From Kiritimatiellia bacterium (GTDB lineage Bacteria; Verrucomicrobiota; Kiritimatiellia; RFP12; UBA1067): a stretch of 61,824 nucleotides of DNA. Each line of letters opens with the position of its first letter. The first letter of the stretch is position 1. Of the stretch, positions 1 to 61,824 are shown piece after piece. The notes below the pieces were generated by a model. It searched no databases, was not told the DNA's origin, and saw only the letters and a program-made list of their open reading frames with translations. The DNA lies in the NCBI GenBank assembly GCA_045628545.1, contig JAZQPI010000012.1:1-61824 (forward strand), read 5' to 3'. The position numbers were made by a program, and so were the translations under genes.

Positions 1-42
1 ACAACCAGACCGCAAAATGCAATGGGTAAAACCGCATGCGGG

Positions 43-104
43 TTGACGCGCCAAAATGAGATCCACCTCGCTGGCGCGAGTTGAATCTCATTTTGGCGCG
101 TCAA
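43..104. repeat. 62-bp palindromic element, copy 1 (REP/MITE-like)
   Basis: Perfect 20-bp inverted arms TTGACGCGCCAAAATGAGAT (43-62) and ATCTCATTTTGGCGCGTCAA (85-104), inner stem CTCGC/GCGAG around a TGGC loop. A second copy lies at 5367-5428. Confidence 0.9.
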
Positions 105-179
105 GTGCTTCAGCAACCAGCAGCCAGCGTCCAACAACCAGCAGAATGAGGATGAAAACGTCCTCTGACGCTGGCCGGT

Positions 180-1427
180 TCAGCGACTGGTCGTAGCCAA
201 CTGCTCCGACGGATCGAAACGATCAGGTTGCCACGGATAGGCCCCCAGCGCGACCAGCGCTTCGCCCGCCAAGAAGAGCGAACCGCAGACGAGCGCCCGG
301 GGTCCGGCCGACTCCAGCGCCGCGACAAGCGACGGACAGGCGTCAGCGTCAATTCCCGCCGCACGCATCTTCGCCGCCGTCTCCTCCGCCGAAAGCGACC
401 GCGGATTGTTGGTCCGCACGGCAAAACCGCGATTGACAAAGGGCGAAAGGATCTCCAGCACCCTGGAGACATCCTTGTCGCCGCAAAACCCCGCGACGAG
501 CGAAAGCGACCGCGGCGCCGTCCCCGCGGCGCGCAACGCCGCCGCCAGCGCAGTCGCCGCAGGCGGATTGTGCGCCCCGTCAACAATCCGCTCGCCGACC
601 CGCTGAAAGCGTCCCGGCCAGACGACGCGCCCGAAACCCGCCAGCAAAGACGGCGGCAGGGGGCCTGTCCCCACGCCGGAAAGAACCTTGAGCGCGGCCA
701 GCGCCGTGACGGCGTTTTCGCGGTTGAACGAGCCCGCAAGCGAGAAATCGGACGGAATCTCCCCTTCCTCAGCAAAGTCCGGCGCAAAGTAGAACGGCGC
801 CCCGACCTCTTTTGCGCGAGCCTCCACCACCGCACGAACCGACGGTAAGTTGCGTCCGAGGACGACGGGAACGCCCGGCTTGACGATGCCGGCCTTTTCC
901 GCCGCGATTTTCTCCACCGTGTCTCCCAGCCAGTCGCAATGGTCGAGCCCGATTCGCGTGATGACGCACAGCTCCGGCTCGCAGACGTTGGTCGCGTCCA
1001 GTCTTCCGCCGAGACCGGTCTCCAAAACGACATGTGCCGGATGCGCCTCCGCGTAAACCAGGAAGGCGACCGCGGTCAGCGCCTCGAAGAACGTCAGTTC
1101 GTCCGCAGCCGGCGACATGCCGACGGCCTGCCGCACCCTATCGGCCGCCGCTTCAAGCGTCTCGTCCGAAACCGGCTGTCCACGCAGGAAAAAACGCTCG
1201 TTCAGTCGCACGAGATGCGGAGAGGTGTAGCGGCCGCAATCCCCCAGGCAGGCGTCGAGCATCGCGGATACCGCGCCCTTGCCGTTCGTTCCCGCAATGT
1301 GGATGGCGCGAAAGCGCCGCTGCGGATCGCCCAACGCCGCGCAAACGCCGCGGATCGCGTCCAGTCCGGGCCGTATGCCGAACCGCCGCCGCGCGGCGAG
1401 ATCTTCGAGAAATCTGAGACTGCCCAC
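180..1427 (-). CDS. folC: Folylpolyglutamate synthase/dihydrofolate synthase
   Basis: Motifs HIAGTNGKG, YTSPHL, ETGLGGRLDATN, DH..LG.T...IA.EKAGI, WPGRFQ, DGAHNP, GSLFLAGE. Confidence 0.95.
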   Translation of the reverse strand: MGSLRFLEDLAARRRFGIRPGLDAIRGVCAALGDPQRRFRAIHIAGTNGKGAVSAMLDACLGDCGRYTSPHLVRLNERFFLRGQPVSDETLEAAADRVRQAVGMSPAADELTFFEALTAVAFLVYAEAHPAHVVLETGLGGRLDATNVCEPELCVITRIGLDHCDWLGDTVEKIAAEKAGIVKPGVPVVLGRNLPSVRAVVEARAKEVGAPFYFAPDFAEEGEIPSDFSLAGSFNRENAVTALAALKVLSGVGTGPLPPSLLAGFGRVVWPGRFQRVGERIVDGAHNPPAATALAAALRAAGTAPRSLSLVAGFCGDKDVSRVLEILSPFVNRGFAVRTNNPRSLSAEETAAKMRAAGIDADACPSLVAALESAGPRALVCGSLFLAGEALVALGAYPWQPDRFDPSEQLATTSR

Positions 1428-1464
1428 GAAACGCCCCTTCCCGTATGCGCCGTCGACGCGCCGG

Positions 1465-2529
1465 TCAGCGTCCCTTTCCGATGGCGGCGACGAGGCGCTT
1501 GACGTCCTGAACGCGGTCCTTTGCGCAGACCAGCGTCGCCTTCGGCGTGTGGACGACGATGACGTTGTCGAGACCGACGACCGCGGTGAGATGCGTCTCG
1601 TCCGAAACCACGACCGATCCCGCCGCGTCGAGAAGCGCGGTCCGGCCGAGGCAGGTGTTGCCCTGCGCGTCGGACGGGAAGTGGTTCGGAATCGCCAGCC
1701 ACGAGCCGACGTCGTCCCAGGTGAACGCGCACTTGGCGGCGAGAATGTTGCGCGTATGCTCCATCACCGCGTAGTCGACCGAAATCGCGCGGACGGACGG
1801 ATAGGCGCGGCGCAGGAACGTCGGCACGCTTTTCGCCTGGGCGACGCCGTCGATGAGCGCGCCGATGTCTGGGGCGTGCGCGGCGAATTCCGCCGCCATA
1901 GTGTCCGCCCGCCAGATGAACATGCCGGCGTTCCAGCCGAACCGGCCCGACATGACATACTTCGCCGCCGTCACGGCATCGGGCTTTTCCACGAAACGAC
2001 GGGCGGCGGCAAAGACGGTCTTGGTCCCGAAATCAACGTTCGCGCCGTATTCGATGTAGCCGAAGCCGGTCGCCGGATAAGTCGGCTCAATGCCCAGCGT
2101 GACGATCGAACCCGAACGCCGCGCGGCCGTGACGGCGTCGCGCAGCGTCCGGCGGAACGCCGACGCCGGCTCGATCAGCTGGTCGGCCGTCAGCACGCAG
2201 CCGACCGCACGCTCGCCGCCGACGCGCCTGACGAGACCGACCGCGACCGCCACGGCGGCGGCCGTGTCGCGACGGCACGGCTCGCCCACGATGTTGGCAT
2301 GCGGCAGCGTCGGCAGCGCCTGGCGCGTCTGCGGGACGAGCCTGGCGGCCGTGACGACGAAGATCCGCTCGGGAGGGAAAAGCCCCGCCAGCCGGTCCAC
2401 CGCGTGGCGGATCAGCGGCTTGCCGCCGAACAGCGAAAGGAACTGCTTCGGACGCTCCGGCGTCGACAGCGGCCAGAACCGCTCGCCGTTGCCGCCGGCC
2501 ATGATGACTGCATAAGCTTCGTTCTTCAT
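1465..2529 (-). CDS. manC: Mannose-1-phosphate guanylyltransferase (GMP domain only, no PMI cupin)
   Basis: VIMAGGNGERFWPLS..PKQFL, EP..RDTA, TGFGYIE, FVEKP, WNAGMF, ISVDYAVME, WDDVGSW. The ATG at 2529 overlaps the upstream stop (ATGA). Confidence 0.92.
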   Translation of the reverse strand: MKNEAYAVIMAGGNGERFWPLSTPERPKQFLSLFGGKPLIRHAVDRLAGLFPPERIFVVTAARLVPQTRQALPTLPHANIVGEPCRRDTAAAVAVAVGLVRRVGGERAVGCVLTADQLIEPASAFRRTLRDAVTAARRSGSIVTLGIEPTYPATGFGYIEYGANVDFGTKTVFAAARRFVEKPDAVTAAKYVMSGRFGWNAGMFIWRADTMAAEFAAHAPDIGALIDGVAQAKSVPTFLRRAYPSVRAISVDYAVMEHTRNILAAKCAFTWDDVGSWLAIPNHFPSDAQGNTCLGRTALLDAAGSVVVSDETHLTAVVGLDNVIVVHTPKATLVCAKDRVQDVKRLVAAIGKGR

Positions 2530-4649
2530 GCCAACTCCAGATCGTAGAACTTGCCGGACTCCACCGTCGGGTAGCTTTCGAGCACCGTCTTCAGCCGCGC
2601 CTTGGCCGCACGGCTGCTGGCCACGATGAACATGAAGCCGCCGCCGCCGGCGCCGCACAGGCTCACGGCGGCCGTCCACGGGGCGATGCGCGCGATGATC
2701 GCCTCGACGCCGGGATTGGTGCTGCCGGGGTCCAGCGCCTTCTTCGAGAGCCAGTAGCCGTTCACCGCCGCGCAGAACGAACACCAGTCGCCGCGTTCAA
2801 TCGCCTGAAAGCCCTGCACCGCTTCGCGCTTCAGACGTCCGACGACGGCCCGGGCGATGCCCGAGGGATTGTCGCGGTAGAAGCGCAAGACGCCGCAGAG
2901 GACGTTCCGCGCCATCCGCTTCTGACCCGTGAAATAGAGGAGCGCCCGGTCGCGGAGGAACTTCGAGAAGCGCCGCGTGGCCGCGTCGCCCAGCGTCTTG
3001 ACCGCGATGCGCTGACGCGCGCCAGGCGTCGAACGGAGCAGCTTGATGCCCGGCAGCAGGCCGCCCAGCTGATCCTGCCAACCGCCGCCCGTGCGCATCT
3101 CGCGTTCGAGCGCGAGGGTAAGATCCGAAACCTTCCGCCAGTCGTACGCGCAGCCGCGGACCTTTCCGAGCGCCGAGATGAGCGCCGCGCCGAGAATGGA
3201 GCTCGTGCCCATGCCGCTCCCCTTCGGGACGTCGGCGGAGATGCAGATGCGAAGCCCGCCTTCGGCAATCCGATAGCCTACGACCGTCAGCGCGCTTTTG
3301 ACGAGACAGCCCCAGTCCGACGGATCCGCATGATCGGCGATTTCGGCGTCCGTCCGATAGACTCCGCGCTTGCCGAGGTCGCGGCTTTCGACATCGACGA
3401 TCATTTCGGCGAGACGGGAGACCGTGACCTGCACCGGCCGTACGCCGTTCAAGGTGACGGCCGCGTTGAGGACGCTGCCGCCCTGTTCGACGCAGATCGG
3501 CGGCGTGTCGCTCCAGCCGCCGGCGAAATCGATCCGGAGCGGCAGTTCCACCTTGACGGAGGAGCACGGGCGCGGACCGAAGCCCGCCAGAATGCGCCGG
3601 CGGTTGACCTTGAGCATCAGGTCGGCCATCTTCAGCCGCTCCCACTTGCCGTCCGTCTTGAAAGTGTCGTCGATCCGGTAGCGGATATGCCGCCAAGCCG
3701 TCTTGCCGACCGGCAGGGACATGAGGCACTCGCCCTTCGCGAGCCGGACGGGTCCGAAGCTCCGCGGCACTCCGGTGACGATGTTCTCGCCGCCCAGCTC
3801 CATTTCCGCGCGCGGCATTTCGCAGCCGTCAATCCATTCGCGCCCCCCGCCCAGGCGGTCGAGCAGTTCGCGCGACGAACCGATGTGGAAGAAGTCGCAG
3901 CGACCGAGGACATTCACCGAAAACGGCGCGAAACCGGCGACGAGTTCCGCGGCGAACTTTTCGTAAAGGTCGCCTTCGGTCCAGCCGGAACGCGCCAGCC
4001 GCCGGGTCGTCGCCTCGTCCAGCCAGAGGATGCCCGTGTCGACGATCTCCCGTCCGCGACGGACGGCTCCGGCCCGTTTCGCCGCGGCGAGGTCGGGCTT
4101 CTGGAGGAATCCGCGGACAGGGACCGCGGCGCGCGCGCGGCCGGAAGCGGCCACATAGACGCCGTGGCGCGCGCCCTCGGCCGGAGAATCCCAATAGCCG
4201 ACGCCGGTCACGCCGGGCGCGGAAAAATCGCAGGCCGCGAAGTCGAACGACGGCGCGAGATCGCCGCAGACGACCAGCATCCCGGTGCGCGGCAGTTCGA
4301 GCCGCTCCATGTTCCCGACGATCACTTCGAAGAGGGAACGAGTGGATCCGTCGGACTGAGGCACGGGGACGAACGCCTTGCCGAGCGCGGCGTATGCGGG
4401 CAGGCGTTTGGAGTCTCCGCCGGAATGGCAGACGAGCACGCGTTTGCCGCGCAGCTTCCGTCCGAAGCGCCGCAGCAGGTTCACCGTGCTTCCGAGCGAA
4501 CCGACCCGCCGGTTGCCGGGATCCGGCACGACGAGGATCTCCGGCGCAAGGACGCCCTGAAGGCGTTCGACGGCGATGCGATAGCCGTCGGCCTGGCCAT
4601 CGTTGGCCGCCGTGATGACTATGACGTCAAATTTCATCCGTCTGTTCAC
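2526..4649 (-). CDS. fkp: Bifunctional L-fucokinase / fucose-1-phosphate guanylyltransferase (Fkp-like)
   Basis: N-terminal HSGGDSKRLP and FLQKP; C-terminal GHMP kinase motifs PLRIDFAGGWSDTPP, PKGSGMGTSS, GGGWQDQ, GAGGGGF. Confidence 0.85.
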   Translation of the reverse strand: MNRRMKFDVIVITAANDGQADGYRIAVERLQGVLAPEILVVPDPGNRRVGSLGSTVNLLRRFGRKLRGKRVLVCHSGGDSKRLPAYAALGKAFVPVPQSDGSTRSLFEVIVGNMERLELPRTGMLVVCGDLAPSFDFAACDFSAPGVTGVGYWDSPAEGARHGVYVAASGRARAAVPVRGFLQKPDLAAAKRAGAVRRGREIVDTGILWLDEATTRRLARSGWTEGDLYEKFAAELVAGFAPFSVNVLGRCDFFHIGSSRELLDRLGGGREWIDGCEMPRAEMELGGENIVTGVPRSFGPVRLAKGECLMSLPVGKTAWRHIRYRIDDTFKTDGKWERLKMADLMLKVNRRRILAGFGPRPCSSVKVELPLRIDFAGGWSDTPPICVEQGGSVLNAAVTLNGVRPVQVTVSRLAEMIVDVESRDLGKRGVYRTDAEIADHADPSDWGCLVKSALTVVGYRIAEGGLRICISADVPKGSGMGTSSILGAALISALGKVRGCAYDWRKVSDLTLALEREMRTGGGWQDQLGGLLPGIKLLRSTPGARQRIAVKTLGDAATRRFSKFLRDRALLYFTGQKRMARNVLCGVLRFYRDNPSGIARAVVGRLKREAVQGFQAIERGDWCSFCAAVNGYWLSKKALDPGSTNPGVEAIIARIAPWTAAVSLCGAGGGGFMFIVASSRAAKARLKTVLESYPTVESGKFYDLELA

Positions 4650-5305
4650 CTTTCCGCAATCAGCTGCTCCAGTTCCTTTGCCGCGCTCGCCTCGTCCCCG
4701 TACTGCGCCACCAGCCGCTCGACCTGCGAGACGAAATCATTGGTGACGGAACATCCCGTCGCCATCTGCGACGAGAAGTCGTAGTCCATGCTGAGGGACG
4801 ACGCCAAGGAGGCAAGGCTATACTCCGCGGTCTGGGCGCGCGTGACCTTGTTTTCGGCAAAGACCTTCCGCAGGGCCTCGATGCACTTCTTCTCGCGGAC
4901 GGAATAGTCGCCGTCGCTCATGCCCATCGCGATCCAAGTGACGACCGCGCGGCGCACCTCTTCGATGGAAAGGTATTCGAATCCGTTCGGGAGGGCCGCC
5001 CGCGCCTCGGCAATGAAGGCCTTGGCGAATTCCCTGTCGGTCGCCCGCCGGCCGAGCAAGAGCAGGTAGCCGGCGGAACGCATCGCCTCGTCCAGCGCCG
5101 TGTCGGCGGCCTTCTTCGAATAGCCGCGGCATTTCTTCAACAGGGCGTCGAGCGCCTTGTATTCCGCTTCCGTGATTTCGCCGTCCAGCGCGGCGATCAT
5201 GAACGCCACCTTGACGATGCCGAAGTCGATCTTGCTGAGTTTGGCCGCCTTCACGCGCCCGACGGTCTTAAGCTTAATCCCTTTGACGAATTTGCCGATA
5301 TCCAT
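4646..5305 (-). CDS. TerB-like family protein
   Basis: Duplicated TerB-type motif: MIAALDGEITEAE and AMGMSDGDYSVREKKCIEAL. Confidence 0.6.
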   Translation of the reverse strand: MDIGKFVKGIKLKTVGRVKAAKLSKIDFGIVKVAFMIAALDGEITEAEYKALDALLKKCRGYSKKAADTALDEAMRSAGYLLLLGRRATDREFAKAFIAEARAALPNGFEYLSIEEVRRAVVTWIAMGMSDGDYSVREKKCIEALRKVFAENKVTRAQTAEYSLASLASSLSMDYDFSSQMATGCSVTNDFVSQVERLVAQYGDEASAAKELEQLIAER

Positions 5306-5334
5306 AATCTCCCCCCTTATACGATTTTAATACT

Positions 5335-5343
5335 ATTATACCA
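5335..5343 (-). promoter_or_regulatory. Extended -10 promoter element (TGGTATAAT) for the terB-like-fkp-manC-folC unit
   Basis: TGGTATAAT about 30 nt upstream of the ATG, with a purine-rich RBS (AAGGGGGGAG) in between. Confidence 0.7.
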
Positions 5344-5366
5344 TACTTTTCGCCAAAACAGTAGGG

Positions 5367-5428
5367 TTGACGCGCCAAAATGAGATTTCCCTCGCTGGCG
5401 CGAGTTGAATCTCATTTTGGCGCGGCAA
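5367..5428. repeat. 62-bp palindromic element, copy 2
   Basis: Near-identical to 43-104 and likewise preceded by GGG. It overlaps the stop codon of the CDS ending at 5412. Confidence 0.9.
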
Positions 5429-6602
5429 GGGACAGGAAAACGCCCGAACCGACCGGCCGCTCGCCCAGCAGATCGGACGGCCGGTTCACGACACGGCCGT
5501 CGAGCCACATGGTCGTCGACCCCCCGCCGTCGAACTGCCCGACCTGGTCGCACCCTTCTTTCTTCAGCAGCTCGGCCATCTCGCGCGACGGAAACGACTT
5601 CGACCAGCGCTGCTGCCGTCCGTCGACCACGAAAAGACACAGCCGGTTGCGCACGGTGTCGAGTCCGAACGCCGTGCGCGGATAATTCGGCAGCTCGTGG
5701 GTGTCGCAGAGCGCCGAATCTACCAGTGGACGGCACCAGACTCCGACGAGGTCGCGCACCTCGCCATCCGCGCCGGGGAAGGCCCATCCGACGCGTCCCC
5801 CGCCAGTAGCCGCGGACACCGGTTTGGCCGCCGCGCCGAAGCCGATCACGGCCGCGACCAGCGGATCGTTCGCAGGCAAGCGCTCTCCTTTGGCGATTTT
5901 GCCGGTCACGACGAAATCGCGCGTCACCGCCGCGCCCTTCTCGCCCTTCAACGGCGCCGCCAGACGCACCAGCACGCCGTCGCCGGGCACGACCTGGGGC
6001 CAAAGCGCGGTGAAAACCCCGACGGCAGCCGGCTGCTGGGATGCCGCCGCCGGCAGATAGGTCGTCATCGTGTTGACATGGTGGATCGGGAAGTCGCGTC
6101 CGCCGAGCGTCACGGTCCCCTCGAACCCGACGCGCCCCAGACGGATCTTGCCGTTCGCGTCCGCATAGAGCGAATCGTAAGCGCCGGGCTTGAACTCGGC
6201 GCCCGTCTGCATCAGAACGCCGCCCGAAACGCTCATCCGCATGGTCCGGCCGATGAACGGACGGCTTGCGAACGGATTGCCGGAATACTCGAAGAAGTCG
6301 CCGTTAATGCCGGCGACGACCTTCTCGCCCGTCTTCTTCTCCAGCACCGCCGCCATCTTCGACACGGGGCAGATGCTGCACAGCCGGTCCTTGCCGTTGA
6401 CCACGTTAAGCCGCAGACCTTCGACCGCAAGGTCGGCCTTGAACAGAAAGGCCCTGAGAGGCCGCGCGGCATCAACGAATTCGACCAGCTCGAAACCTGG
6501 CGAAACGGTCTTCGCCGAGCGCGTCATCTCCGCCCTCGCGTCAAACGCGCAGGCCAGCGCACCCGCGCACACCGAAGTCCAGAACCACCTTCCGACCGAC
6601 AC
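5412..6602 (-). CDS. Exported phosphodiester glycosidase (NAGPA) family protein
   Basis: VVAGINGDFF, YPRTAFG, FVVDGRQ, FDGGGSTTM, VVNRPSD..ER. GTG start at 6602 with GGAGG upstream and a signal peptide ending ARA. Confidence 0.8.
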   Translation of the reverse strand: MSVGRWFWTSVCAGALACAFDARAEMTRSAKTVSPGFELVEFVDAARPLRAFLFKADLAVEGLRLNVVNGKDRLCSICPVSKMAAVLEKKTGEKVVAGINGDFFEYSGNPFASRPFIGRTMRMSVSGGVLMQTGAEFKPGAYDSLYADANGKIRLGRVGFEGTVTLGGRDFPIHHVNTMTTYLPAAASQQPAAVGVFTALWPQVVPGDGVLVRLAAPLKGEKGAAVTRDFVVTGKIAKGERLPANDPLVAAVIGFGAAAKPVSAATGGGRVGWAFPGADGEVRDLVGVWCRPLVDSALCDTHELPNYPRTAFGLDTVRNRLCLFVVDGRQQRWSKSFPSREMAELLKKEGCDQVGQFDGGGSTTMWLDGRVVNRPSDLLGERPVGSGVFLSLAAPK

Positions 6603-6625
6603 GTCCCGCCTCCGCGCGAAGACGG

Positions 6626-7465
6626 TCAGTCGCCGAGCTGACGGACCAGGTACGGAATGATCCGCTCGAAGCTGACGCCGTACCAGTGCTCGTCGTCCGT
6701 CATCCGGATCGCCTCGCAGACCGTATCGGCCGCAAGCGCCGCCGCATCCGCCGCAGACCGTCCGCGCAGCACGGCGCCAGCGAAGACGCTCGCGAAGACG
6801 TCGCCCGTCCCGTGGCTCATGCGGGAGAGCCGCGGATTGAAGTCGTAGACGACCGAGCGTCCGTCCGAGACCGCGCTGCCGAGCTCGTCGCGCGCGAAGC
6901 TCACGCCCGTCAGGACGACGTTCCTCGCCCCCAGCGCGTGGAGTTTCGCGATCAGCGCCTCGACCCGTTCGCGCGGCGCGGTCACGCCGTCGGGACGGAC
7001 GAACTCCATCGGGTCCTCTCCCGCCAGCAGCGCCGCCTCGGTAAGGTTCGGCAGCAGATAGTCCGCCGCCGCCGCGAGCCGGGCCATCTTCGACGGGAAG
7101 TCCGCCGCGAAACCCTTGTAAAGAACGCCGTTGTCGGCCATCGCGGGATCGACGATCACCAGCGCACCCGGATTCGCGCACGACTTCTCGATCGAGAGGA
7201 TCGGCTCGATGTGCGATTCGCAGACGTAGCCGGTGTAGAAGGCGTCGAACTTGACGCCCTGCGCCACCCACTGCGCCTCGACGCGCGGCAGTTCGGCGGT
7301 AAGGTCGGCGAAACTCCACGACTTGAAGCCGCCGGTATGGTTCGAGAGCAACGCCGGCGGCAGAATCGCACATTCGACGCCGCACGCGCTCACGAGCGGC
7401 AGCGCCACCGTCGTCGAGCACTGCCCGACGCACGAAATGTCCTGAATCGTTAAAATCCGTTTCAT
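6626..7465 (-). CDS. pdxK: Pyridoxal/pyridoxamine kinase (PfkB/ribokinase fold)
   Basis: [49 protein letters not shown]. Confidence 0.88.
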
Positions 7466-8025
7466 TTGATCAGCGACAGGAACTCCTGTCTCACTTTCTC
7501 GTCCGTCCTAAAGGACCCCAGCACGGCCGACGTCGTCATTTCGGAATTCTGCTTCTCGACCCCCCGCATCATCATGCAGAGGTGCTTGGCGCGGATGACG
7601 ACGCCCACGCCTTCGGCCCCAGCCTCCGCCATGATGGCGTCGGCGATCTGCTCGGTCATCCGCTCCTGGATCTGGAGCCGCCGAGCGAACATGTCCACGA
7701 TGCGCGCGAGTTTGGAGACGCCGAGGACCTTGCCCTTCGAAATGTAGCCGATGGCGCACTTGCCGTAGAACGGCAGCAGATGGTGCTCGCACAGCGAATA
7801 CAGCTCGATGTCCTTGAGGATCACCATGTGATTCGTCCCCGACGTGAACTTCGCGCCGTTGACGACCGCCTTCAAACTCTGGCGGTAACCCCGCGTCAGA
7901 AACGCGAGGGACTTCGCGACGCGCTCCGGCGTCCGCGCCAGCCCCTCCCGCTTCGGATCTTCGCCGAGCTCGACGAGGAGCTTCCTCACGAGCCCGGCGA
8001 TCTTCTTCTCGTCCGGCTGCTTCAT
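7462..8025 (-). CDS. folE: GTP cyclohydrolase I
   Basis: [44 protein letters not shown]. Start corrected to the ATG at 8025. Confidence 0.96.
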
Positions 8026-8471
8026 CAGTCGAAGATGTCCGGATCGAAGTTCACGATGATGAACACCGGCAGGAAGCCCTTCCGGTTGAAGTTCAGGAAG
8101 CCGAGCTGGAACTTCGCGGCGTCGGCGACATTCAAGAGCCCGAGGTCGAGCGTCGGACCTTTCGCGACGTTGATCATGCCCAGCTGCACGCAGGGGTTGT
8201 TGCCGCGGTTGAACCAGAAGGACGCCTGGAGGGCGCAGTCGGAGCCGGAGTCGTTGATGCCGAAGACGGACCACTGCACGCCCTTGGAGACAGGCGAGCC
8301 GCCGTAGAGGAGCGAGAGTTCAAGCGCATCGACGCTGGCGCATTTCGTCGCCAGACCGAACGAGACGTCGGGACGGCTCATGCCGTTCTCCATCCACCAG
8401 CTCCACTCCACCTCCGCCTGCGCGAACGCGGCCGTAAAAACGAGCGACAACGCCACCAGCAACTTCTTCAT
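8025..8471 (-). CDS. Small exported protein with Q-x-G-x-x-N beta-repeats
   Basis: Signal peptide [19 protein letters not shown]; repeats VQLGMIN, LDLGLLN, FQLGFLN; C-terminal [11 protein letters not shown]. Confidence 0.7.
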
Positions 8472-8526
8472 CTTTTAATTCCCTTCTTGTTTTTAAGCCC
8501 GCCGTCCATCGACAGGCATAGCGAAT

Positions 8527-8535
8527 ATTATAGCA
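8527..8535 (-). promoter_or_regulatory. Extended -10 promoter element (TGCTATAAT)
   Basis: Exact TGNTATAAT in the AT-rich intergenic DNA upstream of 8471. Confidence 0.65.
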
Positions 8536-8544
8536 CAAATTGCC

Positions 8545-8655
8545 CTAAACAGGGGCTAGGCTAATATGCCAGGGCGCGGCGACGTCGAACGGAGCGGACA
8601 TGACGCTCCCGACGAGGCCTGCGGCCGCAATGACGAAAAGGATCGTTCGTTTCAT
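8545..8655 (-). pseudogene. 36-codon ORF consisting of little more than a signal peptide (possible gene remnant)
   Basis: MKRTILFVIAAAGLVGSVMSA is a typical Sec signal, followed by only about 15 residues and a stop. Confidence 0.35.
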
Positions 8656-8665
8656 TTTCAGTTTC

Positions 8666-8700
8666 AAAAAAAAGCGACGAAGGCGTACGCCTTCGTCGCT
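8666..8700 (-). terminator. Rho-independent terminator of the surface protein/barrel operon
   Basis: Perfect 28-bp palindrome AGCGACGAAGGCGTACGCCTTCGTCGCT (8673-8700) with a T8 tract on the minus strand, 5 nt after the stop at 8706. Confidence 0.9.
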
Positions 8701-8705
8701 GGGGG

Positions 8706-9836
8706 TTAAAATTCGTAACCGATCATCAGGCGAATGCCCCAGTCGGAGCGGTCGATGCTGCCGCTGACATGGCGGCCGTCGACCTCGAGGTCGTCCCGCA
8801 GGAACCTGCCCATGAAGTCGATCATGATGTCGAAGCTCTTGTAGCGCAGGACCGTGCCGAGACCGACGACGCCGTAGCAGTCCCACTGCGAGAAATCCTC
8901 GTCGTACGCGCGACGCTCGCAGTAGAACGTGGAGTCAAACCGTCCCCAGCTCACGCCGACGCCGACTTCGGCGAAGACGCGCCACCAGTCCGTGATCTCG
9001 TACCACGGACGGAGCATGAACAGCATTTCGAGCTCCTGATAGTCGCCGTCGGCCTGGCAGCGGTAACCGGTCGTCACGTCGCGCGTCGGACCGCCGGCGT
9101 CGTACGGGCTGCCGATGCCGACGAAGCCGAGCGCGGGGCTCGCGAACGTGCGCACGGAGTTCCCGTAGCCGTACATGTTCTGCGCGTCGGAACGGTCCCT
9201 GCCGGTGTCGTAGTCGTACGTGGTGTCGGCGTCAACGACGTCCGTCTTGTACTTGCCGTCGCGGACGGTGTCCGTACGCGACGACACGCCGCGGGCGTTG
9301 TAGATGCCGCGGGCGAAGAAGTAGGAGAACGCCGCGGCGAAGTCAACGCCCCACCGGTGCTCCTCCTCCTCGTCGTGGATCCAGAGCTCGCGCGAGATTT
9401 CGGCGGACAGCCCGAACTGACAGCGGTCGTCGGACTCGTCCCACTGCCGACGTCCGAACGAACTGCCGACCACCTCCTGATAGGCGTTTTCCGGCACGAA
9501 GTGTCCGTTGCCATGATAGGTGTACCCCGGCAGTTTCCAGTTCTCGGTGTCGAAGCCGTTGTCGAGGCTGTCGCTGTCGATGAAGCCGCCGCCGTCATAC
9601 CGCCGCGCCAGCGCCCGGGCGAGCGCGTCGGCCTTGGTCGAGCCGACAGGGACGCTGTACCGGCGCGGAATCGGCATCCGGCGCATGCCGAGGTCGGACC
9701 GGACCTGCGCGTTGAACGCCCCGCCGAACCCGATGCGCCACTTGCCGAACGTCTCGCGCTCCTGCTCCGGCTCCACCGCGCCTGCCATCAGCGCGACCCC
9801 GGCGACCACCATTCCGATAAGATGTTTCGTGTTCAT
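8706..9836 (-). CDS. Outer-membrane beta-barrel protein, predicted 8 strands with two very long loops
   Basis: Signal peptide, amphipathic strands (WRIGFGGAFN, FGLSAEISREL, WGVDFAAAFSYF, LEMLFMLRPWY, WRVFAEVGVGV, YGVVGLGTVLRY, FDIMIDF, WGIRLMIGYEF) and a terminal Y-x-F beta-signal. Confidence 0.8.
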   Translation of the reverse strand: MNTKHLIGMVVAGVALMAGAVEPEQERETFGKWRIGFGGAFNAQVRSDLGMRRMPIPRRYSVPVGSTKADALARALARRYDGGGFIDSDSLDNGFDTENWKLPGYTYHGNGHFVPENAYQEVVGSSFGRRQWDESDDRCQFGLSAEISRELWIHDEEEEHRWGVDFAAAFSYFFARGIYNARGVSSRTDTVRDGKYKTDVVDADTTYDYDTGRDRSDAQNMYGYGNSVRTFASPALGFVGIGSPYDAGGPTRDVTTGYRCQADGDYQELEMLFMLRPWYEITDWWRVFAEVGVGVSWGRFDSTFYCERRAYDEDFSQWDCYGVVGLGTVLRYKSFDIMIDFMGRFLRDDLEVDGRHVSGSIDRSDWGIRLMIGYEF

Positions 9837-9856
9837 TGTGGGCCCCCTTCCTTACC

Positions 9857-12800
9857 TTACTTGATGATTTCCTCGACCGTCAGACGGACGGTGAAATACT
9901 GGATGCCCGCCGGGACCTCGAAGCGGAACGTTCCGTCAGCCTCCAGCTTCGGCCAGGCCACTTCCTCGAACGTGTCGGCGAGCGAGGCCGCGCCCAGCAT
10001 CGCGAGACGCGCGTTCGACCCGGGCAGACCGTCGGTTCCGTCGGCGCTCACCGTCACGACGCGCCCGCTGGCGACGCCGTCAGCGACCGCGAACGCCCGG
10101 AGGTCGAGCGACGGATCGCTGTCCAGCGTCGTCGGCGGCAGACCGTAGGCCATCACCTTGTTCGCCATCGCCAGCGTGAGCGGCTGCAGCGTCCCGGCCA
10201 GCGGATCGACCGGCAGCGGCTCCAGCCCTTCGGCGAGCGGGCACCAGTAGATCGTGTCGTCACCATCTTCCTGCCAGGTCAGGTAGCCGAGGGTCTTGTT
10301 GACCACGGTCGGGTCTCTCTCCACCAGCTTTTCGATGTCGTTCACCGCCAGCGCGATCTTGCGCTCCTCGTCCGTCGGCACGGCATAGCGGTCCTTCCAG
10401 AGCGGATCGGTGAACGTGGAGTCGGCGACGCCGTAGCGGCAGGGCACGAAGAGGCCGGACGCCTGCAGCGTCTTCTCGGTTTCGCTCAGACGGACGAGGC
10501 CGAACGTCTTGCCGCCGTAGACAACCGAGGAGGTCTGGGAAAGCCGGTCCTGGCTCTTCAGATTGCGCAGGTAGCAGTCCTCGCGGTCTTCGTAGATGTA
10601 GCAGAGGTTGCTGATCACGCAGGCGTCTCCGTTCGTGCAGACGACATCGAGTCCGCCGTAGAACACGCTGCCCGCGCGGTGATACTTCCACTGCATGCTG
10701 CCGGTCAGCAGCGGCGTCTCGCGGACGAGCGACTTGAAGACCGGCACCGTGGCGAGACGGCGGATATGGAGGACCACTCCGACTTCGGTCCGGCGCCAGG
10801 ACTCCACGCCCGGGATGATCTCCTCGGAATAGGGCAGCTCCGCCACCCCGTCGTTCTCGACATCGGCCGATTCGTTGGTGTGATTGCGCCAGACCGAGAA
10901 CTCGACCAGCTTCGGATTGAAGGCGTACGGAATCGTGATCGTCAGCATGTGGTCCTCGTCGATCTCGTTGCCGATGTCGCGCACCGTGACCTCCTTCAGC
11001 TCCTTCTTCTCGACGTCTTCGTAGTAGAAGTGCGTCTCGTAGATGGAGATGTCGAAGGCCTCGTACTGATACTTCGCGATATCCCGCTCCTTCTTGCCCT
11101 CCTTGCGCGCCTTGTCGACGACCGCCTTCTTGACCGCCTCAAAGGACTCCTGGACGTAGTTCTCGGAGATCAGCAGCCGCACCTCGACGTCTTCCGCCGG
11201 ACCCTTCTCGACCATGTCGACCAGGTCGTTGAGTTCCGGCGGACGGTCCGCGGCGTACTTGCCGGCGTCCTCGTTGTCCATGACGATGTCGACAATGCCC
11301 TTGCCGTCCTTCGTCGGCACCTCCTCGTGCGTCTCGGCGTGCGCGTTCGTCGGCGTGCTGAGGATCGCCAGTTCGCCGAATTCGTACGCGAAGACGTAGT
11401 TGGTGGCGAGACCCGGCGCGACTTCCGCGGCGAATTCGTTGTCGACCGGCCCGCAGGGCTCGGAGCTTTCGAGCACGACGAGCGGCGTCGTCACCGTGAA
11501 GGAGTCCTCAAGCCCCGTCGCGGCGTTCGTCACGAACGAGCCGTGCGCGACCCAGACGAGCTCGTTCGAGCAGACGACCTTCTCGCCGGGCTTCTCGGGA
11601 TCGAGGTACATCGTCTTCGTGCCGCTGCGGAGCGTGACCTCGCGCGGCAGGATCGTGAAGCGGTTCGTGAAGACCTCGTCGTAGTTGCCGATGCCGGTGA
11701 TCACGACATACGCCTCCTCCGTCGCATCGATGTTGTCGAAGTATTCGAGCGTGTAGTCGCGTCCCTCCACGAGCTCGGACGGATTCGCGGTCAGATTCGT
11801 GATCACGACTTCCGGCTCATAGGGCGTGCCGTCGTAGACGCGGCTCGGCAGCTCCGGGATGACGATGTCGGGATCGCCCGGCTTCGTCGGATCGTCCGGA
11901 TCGGGTCCGATGGACTTCGCCACGACCTTGAGCTCGCTCGGGACGTAGGTGACCTTGTAGTTGCCCTGCAGCTCGTCGCCCTCGGGGGTGATCGCGTACG
12001 GCGAGCCCGCCACGTCCTCGCCCTCATCGCGGCCGACCATGTAGACGAGCGCCGGGCCGCCGATGAAGCCTTCGCCCACCGTCGCCGTCAGCTCGGGGTC
12101 GGCCTCGCCGTAGGTCTTCGTCTGCGGATCCGCCGTCACCGTCACCGGACGCGGCAGGACCGTCACGTAGGCGTAATTGGAGACCGTCGTGAAGCCGGGC
12201 GCCTCGACCTTGTACCAGACCTCCGCGCCGTCGACGACGTCGACGAACGAGGGCGCAGGGCCGTAGGTCTTGCCGCCGTCGGTCGAGTAGGTCACCGTGT
12301 AGTCGTCCGTCGGCCAGGTCACGTCGACGACGATGTTCGTGCCCACGCCGTCGTAGACCTTGATGACGTTACGGACGCCAGTCTCGCTCTCGCCGTCGTC
12401 GTCCTTCGCCGGCGGTTCGGGCATGTGCTCGGGGTCGAACGGACCCTTCCCGCCGATCTTGATGCCGTCCTCGGTCACCTTCAGCGTGCCGTTGACGTAG
12501 ACGAACTCGTAGTTCTTCGCGACGCCGTCAGTCGCCTTCGCGATCGGCAGGTCGGCGGGGAGCGTCTTCGTCGTGTACCCGCTGCCGAAGGTCGGCTCCC
12601 GCTCCAGCACCGACGCGTCCTCGTCGTTCACGAAGCCCTCGTACTTGAAGGTGTAGAAGTCCGTCCCCGGGACCGCCGCGCCGTAGACGAGCGTCTGGTC
12701 GTAGGCCGTCACGGTGAGCGGGACCTTGGTGATCTCGAAGTAGTTGGTGAAGACGCCCGTGTAGTTGCCCTTGCCGGTCACGACGATGCCCGCCTTGTCC

Positions 12801-15487
12801 GTCGCGTCGACGTTGTCGAAGTACTCGATCTCGTAGTCCTCGCCCTCGACGAGCGTGCCGAGCGAGTTCGTGCAGACGACCTCAGGCTCCCACTCCGTGC
12901 CCTTGTACGGCACCTTGTCCTTGCCCTCGCCGCCGAAGTCGAGGCCCGTGTCGGACGCGGGATCGCCGGGCTTCGCCGGATCGTCCACGTGCCGCGGCTT
13001 GATCACGAGATTCGCGGAATTAGTGGTCGCGTAATAGCCCTCGGCCGTCGCCTTGACATAGACCTTCAGCGGCTCGTCCGTCACGTCGGTACGGCCCTCG
13101 AACGTCCACGGACCCGTCTCGTCCGTAGCGAACTCGAGCGTGACGTCCTTCACCGGCTCGCCGTCCTCGTCGGTGACGGACACGACCAGGACGTTCGTGG
13201 AGATGCCGTCATAGACCTTCGTCACGTCGATCACCTTGATGTGCATCTCCTTGATCGGATCCTCCATCCCCCAGTCGAGCATCGTCGCCCGCGCGGCCGC
13301 GGCGGCCTTGACCGACTCCTTGCCATCCTTCGCGAACAGCGTGACTTCCGCCGGACCCTTGTTCGGGTCGAGGTGCCAGACCTTGTTCGCCTCGTCCCAG
13401 ACGGCCATCGGCGGCTCTTCCGGATGCTCCTTGTCGTGCTGCTGGCACGCCTTCAGGAACGTGCCGTCATCGACGATCTCGATCTCGAACTTGTTCCACG
13501 TCTCCTGCGTGAGGTTAGAAATGTTCGCGACGACCGTATAGTCATTCTCGATCTTGAAGGACGACGCCGGTTCCGCCGCCCAGTGCGCCTGGTCATTCGG
13601 CAGGTCGGCAATGAAGGCGGTGTTGTAGACGTTGGTGAGGGACTCCGGCGCCGCGGCGTTCTTCCACGTGAAGAAGCTGATCTTCTTCTTTCCGCCCTCG
13701 GAAACGATGCTCAACGATTTGTTGATGTCCTGGATCGTGTCGACCAGCTGCGCCGAATACGTCGTCGTCTTGACGTACTTTTCAAGAATGTTCGTCACGT
13801 TCTCGACCTTGTCGTAGAACGCCTGCAGCTCGTTCTTCGTGCCTACGTAGTAAGCCCCCGACGAATTGGACAGCGTCTCCGACATCGCCCGTCCCTCCAG
13901 ATAACGGTGCGGATCGAGCAGCGCGGTCAGCAGCTCCCAGGCGCCGTCTTCCAGCTTATAGTCCTTGCTCGCGGAGATGTAGAAAGTCGACGGACGGTAA
14001 TACTGCGACGGCTTCTGGCAGTAGGACGGATCGTTCTTGTTGTTCGTGTCGGACGCGGGGTCGATGATCCAGATCACGCGGTCGTTGTCGTAGTACCACG
14101 CCAGCTTCTCGGCCACGCGGTTCGCCAGCGCGCGGTTCGCCGCCGTGGCGGTCAGCCCGTGGGCCACTCGGTTGCAGTCGAACTCGAGAATGACATACGC
14201 GTATTTGCGGCGCAGTTCGCGCACCGTCGCCTCGTCCAGGCTCTTGTCAAGCTGCGTCAGGTACGCCAGCAGGTTCTTGTGGCCGCCGCTGACGAAATCC
14301 GGAATCGTCGGCATCGTCTTCTGGTTCATGGCGATCGAGCCGTAGTGCTTCGCGTCCTTGACCGCGGACTGCGAAGCGTCCGTGTAATCGAACAGATACC
14401 AGTCGACGTTACCCTTCTTCGACAGGACCAAAAACGCATCGCTGATCGTGTCCTGCACCAGCGTATGGTTGCCGCAGAGCGACCCGATGAAGAGGATGTT
14501 GTTCGTCGGCACGTCCGTCACGCCCGTCAGAACGTGCGAAGTCACGCGGATCGTCGCGTTCGACTTGTTGAACATGTCGGCGACGAGCGCCGCGTTCACG
14601 GTCTTCTCGATTTCGACCGTCATACAGCGCACGCCGCAGATGTAGCTCTTCAGCGCCGTCTCGACCGTAATCTCGGCCGAACCGTCACGCACCTCGTTCG
14701 TCACCGCGGCAAAACCGCCCGCGTTCACGATCTTCGCGATGCGCTCGTCCGTCGTGAAAACGCCAGTCACGTCCTCCCAGGCAATCGCCTGTCCCAGCTC
14801 GTTCGTCAGCAGCGCGCCCTCGCCGTGCGCGAACTTGATGACGCCCAGATCGACCTCGTCCTTCGCGACGGTCACCGTGATGCGCTGGCGGAGGGGGTTG
14901 CCATCGCCATAGGTCTCGCTGCCCGAACGCACGTCAATCGTCGTCGTCCCGGCACCGACCGGAGTAATCGTCACCGTGCTGGACTTCGCCGACGACGAAA
15001 CGACCGTCGCCGTCGCCACTTTCTCGTCCGCGACCTTGCAGGCCCATGCCGCCGCCGTCGTAATCGTCGGCGTCGCCACCATCGCGTTCGCGCCGCCGAG
15101 CTTCAACGACAGCTCGTCGGCCTGCGCAACATAGACGGTATAGGTGTCAAGCGTGGACACTCCGGAGGTAAACTTGCTGTTCGACGCCTGCTGAAGGGTT
15201 ATCGTCGCCTTGTCCGGCGTAAACGCGACGCCGGTAAACGTCGCCGACACCTTCGCGGCCTTTTTCCCGTTCTGAGTTGCCGAGGTGCCCGTTGAGGACA
15301 CGTAGCTGGACGCCCCCGCGCCGAGCACGTACTTATAGTAGTAGTTCGCCGTGACCGAAGCCGTACTGGCGACGGATTTCGCCTCGGCCTCTACCAGCTC
15401 GACGACGGACTCCGCCGCACGCGCCGCAAACGTCCATCCCAGCAGACCTGCCAGGAAAGCATTCGTCACTAATTTTTTAATTTTCAT
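9857..15487 (-). CDS. Giant secreted/surface protein (1876 aa) with Ig-like and MBG-type repeats and a possible degenerate vWA-like domain
   Basis: Signal peptide ending ARA. MBG-like starts LTVTAYDQTLVYG and VTVTADPQTKTYGEADP. Duplicated LVEG.DY..EYFDN.DAT...VTG.GNY and KVYDG..TN modules. Acidic and T/V-rich. Confidence 0.85.
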   Translation of the reverse strand: MKIKKLVTNAFLAGLLGWTFAARAAESVVELVEAEAKSVASTASVTANYYYKYVLGAGASSYVSSTGTSATQNGKKAAKVSATFTGVAFTPDKATITLQQASNSKFTSGVSTLDTYTVYVAQADELSLKLGGANAMVATPTITTAAAWACKVADEKVATATVVSSSAKSSTVTITPVGAGTTTIDVRSGSETYGDGNPLRQRITVTVAKDEVDLGVIKFAHGEGALLTNELGQAIAWEDVTGVFTTDERIAKIVNAGGFAAVTNEVRDGSAEITVETALKSYICGVRCMTVEIEKTVNAALVADMFNKSNATIRVTSHVLTGVTDVPTNNILFIGSLCGNHTLVQDTISDAFLVLSKKGNVDWYLFDYTDASQSAVKDAKHYGSIAMNQKTMPTIPDFVSGGHKNLLAYLTQLDKSLDEATVRELRRKYAYVILEFDCNRVAHGLTATAANRALANRVAEKLAWYYDNDRVIWIIDPASDTNNKNDPSYCQKPSQYYRPSTFYISASKDYKLEDGAWELLTALLDPHRYLEGRAMSETLSNSSGAYYVGTKNELQAFYDKVENVTNILEKYVKTTTYSAQLVDTIQDINKSLSIVSEGGKKKISFFTWKNAAAPESLTNVYNTAFIADLPNDQAHWAAEPASSFKIENDYTVVANISNLTQETWNKFEIEIVDDGTFLKACQQHDKEHPEEPPMAVWDEANKVWHLDPNKGPAEVTLFAKDGKESVKAAAAARATMLDWGMEDPIKEMHIKVIDVTKVYDGISTNVLVVSVTDEDGEPVKDVTLEFATDETGPWTFEGRTDVTDEPLKVYVKATAEGYYATTNSANLVIKPRHVDDPAKPGDPASDTGLDFGGEGKDKVPYKGTEWEPEVVCTNSLGTLVEGEDYEIEYFDNVDATDKAGIVVTGKGNYTGVFTNYFEITKVPLTVTAYDQTLVYGAAVPGTDFYTFKYEGFVNDEDASVLEREPTFGSGYTTKTLPADLPIAKATDGVAKNYEFVYVNGTLKVTEDGIKIGGKGPFDPEHMPEPPAKDDDGESETGVRNVIKVYDGVGTNIVVDVTWPTDDYTVTYSTDGGKTYGPAPSFVDVVDGAEVWYKVEAPGFTTVSNYAYVTVLPRPVTVTADPQTKTYGEADPELTATVGEGFIGGPALVYMVGRDEGEDVAGSPYAITPEGDELQGNYKVTYVPSELKVVAKSIGPDPDDPTKPGDPDIVIPELPSRVYDGTPYEPEVVITNLTANPSELVEGRDYTLEYFDNIDATEEAYVVITGIGNYDEVFTNRFTILPREVTLRSGTKTMYLDPEKPGEKVVCSNELVWVAHGSFVTNAATGLEDSFTVTTPLVVLESSEPCGPVDNEFAAEVAPGLATNYVFAYEFGELAILSTPTNAHAETHEEVPTKDGKGIVDIVMDNEDAGKYAADRPPELNDLVDMVEKGPAEDVEVRLLISENYVQESFEAVKKAVVDKARKEGKKERDIAKYQYEAFDISIYETHFYYEDVEKKELKEVTVRDIGNEIDEDHMLTITIPYAFNPKLVEFSVWRNHTNESADVENDGVAELPYSEEIIPGVESWRRTEVGVVLHIRRLATVPVFKSLVRETPLLTGSMQWKYHRAGSVFYGGLDVVCTNGDACVISNLCYIYEDREDCYLRNLKSQDRLSQTSSVVYGGKTFGLVRLSETEKTLQASGLFVPCRYGVADSTFTDPLWKDRYAVPTDEERKIALAVNDIEKLVERDPTVVNKTLGYLTWQEDGDDTIYWCPLAEGLEPLPVDPLAGTLQPLTLAMANKVMAYGLPPTTLDSDPSLDLRAFAVADGVASGRVVTVSADGTDGLPGSNARLAMLGAASLADTFEEVAWPKLEADGTFRFEVPAGIQYFTVRLTVEEIIK

Positions 15488-15631
15488 AATCTACCCCCTG
15501 TTTGATTAACCGCAATCTACGTAGCAAGAACCGTGCCAACGACGTTTTATGTCGTCAAAAACAGTTTTCGCACACCTTTGGTGTCCGTCTTTCGGTCACT
15601 CTGTCCAAATCGCGGACACAAATGGACACTT

Positions 15632-15661
15632 ATTGTATCGCATTGTTATACAAAATGTCAA
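15632..15661 (-). promoter_or_regulatory. Sigma70-type promoter of the surface protein operon
   Basis: TTGACA (15661-15656), 18-bp spacer, TACAAT (15637-15632). Confidence 0.7.
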
Positions 15662-15695
15662 GTGAAGCAATCCAAACAATCAAACAATCTTTCGT

Positions 15696-15741
15696 GCTCT
15701 CGTGCGCCAGTCGGCGAGACGCCGACGGTACGGACGAGAGC
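15696..15741 (-). terminator. Long hairpin downstream of miaB (putative terminator)
   Basis: Outer stem GCTCTCGT/ACGAGAGC and inner stem GTCGGCG/CGCCGAC. No clear U-tract on the minus strand. Confidence 0.45.
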
Positions 15742-15790
15742 GAAAAGTTGGAGAGTTGAAGCCTTTTGATAAAGGCAGCGCAATAAACAA

Positions 15791-17128
15791 TTAATGAGCG
15801 GCGCCGATCAGGGTCTGGGGATGGGCCTCGACGATGCACACCCGCACGAGTTCGCCAATGGCCGGCGCGGCGTCCTCCGGCGAATCCCACACCACGATGC
15901 GGTTACCAGAATCGCGCCCCGAAAGCCGCTGCCGGTTGCGCTTCGACGGACCCTCGACCATGACCTCGCGCACCGTTCCCACCAGCCGGTCATTGCGCCG
16001 CTGGCCGCGAACCTCCTGGTCCGCCAAAAGCACCTGGTCGCGCCGCTCCTTCTCCGCCGTCGGCACGTCGTCAGGCAGCGCCGCGCTGCGGGTCCCGGGA
16101 CGCGGCGAATACTTGAAGACGAAGGCGTTGTCGAAGCCCGCCGCCTCCATCAGCGTGCGCGTCTCCTCGAAATCCGCCTCCGTCTCGCCGGGATAGCCCA
16201 CGATGACGTCCGTCGTCAGCGCGAATTCCGGATCCAGCGCACGAAGCCGTTCCGCCGCCGCGAGATACTCCGCGCGGGTGTAGTGACGCCCCATCTCCTT
16301 CAAGATGCGGTCCGAGCCGGACTGGACCGGCAGATGCAGATGGCGGCACACCTTCGGACAGTCCCGATACGCGGCAAGCAGCTCGTCCGTGCAGCCGCCG
16401 GGATGCGCCGACGTGAAGCGGATGCGCTCGAGTCCGTCGATCTCCTGCAACGCGCGCAGCAGCCGCGGAAACGCCTCGCGGACGGCGGAAGGCCCGTCCG
16501 CCGGCGTCCAGGCCGGATTGCGCACGCCATAGCGGAGGACGCTCTGCCCCAGCAGGCAGACCTCCTTGACGCCCCGCTCGACCAGGCACTTCACTTCGGC
16601 GACGACGTCCCGAGCCGGGCGCGAATACTCGTGCCCGCGCACGTCGGGAACGATGCAGTAGCTGCAGCGGTTGTCGCAGCCCAGGAGCACCGTCACATAG
16701 CTCTGTACCGCGGCAAACGTGCCGCCGCGCCGGATCTCCGGATGGGCGTCCAGCCCCTTCGGCACGGCGTCCTCTCCGAGGTCGAGGACGGGGAAGCGTC
16801 CAGCCGCGACGATTTCGGGAATGCGCCAGAACGCGCGGGGCCCGACGGCGAAGTGCAGCTTCGGCAACCGGCGGAAGACCTCCGGACCCATCCGCCGCAC
16901 GGCGCAGCCCATCAGTCCGACGATCTTGCCGGCCGCCAGCAGGTTGCCGACCTTGCCGACCGCCTTCTCCTCCGCCTTCTGACGCACGGTGCAGCTGTTG
17001 ACGATGACGAGCTCGGCCGACGCCTCGTCCTCAGCGCGTTCGTGACCGGCCGCGACCAGGAGGGCCTCGACCGCCTCCGAGTCGCGCACGTTCATCTGAC
17101 AGCCGTAGGTATGAATTAGAAACCGCAT
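15791..17128 (-). CDS. miaB: tRNA-2-methylthio-N6-dimethylallyladenosine synthase
   Basis: TYGCQMN, NSCTVR, radical-SAM GCDNRCSYC, HLPVQSGS, FKYSPRPGT, TRAM domain. The ATG at 17128 fits the GGAGG spacing; a GTG at 17137 is the alternative start. Confidence 0.95.
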   Translation of the reverse strand: MRFLIHTYGCQMNVRDSEAVEALLVAAGHERAEDEASAELVIVNSCTVRQKAEEKAVGKVGNLLAAGKIVGLMGCAVRRMGPEVFRRLPKLHFAVGPRAFWRIPEIVAAGRFPVLDLGEDAVPKGLDAHPEIRRGGTFAAVQSYVTVLLGCDNRCSYCIVPDVRGHEYSRPARDVVAEVKCLVERGVKEVCLLGQSVLRYGVRNPAWTPADGPSAVREAFPRLLRALQEIDGLERIRFTSAHPGGCTDELLAAYRDCPKVCRHLHLPVQSGSDRILKEMGRHYTRAEYLAAAERLRALDPEFALTTDVIVGYPGETEADFEETRTLMEAAGFDNAFVFKYSPRPGTRSAALPDDVPTAEKERRDQVLLADQEVRGQRRNDRLVGTVREVMVEGPSKRNRQRLSGRDSGNRIVVWDSPEDAAPAIGELVRVCIVEAHPQTLIGAAH

Positions 17129-17199
17129 ATTCCGCACGCCTCCGACAGAAGCGCACCACCTTTCCCCGCAATCTTTTTCAAAGCCATAGACATTCCAAC

Positions 17200-17208
17200 A
17201 TTATACCA
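17200..17208 (-). promoter_or_regulatory. Extended -10 promoter element (TGGTATAAT) for miaB
   Basis: Exact TGNTATAAT in an AT-rich intergenic region. Confidence 0.65.
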
Positions 17209-17291
17209 AAAAGGAGGAATGCATGATTGTTCGATTTTTGAATTGCGGAACAGGGGAAAAGTATGAAAAACGTCCTGACATGGGGGCTTGG

Positions 17292-19022
17292 TCAGCGTTT
17301 GCTGGAACTGACGCGGTAGCGGTAGGTCGAATTCTTCGGCGACGAGCCGTGGCGGATGTAGATGAGGAAGACCTTGCCGCGGTACTCGACATCATCCTTC
17401 TTGTCGTACTCGGCGATGAAGTCGGAAAAGTGCCCGGCGCGGTCTTCGATCACGGCGACGACGTTCGACGCGGCGGACGCTTCGACTTCGTAGCGGAAAG
17501 CCCCGTTGGTGGCGATCAGCCGTCCGCCCGAAAAAGTCCTGATCGAGGCGTTGGGCTGCGCCAGCGCATGCTCGACGCACGTCACCACCTCGCCCGAAGC
17601 GGCGTCGGCCGAAAGGACCGTCCCCGAACAGGTCACCCCCCGTTCGTCAAACGACCAGCGCTTGTCGGCCGTCAGCCCCTCGCGCTCGATCCGGAAGTCC
17701 ACCGTCGCCCGCTTGTCGCCCTTCTTGCCAGACACCCGGATGCTGTCGGCCTTGTTGCCGAACTGGTCCTCCCACGAACCGACGTACGGCGGCTTCTTGA
17801 GGTAGGTCGTCACTCCGGGAATCAGCCGCCAGTTCGACCAGAGCGGAAAGATGTCCGCATACTCCGATCCCGTCGCATAGACGGTCAGCATGCCGTCCGC
17901 CATGTGTCCGCCCCGCAGGTTGTCGCCGTTGATCCACGTCTCCGTGCCGACGATCTTCGAGGTTGACATCTTCAGCTCCGCCATCCAGCCCGCCGCCCGA
18001 TAGACGCCGTAGGCACAGCTGTCGTAATACTTAAGGCCCGTCGGCTTGTCCGTGCGCAGCCGTCCCCCAGCCCTGGCTAGCACCTCCTTCGACCGGTTGA
18101 TGCCGAAGGCGTTATTTCGACTGTATTGCGGCCGCAGATGGCGGTCCATCGCCCCGACCGGCATCCATCCGTTCCAGAGCACCCACCGGTAGCCTTCGTT
18201 CCAGAGCAGCTCCAACGCGGACATCTGGTCCGCCGTCAGCGCCAGGGACGTGCCGGCGAAAACGTTGGCGACATTCGCCGACTGGGTGAAGAAGGCGAGA
18301 CCGTAGTTGCCGAACTGCTGCTGGATGCCGTGCTGGAGGAACGCTCCGTCCGCCCGCAGGCCCTCCGCGTCGGACACGCGGATCGGCTCAACCATGGCCG
18401 CCGCACCCTCCCGCACTGTCGCCGCGTCGGACGCGAGCAGCCCCCGCATGAAGACGCCCAGCCCCAGCCAGGAGCGGTTCTGTCCGGTCCGCCCGACCTT
18501 GGCGCGCGACATCACGCGAATGACGCCCGAACGCTCGTCAGCCGTCAGCTCCGGCTCGAAAAGCAAGGCCACGTAGCCAAGATTCATCGGCGTCGAAATC
18601 TCGTTCCACCACCAGTTGTCGCTGGTGAAATCGCCCTGCAGCCAGAATGTCAGTCCGCGGTGAAGCGACTCCGCCAGCCGTTTCTTATCCGCGCCCTTCG
18701 ACTTCCGCCAGGCGACCGCCAGGGGCATGAGCTTGTCAGTGAGATGCTTGTGCGGCGACCAGACGTCGGACCGCCGCCGGTCGGCGTAGTTGATCTCCGG
18801 CCACGATCCGTCCGGACGTTGCGCGGCGAGGATCGCCTTCACCCGCTCCGCCGTCGCGCCATGTCCACCGGACACCAGTTCGGCGACCAGGTTCCGCCTC
18901 AGAGCCGTCCAGTCGGACGACGGCAGTCCCCCTGACTCCGGACCCTTGGCGGCGCGCGCCGACACGACTCCACCGACCAGTCCGACCAGCAAGGCCGCCT
19001 TCAGCCAACAATGTCTGTCCAT
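17292..19022 (-). CDS. Polysaccharide lyase family 8 (chondroitin AC/hyaluronate lyase-like), exported
   Basis: DGSWPEINY, NWWWNEI..P, TGQNR.W, EGLRADG.FLQHG....GNYG (catalytic His/Tyr), EY.DIFP, W..IPGVT; signal peptide. Confidence 0.85.
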   Translation of the reverse strand: MDRHCWLKAALLVGLVGGVVSARAAKGPESGGLPSSDWTALRRNLVAELVSGGHGATAERVKAILAAQRPDGSWPEINYADRRRSDVWSPHKHLTDKLMPLAVAWRKSKGADKKRLAESLHRGLTFWLQGDFTSDNWWWNEISTPMNLGYVALLFEPELTADERSGVIRVMSRAKVGRTGQNRSWLGLGVFMRGLLASDAATVREGAAAMVEPIRVSDAEGLRADGAFLQHGIQQQFGNYGLAFFTQSANVANVFAGTSLALTADQMSALELLWNEGYRWVLWNGWMPVGAMDRHLRPQYSRNNAFGINRSKEVLARAGGRLRTDKPTGLKYYDSCAYGVYRAAGWMAELKMSTSKIVGTETWINGDNLRGGHMADGMLTVYATGSEYADIFPLWSNWRLIPGVTTYLKKPPYVGSWEDQFGNKADSIRVSGKKGDKRATVDFRIEREGLTADKRWSFDERGVTCSGTVLSADAASGEVVTCVEHALAQPNASIRTFSGGRLIATNGAFRYEVEASAASNVVAVIEDRAGHFSDFIAEYDKKDDVEYRGKVFLIYIRHGSSPKNSTYRYRVSSSKR

Positions 19023-19029
19023 GTTCCGC

Positions 19030-20145
19030 TTAGACCTTCAGATAGATTTTCTTCTTGTTCAGAAACGCGAGCAGCAACCAGCACGCGACGACATGTCCGA
19101 ACAGGACCAGTACCCGTCCCCAGCCGTCCGGCAGATAGTTGGCGAGTCCGCCGAGGAAAAATGCGCTCACCCCGTCGAAATCGACGATCCTCTGCGCAAG
19201 GTAGATCGTAATCGAATTGACGCCAATCACCGTGAAAAACGGGAACCGCGCCCAGCCCTTCACGTCCACGATCTCATAGAACAGCGAGAAAATCGCAAAC
19301 GCCGCGCCGCCGGTCACCAGCGCATAGCTCGGACTCCAGACGTTCTTGATAATCGGATAGAAAAACGACAGCGCATATCCGAGCGCCGCGCACACCGCCC
19401 CCGCCAGCAGAAGTTGCAGCGCCTTGCGTTCCGTAGGACGGGAATCGCCCTTGCGCACGATCTCTCCCGCGAACATTCCGAGCATCGCCGAAACAACGGT
19501 GCAGAGCAGTCCGCCGAAGCCCTCGGGGTCGAAGCGCGCGGCGAAACAGTGGGCGCCGAGAACAGTCCGGTCGAGCCAGCATCCGAGATGCCACTCTTGC
19601 GAAAAGCGGACCGCGCCGGCTGGCGCGTCAGGCGCCGGGACGAAACCGAAGACGAGCGTCACGGCCAGAAGAATCGCCGCCGCGATTCCGATACGCGCAC
19701 GCACGTCCTTCATCCAGAGGTAGATCCACGCCGCCACCGTCCAACCGAAGCCGACATAGCCCAACACGCTCGGAATCCGGAACGTCGCGAAATCCATCTC
19801 CGCGAGGAACCGGTTGTAGATGACCGTCCCGAGCAGCGCGAGCACAACGCCGCGCCGAAGTGCTCGCATCGCAATCGCCATCCGCGACAGTCCCCGCTCC
19901 GCGCTCTTCGCGCAGGAGAACGGAAAACTCGCCCCGGCCAGGAACAGAAACGCCGGAAAGACGAAATCCATGAAATGGAGGCCTTCCCACGGCAGGTGTC
20001 CGAAATCCTCGGCGAAGTTAGGATACCCGAGGACCGCGGCAAAAGCGGCGAGGAACTCATCCATCCCCATAATCCAAAACATGTCAAACCCGCGAAAGGC
20101 GTCCAGTGACGCCAACCGCACAGATTTCTTATTCGCCACTTCCAT
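19030..20145 (-). CDS. Heparan-alpha-glucosaminide N-acetyltransferase-like membrane protein (HGSNAT/NagX)
   Basis: RLASLDAFRGFDM, H.PWEG..F.D.VFPAFLF..G, FDPEG, PIIKN.WSPSY, G.NSI..Y; multiple TM helices. Confidence 0.88.
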   Translation of the reverse strand: MEVANKKSVRLASLDAFRGFDMFWIMGMDEFLAAFAAVLGYPNFAEDFGHLPWEGLHFMDFVFPAFLFLAGASFPFSCAKSAERGLSRMAIAMRALRRGVVLALLGTVIYNRFLAEMDFATFRIPSVLGYVGFGWTVAAWIYLWMKDVRARIGIAAAILLAVTLVFGFVPAPDAPAGAVRFSQEWHLGCWLDRTVLGAHCFAARFDPEGFGGLLCTVVSAMLGMFAGEIVRKGDSRPTERKALQLLLAGAVCAALGYALSFFYPIIKNVWSPSYALVTGGAAFAIFSLFYEIVDVKGWARFPFFTVIGVNSITIYLAQRIVDFDGVSAFFLGGLANYLPDGWGRVLVLFGHVVACWLLLAFLNKKKIYLKV

Positions 20146-20175
20146 AAAACCTCGCGATCCTCTTTCGCCGCCTGC

Positions 20176-23100
20176 TTACCAGTAGACGTACATGTACGGG
20201 TCGAACTTGCGGTAAAGCATGTTGTAGAGGTCCTCGACCGGCGCGCCGGCAGCCTGCGCCGCCTTGGGTTCCGCGCCGGACTCCTTCGCCGCCAGTTCGC
20301 GGACGATAGCTGGATCGTCCGACACCTGCAGATAGAAGGCGTTGCGCTGAAGCGGCTCGGGGCAGCCGTGCTTGACGCCGATCCGATTGACGCCCTGAGT
20401 CATCCGAACCGGAACCTTGACTCCGTCTTTGCCGACCGACGCGGCGCGGAAAACCTCTTTGCCGTTCAACCAGACGACAAGCGAACCGCTTTTCGCCTTG
20501 ACGGACAGTGCTCCGTCGCCGCCGCCGTACGACTCGAAGTCGCTGACGTAGTAGTTGACCTCCGGCCGTCCGCGGCCGTCATCGGTCGTCACGGAATTCG
20601 CCGCGCCGAAACGATTCTCGCCGTCCGTGGTGAAGCGGAAGCAGAGCGTATCGACCTTGCCGTCGGGGTTAGGCGTAATCGACGGACGCCAATTGACCGG
20701 CTCCCCGCCCTGCGGCAGCGTGAAGACCGGATTGGGGTTGAACGTCGCGTCGACCGCCATCTCCTCGGCCTGGTCGGACGGCTTCCAGTCCAGCGCCGCC
20801 TCGGCCGTCATTCCCTCGCGGGCGAACGGCCCGAGGATATGCCACGGATTCGGATTGCGGAAGCCAGGCTGGGCGCGGCTAAAGGTCAGCAGCCGTTTCG
20901 TCAGGGCCTCGCCCGTGCGGACTCCGAGGTTGCAGAGGATACGCGAAATCATCTCGCGGGAGTGCTCCTCCGAAAGCGACACCGTGTTGCGTTCGCAGCT
21001 CGACTTCCAGTCCTTCGGATCCGCGCGAACCTTCTCCGCGTAGCGATCGGTGAGCAGATACGGGTCGAGCTGGATGAAGAGCACCTCGTCCTGACCGTCG
21101 TTGGCGCGACGCGGCACGGCGAAAAGCCCGTCGCACAGAACGTCCCACTTCACGTCCTTCGCCGGCGGCGCGAACCGGCGCGTCTCCATCGCGTCACGCC
21201 AGCGCAGGTGCTTGCGGGAAAGGCCGGTGAAGGTCCGGTGGCGACCGAACTCGCGGCCGAGATCCCGCTGCTCGGGATAGCTGTGCCAGAACTTCTCGGC
21301 GGGACGGAGCGTCAGCCCCGCAGCTTCAGCGAGCGCGTCTTCGTTCAGGATGACGAACCGGCACGCGCGGTTTTCGCGCAGCGCCGAAACGCGCTCCCAC
21401 TTCAGGTTCTTCGAGCGTCCGACCAGCACGACCGAGTTTGTCTCCACCGCCGCGTCGTCGGCCGGCAGCGGGTCGAAGTCGGCACGGATGTCCTTAAGCA
21501 CCCGCTCGGCGAGTTCGCCGTCCGCGTAAACGCGGCGGTTGTGCGCGGGCACGCCACGGTTGAGGACGCCGTCCAGCATCACCCTGGCGACATCCCGCGC
21601 CCCCGGATCGGTCCGCAGACGGCCGGCGAAGTCGAGCGCGCAGAAAGTGAGCGCCCCCGCGCCGTGGAAATAGCGGATGAGGCCAGCGTAGTTCATGTCG
21701 AACTCGCCGACGACAAGCGGCTCGAAGCCGAGCGTTTCGGGAATGCGGAGCGGCAGCGAGCAGATCGAGTGACGGTGCGTGCCGCGCGGTCCTCGCGTCC
21801 CCTTGGCGGTCATCACGTGCCCGAAGTCGGCGCCGTAGCCCTGTGGCGAACCGCGCCAGTGGTCGAACGAAGCGGAGTTCGCGCCGCCGAACGCCGCGGT
21901 CGGCCAGAGCTTGCGCGACTGGGCGTCTTCGCAGGCGAAGCCGATCGCCTGCCAGACTTCCGCGCGCTGCGGCATCACGACGACGCGCAGGCCCTTGGCG
22001 ATCCGCTCGGCGTTCAGAAGCCCCCACACCTGAGGATCGAGCATGTTCTGGCCGACGAACAGCGCCGCGCGCGCGGGCAGATTGGTGAAGGCCGCCGCCG
22101 TCAGCGGCTTGAAGCCGACGCCCATTTCGCGCAGGAACGCCGCCGCCGTGTTGTTAGAGACGGAACCATCTGGCGACCACACGAAGACCGGCAGCCGCTG
22201 GTTCTGGTCGACGCGGCGTTTGGTGAGCCAGTGTTCAGGATAGATCTCGAACTGGAACTTGTCGGACGCGAGGAACTCGTGCGTGTCGGGATCGGTCACG
22301 TACAGGCAGAGATTGCCCGACCACGGGTTGCCGCCGGTTTCGGGCGGGAGCTGCGACACCGTGAACGAAATCGGCACCTTGACGATGTCGCCCGTCTTGA
22401 GCGTCTGCGAGAACCGTCCGGCCACCCCCTCGAGATTCCGCTGCCAATTGGGGTCGCCGCCGAACTGGGCCTTCCACTCGACGTGCACCGTGCGCTCGCC
22501 GAAGCCGTCCCAGATCAGCACGGCGTCCTTGCGGATCTCCTCGCCGACGTAATAGGCGTGGGTGCGGTCCGCGTGTTCGCCGTCGCCGCCGCCGATGAAC
22601 CCGAGGAAGTCGTGGTTGCCGCGCTGGAAGATGTCGTAGGACGGATTCGCCCACTCGGGGCGCCCGTCCGGCACCGGGATGCTGCGGTAGTCCATCAGCG
22701 GAACATGGCGCCCGGTGGGATTGCCGAACGCCTCGCCGACGTTGAAGTTCATCAATCCGCCGTTCATTCCGTAGGCGCGGAACGAGCGGAGCGTCCGCCA
22801 GTTCAGGAGGTCGACGAACTTCGTGAAGAGCGGATAGTCCCACAGCTTCATTTCGGGGACTTCCGCGCCGTGCCACGAGGTGTTGGCCTGCCCCATCTTA
22901 AGCGTGTACTGCATGCACTTCTCGGGTTCGGTGCGGTACGCCTCCTCGCCATAGTAGACGGACATCCACTCGGTGAAGATGAAGTTCACGTACATGTGCC
23001 AGTAGCTGCCGCGGTAAGGCTGGCCCCATTCGGCGGCGTACCACGGCAGGATGCCGTTCTTCGACCACTGCGCCAGCCACTCCTCGCGCTCCTGCAACGG

Positions 23101-24582
23101 CGTGAAGTTGAGGTAGAGGTTGTTCGAGGAGATCTCGCCCGTCGACCCGTCGGCGTGGGAGAAGTAGAACGCGTTCGGATGGACCGCGCGACAGGCCGCG
23201 CAAGCGGCGTCAATGCGCTGGGCGCTCTGCGTGGTGTCCTTGAACTGCCCCAGCCGCTCGGGACGCATGTTGACCGCCGGACAGTAGGTGTTGACACCGA
23301 CGTTGAAGGCGATAATCGCGGGCGAATTGCGGTACTTGCGCATCACGTAATTGGCGTAGCGGGCGTACTGCTTGAGCGCCTCCTGGTCACGCGAAAAGCC
23401 GAACCCCATGTCGTTGATGTTCGGACCGCCCAGAAAGAGCGCCATGCCCTGACGCGCGGCCGTGTCGAGGAACGGCTGGGCGTGTTCCGGCACCGACTGG
23501 AACGAATGCGTGCCGTAGAGGAGGTTGAAGCCGAGCCGCTTCAAAAGGACTATGCCGCCGAGACACTGATCCTCCGTACTGGCCAGCTGAAGATAGCAGC
23601 CGTAGTTGCCGCGGAAATGCTGGACATGGCCGTTCATCCAGATTTCGCGGCCTTTGCGGACGAGTTCGCGGAAGCCCCAGACGAACTCCGGATAGACGTC
23701 AGCACCGTCGTCCAGCGACACGCGCACCCGGTAAACGGCGGGACGCGACGTCTCCCAGAACTTCACGTCCGGCCAGTCAAACGTCTGCTCGAAGGCGGAC
23801 ACCCCCTTCTTGGCCCGAACCTCGGCGGAAAAGGTCTTGACGACCTTGTCGTCATCGTCCAAAAACTCCGCCTTCAGCTTGACCGGGCGGTCGGCGAGCG
23901 AACGGATCTCGGTGGCGATAGTGACTGACCGCTTCTCCGCGCACGGCTTGAGATAGACGTCCTCAAGCGAAGCCGCCGCGCGAATCTCTATCCGCCCGCG
24001 CGGACAGCTTCGGCCGGAGTACTTCATCTTCTCATCATAGGGATTGGACTGATAGCCCCAGTAGCGCGTCTCCTTTTCGCTCACGCCGACGTTCTCTCGC
24101 GTCGCGAACATCTCCAGACGGTTCGTCGCGCCGAAGGTGACCGCGTCGGTCAGGTCCAGAGCCCCGCCCGGACGCAGAATCTCGCCAACGACCTTGCCGT
24201 TCATGCGCACCAGCACGTCGTATTCGGGATTCTCGTGCGAAAAGACGATGACCCGGCCGCGATCCTCGGCCTTGACGGGGACATCGGCTTTGAACCAGGT
24301 GCTCAGGGCCTTGCCGGCCTGTTCGCTGGTAAAGAAGGGCTGACGCTGAACGTGCTTGCCCTTCTCCCAGGTCCAGAATGGCGAATAGGAGAACCAGCCG
24401 CCGTTGGAATTGCCGATCGGCCACCACTTGCCGTCGTCCGGCTCGGGCACCTTCGTCGACGCGCGGCCCTCGGTAAAGGCCGGCTGACTCGACCACCTCA
24501 GCCCAATCCGTGAACGCGGTCCGTCCGCCAGAATCGACAATCCCGCGGCCGCAACCGCCAGCAACAGCAACAGTTTCTTCAT
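20176..24582 (-). CDS. Large exported glycoside hydrolase, GH2-like (1468 aa)
   Basis: Signal peptide MKKLLLLLAVAAAGLSILA; VRMNGK.VG, FWET.RP.VY, WGFREL......MNG....FRG, YRNSPAII, putative nucleophile in AAEWG; C-terminal DPYMYVYW. Confidence 0.8.
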   Translation of the reverse strand: MKKLLLLLAVAAAGLSILADGPRSRIGLRWSSQPAFTEGRASTKVPEPDDGKWWPIGNSNGGWFSYSPFWTWEKGKHVQRQPFFTSEQAGKALSTWFKADVPVKAEDRGRVIVFSHENPEYDVLVRMNGKVVGEILRPGGALDLTDAVTFGATNRLEMFATRENVGVSEKETRYWGYQSNPYDEKMKYSGRSCPRGRIEIRAAASLEDVYLKPCAEKRSVTIATEIRSLADRPVKLKAEFLDDDDKVVKTFSAEVRAKKGVSAFEQTFDWPDVKFWETSRPAVYRVRVSLDDGADVYPEFVWGFRELVRKGREIWMNGHVQHFRGNYGCYLQLASTEDQCLGGIVLLKRLGFNLLYGTHSFQSVPEHAQPFLDTAARQGMALFLGGPNINDMGFGFSRDQEALKQYARYANYVMRKYRNSPAIIAFNVGVNTYCPAVNMRPERLGQFKDTTQSAQRIDAACAACRAVHPNAFYFSHADGSTGEISSNNLYLNFTPLQEREEWLAQWSKNGILPWYAAEWGQPYRGSYWHMYVNFIFTEWMSVYYGEEAYRTEPEKCMQYTLKMGQANTSWHGAEVPEMKLWDYPLFTKFVDLLNWRTLRSFRAYGMNGGLMNFNVGEAFGNPTGRHVPLMDYRSIPVPDGRPEWANPSYDIFQRGNHDFLGFIGGGDGEHADRTHAYYVGEEIRKDAVLIWDGFGERTVHVEWKAQFGGDPNWQRNLEGVAGRFSQTLKTGDIVKVPISFTVSQLPPETGGNPWSGNLCLYVTDPDTHEFLASDKFQFEIYPEHWLTKRRVDQNQRLPVFVWSPDGSVSNNTAAAFLREMGVGFKPLTAAAFTNLPARAALFVGQNMLDPQVWGLLNAERIAKGLRVVVMPQRAEVWQAIGFACEDAQSRKLWPTAAFGGANSASFDHWRGSPQGYGADFGHVMTAKGTRGPRGTHRHSICSLPLRIPETLGFEPLVVGEFDMNYAGLIRYFHGAGALTFCALDFAGRLRTDPGARDVARVMLDGVLNRGVPAHNRRVYADGELAERVLKDIRADFDPLPADDAAVETNSVVLVGRSKNLKWERVSALRENRACRFVILNEDALAEAAGLTLRPAEKFWHSYPEQRDLGREFGRHRTFTGLSRKHLRWRDAMETRRFAPPAKDVKWDVLCDGLFAVPRRANDGQDEVLFIQLDPYLLTDRYAEKVRADPKDWKSSCERNTVSLSEEHSREMISRILCNLGVRTGEALTKRLLTFSRAQPGFRNPNPWHILGPFAREGMTAEAALDWKPSDQAEEMAVDATFNPNPVFTLPQGGEPVNWRPSITPNPDGKVDTLCFRFTTDGENRFGAANSVTTDDGRGRPEVNYYVSDFESYGGGDGALSVKAKSGSLVVWLNGKEVFRAASVGKDGVKVPVRMTQGVNRIGVKHGCPEPLQRNAFYLQVSDDPAIVRELAAKESGAEPKAAQAAGAPVEDLYNMLYRKFDPYMYVYW

Positions 24583-24633
24583 GTCATGAGTCCTTTTTCT
24601 ATGCCACGCACCAGAGAACACTATTATCTTACG

Positions 24634-24642
24634 ATTATACCA
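24634..24642 (-). promoter_or_regulatory. Extended -10 promoter element (TGGTATAAT) for the GH2-HGSNAT-PL8 operon
   Basis: Exact TGNTATAAT about 50 nt upstream of the ATG at 24582. Confidence 0.65.
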
Positions 24643-24665
24643 AAATACAGAATTAGTTTCAAACC

Positions 24666-25637
24666 TCAGTAGCCAATGTCGGCAGCAGCGGCCGCAAGGC
24701 CGCCGCCGAAACCGGCCAGCAGCACCCGTCCCGCCCCCGGACCGTGCGCCGCCAGCGTGACCGGGACGGACGCCGACGCCGGATTGCCGCAGGTGTCGGC
24801 GCTGATCCACAGCCGTTCCGCCGCGAATCCCAGCGCCTGCGCCAGCCTGGACACCATGTAGACGTTCGCCTGATGCGGCACGAACGCCGCGAAGTCGTCG
24901 GCGGTCCGGCCTGTCTCCTGGAGAAACGCCTGCAGGAAGGTCTGGACGTCCGCAGCCACGAAGCGGAACACCGCGAAGCCGTCCATCGCGATCGTTCCGC
25001 CGGGCGAAAGCGTCAGCGCGTCCCCTCCCGCGCCCGCCGTCATAAAGGCGAAGCGCCACGGTTCGGCGGACTTGTCGTCCGTCGGCGCGACGAGCGTCGC
25101 CGTGCCGGCGTCGGAGAGGACCGGCACTGTCGCCGCGTCGTCGGGAGCCGTCACCGCGCTCTGCACGTCGCCGTCCAGAAGCAGCACGCGGCGGCCGAGC
25201 GACCGCGCCAGCGTCCCCGCCAGGTAAAGTCCGTACGGATACCCCGCGCAGGCCTGCGTCAGCTCGAACGCGGCAAGGTCGGTCGGCAGTCCGAGCCGCC
25301 GCTGCGCCTGGCTGGCGTTCCCCGGCATCAGCCGTTCGGGCGTCAGCGAGACGGACACGACCGCGCCGATGTCCGCGCGAACCGCCTCCGGGGTCTGTCC
25401 GGAAACCGCGGCGGTTTCGGTGAACAGCGTCTCGGCCGCGCGGCAGCAGAGGTCGAGGGAAGTCGTCCCGGGCTCGGCCAGGCGGCGGCTCCGGACGCCG
25501 GTCGTCTCGACGACCGCGCGGGCCCGCTCCGCGTCGCCGAAGAGCCGCAGGCAGTCCGTCAGGCTGTCCGCCGCGCGTTCGGGCAGGCACGCCCGCACGC
25601 CTTCGATTTTCACGCCTCCGACTTCGAGTATCTGCAT
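24666..25637 (-). CDS. 3-oxoacyl-ACP synthase III (FabH-like)
   Basis: Cys-His-Asn triad contexts QACAGY, PHQAN, GNPASAS; C-terminal AGFGGGL. Confidence 0.82.
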   Translation of the reverse strand: MQILEVGGVKIEGVRACLPERAADSLTDCLRLFGDAERARAVVETTGVRSRRLAEPGTTSLDLCCRAAETLFTETAAVSGQTPEAVRADIGAVVSVSLTPERLMPGNASQAQRRLGLPTDLAAFELTQACAGYPYGLYLAGTLARSLGRRVLLLDGDVQSAVTAPDDAATVPVLSDAGTATLVAPTDDKSAEPWRFAFMTAGAGGDALTLSPGGTIAMDGFAVFRFVAADVQTFLQAFLQETGRTADDFAAFVPHQANVYMVSRLAQALGFAAERLWISADTCGNPASASVPVTLAAHGPGAGRVLLAGFGGGLAAAAADIGY

Positions 25638-25652
25638 CGTTTCCTCCGTTCC

Positions 25653-26588
25653 TCAGGCGTCCGCTCGCGGATGGGCCTTCGCGTACTGGTCACGGAGGCG
25701 TTCGATGGAGACGTGCGTGTAGATCTGCGTCGTCGAAAGCGACGAATGGCCGAGCATCTCCTGCACGCTGCGGAGATCCGCCCCCGCGTCCAGGAGATGC
25801 GTCGCGAAGCTGTGGCGGAGCTTGTGCGGCGAGAGGTCCGTCGGCAGTTCCGCCTCGGCGAGATAGCGCTTCATGCGCCGCTGGACGAACCGCGCGGAGA
25901 GGGGGCCAAAGCCGTCGCCCAAGAAAATCCGTTCGCCATCAAACGCAGTCGCTGGACGCACACCCGCCAGATAGTCGCGAAGCGTCCGCAGCGCCGCCAG
26001 GGCCTTCGAGCCGAGGATGACGAGACGGTCCTTGCGTCCCTTGCCGGTCACGATGATCGTCCCGTCCGCCCAGTTGATCTCGCGCCAGGTCACGGCGAGC
26101 ATCTCGCTGATGCGACAGCCGGTCGAGTAAAGCGATTCGAAGAATGCGGTGTCGCGCAGGCACGCGTATTCGCTGACCGACCCCTCTTCGAAGTCGAGCA
26201 GCGGACGCTCAAGAAAGCGGTCGACCTCTTCTGCCGAGAGCACCTTCGGCAGCCGCCGGGCCTGGCGCGGACCGCGGATCTGGGCGAAGGGGTTGTCCAA
26301 AGCCAGGTTTTCGCGCTGGAGGAAGCGGTAAAAGGCGCGTAGCGACGAGAGCTTGCGCGCGATCGTCCGCGCATCGTCCCCAGCCGTCGTCCGCGCGACG
26401 ACGAACCGCCGCGCCGAGAGGTCGTCCAGCTTCGTCCAGTCGGGAGCCTTGCCCTCTTCGCCTCCGACGAGCCAGGCGCCCAGCTGGGCGATGTCGGAAA
26501 GGTATGAAGACACGGTATGGGCGGAGGCGTCGCGCTCCGCCGTCAGGTAGGTGATGAAGCGGCTGACCAGCGGATCAGCCAACGGCAT
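25653..26588 (-). CDS. xerC: Tyrosine recombinase XerC/XerD
   Basis: ARKLSSLRAFY, LPKVL, TGCRISE, GKGRK, HKLRHSFATH, LGHSSLSTTQIYTH; follows topA. Start taken as the ATG at 26588. Confidence 0.9.
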   Translation of the reverse strand: MPLADPLVSRFITYLTAERDASAHTVSSYLSDIAQLGAWLVGGEEGKAPDWTKLDDLSARRFVVARTTAGDDARTIARKLSSLRAFYRFLQRENLALDNPFAQIRGPRQARRLPKVLSAEEVDRFLERPLLDFEEGSVSEYACLRDTAFFESLYSTGCRISEMLAVTWREINWADGTIIVTGKGRKDRLVILGSKALAALRTLRDYLAGVRPATAFDGERIFLGDGFGPLSARFVQRRMKRYLAEAELPTDLSPHKLRHSFATHLLDAGADLRSVQEMLGHSSLSTTQIYTHVSIERLRDQYAKAHPRADA

Positions 26589-29124
26589 CCTCCTCCGGCT
26601 TATCTCCCTTCGCCGCCTTGAGCCCCAGTTCCTCCGCGCGGGTCTCGAACTCCTTGACCTGCGAACGGTAGGCGGACGCGACGCGGCGCAGGGCGATGGC
26701 CTGCCGCGGCGAAAGCGAATGACGCCGCGCATACTGCTCCGAAAGGCTGTCGACGAACGACTTGTCGTCGTAGTTGCGGTGGCCGCGCTTCACCACCGGG
26801 CGCCATTCCTTCACGCCTTTCAGCAGCCGGAGGATATCCTGGACCGCGGCGTCAGGCGGAGTCGAGTCGAAGCCGCCAGCGACGAACTCGGAGAGACGTT
26901 CGCGGATTTCGGCGCAGTCGGGAAGTTCGCCGGCGTTTTCGCCGACGGACCGCGCCAGAATCTGGAACTGCTTGGGCGAAAGCCCGCGCCCGTGGTCGTA
27001 CTGCTCGCGCAGGCTGCGCAGGAACGGATTCTGCGACATCCCGCCGATGCGGTCCATCACCTCGAAGCACCACTTCACCAGCGCGGGGTCGGCCTTTTCG
27101 CCGCGTGCCACCGCGTTCCCGACGAGGCCGAACTCGCGCAACTTCTCCTCCGCGCCCGGAATCTGCCCCGCGTACAGCAGCACCATCCGCACCAGGAACT
27201 CGAGCTGCCGCGCCGAAAGCTCGCGCTCGCCCTTCTCGGCCTGCTCGCGGACGCTTTCTACGAACGCCTTGTCGTCGTAGACGCGCTTGCCGACCTTCTT
27301 CGCCGGCTTCCACTCCTTGACCTGGTCCAGCAGCGCGAAGACCGTGTCGAACTTGGCGCGGTCCGGAGCTTCCGCGGCACAGCCCTTGATCGCCTCAAGG
27401 AACTTCGCGTAGAAGGCGCTCAGCATCGCGTCCATGCTCACGCCGTTCTCGGCCACCTGGTCGAGCTCGGCCTCCATCTTGGCGGTGTAGCCGACGTTGA
27501 AAAGCCCGTCCAGCTTGGCGACCAGCCAGTCGCAGACGAGCTTGCCGCGTTCGAGCGGTATCAGCTTGCGCTTCTCGCTCTTGGCGTATTCGCGCGTCTT
27601 GAGCGTCTCGATCGTCGCCGCGTAGGTGGACGGACGGCCGACGCCGTTCTCCTCCAGCGCCTTGATGAGCGACGCCTCGGAATAGTGGGCAGGGCCTTTC
27701 GTGTGCTTCTCGTCCGCCAGCCACCGCACCGCGTCCAGCGACTCGCCGACCGTCAGCGCGGGCAGCTTCGTCACCTCGTCGGAATCCTCGTCCTCATCTT
27801 CGCCGTCCTTCGCCTTCTTCTTGAGCGAGAGCTGCATCACCTTGAGGAAGCCCTCGAAGTCGATCTCGGTGGCGCTCGCGGTAAAGAGGTAGCGGTGGGC
27901 GAGGCCGTTCTTGCGCGGCTGGAGCGAGACGGTGCGCAGGGTCGTGCGCGCATCGGCCATCTGGCTGGCGAGGAAGCGCCGCCAGACGAGGTCGTAGAGC
28001 TTCAGTTCGGAGGCGTCGAGCCCGAGCGCGGACGGCTCGGCGGCGACGTCCGTCGGACGGATGGCCTCGTGCGCGCCCTGAGCGGTCTCCTTCGACTTGA
28101 AGAAGTTCGGCTTGGGCGGATAGTAGTCCGCGCCGTAACGCTCCTCGATGAACGTCTTGGCCGCCGCGCGGGCGACTTCGGAGACGTTGACCGAGTCGGT
28201 TCGCATGTAGGTGATGTGCCCCTTTTCGTAGAGCGACTGCGCCAGCTTCATCGTCCGGCCGGGCGCGAAGCCGAGGACGCTCGACGCCGCCTGCTGGAGC
28301 GTGGAGGTCGTGAACGGCGGCAGCGCGTGGCGCAGCTTGCGCTGGGACTTCAGGTCCGTCACCTCCAGCGTCGCGTCGGCGAGGTCGAGGAAGAGGTTGT
28401 CGACCGTCTGCTTCGTCTTAAGCTCGGGCTTGGCGTCGTCCAGCCGCGCCAGACGGGCGGTGAACTTCGAAGCGGCGTCCCCGGGCTTCTGGGCCTCGAC
28501 GCCGACGAGGAAGTAGGTCTCGGGCGTGAAGGCGTCGATCTCGCGCTGGCGCTCGACCAGGAGGCGCAGCGCGCCGGACTGCACCCGGCCGGCGCTGAGC
28601 GTGCGGTTGTTGGAGCAGGAGATGTTCTTCCACAGCAGCGGCGAGACCTTGTAGCCCACCAGCCGGTCGAGGATACGGCGGGCCTGCTGCGCGTCGACGA
28701 GCGGCATGTCGACGTCACGCGGCTCGGCGACGGCCTTGAGGACCGCCCCCTTGGTGATTTCGTTGTAGGTGATGCGCCTGAACGGCTTGTCGCCCGCGAC
28801 GGGCGAGAGGACTTCGCGCAGATGCCAGGCGATCGCCTCCCCCTCGCGGTCAGGGTCGCTCGCCAGATAGATCTCGTCCACCGACTTCACCGCGCTCTTC
28901 AGTTCGTTGACGACCTTCGTCTTGCCTTCCGAAATCTCGTATTTCGGCGTGAACTTCCAGCGCGATTCGCCGTCGGATTCGACCTTGATCGCGCCCGACC
29001 CCTTCGGCAGGTCGCGGATGTGTCCGACCGAGCTCTTGACGACAAACTCGCCGCCCAGGTATTTGCCGATGGTCTTCGCCTTTGCGGGAGACTCCACGAT
29101 CAGCAGTTTCTTCGCCATACTCAA
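26575..29124 (-). CDS. topA: DNA topoisomerase I with an atypical C-terminal repeat domain
   Basis: IVESPAKAKTI, GHIRDLP, DPDREGEAIAWH, SAGRVQS, ITYMRTDS (catalytic Tyr), AHEAIRPT, GRPSTYA. Confidence 0.96.
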   Translation of the reverse strand: MSMAKKLLIVESPAKAKTIGKYLGGEFVVKSSVGHIRDLPKGSGAIKVESDGESRWKFTPKYEISEGKTKVVNELKSAVKSVDEIYLASDPDREGEAIAWHLREVLSPVAGDKPFRRITYNEITKGAVLKAVAEPRDVDMPLVDAQQARRILDRLVGYKVSPLLWKNISCSNNRTLSAGRVQSGALRLLVERQREIDAFTPETYFLVGVEAQKPGDAASKFTARLARLDDAKPELKTKQTVDNLFLDLADATLEVTDLKSQRKLRHALPPFTTSTLQQAASSVLGFAPGRTMKLAQSLYEKGHITYMRTDSVNVSEVARAAAKTFIEERYGADYYPPKPNFFKSKETAQGAHEAIRPTDVAAEPSALGLDASELKLYDLVWRRFLASQMADARTTLRTVSLQPRKNGLAHRYLFTASATEIDFEGFLKVMQLSLKKKAKDGEDEDEDSDEVTKLPALTVGESLDAVRWLADEKHTKGPAHYSEASLIKALEENGVGRPSTYAATIETLKTREYAKSEKRKLIPLERGKLVCDWLVAKLDGLFNVGYTAKMEAELDQVAENGVSMDAMLSAFYAKFLEAIKGCAAEAPDRAKFDTVFALLDQVKEWKPAKKVGKRVYDDKAFVESVREQAEKGERELSARQLEFLVRMVLLYAGQIPGAEEKLREFGLVGNAVARGEKADPALVKWCFEVMDRIGGMSQNPFLRSLREQYDHGRGLSPKQFQILARSVGENAGELPDCAEIRERLSEFVAGGFDSTPPDAAVQDILRLLKGVKEWRPVVKRGHRNYDDKSFVDSLSEQYARRHSLSPRQAIALRRVASAYRSQVKEFETRAEELGLKAAKGDKPEEDAVG

Positions 29125-29855
29125 CCCTCCACGGAATGGTTCTTCGCCCAGATCGCCTGCCTGGCGACGCCGAGCATCAGGGCCGCGTCGTCTTTGGTGA
29201 ACACGCCGCGCGAAAACACCCTGTGAAATCCCTGCATGAAATGATCCGCCTGCTCGCTCTTCATGAAGCCGATCTCCTGCAGCATCTGCGACCAGTTCTT
29301 CATCAGCTGCATCTTCTGCGCCTGCGGGGCCGGCGGCGCCTTCTCATGCGGCGGCACGTAGCGGCCGGTAGCCGTGAAGAACTCGTAGCAGGTGATCAGC
29401 ACGGCCTGCGACAGGTTGATCGACGTGTACCCCTCGTCGACCGGAATGCGGATGAGATGCGTGCACTGCGCGATCTCCTCGTTCAAGAGCCCCTTGTCCT
29501 CCCGGCCGAACACCAGCGCGACCGGCCCCGTCTCGGCGAGGGCGAGGATGTCCGCCGCGCAATCCCGAGGCGCCTTCACGTGCTGCCGGTACAGGCCCCC
29601 GCGCGCGGTCGTCCCGACGCCCGCCACGCAGTCCGCCACGGCCTCCTCGAAAGTCGCGAACTCCTCGCGCGCGGCGAGGATGTCGGTCGCGTGGACCGCG
29701 AGCCGCTCGCCCTCGTCCCACGAATTCTGGAGGTTCGGAGCCGCCAGCCGCAGATGGTGGATGCCCATGTTGGCCATGGCGCGGCAGCTCGAACCGACGT
29801 TCCCGGTGTACAGCGTCCCGACCAGGACGACCCGGATGTTTTCAAGCGGATTCAC
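29121..29855 (-). CDS. trmJ: SPOUT tRNA methyltransferase, TrmJ family
   Basis: IRVVLV....GNVG...RAMANMG, GTTAR, LVFGRE..GL.NEE, Y.SINLSQAV. GTG start at 29855. Confidence 0.85.
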   Translation of the reverse strand: MNPLENIRVVLVGTLYTGNVGSSCRAMANMGIHHLRLAAPNLQNSWDEGERLAVHATDILAAREEFATFEEAVADCVAGVGTTARGGLYRQHVKAPRDCAADILALAETGPVALVFGREDKGLLNEEIAQCTHLIRIPVDEGYTSINLSQAVLITCYEFFTATGRYVPPHEKAPPAPQAQKMQLMKNWSQMLQEIGFMKSEQADHFMQGFHRVFSRGVFTKDDAALMLGVARQAIWAKNHSVEG

Positions 29856-29866
29856 GCTTCCCCCCT

Positions 29867-31708
29867 TCAGTTCGGCCGGCACATCACGCCCTGGAACACG
29901 AGCTGGTAGTCGCTCTTGTCTGGCAGCTGACGGTAGGCAGACACGAGGACGCCGTTGGCATGAAACATCCACTCCTCGTCATCAGACCGGTACAAGGTCC
30001 CCGAACGGAGCACATTCAAACACTGGTAGGCCTTGAAGGACGTGCCGTCCGGAAGTTCTACGATCACCCGGAGGTTGGACTTGAACTCGTGTTCGGTACC
30101 GTCCAGCTTGTAAGTCGAGACATGGTCTCCATCCCCGCGCTGATAGTCGACGGAGAGGAAGCGTCCGTCATTGTCGATGAACCGCACGGTCTGCTTCGTC
30201 TCGTAGGAGACGCAGCCCGCGAAAAGCATCAGCGCGAGCGCGAGGCCCAGCGCGGCGAGCTTGCGCGCCACGATGCCGCCGACGAGCTTCGGGTCGGCCT
30301 TGCCCTTCGAAAGCTTCATCACCTGGCCGACGAAGAACCCGGCCGCGGCCTTCTTGCCCGCCTTGAAGTCGGCGACCGGACCCGGGTTCGCCGCGATCGC
30401 CTGGTCGACGCACGCCTCGAGCGCGCCCGTGTCGCTGACCGCTCCGAGCCCGCGCTCCTTGACGATCGCCGCAGGATCGCCGCCCTTCTCGAAGATCTCG
30501 GGGAGGAGCTCCTTCAGAGTCGGGCCGTTGATCGTCCCCGCCGCGCTCAGCTTCACCAGCGCCGCGATGGCCTCCGGCGTCATCGCGCAGTCTCCGATCG
30601 CCTTGCCGGTGGCGTTCATCAGCGCCATCACGTCGCCCATGAACAGGTTGCAGAGCGACTTGAAGACCTTCCGCTGCTCGCCTTCACCTCCGACCTCCGC
30701 CTTGAGGACGCCGCAGGCGCGCTCGAAGAAGTCCGCGTTGGCCTTGTGCTGCGAAAGGACGTCCGCGTCGTATTCGGCGATGCCATAGTCGGCGACCATC
30801 CGCGCGCGCCGCGCCTCCGGCTTCTCCGGGAGGAGCCGGCGCCATTCGGCGATCTGCTCCTCCGAAAGCTCGACGGGCACGAGGTCCGGCTCGGGGAAGT
30901 AGCGGTAGTCGTGCGCGTTCTCCTTCGAGCGCATCGACGCCGTCTCCATCGCCTCGCCGTCCCAGCGCCGCGTCTCCTGCACGATCGGGATCGAATGGGC
31001 CATGCACTCGCGCTGCCGCCGCGCCTCGTATTCGAGCGCCGCGTGAATGCCCTTAAAGGTGTTCATGTTCTTGATCTCGACCTTCGTCCCCAGCTTCGTC
31101 TCGCCCACGGGGCGGATCGAGATGTTGACGTCGGAGCGCATGTTGCCCTCTTCGAGGTTGCAGTCGCTGACGCCCGCGTAGACGAGCATCTCCTTAAGGG
31201 CGGTAAGATACGCGATCGCCTCGTCGGCAGACGAGAGGTCGGGCTCGGAGACGATCTCCATCAGCGGCGTTCCGCCGCGGTTGAAGTCGACGCCCGAGCT
31301 GGACGCGTAGTGGTTGATCTTCGCCGCGTCCTCCTCGAGGTGGATGTGGTTGATGCGGATGAACTTGCGCGTCCCGTCGGCGCGGGTGATCTCCACGCCG
31401 CCGCCGATGCAGAGCGGCTGGCCGTTTTCGGAGATCTGATAGTCCTTGGCCATGTCGGGGTAGAAGTAGTTCTTGCGGTCGAAGGTCGCGTGGCGGTTGA
31501 CCTCGCAGCCGAGCATCATGCCCGACATCACCGTCATCCGCACGGCCTCCTTGTTCATCACCGGCAGCGCACCGGGATACCCCAGGCAGACGGGGCAGAC
31601 GTTGCGGTTAGGCTCGCAACCCGTCTTCAGCAGGCAGCCGCAGAACATTTTCGTGCGCGTTTTCAGCTGCACGTGGGTCTCCAGACCGATTGTATTCTCG
31701 AATTCCAT
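29867..31708 (-). CDS. gatB: Asp/Glu-tRNA amidotransferase subunit B, fused in frame to a C-terminal lipoprotein-like module
   Basis: IGLETHVQL, FDRKNYFYPD, HLEEDA, GTPLMEIVSEP, YRYFPEPDL and a Yqey tail FFVGQVMK..KGKADP, then about 130 extra residues starting with a hydrophobic stretch and FAGC. Confidence 0.95.
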   Translation of the reverse strand: MEFENTIGLETHVQLKTRTKMFCGCLLKTGCEPNRNVCPVCLGYPGALPVMNKEAVRMTVMSGMMLGCEVNRHATFDRKNYFYPDMAKDYQISENGQPLCIGGGVEITRADGTRKFIRINHIHLEEDAAKINHYASSSGVDFNRGGTPLMEIVSEPDLSSADEAIAYLTALKEMLVYAGVSDCNLEEGNMRSDVNISIRPVGETKLGTKVEIKNMNTFKGIHAALEYEARRQRECMAHSIPIVQETRRWDGEAMETASMRSKENAHDYRYFPEPDLVPVELSEEQIAEWRRLLPEKPEARRARMVADYGIAEYDADVLSQHKANADFFERACGVLKAEVGGEGEQRKVFKSLCNLFMGDVMALMNATGKAIGDCAMTPEAIAALVKLSAAGTINGPTLKELLPEIFEKGGDPAAIVKERGLGAVSDTGALEACVDQAIAANPGPVADFKAGKKAAAGFFVGQVMKLSKGKADPKLVGGIVARKLAALGLALALMLFAGCVSYETKQTVRFIDNDGRFLSVDYQRGDGDHVSTYKLDGTEHEFKSNLRVIVELPDGTSFKAYQCLNVLRSGTLYRSDDEEWMFHANGVLVSAYRQLPDKSDYQLVFQGVMCRPN

Positions 31709-31716
31709 ATCCTTCT

Positions 31717-31725
31717 ATTATAGCA
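31717..31725 (-). promoter_or_regulatory. Extended -10 promoter (TGCTATAAT) 8 nt upstream of the gatB ATG
   Basis: Exact TGNTATAAT. The spacing implies a near-leaderless transcript. Confidence 0.65.
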
Positions 31726-31747
31726 TTTTCTAAGGACAAAGTCCGCG

Positions 31748-33889
31748 TCAGTCGAGGATGCCCTTCGACGGCGTCTCCGACTCGTCCCACCACGACCCTT
31801 TCGACGCGGAAATGCGCGCAATCGGCTTGGTGGTGAGCTGCTTGCCCTTCGCCGAGGCCGTGCGGATCGCGACCACGTCCTGCTTCTCGATCTTGCCGGT
31901 CTCCGCGTTCGTCCGCGGCATCTGCTCCGTCGGCAGGAAGTACTGCTGGTGGATGCGCTGGTTCTTCATCGGCTTGAACCGCACGTACAGCGCCTCCGGG
32001 CAGCCCTTCTGGAAGAGGAGGATCTTCGACTTCGGCTTCTCGGGCGCCAGACGGTAGTCCTTGTTGCGGATGAGTCCGCCGAACCGGAAGCGCTTGATGT
32101 AGCTGAAGCCATAACCGCCCTCTTCGTAGACGCAGGTGAAGTCCAGCTCGCGGTCCTTCTCCTGGTCGTAGCGCATCACCGCAAGCAGGTTCTTGTCGAC
32201 GAAGATCTTGTCCTCGGGCTGGACCTTGCGGAACTTGCCGTCCTTCCAGACGAGGATCAGCTCGTCGAGCGAGGAGCACTTGAAAAGCTCGTCGCCGCCG
32301 CGCAGGCCGGACCCGACGTAGTTGTTCTCGCGGTCCCAGCGGATCGTCAGCTCGGACGCGGTGATTGCCCGCACGTCGACCTGCTTGAACGCGCCCTTCA
32401 TGATCTGGGTGCAGCGCGGATAGTTCTTGCCGTAGGTCTTGACAAGGCCCTTGAGGTACTTGATCACGAACGCCCGGAGGTGGACGAGGTTGTCGTTGAC
32501 CTCCGCCTCCTCCTTGAGGATCCCCTCGATCTCCTCGCGGTTCTTGTCGATGTCGAACTGGGAGATGCGCCGGATCGGGATCTTCAGCAGCCGCTCGATG
32601 TCGTCGTCCGTGATCTCGGGATGGCGCAACTCCTTGAGAAACGGCTGGAAGCCGGTCCGGATCGTCGCCTTCACGCCCTCGTAGGTCTTCTCCGCCTCGA
32701 TGCGCTTGTAGATGCGCTCCTCGATGAAGATGCGGTCAAGTGTCCGCGCGTGGAAGAGCTCGTCAAGCTCGCCCAGCCGGATCTCCTGCTCCTTCTTGGT
32801 CAGCGCGACGAGCCGTTCGACGTTGCGGCGGAGGATCTCGGAGACCGACATCAGCTTCGGGCGTCCGCCTTCCAGCACGATCGGACGCGAAGAAAGCGAC
32901 TTCTCGCAGTTCGTGAACGCATAAAGCGCGGTCATCACCTTGTCTTGGCTCTCGCCGGTCTGCAGCTCGAGCTCGATGCGGACCTTGTCGCTCGTTAAGT
33001 CGTGGAGCTTGCGGACCGCGACCTTCTTCTTCTTGATCGCGTCCTCGATCGACTCGGCGAGCGAATCGGTGGTCTCGCCCCAGGGCAGTTCGGTGATGAC
33101 GAGCCCCTTGCCCTCCTTCTCGATCTTCGCGCGGACCTTCACCTTGCCGAGTCCGTCCTGGTACTCCGACGCGTCCATGATGCCGCCGAGCTGGAAATCG
33201 GGGAATATCTCGAACGGCTTCTTCTGCAGGATCGCGATCTCCGCCTCCAGCAGCTCGATGAAGTTGTGCGGCAGGATCGACGTCGAAAGCCCGACCGCGA
33301 TGCCGTCCGCCCCGAGCATCAGCAGGAGCGGGATCTTCGCGGGCAGATAGACCGGCTCCTCCTTGCGTCCGTCGTAGTTCGGCACATACGAGGTGGTCTT
33401 GCGGTTGAAGACCTCCTTGCGCGCGAGCTCGGTGAGCCGGCACTCGATGTATCGCGTCGCCGCGTGCGGCATGCCGGTGAGCAGCGAGCCGTAGTTGCCC
33501 TGTCCGTCGATGAGATAGCCCTTGCCCTTGCCCCAGAGCTTGTTCGTCAGCACGCAGAGGGCGTCGCCGATCGACGCGTCGCCGTGCGGATGGTACTGCA
33601 TGCAGTGGCCGACGATGTTGGCGACCTTGGTGTAGCGTCCGTCGTCCTTCTCGTACAGCGAATGCATGATGCGCCGCTGCACCGGCTTCAGGCCGTCCTC
33701 GAGCGCGGGAATCGCGCGCGAGCAGATGACATAGGCCGAATACTGGCGGAAGTTAAAGTCGTAAAGGTCGCGCAGCGGTCCGCTGCCGGTCAGCCCCGGC
33801 TGCGCGGGGGAGTTCTCCGCCGGCGCGGCGAAAAGTTCCGGATTGTCAAACAGACTCGGCGGCTCGTTCTTCTTTTCCATGTTCCTCAT
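31748..33889 (-). CDS. parC: DNA topoisomerase IV subunit A
   Basis: RAIP.LEDGLKPVQRRI, YHPHGDASIGDA, AATRYIE (catalytic Tyr); short CTD with no recognisable GyrA-box. Confidence 0.85.
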   Translation of the reverse strand: MRNMEKKNEPPSLFDNPELFAAPAENSPAQPGLTGSGPLRDLYDFNFRQYSAYVICSRAIPALEDGLKPVQRRIMHSLYEKDDGRYTKVANIVGHCMQYHPHGDASIGDALCVLTNKLWGKGKGYLIDGQGNYGSLLTGMPHAATRYIECRLTELARKEVFNRKTTSYVPNYDGRKEEPVYLPAKIPLLLMLGADGIAVGLSTSILPHNFIELLEAEIAILQKKPFEIFPDFQLGGIMDASEYQDGLGKVKVRAKIEKEGKGLVITELPWGETTDSLAESIEDAIKKKKVAVRKLHDLTSDKVRIELELQTGESQDKVMTALYAFTNCEKSLSSRPIVLEGGRPKLMSVSEILRRNVERLVALTKKEQEIRLGELDELFHARTLDRIFIEERIYKRIEAEKTYEGVKATIRTGFQPFLKELRHPEITDDDIERLLKIPIRRISQFDIDKNREEIEGILKEEAEVNDNLVHLRAFVIKYLKGLVKTYGKNYPRCTQIMKGAFKQVDVRAITASELTIRWDRENNYVGSGLRGGDELFKCSSLDELILVWKDGKFRKVQPEDKIFVDKNLLAVMRYDQEKDRELDFTCVYEEGGYGFSYIKRFRFGGLIRNKDYRLAPEKPKSKILLFQKGCPEALYVRFKPMKNQRIHQQYFLPTEQMPRTNAETGKIEKQDVVAIRTASAKGKQLTTKPIARISASKGSWWDESETPSKGILD

Positions 33890-34656
33890 TTGCCCTGCTG
33901 GGCTTCACCCTTCTTCTTCGTCAAAATCGAAATCGGCGTCCGCTCCTGCGGATTCGCGGCGCGGTCCTGGATGCGCTCGGCGTAGTTCTCGCGGTAGGGC
34001 CGCCCGTCCGCCGCCTTGTCCGAGCGGCCGTTGTAGCGCTGCAGCGCCACCTCCCAGCCGTCGAAGACGCCGGCGGAGTTGTTCGCGGCGGGCTGCCCGG
34101 AGCGGCCGAAGCCCTTGCGCGCCAGCAGCATGATGCCCGCGCGGAGGTTCCGCTCCGCCGACCCCTCGTTGCGGCGGCGCGGCTCGCGCAGTCCGAGATA
34201 GCGCTTGTAGGGGTTCCAGTCCCCCGGCACGTTCACCTGCAGCGGATCCTTCAGCCAGGCCGCCCGCGAACGGACGTCGCCGCCGCCGGTCTCCTGGATC
34301 ATGTGCGCCTTCACCTGCGCCGCCGTGATCTCCGGCATCGCCGCCGCCTGCGCCTCCGTCGCGCCGGCCCAGACGCAGCGGCGCGCGTTGTAGTCCGCCA
34401 CATACCGCGCGATCAGTCCGTCGAACATCTGGTAACGTGCGTCCTCGAAGCCGCAGAAGACCGGCACGGAGACGGGCTCCGCCGCCGCGTCCGCAGCACC
34501 GGACGCCTCCGCCGCGCCGGACGCCTCCGCCGGAACTGGACGCGCGAACGCCACCGCCGCGTCCTCGCGCTTCCCCGAGCAGGCGATGAACAGCGCCATC
34601 GGCAGCACCGTCGCGGCGACGAGCGCCGCCAGCGTCTGGGAAGCGCCCATCCTCAT
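33886..34656 (-). CDS. Membrane-anchored lytic transglycosylase/lysozyme-like protein
   Basis: N-terminal hydrophobic segment with FIAC; SLT-like motifs VKAHMIQETGG (catalytic Glu), PLQV, NLRAGI.LL, AL.RYNG, YA.RI. Confidence 0.65.
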   Translation of the reverse strand: MRMGASQTLAALVAATVLPMALFIACSGKREDAAVAFARPVPAEASGAAEASGAADAAAEPVSVPVFCGFEDARYQMFDGLIARYVADYNARRCVWAGATEAQAAAMPEITAAQVKAHMIQETGGGDVRSRAAWLKDPLQVNVPGDWNPYKRYLGLREPRRRNEGSAERNLRAGIMLLARKGFGRSGQPAANNSAGVFDGWEVALQRYNGRSDKAADGRPYRENYAERIQDRAANPQERTPISILTKKKGEAQQGK

Positions 34657-36032
34657 GCGAGCTTCCTTTCGGCCAGGTCGCAGAGCTGCTTCACGCCCCA
34701 GCACAGCAGGCAGTAGGCCGAGGCGACCGACACCAGCGGACCGAACGCCGCGAGCGACCGTCCGCAGACGAGGTCAGCCGCCAGCGTCAGGTCGCAGATG
34801 TTCAGACAGCCGACGACCGAAGTCCACTGCACCAGCTCGACGAGCTTCGTGCGCGCCACCGGCAGCCACGCGGCCGGATGCGCGCCGCAGACCGGCTCGA
34901 CGAACGCCGCCAGCCAGAAGGACAGCGAAACGAGCGCCAGCAGCCAGGCCGACACGGCGGACGAGAAGAGGCAGCCGAACGCCACGAGCACGATCGGCGG
35001 CGGCAGCAGACGGACCCCTTCCAGCAGCACGTCGAGCGCCGCGGCGCCCGCGCGCGGAAGACGCTCCCCGAGGCCGCGCAGCCCCCACGCCATGGCGAAG
35101 CCCAGAAGCGCGGCAAGGACGGAAAGCGCCAGCGTCGTCAGAAAGCCCGTCACGAAGAGCGAGACGCGCGGATCGTTGAACAGCCGCGCCGAATACCCGA
35201 GGCGCGTGAGCCCCAGCATCGCCCCGTCGTCGTCGCCGCGCTTGACCAGCACCTTCATGTCCGCGTCAAAGTAGCCGTCCGAGGCCAGCACCCCCTCCGG
35301 CACCTCGGTCGCGCTGTAGTCGTCGATGACGAGGTCCAGTTCGCCGGCCGCCAGCTCCTTCAGAATCCGCCCGTCCGGACGGCAGACGATGCGCGGCCGC
35401 AGGTGCTGCGTCTGCGCGAACCGCCGGATGAACTCGATGTCGAAGCCGGTCAGCTCGCCCGAATCGTCGTAGAAGCTCGACGGCTCCTCCGTCCCGCTCG
35501 TGCCAATGCGCAGTTCGGCGCCGCCGGCCGCTTCGGGGACGCGCGGCATCGGAACGTACGCGTCGCTCTGGCACCAGCGGGTGAACATGTCGTCGTACAG
35601 CCCGATCCGGCGGTAGTTGCGGATGAACTTGTTCAACCGCTCGCACAGCTCGGGACGGCGCTTGGAGACCAGCACGACGGACGGGACGCGCGACAGCGGC
35701 TCGTCCAGCACCTTCAGCCGGTTCGGATAGGCCCGGAGCGCGATGTTGAGCACGTGCTCGTTGTAGACGAAGGCCTCGATGTTGCCCGCCAGCAGCGCCA
35801 TGAACGCGTCGTCGAACTCGCGGAAGCCCACGATCCGCGCCTTGGGGAAGACCGTGCGCGAGACGGACTCGGACGCGTAGCCCGTCAGCACGCCTACGCG
35901 GCAGTCCCGGCGGTTCAGCTCCGCCGGCGACTTGAAGTCCCGCGGCCTGCCGTACGTCCCCGTCCCGACGAGGTGCGCCAGGGCGATGAACGCCACCGCC
36001 CCCAGGACGATCAGAACTCGCTGGAATCGCAT
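34653..36032 (-). CDS. Fusion of tandem family-3 substrate-binding domains and a degenerate amino-acid ABC permease
   Basis: RVGVLTG, ALLAGNIEAFV, LRIGT, GELTGFDIE, followed by HisM/GlnP-like TM segments (GFLTTLALS...WTSVVG..NI.DLT). Start at 36032. Confidence 0.75.
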   Translation of the reverse strand: MRFQRVLIVLGAVAFIALAHLVGTGTYGRPRDFKSPAELNRRDCRVGVLTGYASESVSRTVFPKARIVGFREFDDAFMALLAGNIEAFVYNEHVLNIALRAYPNRLKVLDEPLSRVPSVVLVSKRRPELCERLNKFIRNYRRIGLYDDMFTRWCQSDAYVPMPRVPEAAGGAELRIGTSGTEEPSSFYDDSGELTGFDIEFIRRFAQTQHLRPRIVCRPDGRILKELAAGELDLVIDDYSATEVPEGVLASDGYFDADMKVLVKRGDDDGAMLGLTRLGYSARLFNDPRVSLFVTGFLTTLALSVLAALLGFAMAWGLRGLGERLPRAGAAALDVLLEGVRLLPPPIVLVAFGCLFSSAVSAWLLALVSLSFWLAAFVEPVCGAHPAAWLPVARTKLVELVQWTSVVGCLNICDLTLAADLVCGRSLAAFGPLVSVASAYCLLCWGVKQLCDLAERKLA

Positions 36033-37858
36033 ACGAGGTTCTCCATAATGTAGTCCTTGCGTTCCGGCGTGTTCGCCCCCATGTAGAACTTGATCGTCTT
36101 CTCGACGTCCGAGTCGTCGGAACAGGTGACGGGCGTCAGGCGGATGTCCTTGCCGATGAAGCCCTTGAAGTCGTCCTTGTCGATCTCGCCGAGACCCTTG
36201 AAGCGCGTGATCTCGCAGCCCTTGCCGCACTTCTTGATCGCCGCCTCGCGCTCCTGGTCGGAATAGCAGAAGTAATGCTCCTTCTTGTTGCGAACCCGGA
36301 AGAGCGGCGTCTCCAGGATGAACACGCGTCCGTCGGTGATGAGCTGGCGGTAGAAGCGCATGAAGAACGTCGTCAGCAGCATCCGGATGTGGAGCCCGTC
36401 CACATCGGCGTCGGTCGCGAAGACGATCTTCGAGTAGCGGAGGTGGTCAAGCGTCTCCTCGATGTCGAGCGTCTTGATCATGTTGAAGAACTCCTCGTTC
36501 TTGTAGAGGACCTCCTTGCCGACGCCGAACGTGTTGAGCGGCTTGCCCTTCAGAAAGAACACCGCCTGCGTCATCGTGTCGCGGGCGAGGCCGAGCGTGC
36601 CGCCGGCGGACTGGCCCTCGGTGAGGAAGATCATCGTGTCGTCGCCCTCGGGCTTGCCGGTCTTCTTGTCGATCTTGTCGAGCCGGAGGTGGGTCTTGCA
36701 GTCCTTCAGCTGCGGGACGCGCACCGAGACCGCCTGCGAGCGCTCGCGGGCCTGCTTCTTGATGGTGTTGAGCTGCGAGCGGATCCTCCCCGTCTCCTCG
36801 ATCTTGGCGATGAGGCGGTCCGTCTCGGCGGGCGAACGGTGAAGCGCCGCCTCGATCTCCTTGCGCATCTCCTGGACGAGGTCGGCGCGGATGTCGTTCA
36901 TCACGAACTTGATCTTCGTCTGCCCTTCGAAGACCGGGTTCATGATGCGCAGGCTCACCGCGCCGATGAGCCCGTCGCGGATGTCGTCGCCGTCGAACTT
37001 CTTCTTCGCGTCGTAGTCGTTGAGCGCCTTCGTGAGCGCCTCCTTGAAGGCGGTCAGATGCGTGCCGCCGTCAGTCGTGTACTGTCCGTTGACGAACGAA
37101 TGGTACTCCTCCCCGAAGCGGTTCGTGTGGGTGAAGATGACTTCGAGGGTCTTCGTGCGGATGTGGAACGGCGCGTAGAGCTTCTCGAACTGGACCTCGT
37201 CGGAAATGAGGTCCGCGAGCCCGTGCTCGGAGCAGATGGACTGTCCGTTCAGGACGATCCGCAGCCCCGCGTTCACGTAGCAGTACATCTTCATGCGGCG
37301 CACGACGTGCTCTTCGCGCACCTTGAAGTGCTTCAGCACGGTGACGTCCGGCTTGTAGCGGATGAAGGTGCCGGATGGCTCGTCCCCCTTCAGCTTGCCG
37401 CGGCGCTTGGACTTCAGCCGGCCGGCCTCGAAATACGCCTCGCTGAACTCGCCGTCGCGGAAGGAGCGCACCTCGAAGAACTCCGAGAGGGCGTTCACGG
37501 CCTTCGTGCCGACGCCGTTCATGCCGGCGGAGAACTGGAAGGCGTCGGAATCGAACTTGCCGCCGGTGTTCATCTGGCTGACGCAGTCCACGACCTTGCC
37601 GAGCGGGATGCCGCGGCCGTAGTCCCGGACCGACACCTCGCCGGAATCGTAGTTGACGTTCACGTCGATCTTCTTGCCGCAGCCCATGACGAACTCGTCG
37701 ATCGAGTTGTCAATGACCTCCTTCATCAGGATGTAAATGCAGTCATGGTACATCGCGCCCGTCCCGGGTTCGCCGACATACATGCCGGGACGCAGGCGGA
37801 TATGCTCGACCGGATCGAGCGTCTTGATACTGGTATCACCGTAAGTCTCTGTCGCCAT
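36011..37858 (-). CDS. parE: DNA topoisomerase IV subunit B
   Basis: EHIRLRPGMY, EVIDNSIDE, DYGRGIP, TEGQSA, KGKPLN, TDADVDG.HI, RFKGLGE. Confidence 0.87.
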   Translation of the reverse strand: MATETYGDTSIKTLDPVEHIRLRPGMYVGEPGTGAMYHDCIYILMKEVIDNSIDEFVMGCGKKIDVNVNYDSGEVSVRDYGRGIPLGKVVDCVSQMNTGGKFDSDAFQFSAGMNGVGTKAVNALSEFFEVRSFRDGEFSEAYFEAGRLKSKRRGKLKGDEPSGTFIRYKPDVTVLKHFKVREEHVVRRMKMYCYVNAGLRIVLNGQSICSEHGLADLISDEVQFEKLYAPFHIRTKTLEVIFTHTNRFGEEYHSFVNGQYTTDGGTHLTAFKEALTKALNDYDAKKKFDGDDIRDGLIGAVSLRIMNPVFEGQTKIKFVMNDIRADLVQEMRKEIEAALHRSPAETDRLIAKIEETGRIRSQLNTIKKQARERSQAVSVRVPQLKDCKTHLRLDKIDKKTGKPEGDDTMIFLTEGQSAGGTLGLARDTMTQAVFFLKGKPLNTFGVGKEVLYKNEEFFNMIKTLDIEETLDHLRYSKIVFATDADVDGLHIRMLLTTFFMRFYRQLITDGRVFILETPLFRVRNKKEHYFCYSDQEREAAIKKCGKGCEITRFKGLGEIDKDDFKGFIGKDIRLTPVTCSDDSDVEKTIKFYMGANTPERKDYIMENLVCDSSEF

Positions 37859-37869
37859 AATAGTGGAGT

Positions 37870-37878
37870 ATTATATCA
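37870..37878 (-). promoter_or_regulatory. Extended -10 promoter (TGATATAAT) 11 nt upstream of the parE ATG
   Basis: Exact TGNTATAAT, with no SD between it and the ATG. Confidence 0.65.
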
Positions 37879-37897
37879 AATATCATTACCCTTGATG

Positions 37898-38242
37898 TCA
37901 CGGATAAATCGCCGAAACTGACGCCACGCCGGGCACGGCGCCGGTCTTCGTCACCGTGACGCGCACGGCCGTCGGCCGACAGCCCCCCGCCGCTTCAAGG
38001 CACGCTTCGTGCGCGAGCTTCGCCGCCCGCTCGACCATCCGGCAGCGCGCCGCGACCAGCCGGGCGCGGACGCGCTCCGCCAGCGCCGCGTAATCGACCG
38101 TGTCAGCGAGATCGTCCGTGTCGGCGACGCGGTCCGGCAGCTCCAGCTCGACATCGACCAACAGCCGCTGCAGCCGGTCGCGTTCGTCGGGCAGATCCCC
38201 GATGACGCAGTCGACCGCAATGCCGTTGACCTCCAGCCGCAT
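37898..38242 (-). CDS. folB: Dihydroneopterin aldolase
   Basis: IG....ER...Q...VD, DDLADTVDY, MVE..A, V.V.K. Confidence 0.85.
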   Translation of the reverse strand: MRLEVNGIAVDCVIGDLPDERDRLQRLLVDVELELPDRVADTDDLADTVDYAALAERVRARLVAARCRMVERAAKLAHEACLEAAGGCRPTAVRVTVTKTGAVPGVASVSAIYP

Positions 38243-38252
38243 GTTCCTCCCC

Positions 38253-38816
38253 TCAGCCGATGCCCCATTCCGCCAGCGGCTCCACCGGCAGGCCCATGAT
38301 GTTCTCGTAGCTGCCGTCGTAAGCGGCGACGATCAAGTCGCCGGACTCGTCGATGTCGTAGGCGCCGGCGCGGTCCGTCGGACGCACCCGCTCGACATAG
38401 GCGTCGATCTGCTCCGGCGTCAGGTTCCGGAAGGTCACGCGGGACTCGACCACGCGCACGTCGCCGTCGAACGCGACGCCCGTGTAGACGACGTGGGTCT
38501 GGCCGCTCAGTTCGCGCAGGAACTCGCGCGCCTCGTCAAGATCGCGCGGCTTGCCGTAAATGCGGTTGCCGAACCAGACGATCGTGTCCGCTGAAAGGAC
38601 GTGGACCGCCTCGCCGGCGTGACGGCCGGCTACGGCGCGGCCCTTGGCCAGGGCGTTTTCGCGCACGGTGCGCGAGGGGTCCTCCGGATACGAAACCTCC
38701 GGCGCGTCGGACTTCTCGACCGTGAAGCGGACACCGCGTCCGCCCAGGATCTTGACCCGCCGCGGCGAACCGCTGGCCAGGATCAGCCGTCCGCCGTCGA
38801 ACCGAACCGCCGCCAT
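38253..38816 (-). CDS. maf: Maf-family nucleoside triphosphate pyrophosphatase
   Basis: LILASGSPRR, ADTIV, GKP, LSGQTH.V.TG, D.AGAY, N.MGLP. Confidence 0.92.
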   Translation of the reverse strand: MAAVRFDGGRLILASGSPRRVKILGGRGVRFTVEKSDAPEVSYPEDPSRTVRENALAKGRAVAGRHAGEAVHVLSADTIVWFGNRIYGKPRDLDEAREFLRELSGQTHVVYTGVAFDGDVRVVESRVTFRNLTPEQIDAYVERVRPTDRAGAYDIDESGDLIVAAYDGSYENIMGLPVEPLAEWGIG

Positions 38817-38823
38817 GTCCGCC

Positions 38824-40188
38824 TCAGCCGAAGAACGCCTTGTAGAGGGCGCGCACGGCGTTGTCGCGGTCCGCCTGGCGGATGGCGATCATGAACGAGA
38901 CCTCGCTCGAACCCTGGTTCACCATCGACATGGAGATGCCCGCCGACGCCAGCGCGAGGCAGGCCTTGGCGAACATGCCGGCCGTGTAGCACATGCCCTC
39001 GCCGACGATCATCAGGATCGTCAGGTCGCGCTCGATGGCGACGTAGTCCGGCGAAAGCTCCCGGCGGATCGCCTCGATGACGCGGCGCTCCTTCTCCTTG
39101 GGCAGGAACTGGCCCTTCACCACCACGCACTGCGAGTCAACGCCCGACGGCATGTGTTCGTAGGCGATGCCCTCGTCCTCCAGCACCTGCAGCAGCCGGC
39201 GCCCGAAGCCGATCTCGCGGTTCATGAGGTACTTCTCGACGACGATGTTCACGAAGCCGTCCGCCGAGGCGATGCCGACGACCGTGCCGGGGATCACGCG
39301 GCGGGACTGGAGGATCATCGTGCCCGGCTCGGACGGCCGGTTGGTGTTGCGGACGTTGATCGGGATGCGCGCGCGCACGGCGGGAATGACAGCGTCGTCA
39401 TTGAACACGCCGAAACCGGCGTAGGCCAGTTCGCGCATTTCGCGGTAGGTCATCGTCGCGATGCCTTCGCCTTCCTTCACTTCCGGGACGATGCGCGGAT
39501 CGCAGGGATAGACCGAATCGACGTCCGTGAAGTTCTCGTACACGTCCGCGCAAACCGCCGCCGCCAGAATGGAGCCGGTGATGTCCGAACCGCCGCGGGG
39601 GAAGGTCGCGACCTTGCCCTCGCGCGTGTAGCCGAAGAAGCCGGGGTAGATGACGATGCCGTCGAAGTTGGAGAAGGCGCGGCTAAGGGTCGCGTAGCTC
39701 GAAGGGTCGAGCGTCGCGTCGCCGAACTTGCCGGTCAGAATCATGCCGGTGTCTTTCGGCGAGGCGTAGCGGGCCTTCTTGCCGCGGGCGGAAAACGCCA
39801 CGGCGACGAGCTTGGCGCAGTTGTCCTCGCCCGCGGCCTTCATCAAATCCATGAACTCGGCCGGATCCAGCGAGGAGGCCTGGGCGAGGCGGCACTTGAG
39901 GTCCGCCTCGATGTCGTGGATGATGTCTTCGCCCAGACGGAGCTCCTGGGCCATCTCCGCGTAGCGTTCGACGACCGTTCCGAACTGACGGTCGGTGTTC
40001 TCGCCCTTTTGCGCGGCCGTCGCCAGGGCGATCAGGAGGTCCGTGACCTTCGTGTCGCCGCTCTGGCGCTTGCCCGGGGCCGACACGACGACGATGCGCC
40101 GCGCCGGATCCGCCAGGACGATGTCGATCACCTTGTTGAGCTGCGCCGCGTTCGCGAGCGAACTACCGCCGAATTTGCAGACTTTCAT
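38824..40188 (-). CDS. lysC: Aspartate kinase
   Basis: VCKFGGSS, VVVSAPGKR, RGGSDITG, TDVD, DPRIV, two ACT domains. Confidence 0.92.
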   Translation of the reverse strand: MKVCKFGGSSLANAAQLNKVIDIVLADPARRIVVVSAPGKRQSGDTKVTDLLIALATAAQKGENTDRQFGTVVERYAEMAQELRLGEDIIHDIEADLKCRLAQASSLDPAEFMDLMKAAGEDNCAKLVAVAFSARGKKARYASPKDTGMILTGKFGDATLDPSSYATLSRAFSNFDGIVIYPGFFGYTREGKVATFPRGGSDITGSILAAAVCADVYENFTDVDSVYPCDPRIVPEVKEGEGIATMTYREMRELAYAGFGVFNDDAVIPAVRARIPINVRNTNRPSEPGTMILQSRRVIPGTVVGIASADGFVNIVVEKYLMNREIGFGRRLLQVLEDEGIAYEHMPSGVDSQCVVVKGQFLPKEKERRVIEAIRRELSPDYVAIERDLTILMIVGEGMCYTAGMFAKACLALASAGISMSMVNQGSSEVSFMIAIRQADRDNAVRALYKAFFG

Positions 40189-40233
40189 GATTCTTCGAGA
40201 TTTGGATTTTCGTTAAAATGCAGTTGGCGCGCC

Positions 40234-41529
40234 TTACATCATGCGCAGCCGGACCGGATCGTCGGCGATGACGCCGGACTCCTTGATCTCCGCCAGGGCC
40301 TGGTCGAGTTCCGCCGCCTTCGCCATGTGCGTGAGCATGACCACGGGGACGGGCTGGTTGCCCTGCGCGCTCGCCTTCTGCGACGCCGCCGAAATCGAGA
40401 TGCCGTGCCGGCCGAGCGCCGTCGCCACGACGCCCATCGCGCCCGGACGGTCCGCCAGCATGAAGCGCAGATAGTACTTCGAGACCATCTCGCCCGGCGC
40501 GCGCAGCTGCACCTGGCCTTCCGCGTAGTCAGGCACGCCGCGCACCCAGCGCGTCTCGCCGTGGGCGAGGTTGCGGGCGATGTCGCCGATGTCTCCGACG
40601 ACCGTCGACGCGGTGGGCTGACGCCCCGCGCCCCGGCCGTAGTACATCGTGTAGTCGCTCATGTCGCCCTTCACCCACGCCGCGTTGAACGCGTCGTTCA
40701 CGCTCGCGAGCATGTGGTCCATCGGCACGAGCGTCGGACCGACCCCGATCTCCACCTCGTCGCCGACCTTGGCCACCCGCGCGAGCAGTTTGATGCGATA
40801 GCCGAAATCGGCCGCATAGCGCACGTCCTCGCCCGCCAGGTGGCGGATGCCGCGGACATCGAGCTCGTCCACCTTCGGCTGGAAGCCGTACGCCAGCGCC
40901 GCCAGGATGCAGGCCTTGTGCGCCGTGTCGAAGCCGTCGATGTCGAGCGACGGATTCGCCTCGGCGTAGCCGAGCCGCTGCGCGTCCTTCAGGACGACGT
41001 CGAACGGCAGACCCTCGTTCTCCATGCGCGTCAGAATGTAGTTGCAAGTTCCGTTGAGGATGCCGTGGATGGACTCGATCCCGTTGCCGGACAGGCCCTC
41101 GCGCAACACGCGGATGATCGGGATGCCGCCGCCGACGGAAGCGCCGAAATAGATGTCGACACCGTTCTCTTTGGCCGTATCGAAAATCTCCTTCCCGCAT
41201 TCGGCGAGGAGCTTCTTGTTCGCCGTGACCACGCACTTGCCGGCCTTGAGCGCCTCCAGGACGAACGTCCGCGCAATGCCCGTGCCGCCGATCGTCTCGA
41301 CGACGATCTGGACCTCGGGGTCGGAGAGGACGGCCTTCGCGTCCGTCGTCAGCACGCCCGCCGGCACCGCGACGCCGCGGTCGGTCGTAATGTCGAGGTC
41401 GGCGATGCGACGCAGGACGATATCGACGTCCAGCCGCTTGGCCATGACCTCGCGATGCTTCAACAGGCCGTCCGCAACTCCCGCGCCGACGGTCCCGAAT
41501 CCCAGGATTCCCACTCCGATCTGCTTCAT
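40234..41529 (-). CDS. hom: Homoserine dehydrogenase with ACT domain
   Basis: GILGFGTVG, VVTANK, SVGGGIP, GILNGTCNYIL, GYAEANP..DI.G.D, YG.GAG..PTA. Confidence 0.95.
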   Translation of the reverse strand: MKQIGVGILGFGTVGAGVADGLLKHREVMAKRLDVDIVLRRIADLDITTDRGVAVPAGVLTTDAKAVLSDPEVQIVVETIGGTGIARTFVLEALKAGKCVVTANKKLLAECGKEIFDTAKENGVDIYFGASVGGGIPIIRVLREGLSGNGIESIHGILNGTCNYILTRMENEGLPFDVVLKDAQRLGYAEANPSLDIDGFDTAHKACILAALAYGFQPKVDELDVRGIRHLAGEDVRYAADFGYRIKLLARVAKVGDEVEIGVGPTLVPMDHMLASVNDAFNAAWVKGDMSDYTMYYGRGAGRQPTASTVVGDIGDIARNLAHGETRWVRGVPDYAEGQVQLRAPGEMVSKYYLRFMLADRPGAMGVVATALGRHGISISAASQKASAQGNQPVPVVMLTHMAKAAELDQALAEIKESGVIADDPVRLRMM

Positions 41530-41568
41530 CTTCTTGTTCGCCTCTCCTGTAGTTGAACTTAGCGTAGT

Positions 41569-41577
41569 ATTATATCA
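41569..41577 (-). promoter_or_regulatory. Extended -10 promoter element (TGATATAAT) for hom-lysC-maf-folB
   Basis: Exact TGNTATAAT, with an AGGAG RBS downstream before the ATG at 41529. Confidence 0.65.
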
Positions 41578-41591
41578 AAATCCAATGCCAT

Positions 41592-41613
41592 CGGCGGAAG
41601 GATTTTTCTCCGC
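41592..41613. terminator. Small hairpin between the FAD oxidoreductase gene and the hom promoter
   Basis: GGCGGA/TCCGCC stem; no convincing U-tract. Confidence 0.3.
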
Positions 41614-41717
41614 CAGCGGGCGGCCCCTCGAACTCCCAGCTTCAGGAAGACCGAGTGGGACGTATGACGGACGAACTCGCCGACAAACCACAGGACGCAA
41701 CCCTGCCGAGGCAAAAC

Positions 41718-43427
41718 TTAAGGGATGGCTTTCTTGGCGACCAGCCGCTGGCCGTCGATCCGCAGGTGCGCCGAAAGCACCGCGTAGGGAACGTCCTGAA
41801 CCGCCAGGCCGTCCTTCGCCGCCAGCGCGGCCGCCGTGGCGGCCGATTCGCCGAGAATCATGAAGACCGGCTCCATCCGGATCGAGCCGAACGACGCATG
41901 CGTCGCCGACACCGCGACCGGCACGAGCAGATTGCCGCAGGTGCCGCGCTTCGGCACGATCGCGCCGTAGTCAATGCCGTACGGACCCTTGGGAGACACT
42001 CCGATATCCCCTTCGTTCTGGACATATCCCTCGGCCGTCACGTACCGGCGGACGTTGTGCGAGTCGAGGCAGTACGACCCCATGCCGACAGAACCGTAGG
42101 CGCGGCCCTGGGCCGGATGGCGCGGCTCGGCCATGCAGTCGTGTTCCGTGATGACGTATTCGCCGACCATCCGCCTCCCTTCGCGCACGTAGATGCTGTA
42201 CGGCCAGCCGCCGTTGTCGACGAACTCGTCCTTGGCGAGGCCCCATTTCGACATCGCCTCCCGCACCTCCGCCGGCACCGCCGGATCGGTGCAGAGGAAG
42301 TAGTAAAGCCCCATCTGGTAGTTGCGGTGCTCCCGCGCCAGCTCCGCACGACGCTCGTACGTCGCCTCCGGCCACTCGTCGCTGCCGCCGAGATAGTCCG
42401 CGTTAAACGGCCCGTGATTGTTCGTGTCCGTCTTGTGATTCGCGATACGGTCGAACTTCACGAAAGTTTCGTCGAAACCTTGCGCGTAGACGCGCCGCAG
42501 GATTTCATAGCGGTCGGGATCGTAGCCCTCGGGCTTCGCGAAGGGAATGCGGTTACGGGGATCGTCGGTCATGCACATGCGGTAGCAGTAGGCCTGGACA
42601 CGGCGGTCGCCCTGTCCGCGCACCCCCGGCACCGAGTTCCCGACTTCGGCGCAGAGCCCGCTCGACGGATCGCCCGGCACCTTGTAGGGCGAGACCTTCC
42701 AGTCACGGAAGTGGTGCCAGTGATGAAGAATGCCGACCTGGTTGCCGTTCCACCGCTCGCCGAATTCCGCGCAGTCCTCGCGCCCCACGCGATACGGCAC
42801 GCCAGCCGCCGCCATCAGGTCGCCCTCGTAGGTCGCGTCGATGAAATAACGCCCGACGTAGACCGTGCCGGAAAGCGTGGCGATCGAGGCGATCCGTCCG
42901 TCCTTCAGCGTAACGCCATGTTCGCGGTCAAGCCATTCGCCGCGCCGGATCTCGACCTTGCGCTCGGCGAGCCACTCCGCGAAGACCTGCTCGGCGACGT
43001 GCGGCTCGAACGTCCACATCGTCTTCTCCTTGTGGTCAATCGCCGCCGTGTCCTGTCCGTCGGACTTGAAGTCCTCCATCTTCTGCCATTTCCACGCCTC
43101 GGGACGCTGATAGGCGCGGTAGATGCGGCGATAGAAGTCGCGGGCGAGGCCGCCGATGGCGGAGGTGTTGCCGGAGTCGGTGAAACCGAGCCCCGATACG
43201 GACAGTCCGCCGATATGCCGCTCGGGCGAGACGATAATCGGCTTCATCCCCATGTCGGCCGCCTTAATTGCCGCAGTGACTGCCGCCGGCGAACTGCCGT
43301 AGATGACCAGATCGGCGGTGACGGTCTCCACATCAGGCGTCAACGCGCATCCGATCGGCAGCACGGCCGCGGCGACCAGCGCAACCGTCATCGCCACCAT
43401 CGTCAAACATTTACTGTTCATGCTCAT
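41718..43427 (-). CDS. Exported FAD-dependent oxidoreductase (FAD_oxidored family)
   Basis: DLVIYGSSPAA, HIGGL...GLG..D, FEPHVAE, FIDATYEGDL, YVREGRRM, SATH..FGSIRMEP; signal/lipoprotein-like N-terminus; GGAGG before the ATG at 43427. Confidence 0.8.
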   Translation of the reverse strand: MSMNSKCLTMVAMTVALVAAAVLPIGCALTPDVETVTADLVIYGSSPAAVTAAIKAADMGMKPIIVSPERHIGGLSVSGLGFTDSGNTSAIGGLARDFYRRIYRAYQRPEAWKWQKMEDFKSDGQDTAAIDHKEKTMWTFEPHVAEQVFAEWLAERKVEIRRGEWLDREHGVTLKDGRIASIATLSGTVYVGRYFIDATYEGDLMAAAGVPYRVGREDCAEFGERWNGNQVGILHHWHHFRDWKVSPYKVPGDPSSGLCAEVGNSVPGVRGQGDRRVQAYCYRMCMTDDPRNRIPFAKPEGYDPDRYEILRRVYAQGFDETFVKFDRIANHKTDTNNHGPFNADYLGGSDEWPEATYERRAELAREHRNYQMGLYYFLCTDPAVPAEVREAMSKWGLAKDEFVDNGGWPYSIYVREGRRMVGEYVITEHDCMAEPRHPAQGRAYGSVGMGSYCLDSHNVRRYVTAEGYVQNEGDIGVSPKGPYGIDYGAIVPKRGTCGNLLVPVAVSATHASFGSIRMEPVFMILGESAATAAALAAKDGLAVQDVPYAVLSAHLRIDGQRLVAKKAIP

Positions 43428-43509
43428 TTTTTCCTCCATTTTGTCAGTGTTTGCTCTCAACAGTCGGTCATTCAAACTTGCAATATGCCGAAGATCAAAC
43501 CGCCAGTTT

Positions 43510-43803
43510 TCAACTCGGGAAGAGGCGGTCGAGGATCTGCTCGGCCGGGGTGTAGGCCTGCTTGCGGTTGTTGCATTCCTTGCAGCACGGCACGCAGTTG
43601 CCGCGCGTCGACCTGCCGCCCCGCGCCACGGGAATCACATGGTCGAGCGTCAGCTTCTCCGCCCCGACCTTCTTGCCGCAGTAATGGCACACCCCCTTGG
43701 CGATCTGCGCGCGCCACCAGTCCGTCTGGCGCAGCTCCCGCGCCCGCGCCCGCTCGCGGCGCACGTGCGCAGGGTCAGGGTTGAGATCCAGCCAGTCCGC
43801 CAT
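43510..43803 (-). CDS. Small stand-alone HNH endonuclease
   Basis: CHYC...TLDHVIPVARGG.S...N.V.CC..CNNRK. Confidence 0.88.
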   Translation of the reverse strand: MADWLDLNPDPAHVRRERARARELRQTDWWRAQIAKGVCHYCGKKVGAEKLTLDHVIPVARGGRSTRGNCVPCCKECNNRKQAYTPAEQILDRLFPS

Positions 43804-43815
43804 CGTCCGCAGCCC

Positions 43816-45246
43816 TCAGTTCCGGATCAGCTCGAACGCCCGCGACAGGCGCAGGAGCTTCGCCTCTTCGAACGCGCCGCAGATGAACTGCACGCCGACC
43901 GGCAGCTTCGTGTCGGCGGTGAACCCCGCCGGCACGGACGACGCGCACACGCCCGCCAGGGCCGAGGGAATCGTGAAGAGGTCGTTCAGGTACATCGTCA
44001 GCGGATCCTGCAGCTCGCCGAACCGGAAGGCCGGCGTCGGCGCACAGGGCGCGAGCAGCGCGTCGCACTTCGCGAACGCCGCGGCGAAATCGCGCGTGAT
44101 GAGCGTACGCACCTTCTGGGCGCGCCCGTAGTAGGCGTCGTAATAGCCCGAGGAGAGCACGTAGGTCCCCATGATGATGCGCCGCTTGACTTCGGGCCCG
44201 AAACCCTCCGAGCGGCTCTTCGTGTAAAGCGAGAGGACGTCCGTCGCCTGGGCGCTGCGGTGTCCGTAACGGACGCCGTCGAACCGCGCCAGGTTCGCGC
44301 TCGCCTCGGCCGGAGCGATGATGTAGTAGACGGCCATTGCATACTCGGTATGCGGCAGCGACACCTCCACCAGCTCCGCGCCGGCCGCCTCGCACTTGCG
44401 CAGCGCGGCGTCAGTCAGGCGCTTGACCTCGGGGTCCATCCCCTTCACGTCGAAATACTCCTTGGCGACGCCGATGCGCACGCCCTTCATCGTCGCGCCG
44501 TCCAGCGCGGCGAGATAGTCCGGAACCGGCTCGTCCGGCGTGGTGCCGTCCATCTCGTCGTGACCCGCCAGCGCCTGCAGCAGGACGGCGGCGTCTTCGA
44601 CCGACTTCGTCATCGGGCCGACCTGGTCGAGAGAGCTCGCGAACGCAGTCACTCCGTAGCGGCTGACACGGCCGTAGCTCGGCTTCACCCCGACGCAGTT
44701 GCAGAAGCTCGCCGGCTGGCGGATCGACCCGCCCGTGTCGCTGCCCAGCGCCGCGATGGCGAGATTGCCGCCGACCGCCGCGGCGCTGCCGCCCGACGAC
44801 CCGCCCGGCACGCGCCCCGTGTCGTAGGGGTTGCGCGTCACGCCCAGCGCCGAATTCTCGGTCGACGAGCCCATTGCGAACTCGTCCATGTTGACCCGTC
44901 CCGCCGGAATGAACCCCGCCGCGCGGACATTGCGGATGACCGTCGCGTCATAGGGCGAGACATAGCCCCGGAGGATCTTCGACGCGCAGGTACACGGCTG
45001 GCCCTTCACGTTGATGAGGTCCTTGATGGCGAGCGGCACGCCGGCCGACGCGCCGCTCGCACGGGCCGCGTCGGCTGCGGCTGCTTCCGCCAGCGCGCCC
45101 TCCTCGTCAAACGTCAGATAAGCGCCGATCTCCCCGTCCCGCGCGTGGACGCGGTCGATGACCGACCGCATCAGCTCGACGCTCGAGAACTCGCCCTTGC
45201 GCAGTCCCTCCTGCGCCGCCCGAATGCCCAGTTCGTAAAGTTCCAT
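43816..45246 (-). CDS. gatA: Asp/Glu-tRNA amidotransferase subunit A
   Basis: AIKD, NMDEFAMGSSTE, PGGSSGGSAAAV, GSDTGGSIRQPA, GFG.EVKRRI..GTYVLS.GYYDAYY. Confidence 0.97.
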   Translation of the reverse strand: MELYELGIRAAQEGLRKGEFSSVELMRSVIDRVHARDGEIGAYLTFDEEGALAEAAAADAARASGASAGVPLAIKDLINVKGQPCTCASKILRGYVSPYDATVIRNVRAAGFIPAGRVNMDEFAMGSSTENSALGVTRNPYDTGRVPGGSSGGSAAAVGGNLAIAALGSDTGGSIRQPASFCNCVGVKPSYGRVSRYGVTAFASSLDQVGPMTKSVEDAAVLLQALAGHDEMDGTTPDEPVPDYLAALDGATMKGVRIGVAKEYFDVKGMDPEVKRLTDAALRKCEAAGAELVEVSLPHTEYAMAVYYIIAPAEASANLARFDGVRYGHRSAQATDVLSLYTKSRSEGFGPEVKRRIIMGTYVLSSGYYDAYYGRAQKVRTLITRDFAAAFAKCDALLAPCAPTPAFRFGELQDPLTMYLNDLFTIPSALAGVCASSVPAGFTADTKLPVGVQFICGAFEEAKLLRLSRAFELIRN

Positions 45247-45255
45247 GGTCTCTCC

Positions 45256-45546
45256 TCAGCTTTCGGCGCCTTCGACGATCTTGGGCAGCAGGAACTCGTC
45301 CCCGACCCGGTTCGGCGCGTTCCCGAGCGCCGTCTCGACGTCGAGGGACGGACGCACCACGTCCTCGCGGAAGGCGTTCGCCAGCGCGCGGCCGTGCATC
45401 ATCGGCTCGATGCCCTCGACATCCACTTCGGAAATCTTCTCCACGTACTTGACGATCCCCTCCAGCTGCGGCTGGAAGGTCGCCGCCTCGTCCGCCGAAA
45501 GCTCCAGACGGGCCAGGTCGCTCACGTACTTCACGTCGATCTTCAT
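45256..45546 (-). CDS. gatC: Asp/Glu-tRNA amidotransferase subunit C
   Basis: V..LARLEL, VD.EG.EP, REDVV, L.NAP, F..PKI; directly upstream of gatA. Confidence 0.92.
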   Translation of the reverse strand: MKIDVKYVSDLARLELSADEAATFQPQLEGIVKYVEKISEVDVEGIEPMMHGRALANAFREDVVRPSLDVETALGNAPNRVGDEFLLPKIVEGAES

Positions 45547-45563
45547 TTCAGGCCCCCTTTCGC

Positions 45564-46721
45564 TCAGCGGCTCCACACCGGCGTGATCCACTTCCCCTGC
45601 GCGTTAAAGAGCTTCACCGGCTTCGCCGCCGCGCCGTCCGCGGTCAGCGTGTCGACGGCGAAGAGCGCCCCGTCGCGCGAGGCCACGAGCGTCCGCGCGT
45701 CACGCGACCAGCTCGGGTGCTCCCAGTTCCCGGCGTCCGTCACGAGCTTGACGGACCGCTCGCCCTCCGCCGGCTCGATCACGGCCACCTGCGCTCCGCC
45801 GTTGCGCTTGGTGATGTAGGTGATGCGTCCGTCCGGGCCCCAGTCCGGATCGACGTTCTGCGTCCCGGCCGAGGTCAGCCGGCGTTTCGCCTTCGTCGCC
45901 ACGTTGATCACGTAGACGTGCTGGCGGCGGCTCTCGTCGGAGACGTAGGCGATCTCGCGTCCGTCGGGACTCCAGGTGGGCTGGCCCTCGCTCGCCCCTT
46001 TCGTGAAGGTCAGGCGCTCTAACTTGCCGCCGCTCAGGACATAGAGTTCGGGGTTCCCCTGAAAGGACGCCGCGATGGCGACCTTGCGTCCGTCGGGCGA
46101 GACGACCGCCGGCGAGGCGACGCCGCGGATGTTCCACGCGAGCCGCCGCTTGCCCGTCGCGACGTCGAGTTCGTAGATCTGCTGGCCGCCGGTCAGATAA
46201 CCCACGTAGTAGATCGTCTGCGCGTTCTTCCAGCGCGGCCCGAGGGCGATCTTGCCGTCGTGCGTCAGCATCTCCACGTCCTGTCCGTCGGGATAACCCT
46301 GGCAGATTTCGGACCCGGACGTCCCCTTCTTGACGAAGGCGATGCGGTCGCAGGCGAAGCCCTTGTGGTCCGCGTAGGCCTTGCACATGGCGTCGCTCAG
46401 CTGACGGGCGGACATGCGCAGGGACTTCGCGTCCGTCCCCGACGCGCCCACGGTGACGGCCTTGCCGGCGCCTTCGGCCTTGACGGACGAGCCGGCCACG
46501 CCGCTGACGCGGACCGATCCGCCGCGGCCCACCACGAAGGCGCCCGAGAGCTCCAGGTTGCGCTGGAGGCAGCGGGCGAAATCGGCGTTGGCGACATCAA
46601 TGGTGACGGTCAGCTTCTCCGCTCCGACGCCCGAGACGTCGACCCGCGTCTTCCCCGCCGCGAAACCCGCGAACGGAACCGACAGACAGCCCAGAGCCAG
46701 ACAGACAGCAAAACGATTCAC
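45564..46721 (-). CDS. TolB-like periplasmic beta-propeller protein
   Basis: Signal peptide; PD40 repeats SPDGRKVA, PTWSPDGREIAYVSD, PDWGPDG, PSWS; ends TPVWSR. GTG start with GGAGG. Confidence 0.82.
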   Translation of the reverse strand: MNRFAVCLALGCLSVPFAGFAAGKTRVDVSGVGAEKLTVTIDVANADFARCLQRNLELSGAFVVGRGGSVRVSGVAGSSVKAEGAGKAVTVGASGTDAKSLRMSARQLSDAMCKAYADHKGFACDRIAFVKKGTSGSEICQGYPDGQDVEMLTHDGKIALGPRWKNAQTIYYVGYLTGGQQIYELDVATGKRRLAWNIRGVASPAVVSPDGRKVAIAASFQGNPELYVLSGGKLERLTFTKGASEGQPTWSPDGREIAYVSDESRRQHVYVINVATKAKRRLTSAGTQNVDPDWGPDGRITYITKRNGGAQVAVIEPAEGERSVKLVTDAGNWEHPSWSRDARTLVASRDGALFAVDTLTADGAAAKPVKLFNAQGKWITPVWSR

Positions 46722-46753
46722 GATTCCTCCTCCCCGCCGCGGCGCCCCGTGTC

Positions 46754-47974
46754 TCAGGTCGTGTAGTCGGCGTTGATATGTACGTAATCCAGCGAAAAAT
46801 CGCAGGTGTAGACACTCGATTCGCCCGTGCCGAGGTGCAGGTCGACCGTCACCTCGAAGGCATCCTTTTTCAGGACCTCGGCCAGTTTCGCGAGCTGCGC
46901 CTCGTCCGCGACCTGTCCGCGGCGGAACGCCCAGACGCGGTCGTAGAAGACCTCGGCGCGCATGTCCTCGACCGCCGCGCCGGAATAGCCGACGGCTGCG
47001 AGGACCCGTCCCCAGTTGGGGTCGCGTCCGAACCAGCTCGTCTTCGCGAGCGGACTCTTCGCCACGGCGCGCGCGGCGCGCGCGGCGTCCTTCTCGCTCC
47101 TGGCGCCGCGCACCGTCACCGTGACGAACTTCGTCGCGCCTTCGCCGTCCGTCGCCATCTGGCGGGCGAGCGAGACGCACACCGCCTCCAGGGCGGCGCG
47201 GAAGGCCTCGAAGTCCTCGCCGCCGCGGACGATCTCGGCGTTGCCCGCCTTGCCGCTCGCGAGGAGAAAGACCGAATCGTTCGTCGACTCGTCGCCGTCG
47301 ACGACCAGGCGGGTGGAGCTCTTGGCGGTCGCGAGGCGCAGGGCCTGGCGCAGCATCCGCGGCGAAACCGCCGCGTCCGTCGTGATGAAGCCGAGCATCG
47401 TCGCCATGTTGGGCTCGATCATGCCCGAGCCCTTCGACATGCCGCCGACCGTCACCTTGCGCCCGCCGACGGTCACCGTCGCGCAGGCCTGTTTCGGACG
47501 CGTGTCGGTCGTCATCACGGCCTTTTCGGCCGCGAGGCCGTGGTCGGGAGTGCGACCGAGGGACTTCGCCGCGGCGCTCATGCCCGCGAGCAGGCGGTCC
47601 ATCGGGAGCCGCCGGCCGATGACGCCGGTCGACGCGACGAGGACATGCTTGGGGTCGACGCCGAGTTCGCCCGCCGTGGCGAGCGCGGAAAGCTCCGCGT
47701 CCTTAAGTCCGTCCGCGCCCGTGCAGGCGTTCGCGCAGCCCGAGTTGGCGAGGATCGCCTGGACCCGGCCGCCGCGGATGACCGCGCGGTCGTAGAGGAC
47801 GGGTGCGGCGGCGACCTTGTTGGTCGTGAAGACGGCCGCCGCCGCGCACGGCTCGTCCGCGACGACGAGCGCGACATCGGGACGGCCTTCGTACTTGATC
47901 CGCGCCGCGACGCCCGCGGCACGGAACCCCTTCGCGGAACAGACGCCGCCCGCGCACAGCCGAACCTTCCGCAT
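46754..47974 (-). CDS. argJ: Ornithine acetyltransferase / N-acetylglutamate synthase
   Basis: NSGCANACTG, STGVIG, MTTDT, KGSGMI.PNMATML, VDGD.STND, DGEGATK, DPNWGR, INADYTT. Confidence 0.96.
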   Translation of the reverse strand: MRKVRLCAGGVCSAKGFRAAGVAARIKYEGRPDVALVVADEPCAAAAVFTTNKVAAAPVLYDRAVIRGGRVQAILANSGCANACTGADGLKDAELSALATAGELGVDPKHVLVASTGVIGRRLPMDRLLAGMSAAAKSLGRTPDHGLAAEKAVMTTDTRPKQACATVTVGGRKVTVGGMSKGSGMIEPNMATMLGFITTDAAVSPRMLRQALRLATAKSSTRLVVDGDESTNDSVFLLASGKAGNAEIVRGGEDFEAFRAALEAVCVSLARQMATDGEGATKFVTVTVRGARSEKDAARAARAVAKSPLAKTSWFGRDPNWGRVLAAVGYSGAAVEDMRAEVFYDRVWAFRRGQVADEAQLAKLAEVLKKDAFEVTVDLHLGTGESSVYTCDFSLDYVHINADYTT

Positions 47975-47978
47975 GACC

Positions 47979-52337
<4,359 letters not shown>

Positions 52338-52385
52338 AGCTCAAAGTTCCTTTCCAAGATTTCGTTTCCTCGCGTTCGGACTCCC

Positions 52386-56309
<3,924 letters not shown>

Positions 56310-56429
56310 TGTTAGCTTACCCCTTTAGTGAATGAAAAAACGAAAAACGACAATAAAACACCACAATAGCACCTGAAGTGTGGGAAGCAACCACTTTGTT
56401 AACTGTGCGCTATTTGCAATATTCTTATC

Positions 56430-56459
56430 AGTATATCAAATTTCTACGGTCAAAGTCAA
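56430..56459 (-). promoter_or_regulatory. Dedicated rpoBC promoter
   Basis: TTGACT (56459-56454), 18-bp spacer, extended -10 TGATATACT (56438-56430), in an AT-rich intergenic region. Confidence 0.65.
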
Positions 56460-56545
56460 CCCCCCAAAAAAATCGCATGTGGAGGTTTGGGTGGGCAAGG
56501 CCGAGGTCTGACGCGAGAATGAGCGGCATCCATATTACGCCGGTC

Positions 56546-57751
56546 TCATTCGATGACCATGAACGCCGGGAGTCCGCGCACCTCGCCGAAGCCGGGAAGC
56601 GCACGCAATTCGCCGAGGTCTTCGGCGCACAGACGGATGACGGTGTAATCCGACAGGACTTTGCGCACACGCGGATCGGCAAACGCCGCGCGATCCATCG
56701 CCGCACAGTTCTTGCACCAGCTCGCCCAACAGTCGACGAAGACTGGACGCGCAGCGTCCGCAAGCGTCCGCTCGAACGTCTTCGGGACGGCCGTCAGCAC
56801 GCCGTCAGACTGCCGTCCGGCCCCTGCGCCAGCGGAAAATCCGACAACGGCCAGACGACCGTAGTAAAGCGCAAGCACCGCCACCACCGCGGCAAAGGCT
56901 CGGTTGACCCACCGCATCCAGGCTCCGGGACGCGGCAGAACGCGCAGACCCGCGCCGACCAGCGGCCAGGGGAGGGCCATGCCGACGCCCACGGCGAACG
57001 GCAGGGCCAGCGCGGCCCAGTCGCCCCGTCCGAAGCGGTCCGCCGTCAACAGCAGAACGGACACTAGGATCGGCCCCACGCACGCCCCGGCCAACACGGC
57101 ACTCATGACGCCGGAGACGAACGCGAAACCGTCCGACAACCGCCTCTCCGCATTGCCCCCCCTCGGACGGAAGCGCGAGAAGTCAATCCGCCAGACTCCC
57201 GCCAACGCCAGGGCAAGCGCGGCAAAGACCGCCGCGACCGCGGCGTTAAACCAGGGACTGGACTGCACGACGCCAAACGCAAGACCGCCCACGGCCGCCA
57301 ACAGGCCGAGCGTCCCGTAGGCAATGGCGATTCCCAGCGCGTACCAGGCGCCGCGCCGGACAGAACGCCCGATGATCATCAGGTTGACCGGCACGAGCGG
57401 CAAGACGCACGGCGTGAGGTTCATCGCCAGCCCGCCAAGAATCGCCAGCAGCAAGACCAGCCCAAGCGAAAGGGTCCGCATTTCCGCGTCTGCGGCGGAT
57501 TCCCCTCCCGCCAGAAAGCCCAGCAGTTCGTCGGCATCCATATAGCCCTGCCCGAGTCGTCCGCCGGTTGCCGCGGACGGCTCCCCTGCCGCTTCCTCGC
57601 CCGGCATAACGGCATCCTCGTCGGCCAGGCGGCAGACTCCGTCCTCGCAGACATAGCGGACGCCGTTGACGACCGTCACCTCCGCCGATGCAGACAAGGC
57701 AAGGAGAACACCTGCGGCAAAGGCCAGACAACTCCGGCGCGAAATCCTCAT
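56546..57751 (-). CDS. DsbD/CcdA-type thiol:disulfide interchange protein with C-terminal thioredoxin domain
   Basis: NLTPCVLPLVP, GACVGPIL, LPRPGAWM, WASWCKNC; short N-terminal region with a C-x3-C pair (YVCEDGVC). Confidence 0.85.
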   Translation of the reverse strand: MRISRRSCLAFAAGVLLALSASAEVTVVNGVRYVCEDGVCRLADEDAVMPGEEAAGEPSAATGGRLGQGYMDADELLGFLAGGESAADAEMRTLSLGLVLLLAILGGLAMNLTPCVLPLVPVNLMIIGRSVRRGAWYALGIAIAYGTLGLLAAVGGLAFGVVQSSPWFNAAVAAVFAALALALAGVWRIDFSRFRPRGGNAERRLSDGFAFVSGVMSAVLAGACVGPILVSVLLLTADRFGRGDWAALALPFAVGVGMALPWPLVGAGLRVLPRPGAWMRWVNRAFAAVVAVLALYYGRLAVVGFSAGAGAGRQSDGVLTAVPKTFERTLADAARPVFVDCWASWCKNCAAMDRAAFADPRVRKVLSDYTVIRLCAEDLGELRALPGFGEVRGLPAFMVIE

Positions 57752-58254
57752 GGCACCGGTCTCGACACGGTCGGCGCGGCGTCGGAGGTCGCGGATACGG
57801 CAGCGGGGACGCGGATGACCTGGCCGATGCGCAGCCGCGCCAGGGTCGTCGGATCCGTCCCGTTGCGCTCGGCAAGTTCGCGGGCGGTCACGCCGTACCG
57901 CTTGGCGAGGCCGGAGAGCGTGTCCCCGGTGCGGACCCTGTAGTCAATCCAGCCGTCATCAGCGGACTTCCCAGGAGTCAAGGCAGGAACCGTCGAGACG
58001 GTCTTCCCGGGGGTCGAGGCCGAAGCCGTCGAGGCGGCCTTCGTCCCCGAGACCTCGTCAGCGCACCCCGAGTCGGCCGTGGGCGCGTCCTCCGCCACCG
58101 CCCCGTCGGCCTTAGCGCACTCCGGTCCGGATGCCGAGGTGCAGCCGCCGGCAACGGCGAACACGACCAGCCCGTGAAAGGCCAGACTCAAGGTCAACGC
58201 GAAAATCCACCGTCCAATCTGTGCGATGCTCATGCCTGTACGCTCCGTTTCCAT
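57748..58254 (-). CDS. Membrane-anchored LysM peptidoglycan-binding protein
   Basis: N-terminal TM helix, low-complexity linker, LysM YRVRTGDTLSGLAKRYGVT..ELA..N......LRIGQVIRVP. Confidence 0.88.
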   Translation of the reverse strand: METERTGMSIAQIGRWIFALTLSLAFHGLVVFAVAGGCTSASGPECAKADGAVAEDAPTADSGCADEVSGTKAASTASASTPGKTVSTVPALTPGKSADDGWIDYRVRTGDTLSGLAKRYGVTARELAERNGTDPTTLARLRIGQVIRVPAAVSATSDAAPTVSRPVP

Positions 58255-58266
58255 TCATTCGCCAAC

Positions 58267-58275
58267 ATTATACCA
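58267..58275 (-). promoter_or_regulatory. Extended -10 promoter element (TGGTATAAT) for LysM-dsbD-like
   Basis: Exact TGNTATAAT 12 nt upstream of the ATG at 58254. Confidence 0.65.
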
Positions 58276-58296
58276 AATTTCGCCTTCTCACGGCCG

Positions 58297-59040
58297 TCAG
58301 TAGAAGACTTTCCAGAGGAAAAGGCCGCGGGCGGGGGCGGTTTCGACGCGGGCCGTGCGCGGCGCGTGCGCCTCCAGGAGCTCGGTCACGGCCTCGGGAC
58401 GTTCGTTGCCCTTGCCGACCGAGATCAGGAAGCCCACCATCGAACGGACCTGCTTGTAGAGGAAGCCGTCGCCGCGCACGACGAACACGTGGCGGTGGCC
58501 GCTGCGGCGCACGTCGAACGAGAAGATGGTGCGCACCGTCGTCTCCAGCTCGCGGTTCGGATTCGCCGAGAAGGACGCGAAGTCGTGGCGGCCGACGAAC
58601 CGCGCCGCGGCCGCCCGCATCGCCGCGAGGTCGAGCGGACGGTGGCAGAACGTCCAGTAGGGCGCGAGGTCGGGCGGGAGGATGTCCGACTGGTAGAGCT
58701 GGTAGCGGTATTCCTTGCCCTTCGCCGAGAGCCGCGCGTCGAACGACTCCTTCGCGTACGCCGCGCGCAGGACGCGCACCGCGTCGGGCAGGCGCGAGTT
58801 CATCGCCCGCACGAGGTTCTTCGGCGGAATCGGCTTCGTCAGGTGGAAGTGGCCGACGAAGCCCTTGGCGTGGACGCCAGCGTCCGTCCGCGAGCTGCCG
58901 AAGACGCGGACCGGCCCGCCTTCCAGATACTGCAGCGCCTCTTCGACGACCTGCTGGATGCCGAGGGCGTTCTCCTGGTACTGCCAGCCCGAGTAGGCCG
59001 TGCCGTCATACGCGATAACGACTTTGTACTTCCGCTTCAT
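58297..59040 (-). CDS. truA: tRNA pseudouridine(38-40) synthase
   Basis: IAYDGT.YSGWQ, SSRTDAGVHA, G.HDFASF, GDGFLYKQVR.MVG, TAPARGL.L. The ATG at 59040 overlaps the feoB stop. Confidence 0.96.
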   Translation of the reverse strand: MKRKYKVVIAYDGTAYSGWQYQENALGIQQVVEEALQYLEGGPVRVFGSSRTDAGVHAKGFVGHFHLTKPIPPKNLVRAMNSRLPDAVRVLRAAYAKESFDARLSAKGKEYRYQLYQSDILPPDLAPYWTFCHRPLDLAAMRAAAARFVGRHDFASFSANPNRELETTVRTIFSFDVRRSGHRHVFVVRGDGFLYKQVRSMVGFLISVGKGNERPEAVTELLEAHAPRTARVETAPARGLFLWKVFY

Positions 59041-61172
59041 ACGCAGTCCACCCGATGCCGCCGGCCGTAGACCCAGAACACGCCGTACATCGCCGCGACC
59101 ACGCCCGCGCCGACCGCGCCCCAGAAAACGCTCCCCGAAACGAAGACGGCGTGATAGACCGTCGCGACCGACCAGCCGAGCGCCGTCAGGTAGGCGACGA
59201 AGACCGCCCCGTAAAACCGGCCAACCTCCTTGAACACCACGGCCGTCGCGCCGATGCACGGCACGTAGAGGAGAATGAAGAGCAGATAGGCGAAGACCTG
59301 GTGGAACCCCTTAGGGAAATGCCGCCGGAAGACGTCCTTCGCCTCGCCGTCCTGCGCGTAAAGTCCGTTCATCGTGCCGATCACGGACTCCTTCGCGAAC
59401 AGCCCCGTGAAGACGGCGACGGAAGCCGGCCAGTTGTCCGCCTCCACGCCGATCGGCGCGAAGACGGGAGTCAGCCGCTGGCCCACGGCCTCCAGCAGCG
59501 TCGCCTGCCGCTCGGACCGTCCGTCGCGCGGCGGACGGATTTCGCCCGTCACCTCGACCGTGTTCAGGACTCCGAGGACGAGCATCATCGGGACGATGAA
59601 CTTGCCCGCGCGCCAGAGGAACCCCCAGAGACGCTCCCACGTGTGCAGCAGGATGTGCTTCGGCCGCGGCAGATGGTACGGCGGCAGCTCCATGATGAAG
59701 TGCGCCGGCTCGCCGCGGAAGAGCGTCCGCTTGAGGACGAGCCCCGAAAGCGTCCCGAGGCCGATGCCGATGAGGTAGAGCGCCGTCATCATCTTCCACG
59801 GCGCGTCAGGGGCGAACACCGCGGCGAACGCCGCGTAGACCGGCAGCTTCGCGCCGCAGCTCATGAACGGAATCATGAAGATCGTGAGGAAGCGGTCGCG
59901 CTTCGACTCCAGCGCGCGCGTGGCCAGGATCGCCGGCACCGAGCAGCCGAAGCCGACGAGCATGGGCACGAAGCTCTTGCCCGGCAGGCCCATCCAGCGC
60001 ATGAAGCGGTCCATCAGAAACGCCGCGCGCGCCATGTAGCCAGAATCCTCCAGCACCGACAGGCAGAGGAACATGAAGAAGACGACGGGCACGAACGAGA
60101 CGAGCACCGTGAGCGCCCCGCCCACGGCCGTCGGCACGAGCGAGACGATCCAGTCCGGCGTCGCGGCCGGAAGCGCCGCCGCGGGCAAGTCGACGAACAG
60201 CCGGCTCGCCGCCGCCTCGAAGGCCGCCGTCAGTCCGCCGCCCACGTACTCGACCAGGAAGAACACCAGCCCCATCACCGCGAGGAACAGCGGAATGCCG
60301 AGGAACCGGTTGAGGACGAACCGGTCGATCCATTCGCTCACGTCGATCTTGCTGCGCGTGCGGCGGACGACGTCGTGGGCGAGGCCGGCGATGATGCCAT
60401 AGCGCGCCTCGGCGAGCTCGATGTCCGGCGGATCCGCCAAAACCTTCGTGACGCGCTCGACCGCGCCGTCGATCACCTCCGGCGCCATATCGTGATAGGC
60501 CTCGAGCTTCTGGCGGATGAGCGGATCGCCCTCGAGCGCCTTCAGCGCGACCCATTGCGGACTCACCTTCAGCGCCGCTGCGGTCTTGATCGTGCAGGAC
60601 GAGAGGATGTCGATCTCCTGTTCGAGCTCGTTGCCGTATTCGAGCCGGACGGTCGGCACCTTCGCCGCTTCAATCGCCTTCGCCAGCTCCCGGCGGAGCC
60701 GCGCGAGGTCGTTCGCGTTGTTCGCGTTGACGCCGATGACGGGCACGCCGAGATGCGTGGCCAGATGGTCGAGCTCGATGACGATGTTGCGCCGCCGCGC
60801 GATGTCCATCATCGTGACCACGAGCACCATCGGCACCTTCAGCTCGCACATCAAGAGCGTGAGATAGAGGTTGCGTTCGAGCGTCGTCGCGTCGAGGACG
60901 TTGACGTAAAGGTCGGCCTCGTGCGAAAGGACGTACTCCAGCGAGGCTCGCTCGTCCTCGCTCGCGGCCGTCAGCGAATAGACTCCCGGCAGGTCGACGA
61001 TCTTGACGGGGCCGACGCCGCTCAGACACGCGCCGCCCTCCTTCTTCTCGACGGTCACGCCCGGCCAGTTGCCGATGTGCTGCTTCGAGCCGGTCAGCGC
61101 GTTGAAAAGCGTCGTCTTGCCGCAATTCGGATTGCCGATCAGCCCGATGGTCCTGAGTTTCGCCGCCGCCAT
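59037..61172 (-). CDS. feoB: Ferrous iron transporter B
   Basis: G1 GNPNCGKT, NWPGVTVE, DLPG.YSL, LEDSGYM.R.AF, GFGCSVP, PFMSC, MELPPY..P, LY.PC. Confidence 0.97.
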   Translation of the reverse strand: MAAAKLRTIGLIGNPNCGKTTLFNALTGSKQHIGNWPGVTVEKKEGGACLSGVGPVKIVDLPGVYSLTAASEDERASLEYVLSHEADLYVNVLDATTLERNLYLTLLMCELKVPMVLVVTMMDIARRRNIVIELDHLATHLGVPVIGVNANNANDLARLRRELAKAIEAAKVPTVRLEYGNELEQEIDILSSCTIKTAAALKVSPQWVALKALEGDPLIRQKLEAYHDMAPEVIDGAVERVTKVLADPPDIELAEARYGIIAGLAHDVVRRTRSKIDVSEWIDRFVLNRFLGIPLFLAVMGLVFFLVEYVGGGLTAAFEAAASRLFVDLPAAALPAATPDWIVSLVPTAVGGALTVLVSFVPVVFFMFLCLSVLEDSGYMARAAFLMDRFMRWMGLPGKSFVPMLVGFGCSVPAILATRALESKRDRFLTIFMIPFMSCGAKLPVYAAFAAVFAPDAPWKMMTALYLIGIGLGTLSGLVLKRTLFRGEPAHFIMELPPYHLPRPKHILLHTWERLWGFLWRAGKFIVPMMLVLGVLNTVEVTGEIRPPRDGRSERQATLLEAVGQRLTPVFAPIGVEADNWPASVAVFTGLFAKESVIGTMNGLYAQDGEAKDVFRRHFPKGFHQVFAYLLFILLYVPCIGATAVVFKEVGRFYGAVFVAYLTALGWSVATVYHAVFVSGSVFWGAVGAGVVAAMYGVFWVYGRRHRVDCV

Positions 61173-61188
61173 GTCCGCGCCCCGCCCT

Positions 61189-61434
61189 TCAGGCGACTTC
61201 GCTCACCGCCAGCCGGCGGACCTTGATGACGCCGACCTCGTCCTTCCGCAGCGAAAGGTGGTAGCCGCGAACGGCGATCTCGAACGGATCCCCGAGCGGC
61301 GCGACGTTAATGACCTTGAGCTGCGTGCCGCGGATCAGTCCGAGGGCCAGCAGCTTCGCCCGATAGGCGGCGTTCCCGAGCGTATATCCGACGATCTCGG
61401 CGAACTCGCCGCTCTTCATGTCTGCAAGCGTCAT
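61189..61434 (-). CDS. feoA: Ferrous iron transport protein A
   Basis: KLLALGL..G, APLGDP..I.VRGY.LSLRK.E. An alternative TTG start lies at 61470. Confidence 0.92.
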   Translation of the reverse strand: MTLADMKSGEFAEIVGYTLGNAAYRAKLLALGLIRGTQLKVINVAPLGDPFEIAVRGYHLSLRKDEVGVIKVRRLAVSEVA

Positions 61435-61504
61435 TTGACCTTTCAACCCATCCTCAAGAATCAATCCCAATCCATGTGATTTAACTCACGCTAACATACC
61501 GTAA

Positions 61505-61533
61505 AGTTTACCAAATTTCAGACGAATTGACAA
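61505..61533 (-). promoter_or_regulatory. feoAB promoter
   Basis: TTGTCA (61533-61528), 17-bp spacer, TAAACT (61510-61505) preceded by TGG. Confidence 0.6.
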
Positions 61534-61557
61534 GTGGCAATGGGGATTTTTGTGCGA

Positions 61558-61590
61558 AAGGCGCGCGGTCCTTGAGGGACTGCGCGCCTT
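61558..61590 (-). terminator. GC-rich hairpin downstream of the 16S gene (putative rRNA transcript terminator)
   Basis: AAGGCGCGC/GCGCGCCTT outer stem plus GTCC/GGAC inner stem; only a short T tract. Confidence 0.55.
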
Positions 61591-61712
61591 GGCCGGTCCG
61601 GATGCATGAGAGAACAGAGACGTTTGCGCGGAACTTTGTTGATAACCATCCGCTTGCGCGGACGTCTTCACCTTCTCCTCCTCCGCCCGAAGGCGCCGGA
61701 GGATGTCTCCTT

Positions 61713-61824
61713 AGAAAGGAGGTGATCCAACCGCTGGTTCCCCAACGGTTACCTTGTTACGACTTCATCCCAATCACCACCCACACCTTAGGCGGACAAA
61801 TGCCCGACTTCGGGTGCAGACGGC
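61713..61824 (-). rRNA. rrs: 16S rRNA, 3' end (partial, runs off the window)
   Basis: The plus strand reads AGAAAGGAGGTGATCCAACCG...GGTTACCTTGTTACGACTT, the complement of the anti-SD, helix 45 and the 1492R site. Confidence 0.98.

Follow-up and report, generated by a model that had tools for sequence, protein, structure and literature searches.

A Kiritimatiellia bacterium encodes a giant protein with a signal peptide (the cargo) and, directly behind it, a small protein modelled as an outer-membrane beta-barrel, and the conserved module that ends the cargo is strictly paired with the barrel in related genomes. We propose, with about an even chance of being right, that the small barrel serves in the outer membrane as the giant cargo's own dock or anchor. 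Such a dock would be a functional analogue of the T9SS type-B-CTD/PorP-SprF pairs, with a fold and tail unrelated to theirs, in a phylum that is not known to have T9SS. The barrel-giant pairing suggests a previously undescribed way to hold giant proteins on the cell surface.

The pair lies in a window of 61,824 nucleotides (contig JAZQPI010000012.1 of assembly GCA_045628545.1), the whole stretch of DNA that was analysed. Its minus strand carries, in order, a promoter-like site, the gene for the 1876-aa protein, the gene for the 376-aa barrel 20 nt on, and a strong terminator. All elements of the closed operon that had been described here could be located:

15632..15661, minus strand: sigma-70-like promoter, TTGACA-18-TACAAT, with 11/12 consensus matches
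15488..15631, minus strand: 5' leader of ~144 nt, with a GGGGG ribosome-binding-like run ahead of the ATG, read from the sequence
9857..15487, minus strand: cargo gene P0001, 1876 aa, a Sec-exported, adhesin-like giant, from ORF and translation
15416..15487, minus strand: cargo signal peptide, ~aa 1-24, ending ...ARA/AE, assigned by eye (basic n-region, hydrophobic core, AxA site)
11930..12145, minus strand: best cargo MBG_2 (PF18676) repeat, aa 1115-1186, from Pfam
10148..10714, minus strand: D1, the penultimate beta-sandwich (~aa 1592-1770), then a short helix at ~aa 1772-1781, from alignment and AlphaFold2
9860..10135, minus strand: CTD, the C-terminal beta-sandwich of ~90 aa (aa ~1785-1876), from alignment, HMM and model
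9837..9856, minus strand: 20-nt spacer after the TAA stop, with the ribosome-binding-like run GGAAGGGGG, read from the sequence
8706..9836, minus strand: barrel gene P0002, 376 aa, an 8-strand beta-barrel of the outer membrane that carries two large insertions on its extracellular side, from ORF and AlphaFold2
9774..9836, minus strand: barrel signal peptide, ~aa 1-21, ending ...AGA/VE, assigned by eye; a low-confidence helix (3-18) in the model
9423..9698, minus strand: extracellular insertion L1, ~aa 47-138, with YDGGG (RYDGGGFID) and TENWKLP motifs, from alignment and model
9048..9308, minus strand: extracellular insertion L2, ~aa 177-263, from alignment and model
8663..8700, minus strand: intrinsic terminator with a 12-bp stem at 8700-8673 (8 GC pairs), a 4-nt loop and a T run, read from the sequence

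Promoter-like sites of this kind occur twice in the region, against 0.9 expected in shuffles, and the predicted fold of the 5' leader was no better than that of shuffled sequences (z -1.27). Upstream, the pair borders on the gene for a MiaB-like radical-SAM enzyme, and downstream on that for GTP cyclohydrolase I. Because these are unrelated housekeeping genes, we regard the two-gene module as self-contained; no further secretion genes were seen in its flanks.

The cargo matched MBG_2 (PF18676) in two stretches, at E 3.3e-22 and with 79.3 bits, well above the gathering score of 25. The whole protein had no relative among PDB sequences at E <= 0.01, and residues 290-730 gave no usable match in the ESM Atlas. 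Its end is a conserved module of ~285 aa that was absent from the earlier reading of this locus: the beta-sandwich D1, a short helix with the consensus LNASLAxG, and the ~90-aa beta-sandwich CTD, which closes on the consensus ...FxVRLxVxExxK and whose HMM matches the window's cargo with an i-E of 1e-26. An AlphaFold2 model of this module reached a pLDDT of 80.7, with the CTD portion above 90. A fold search with the module returned generic Ig-like sandwiches only (Z up to 8.1), so that the fold gives no functional name. P0001 had no Pfam or NCBIfam match at E <= 1 to the type A or type B domains that sort T9SS cargo, and no Pfam match to these domains arose across 23 module sequences. When homologues of cargo residues 1540-1876 were sought by word index among proteins of 1031-3283 aa, the query alone was recovered; most relatives are probably to be found on short contigs.

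The AlphaFold2 model of the barrel reached a pLDDT of 89.6. Strand assignment from the sequence and the model agree on an 8-strand, OmpA/OprF/OmpX-like core (Z about 17). In VIA-align, the model superposed on the OprF N-domain (4rlc; Z 17.2, rmsd 2.2, 132/135 residues), PagL (2erv; Z 17.1), the transmembrane domain of OmpA (3nb3; Z 16.8, rmsd 1.7, 133/137 residues) and 2f1t (Z 16.4). Its best structural matches were 8-strand barrels throughout, and FadL appeared in Foldseek at TM 0.14-0.18 only. A profile of the barrel family found OmpX chains among PDB sequences (E 9e-4), and 8 of 28 family members matched PF13505 (OMP_b-brl; best E 2.2e-5); the window's own barrel had no Pfam match (E <= 1) and no NCBIfam match. 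The protein ends in ...GYEF, with F376 invariant in 28 sequences. The peptidoglycan-binding OmpA_C domain is absent, as the chain stops at the last strand and no OmpA-domain match was found. These results bear out the view in the earlier note of an 8-strand barrel with two loops of 80-90 aa, and the fold agrees with its judgement that such a barrel is too small for a classical translocon.

Much of the barrel's bulk is predicted to lie in its extracellular part. Insertions L1 and L2 together comprise ~180 residues, mostly ordered in the model as long strand extensions and a cap (pLDDT mostly >90), and strands 2-4 with L1 and L2 are predicted to extend into a structured extracellular tower. Across the wider family, the mean top-residue frequency is 0.35 in L1 (7% gaps, length kept) and 0.32 in L2 (10% gaps). 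Among 60 family members, L1-L3 are variable (0.32-0.36) at constant length and the strands are conserved (0.50-0.60). Loops that vary at constant length are what would be expected of partner-specific recognition surfaces. Variable surface loops could also arise under phage or immune pressure. Within the strands, the alignment holds many invariant charged residues, which suggests that the barrel lumen is filled. Library relatives of the barrel fall into 76 representatives at 50% identity, all of them <=418 aa, none fused to a cargo and none carrying a functional name. A search of metagenome contigs with the barrel alignment gave 169 pattern matches, 0 of them confirmed.

Gene order ties the barrel to the module. 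In the window's genome (79% complete), 3 of 4 barrel copies directly follow a D1-helix-CTD module; exactly 3 ORFs match the CTD HMM, with a barrel after each. The unpaired fourth copy is a 5'-truncated remnant without signal peptide and strand 1. At 25 full-length barrel loci in other genomes, D1 and CTD stood directly upstream in 21, D1 only in 2 (with the CTD replaced) and a CTD-like end only in 1; in the last, the order is inverted, and the module protein is encoded immediately after the barrel. A module-bearing gene is thus directly upstream at 24/25 loci, and the module is present in some form at 25/25. As to whether D1 or the CTD is the domain linked to the barrel, the exceptions point both ways, and one genome (G527) carries a CTD-only giant protein with no adjoining barrel.

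Co-occurrence follows the same pattern. Among 221 genomes of the taxonomic family, at least 27 carry the barrel, at least 28 the module and at least 23 both, and neither was counted in 189; these genome counts are lower bounds, as scoring within each genome was confined to the best candidates from a permissive initial search. The 4 barrel-only genomes of the family hold merely partial barrel matches. In a class-wide sample, the barrel was present in at least 5 of 401 genomes, 1 of these outside its own family; in a phylum-wide sample, it was present in at least 4 of 401, none of these outside the class. The pair is almost entirely restricted to one Kiritimatiellia family and is therefore no general PVC trait. 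Hence the dedicated gene pair put forward in the earlier note gains strong support from synteny and co-occurrence; its 'PVC-type' label is not supported. Distances between barrels tracked those between modules in Mantel tests, with r 0.84 for D1 and r 0.69 for the CTD. None of 2000 permutations came as high, but co-inheritance of adjacent genes would by itself give such a correlation. No consistent pattern of an intermolecular barrel-module cysteine pair emerged in 23 pairs.

If the barrel is a dock, the cargo would leave the cytoplasm across the inner membrane by Sec, as its signal peptide indicates, and would be built as a fibrillar adhesin of MBG/Ig-like repeats with D1-helix-CTD as a terminal handle. 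The barrel would insert in the outer membrane, where its L1/L2 tower would bind the handle of its own cargo and so tether the giant at the cell surface, possibly also directing it there; every cargo would have one barrel paralogue, encoded beside it. The cargo would cross the outer membrane by machinery other than the barrel, because an 8-strand barrel with a charged, presumably filled lumen cannot be a conduit. The window's genome holds four secretin-family genes. The mature barrel (22-376) was co-folded once with the 300 residues that end the cargo; the score of 0.00 counts neither way. A bolder form of the proposal is T9SS-independent, self-contained display, in which the tower captures its own cargo's D1-helix-CTD handle, for example by edge-strand pairing, and the two genes, plus general machinery such as BAM or a secretin, would suffice to bring cargo of 1000 to >2600 residues to the cell surface. 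We consider this form doubtful.

Several other roles for the barrel have to be weighed. It may be a cargo-specific export or shuttle factor that pulls or hands the cargo from a general outer-membrane translocon, after which the cargo may be released. The pairing evidence applies equally to a shuttle, the four secretin-family genes could supply the channel, and passages of PMC12618676 describe the cognate PorP/SprF of Flavobacterium as needed for secretion, beyond anchoring. Against this, no SprA/Sov-like lateral-gate translocon was detected in a search that had no positive control, and no partner machinery is conserved beside the pair. We know of no precedent for an 8-strand barrel as a shuttle, and overall we think such a role unlikely. 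Lower still is the probability that the barrel is an independent OmpX/Ail/Opa-like adhesin or receptor, co-expressed for attachment without binding the giant. Its fold does resemble the long-loop 8-strand barrels of the OmpX, NspA and Opa type, in line with the OmpX profile match, and variable loops would suit a ligand- or host-facing role. Yet co-regulation alone leaves unexplained why the C-terminal module accompanies the barrel in 23/27 barrel-positive genomes and, in some form, at every full-length locus, and why, in the window's genome, the one barrel copy that lacks a module partner is a truncated remnant.

Two further readings appear very improbable. One casts the pair as a type V system, split or degenerate, of the autotransporter or two-partner kind; the barrel itself, assisted by BAM, would then translocate the giant. 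As in type V systems, a passenger-like large protein is encoded before an outer-membrane barrel, an order that mimics the domain order of an autotransporter, and no accessory or other dedicated secretion genes lie nearby. Unlike in those systems, the barrel forms a polypeptide of its own that begins with a signal peptide, and it has 8 strands where 12 or 16 would be expected; at E up to 1 it matched no profile for POTRA, Autotransporter or ShlB, no fused form occurs among the 76 representatives, and the invariant charged strand residues suggest a filled lumen. A classical autotransporter (type Va) was rejected on the separate ORF, the 8-strand fold, the missing Autotransporter match and the size of the relatives (<=418 aa), and TpsB (type Vb) on the missing POTRA/ShlB match and a size and fold incompatible with a 16-strand Omp85-type barrel. 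The profiles thus agree with the earlier note that the barrel is not an autotransporter, a TpsB or part of a T1SS; likewise, by profile, it is not PorP/SprF or PorT. The other reading, equally hard to credit, makes the giant periplasmic: the barrel's conserved N-terminal segment and its turns on the periplasmic side would hold it to the outer membrane from within. Close homologues do keep the N-terminal segment ERETFGKW and an acidic turn, HDE..EHRWG, but turn T1 is poorly conserved in the wider family (0.21, 49% gaps) and standard outer-membrane-protein topology places the barrel's largest and most elaborate parts outside the cell. MBG/Ig-repeat giants, moreover, are typical of surface adhesins.

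A cognate dock would matter in several ways. Little is known of how giant adhesins are retained in diderms outside the well-studied phyla. To our knowledge, cognate pairs of a barrel and a C-terminal domain are established only for the T9SS of Bacteroidota. That animal-gut Kiritimatiellia use a much smaller barrel fold and an unrelated tail suggests that the design evolved convergently. If self-contained display holds, the pair would define a new class of surface anchoring in PVC bacteria, one that rests on a cognate barrel and handle and has type B CTD/PorP pairs as its convergent counterpart. At two genes, the system is directly testable and possibly usable for surface display, and it offers a functional lead for an unannotated family of 76 representatives at 50% identity. 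Titles and abstracts of the literature on the Kiritimatiellota outer membrane and secretion, and on 8-stranded barrel anchors, contained no description of the pair.

The closest known parallel is the T9SS type B pair. In the passages of PMC9143113 and PMC12618676 consulted, the barrel that binds and anchors a type B CTD cargo is PorP/SprF-like, and its gene comes directly after that of the cargo. The pairs SprB-SprF of Flavobacterium johnsoniae and PG1035-PorP of Porphyromonas gingivalis, as these passages present them, share with the Kiritimatiellia pair a large Sec-exported cargo with a conserved C-terminal domain and a small barrel gene directly downstream, one barrel per cargo. By the same passages, the PorP/SprF barrel binds or anchors its cargo and is needed for secretion, functions that for the Kiritimatiellia barrel are a proposal. 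The two systems also differ. PorP-like proteins are described, in part of bioRxiv 10.1101/2020.05.13.094771, as predicted 14-strand FadL-family barrels, whereas the Kiritimatiellia barrel has 8 strands in its model. T9SS is described in a passage of PMC12618676 as exclusive to Bacteroidota, and the present pair belongs to a Kiritimatiellia-type PVC bacterium. PorP_SprF (PF11751) had no match at E <= 1 in the window's barrel or any of 28 family members. Across the window's 79%-complete genome, neither SprA_N nor PorP_SprF matched, although both profiles were silent in control genomes too.

With the OmpA/OprF N-domain, OmpX/Ail, NspA and Opa, the barrel shares its core fold (Z 14.7-17.2) and a C-terminal aromatic residue. 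It differs from these small 8-strand barrels in being about twice their size (355 aa mature, against about 150-170), in its ~180 ordered residues of L1 and L2, in lacking OmpA_C and in its obligate linkage to a giant-protein gene. For OmpX, edge-strand pairing has been proposed as the way in which its protruding beta-sheet binds proteins; Opa proteins bind protein receptors via two long variable loops. A principle shared with the proposed dock is found in LapA, a giant adhesin held in the TolC-like channel LapE, and in the CglB of Myxococcus, which Glt barrel proteins hold: non-covalent engagement of a giant adhesin with a dedicated outer-membrane protein. Those systems use T1SS parts or multi-protein gliding complexes and N-terminal retention modules, whereas here the parts are a single small barrel and a C-terminal module.

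The giant gene, whose 1876-aa product we call the cargo, and the gene for a 376-aa outer-membrane barrel form a compact two-gene unit on the window's minus strand. The operon was correctly described in the earlier note, with promoter, signal-peptide giant, 20-nt spacer, barrel gene and terminator all present:

15661-15632, minus strand: sigma-70-like promoter, TTGACA-18-TACAAT, 11 of 12 consensus matches
Between promoter and cargo ORF, minus strand: leader of ~144 nt
9857-15487, minus strand: cargo ORF, 1876 aa, N-terminus signal-peptide-like
Between cargo and barrel, minus strand: 20-nt spacer after the cargo TAA stop, with a purine-rich, ribosome-binding-like run
8706-9836, minus strand: barrel ORF, 376 aa, with a separate signal peptide; C-terminus ...GYEF
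8700-8673, minus strand: 12-bp hairpin followed by a T run, downstream of the barrel ORF

The fold predicted for the ~144-nt leader was not better than those of shuffled sequences. The operon is flanked upstream by a MiaB-like radical-SAM gene and downstream by the gene for GTP cyclohydrolase I, both unrelated to secretion.

Just upstream of the unit lie a polysaccharide lyase family 8 gene (17292-19022, minus) and another giant ORF (20176-25590, minus; 1804 aa, weak GH2 domain match), which fit a glycan-degrading gut lifestyle. A tyrosine recombinase with Phage_integrase and SAM-like N-domains occupies 25653-26732 (minus). Right after the terminator is a 36-codon ORF with a signal-peptide-like start (8545-8655, minus), and a TATAAT-containing stretch separates it from a 148-aa signal-peptide protein that has no Pfam match (8025-8471, minus). 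Long plus-strand ORFs lie in 38000-61000 (for example 47817-56315, 2832 aa); their third-position GC is only ~0.62-0.69, against 0.77-0.93 in most minus-strand ORFs listed, and they may be shadow frames of genes on the opposite strand.

The barrel had no match in Pfam or NCBIfam, and its relatives make up a small family without a name: 42 clusters at 90% identity in a word-index search and 76 representatives at 50% identity in an exhaustive search of 1.84 billion proteins. No fused cargo-barrel form occurs among these 76, since all are 418 aa or shorter. One relative is labelled Candidatus Colisoma, a Kiritimatiellia genus in the NCBI taxonomy; related records are Verrucomicrobia MAGs, and the ESM Atlas neighbors are hypothetical proteins of Kiritimatiellota or Verrucomicrobiota. 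An AlphaFold2 model built from 28 sequences was confident (mean pLDDT 89.6; at least 90 at 280 of 376 residues), and its top matches in an all-against-representatives structural search were 8-strand outer-membrane barrels: the OprF N-domain (Z 17.2, 132 residues aligned, rmsd 2.2), PagL (Z 17.1), the OmpA transmembrane domain (Z 16.8, 133 of 137 residues, rmsd 1.7) and OmpW (Z 16.4). Foldseek returned generic barrels only, at low TM-scores; the family profile matched OmpX weakly (E 9e-4), and 8 of 28 family members touched a generic OMP_b-brl model. By its predicted fold, the barrel belongs with the OmpX/OmpA-like small barrels.

The alignment to these small barrels covers only ~130-190 of the 355 residues of the mature protein. 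Two large extracellular insertions, which together we call the tower, account for the remainder: L1 (~47-138, with YDGGG and TENWKLP motifs) and L2 (~177-263). In the model they prolong strands 2-4 considerably and add a cap, with pLDDT mostly above 90. A set of 60 family members shows conserved transmembrane strands (mean top-residue frequency 0.50-0.60); L1, L2 and L3 vary in sequence (0.32-0.36) yet keep their length, with 2-10% gaps.

Pfam matches in the cargo are MBG_2 at two stretches (E 3.3e-22) and, weakly, Big_1; a PDB sequence search with the cargo gave no relative. When the large ORFs ahead of barrel homologues were compared at their ends, a conserved C-terminal module of ~285 aa emerged:

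Cargo ~aa 1592-1770: D1 domain
After D1: short helix, consensus LNASLAxG, with A-x-G nearly invariant
Final ~90 aa of the cargo: CTD, with a terminal FFKVR-like strand

In a model of the C-terminal 300 aa (23 sequences; pLDDT 80.7, CTD above 90), the module takes the form of two beta-sandwiches, with generic Ig-like matches only in a fold search (Z up to 8.1). Across loci, full-length cargo proteins measure between 982 aa and more than 2658 aa, mostly without Pfam domains. At two loci in other genomes, the large protein just upstream of the cargo gene also has an FFK[VL]-type terminal strand and no CTD HMM match (L015, G095:C39, 6443-8641, minus; L045, G480:C29, 1006-4623, plus); these genomes may hold several kinds of C-terminal beta-sandwich tail.

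The window's own genome assembly (1.7 Mb, 79% complete) encodes four barrel copies and exactly three CTD-HMM-matching ORFs, each separated by 15-22 nt from the start codon of a barrel gene downstream. In the fourth barrel copy (contig C58:209-1219, minus; profile positions 77-374), the signal peptide and the first strand are missing, and no module protein is encoded upstream. Given these missing parts and the unrelated 230-aa ORF that precedes it, this copy is probably what is left of another, decayed pair. A 21-nt sequence shortly upstream of the operon promoter (15695-15715) has 17 exact copies in the assembly, the other 16 on contigs C4, C18, C29, C31, C34, C37, C45, C50, C58, C79 and C95, two of them upstream of the truncated C58 barrel; it looks like a dispersed intergenic repeat.

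Other genomes repeat the pairing. At 25 full-length or near-full-length barrel loci (two duplicates merged, five partial matches set aside), a D1+CTD protein ends directly upstream of the barrel in 21. In two more (G367, G496), the large protein carries D1 and the helix (domain E 4e-61 and 3e-56), and its final ~200 aa differ from the CTD; one (G586) has an upstream protein with a partial CTD match only; and one (G544) has the inverted order on one strand, barrel, 435-aa ORF, 2542-aa module protein. Barrel and module were found in 27 and 28 of 221 genomes of the window's taxonomic family, together in 23. The four barrel-only genomes hold partial barrel matches only; the five module-only genomes comprise three weak matches, one at a contig end, and G527. 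There, a 2631-aa protein (L054, G527:C19, 5240-13135, minus) has a CTD (E 1.5e-24), no D1 and no barrel beside it, so the CTD can occur without a barrel. Barrel and module pairwise identities correlate (Mantel r 0.84 with D1, 0.69 with the CTD; reached by 0 of 2000 permutations), as would also be expected from co-inheritance of adjacent genes alone. The barrel was found in 15 of 116 further genomes from the window's genus, in 5 of 401 in a class-wide sample (one outside the family) and in 4 of 401 in a phylum-wide sample (none outside the class). The proposed "PVC-type" label thus does not describe a general PVC feature; these gene searches identify the unit as an accessory module of one Kiritimatiellia family.

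How might such a pair work? With its 8 strands, the barrel is too narrow for the giant protein to pass, folded or even extended, and the many invariant charged residues inside its strands suggest a filled lumen, as in OmpA. We propose that the barrel sits in the outer membrane and that its tower would hold the C-terminal module of the cargo as a handle, a cognate dock. Strict one-cargo-one-barrel linkage, a conserved handle on an otherwise variable cargo and a large, ordered, sequence-variable extracellular part fit this arrangement. The barrel could act as an anchor alone, or could also be needed to extract the cargo from a general channel, for which the four secretin-family proteins encoded in the window's own genome are a candidate source. 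Protein binding by small barrels has precedents in the protruding sheet of OmpX and the two variable loops of Opa proteins. Of the earlier suggestion of a dedicated anchor, the functional pair has strong comparative evidence, and the anchor role itself is plausible.

Among known systems, the barrel is neither an autotransporter nor a TpsB protein, as the earlier note held, and membership of OmpA proper also fails. The closest working analogue is a T9SS type B CTD cargo with its PorP/SprF-like partner. According to PMC9143113 and PMC12618676, the gene for the partner immediately follows that of the cargo, secretion needs cognate partners, SprF binds SprB and PorP binds PG1035. PorP-like proteins are described in bioRxiv 10.1101/2020.05.13.094771 as predicted 14-strand FadL-type barrels, whereas the window's barrel has 8 strands; the PorP_SprF profile did not match the barrel, T9SS CTD profiles did not match the cargo or its module, and T9SS is described in PMC12618676 as exclusive to Bacteroidota. 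We rejected T9SS type B/PorP membership on these three grounds. SprA_N and PorP_SprF gave no match in the window's own genome, in a search without a positive control. The pair would follow a known design, a cognate outer-membrane barrel with a C-terminal handle, built from unrelated parts.
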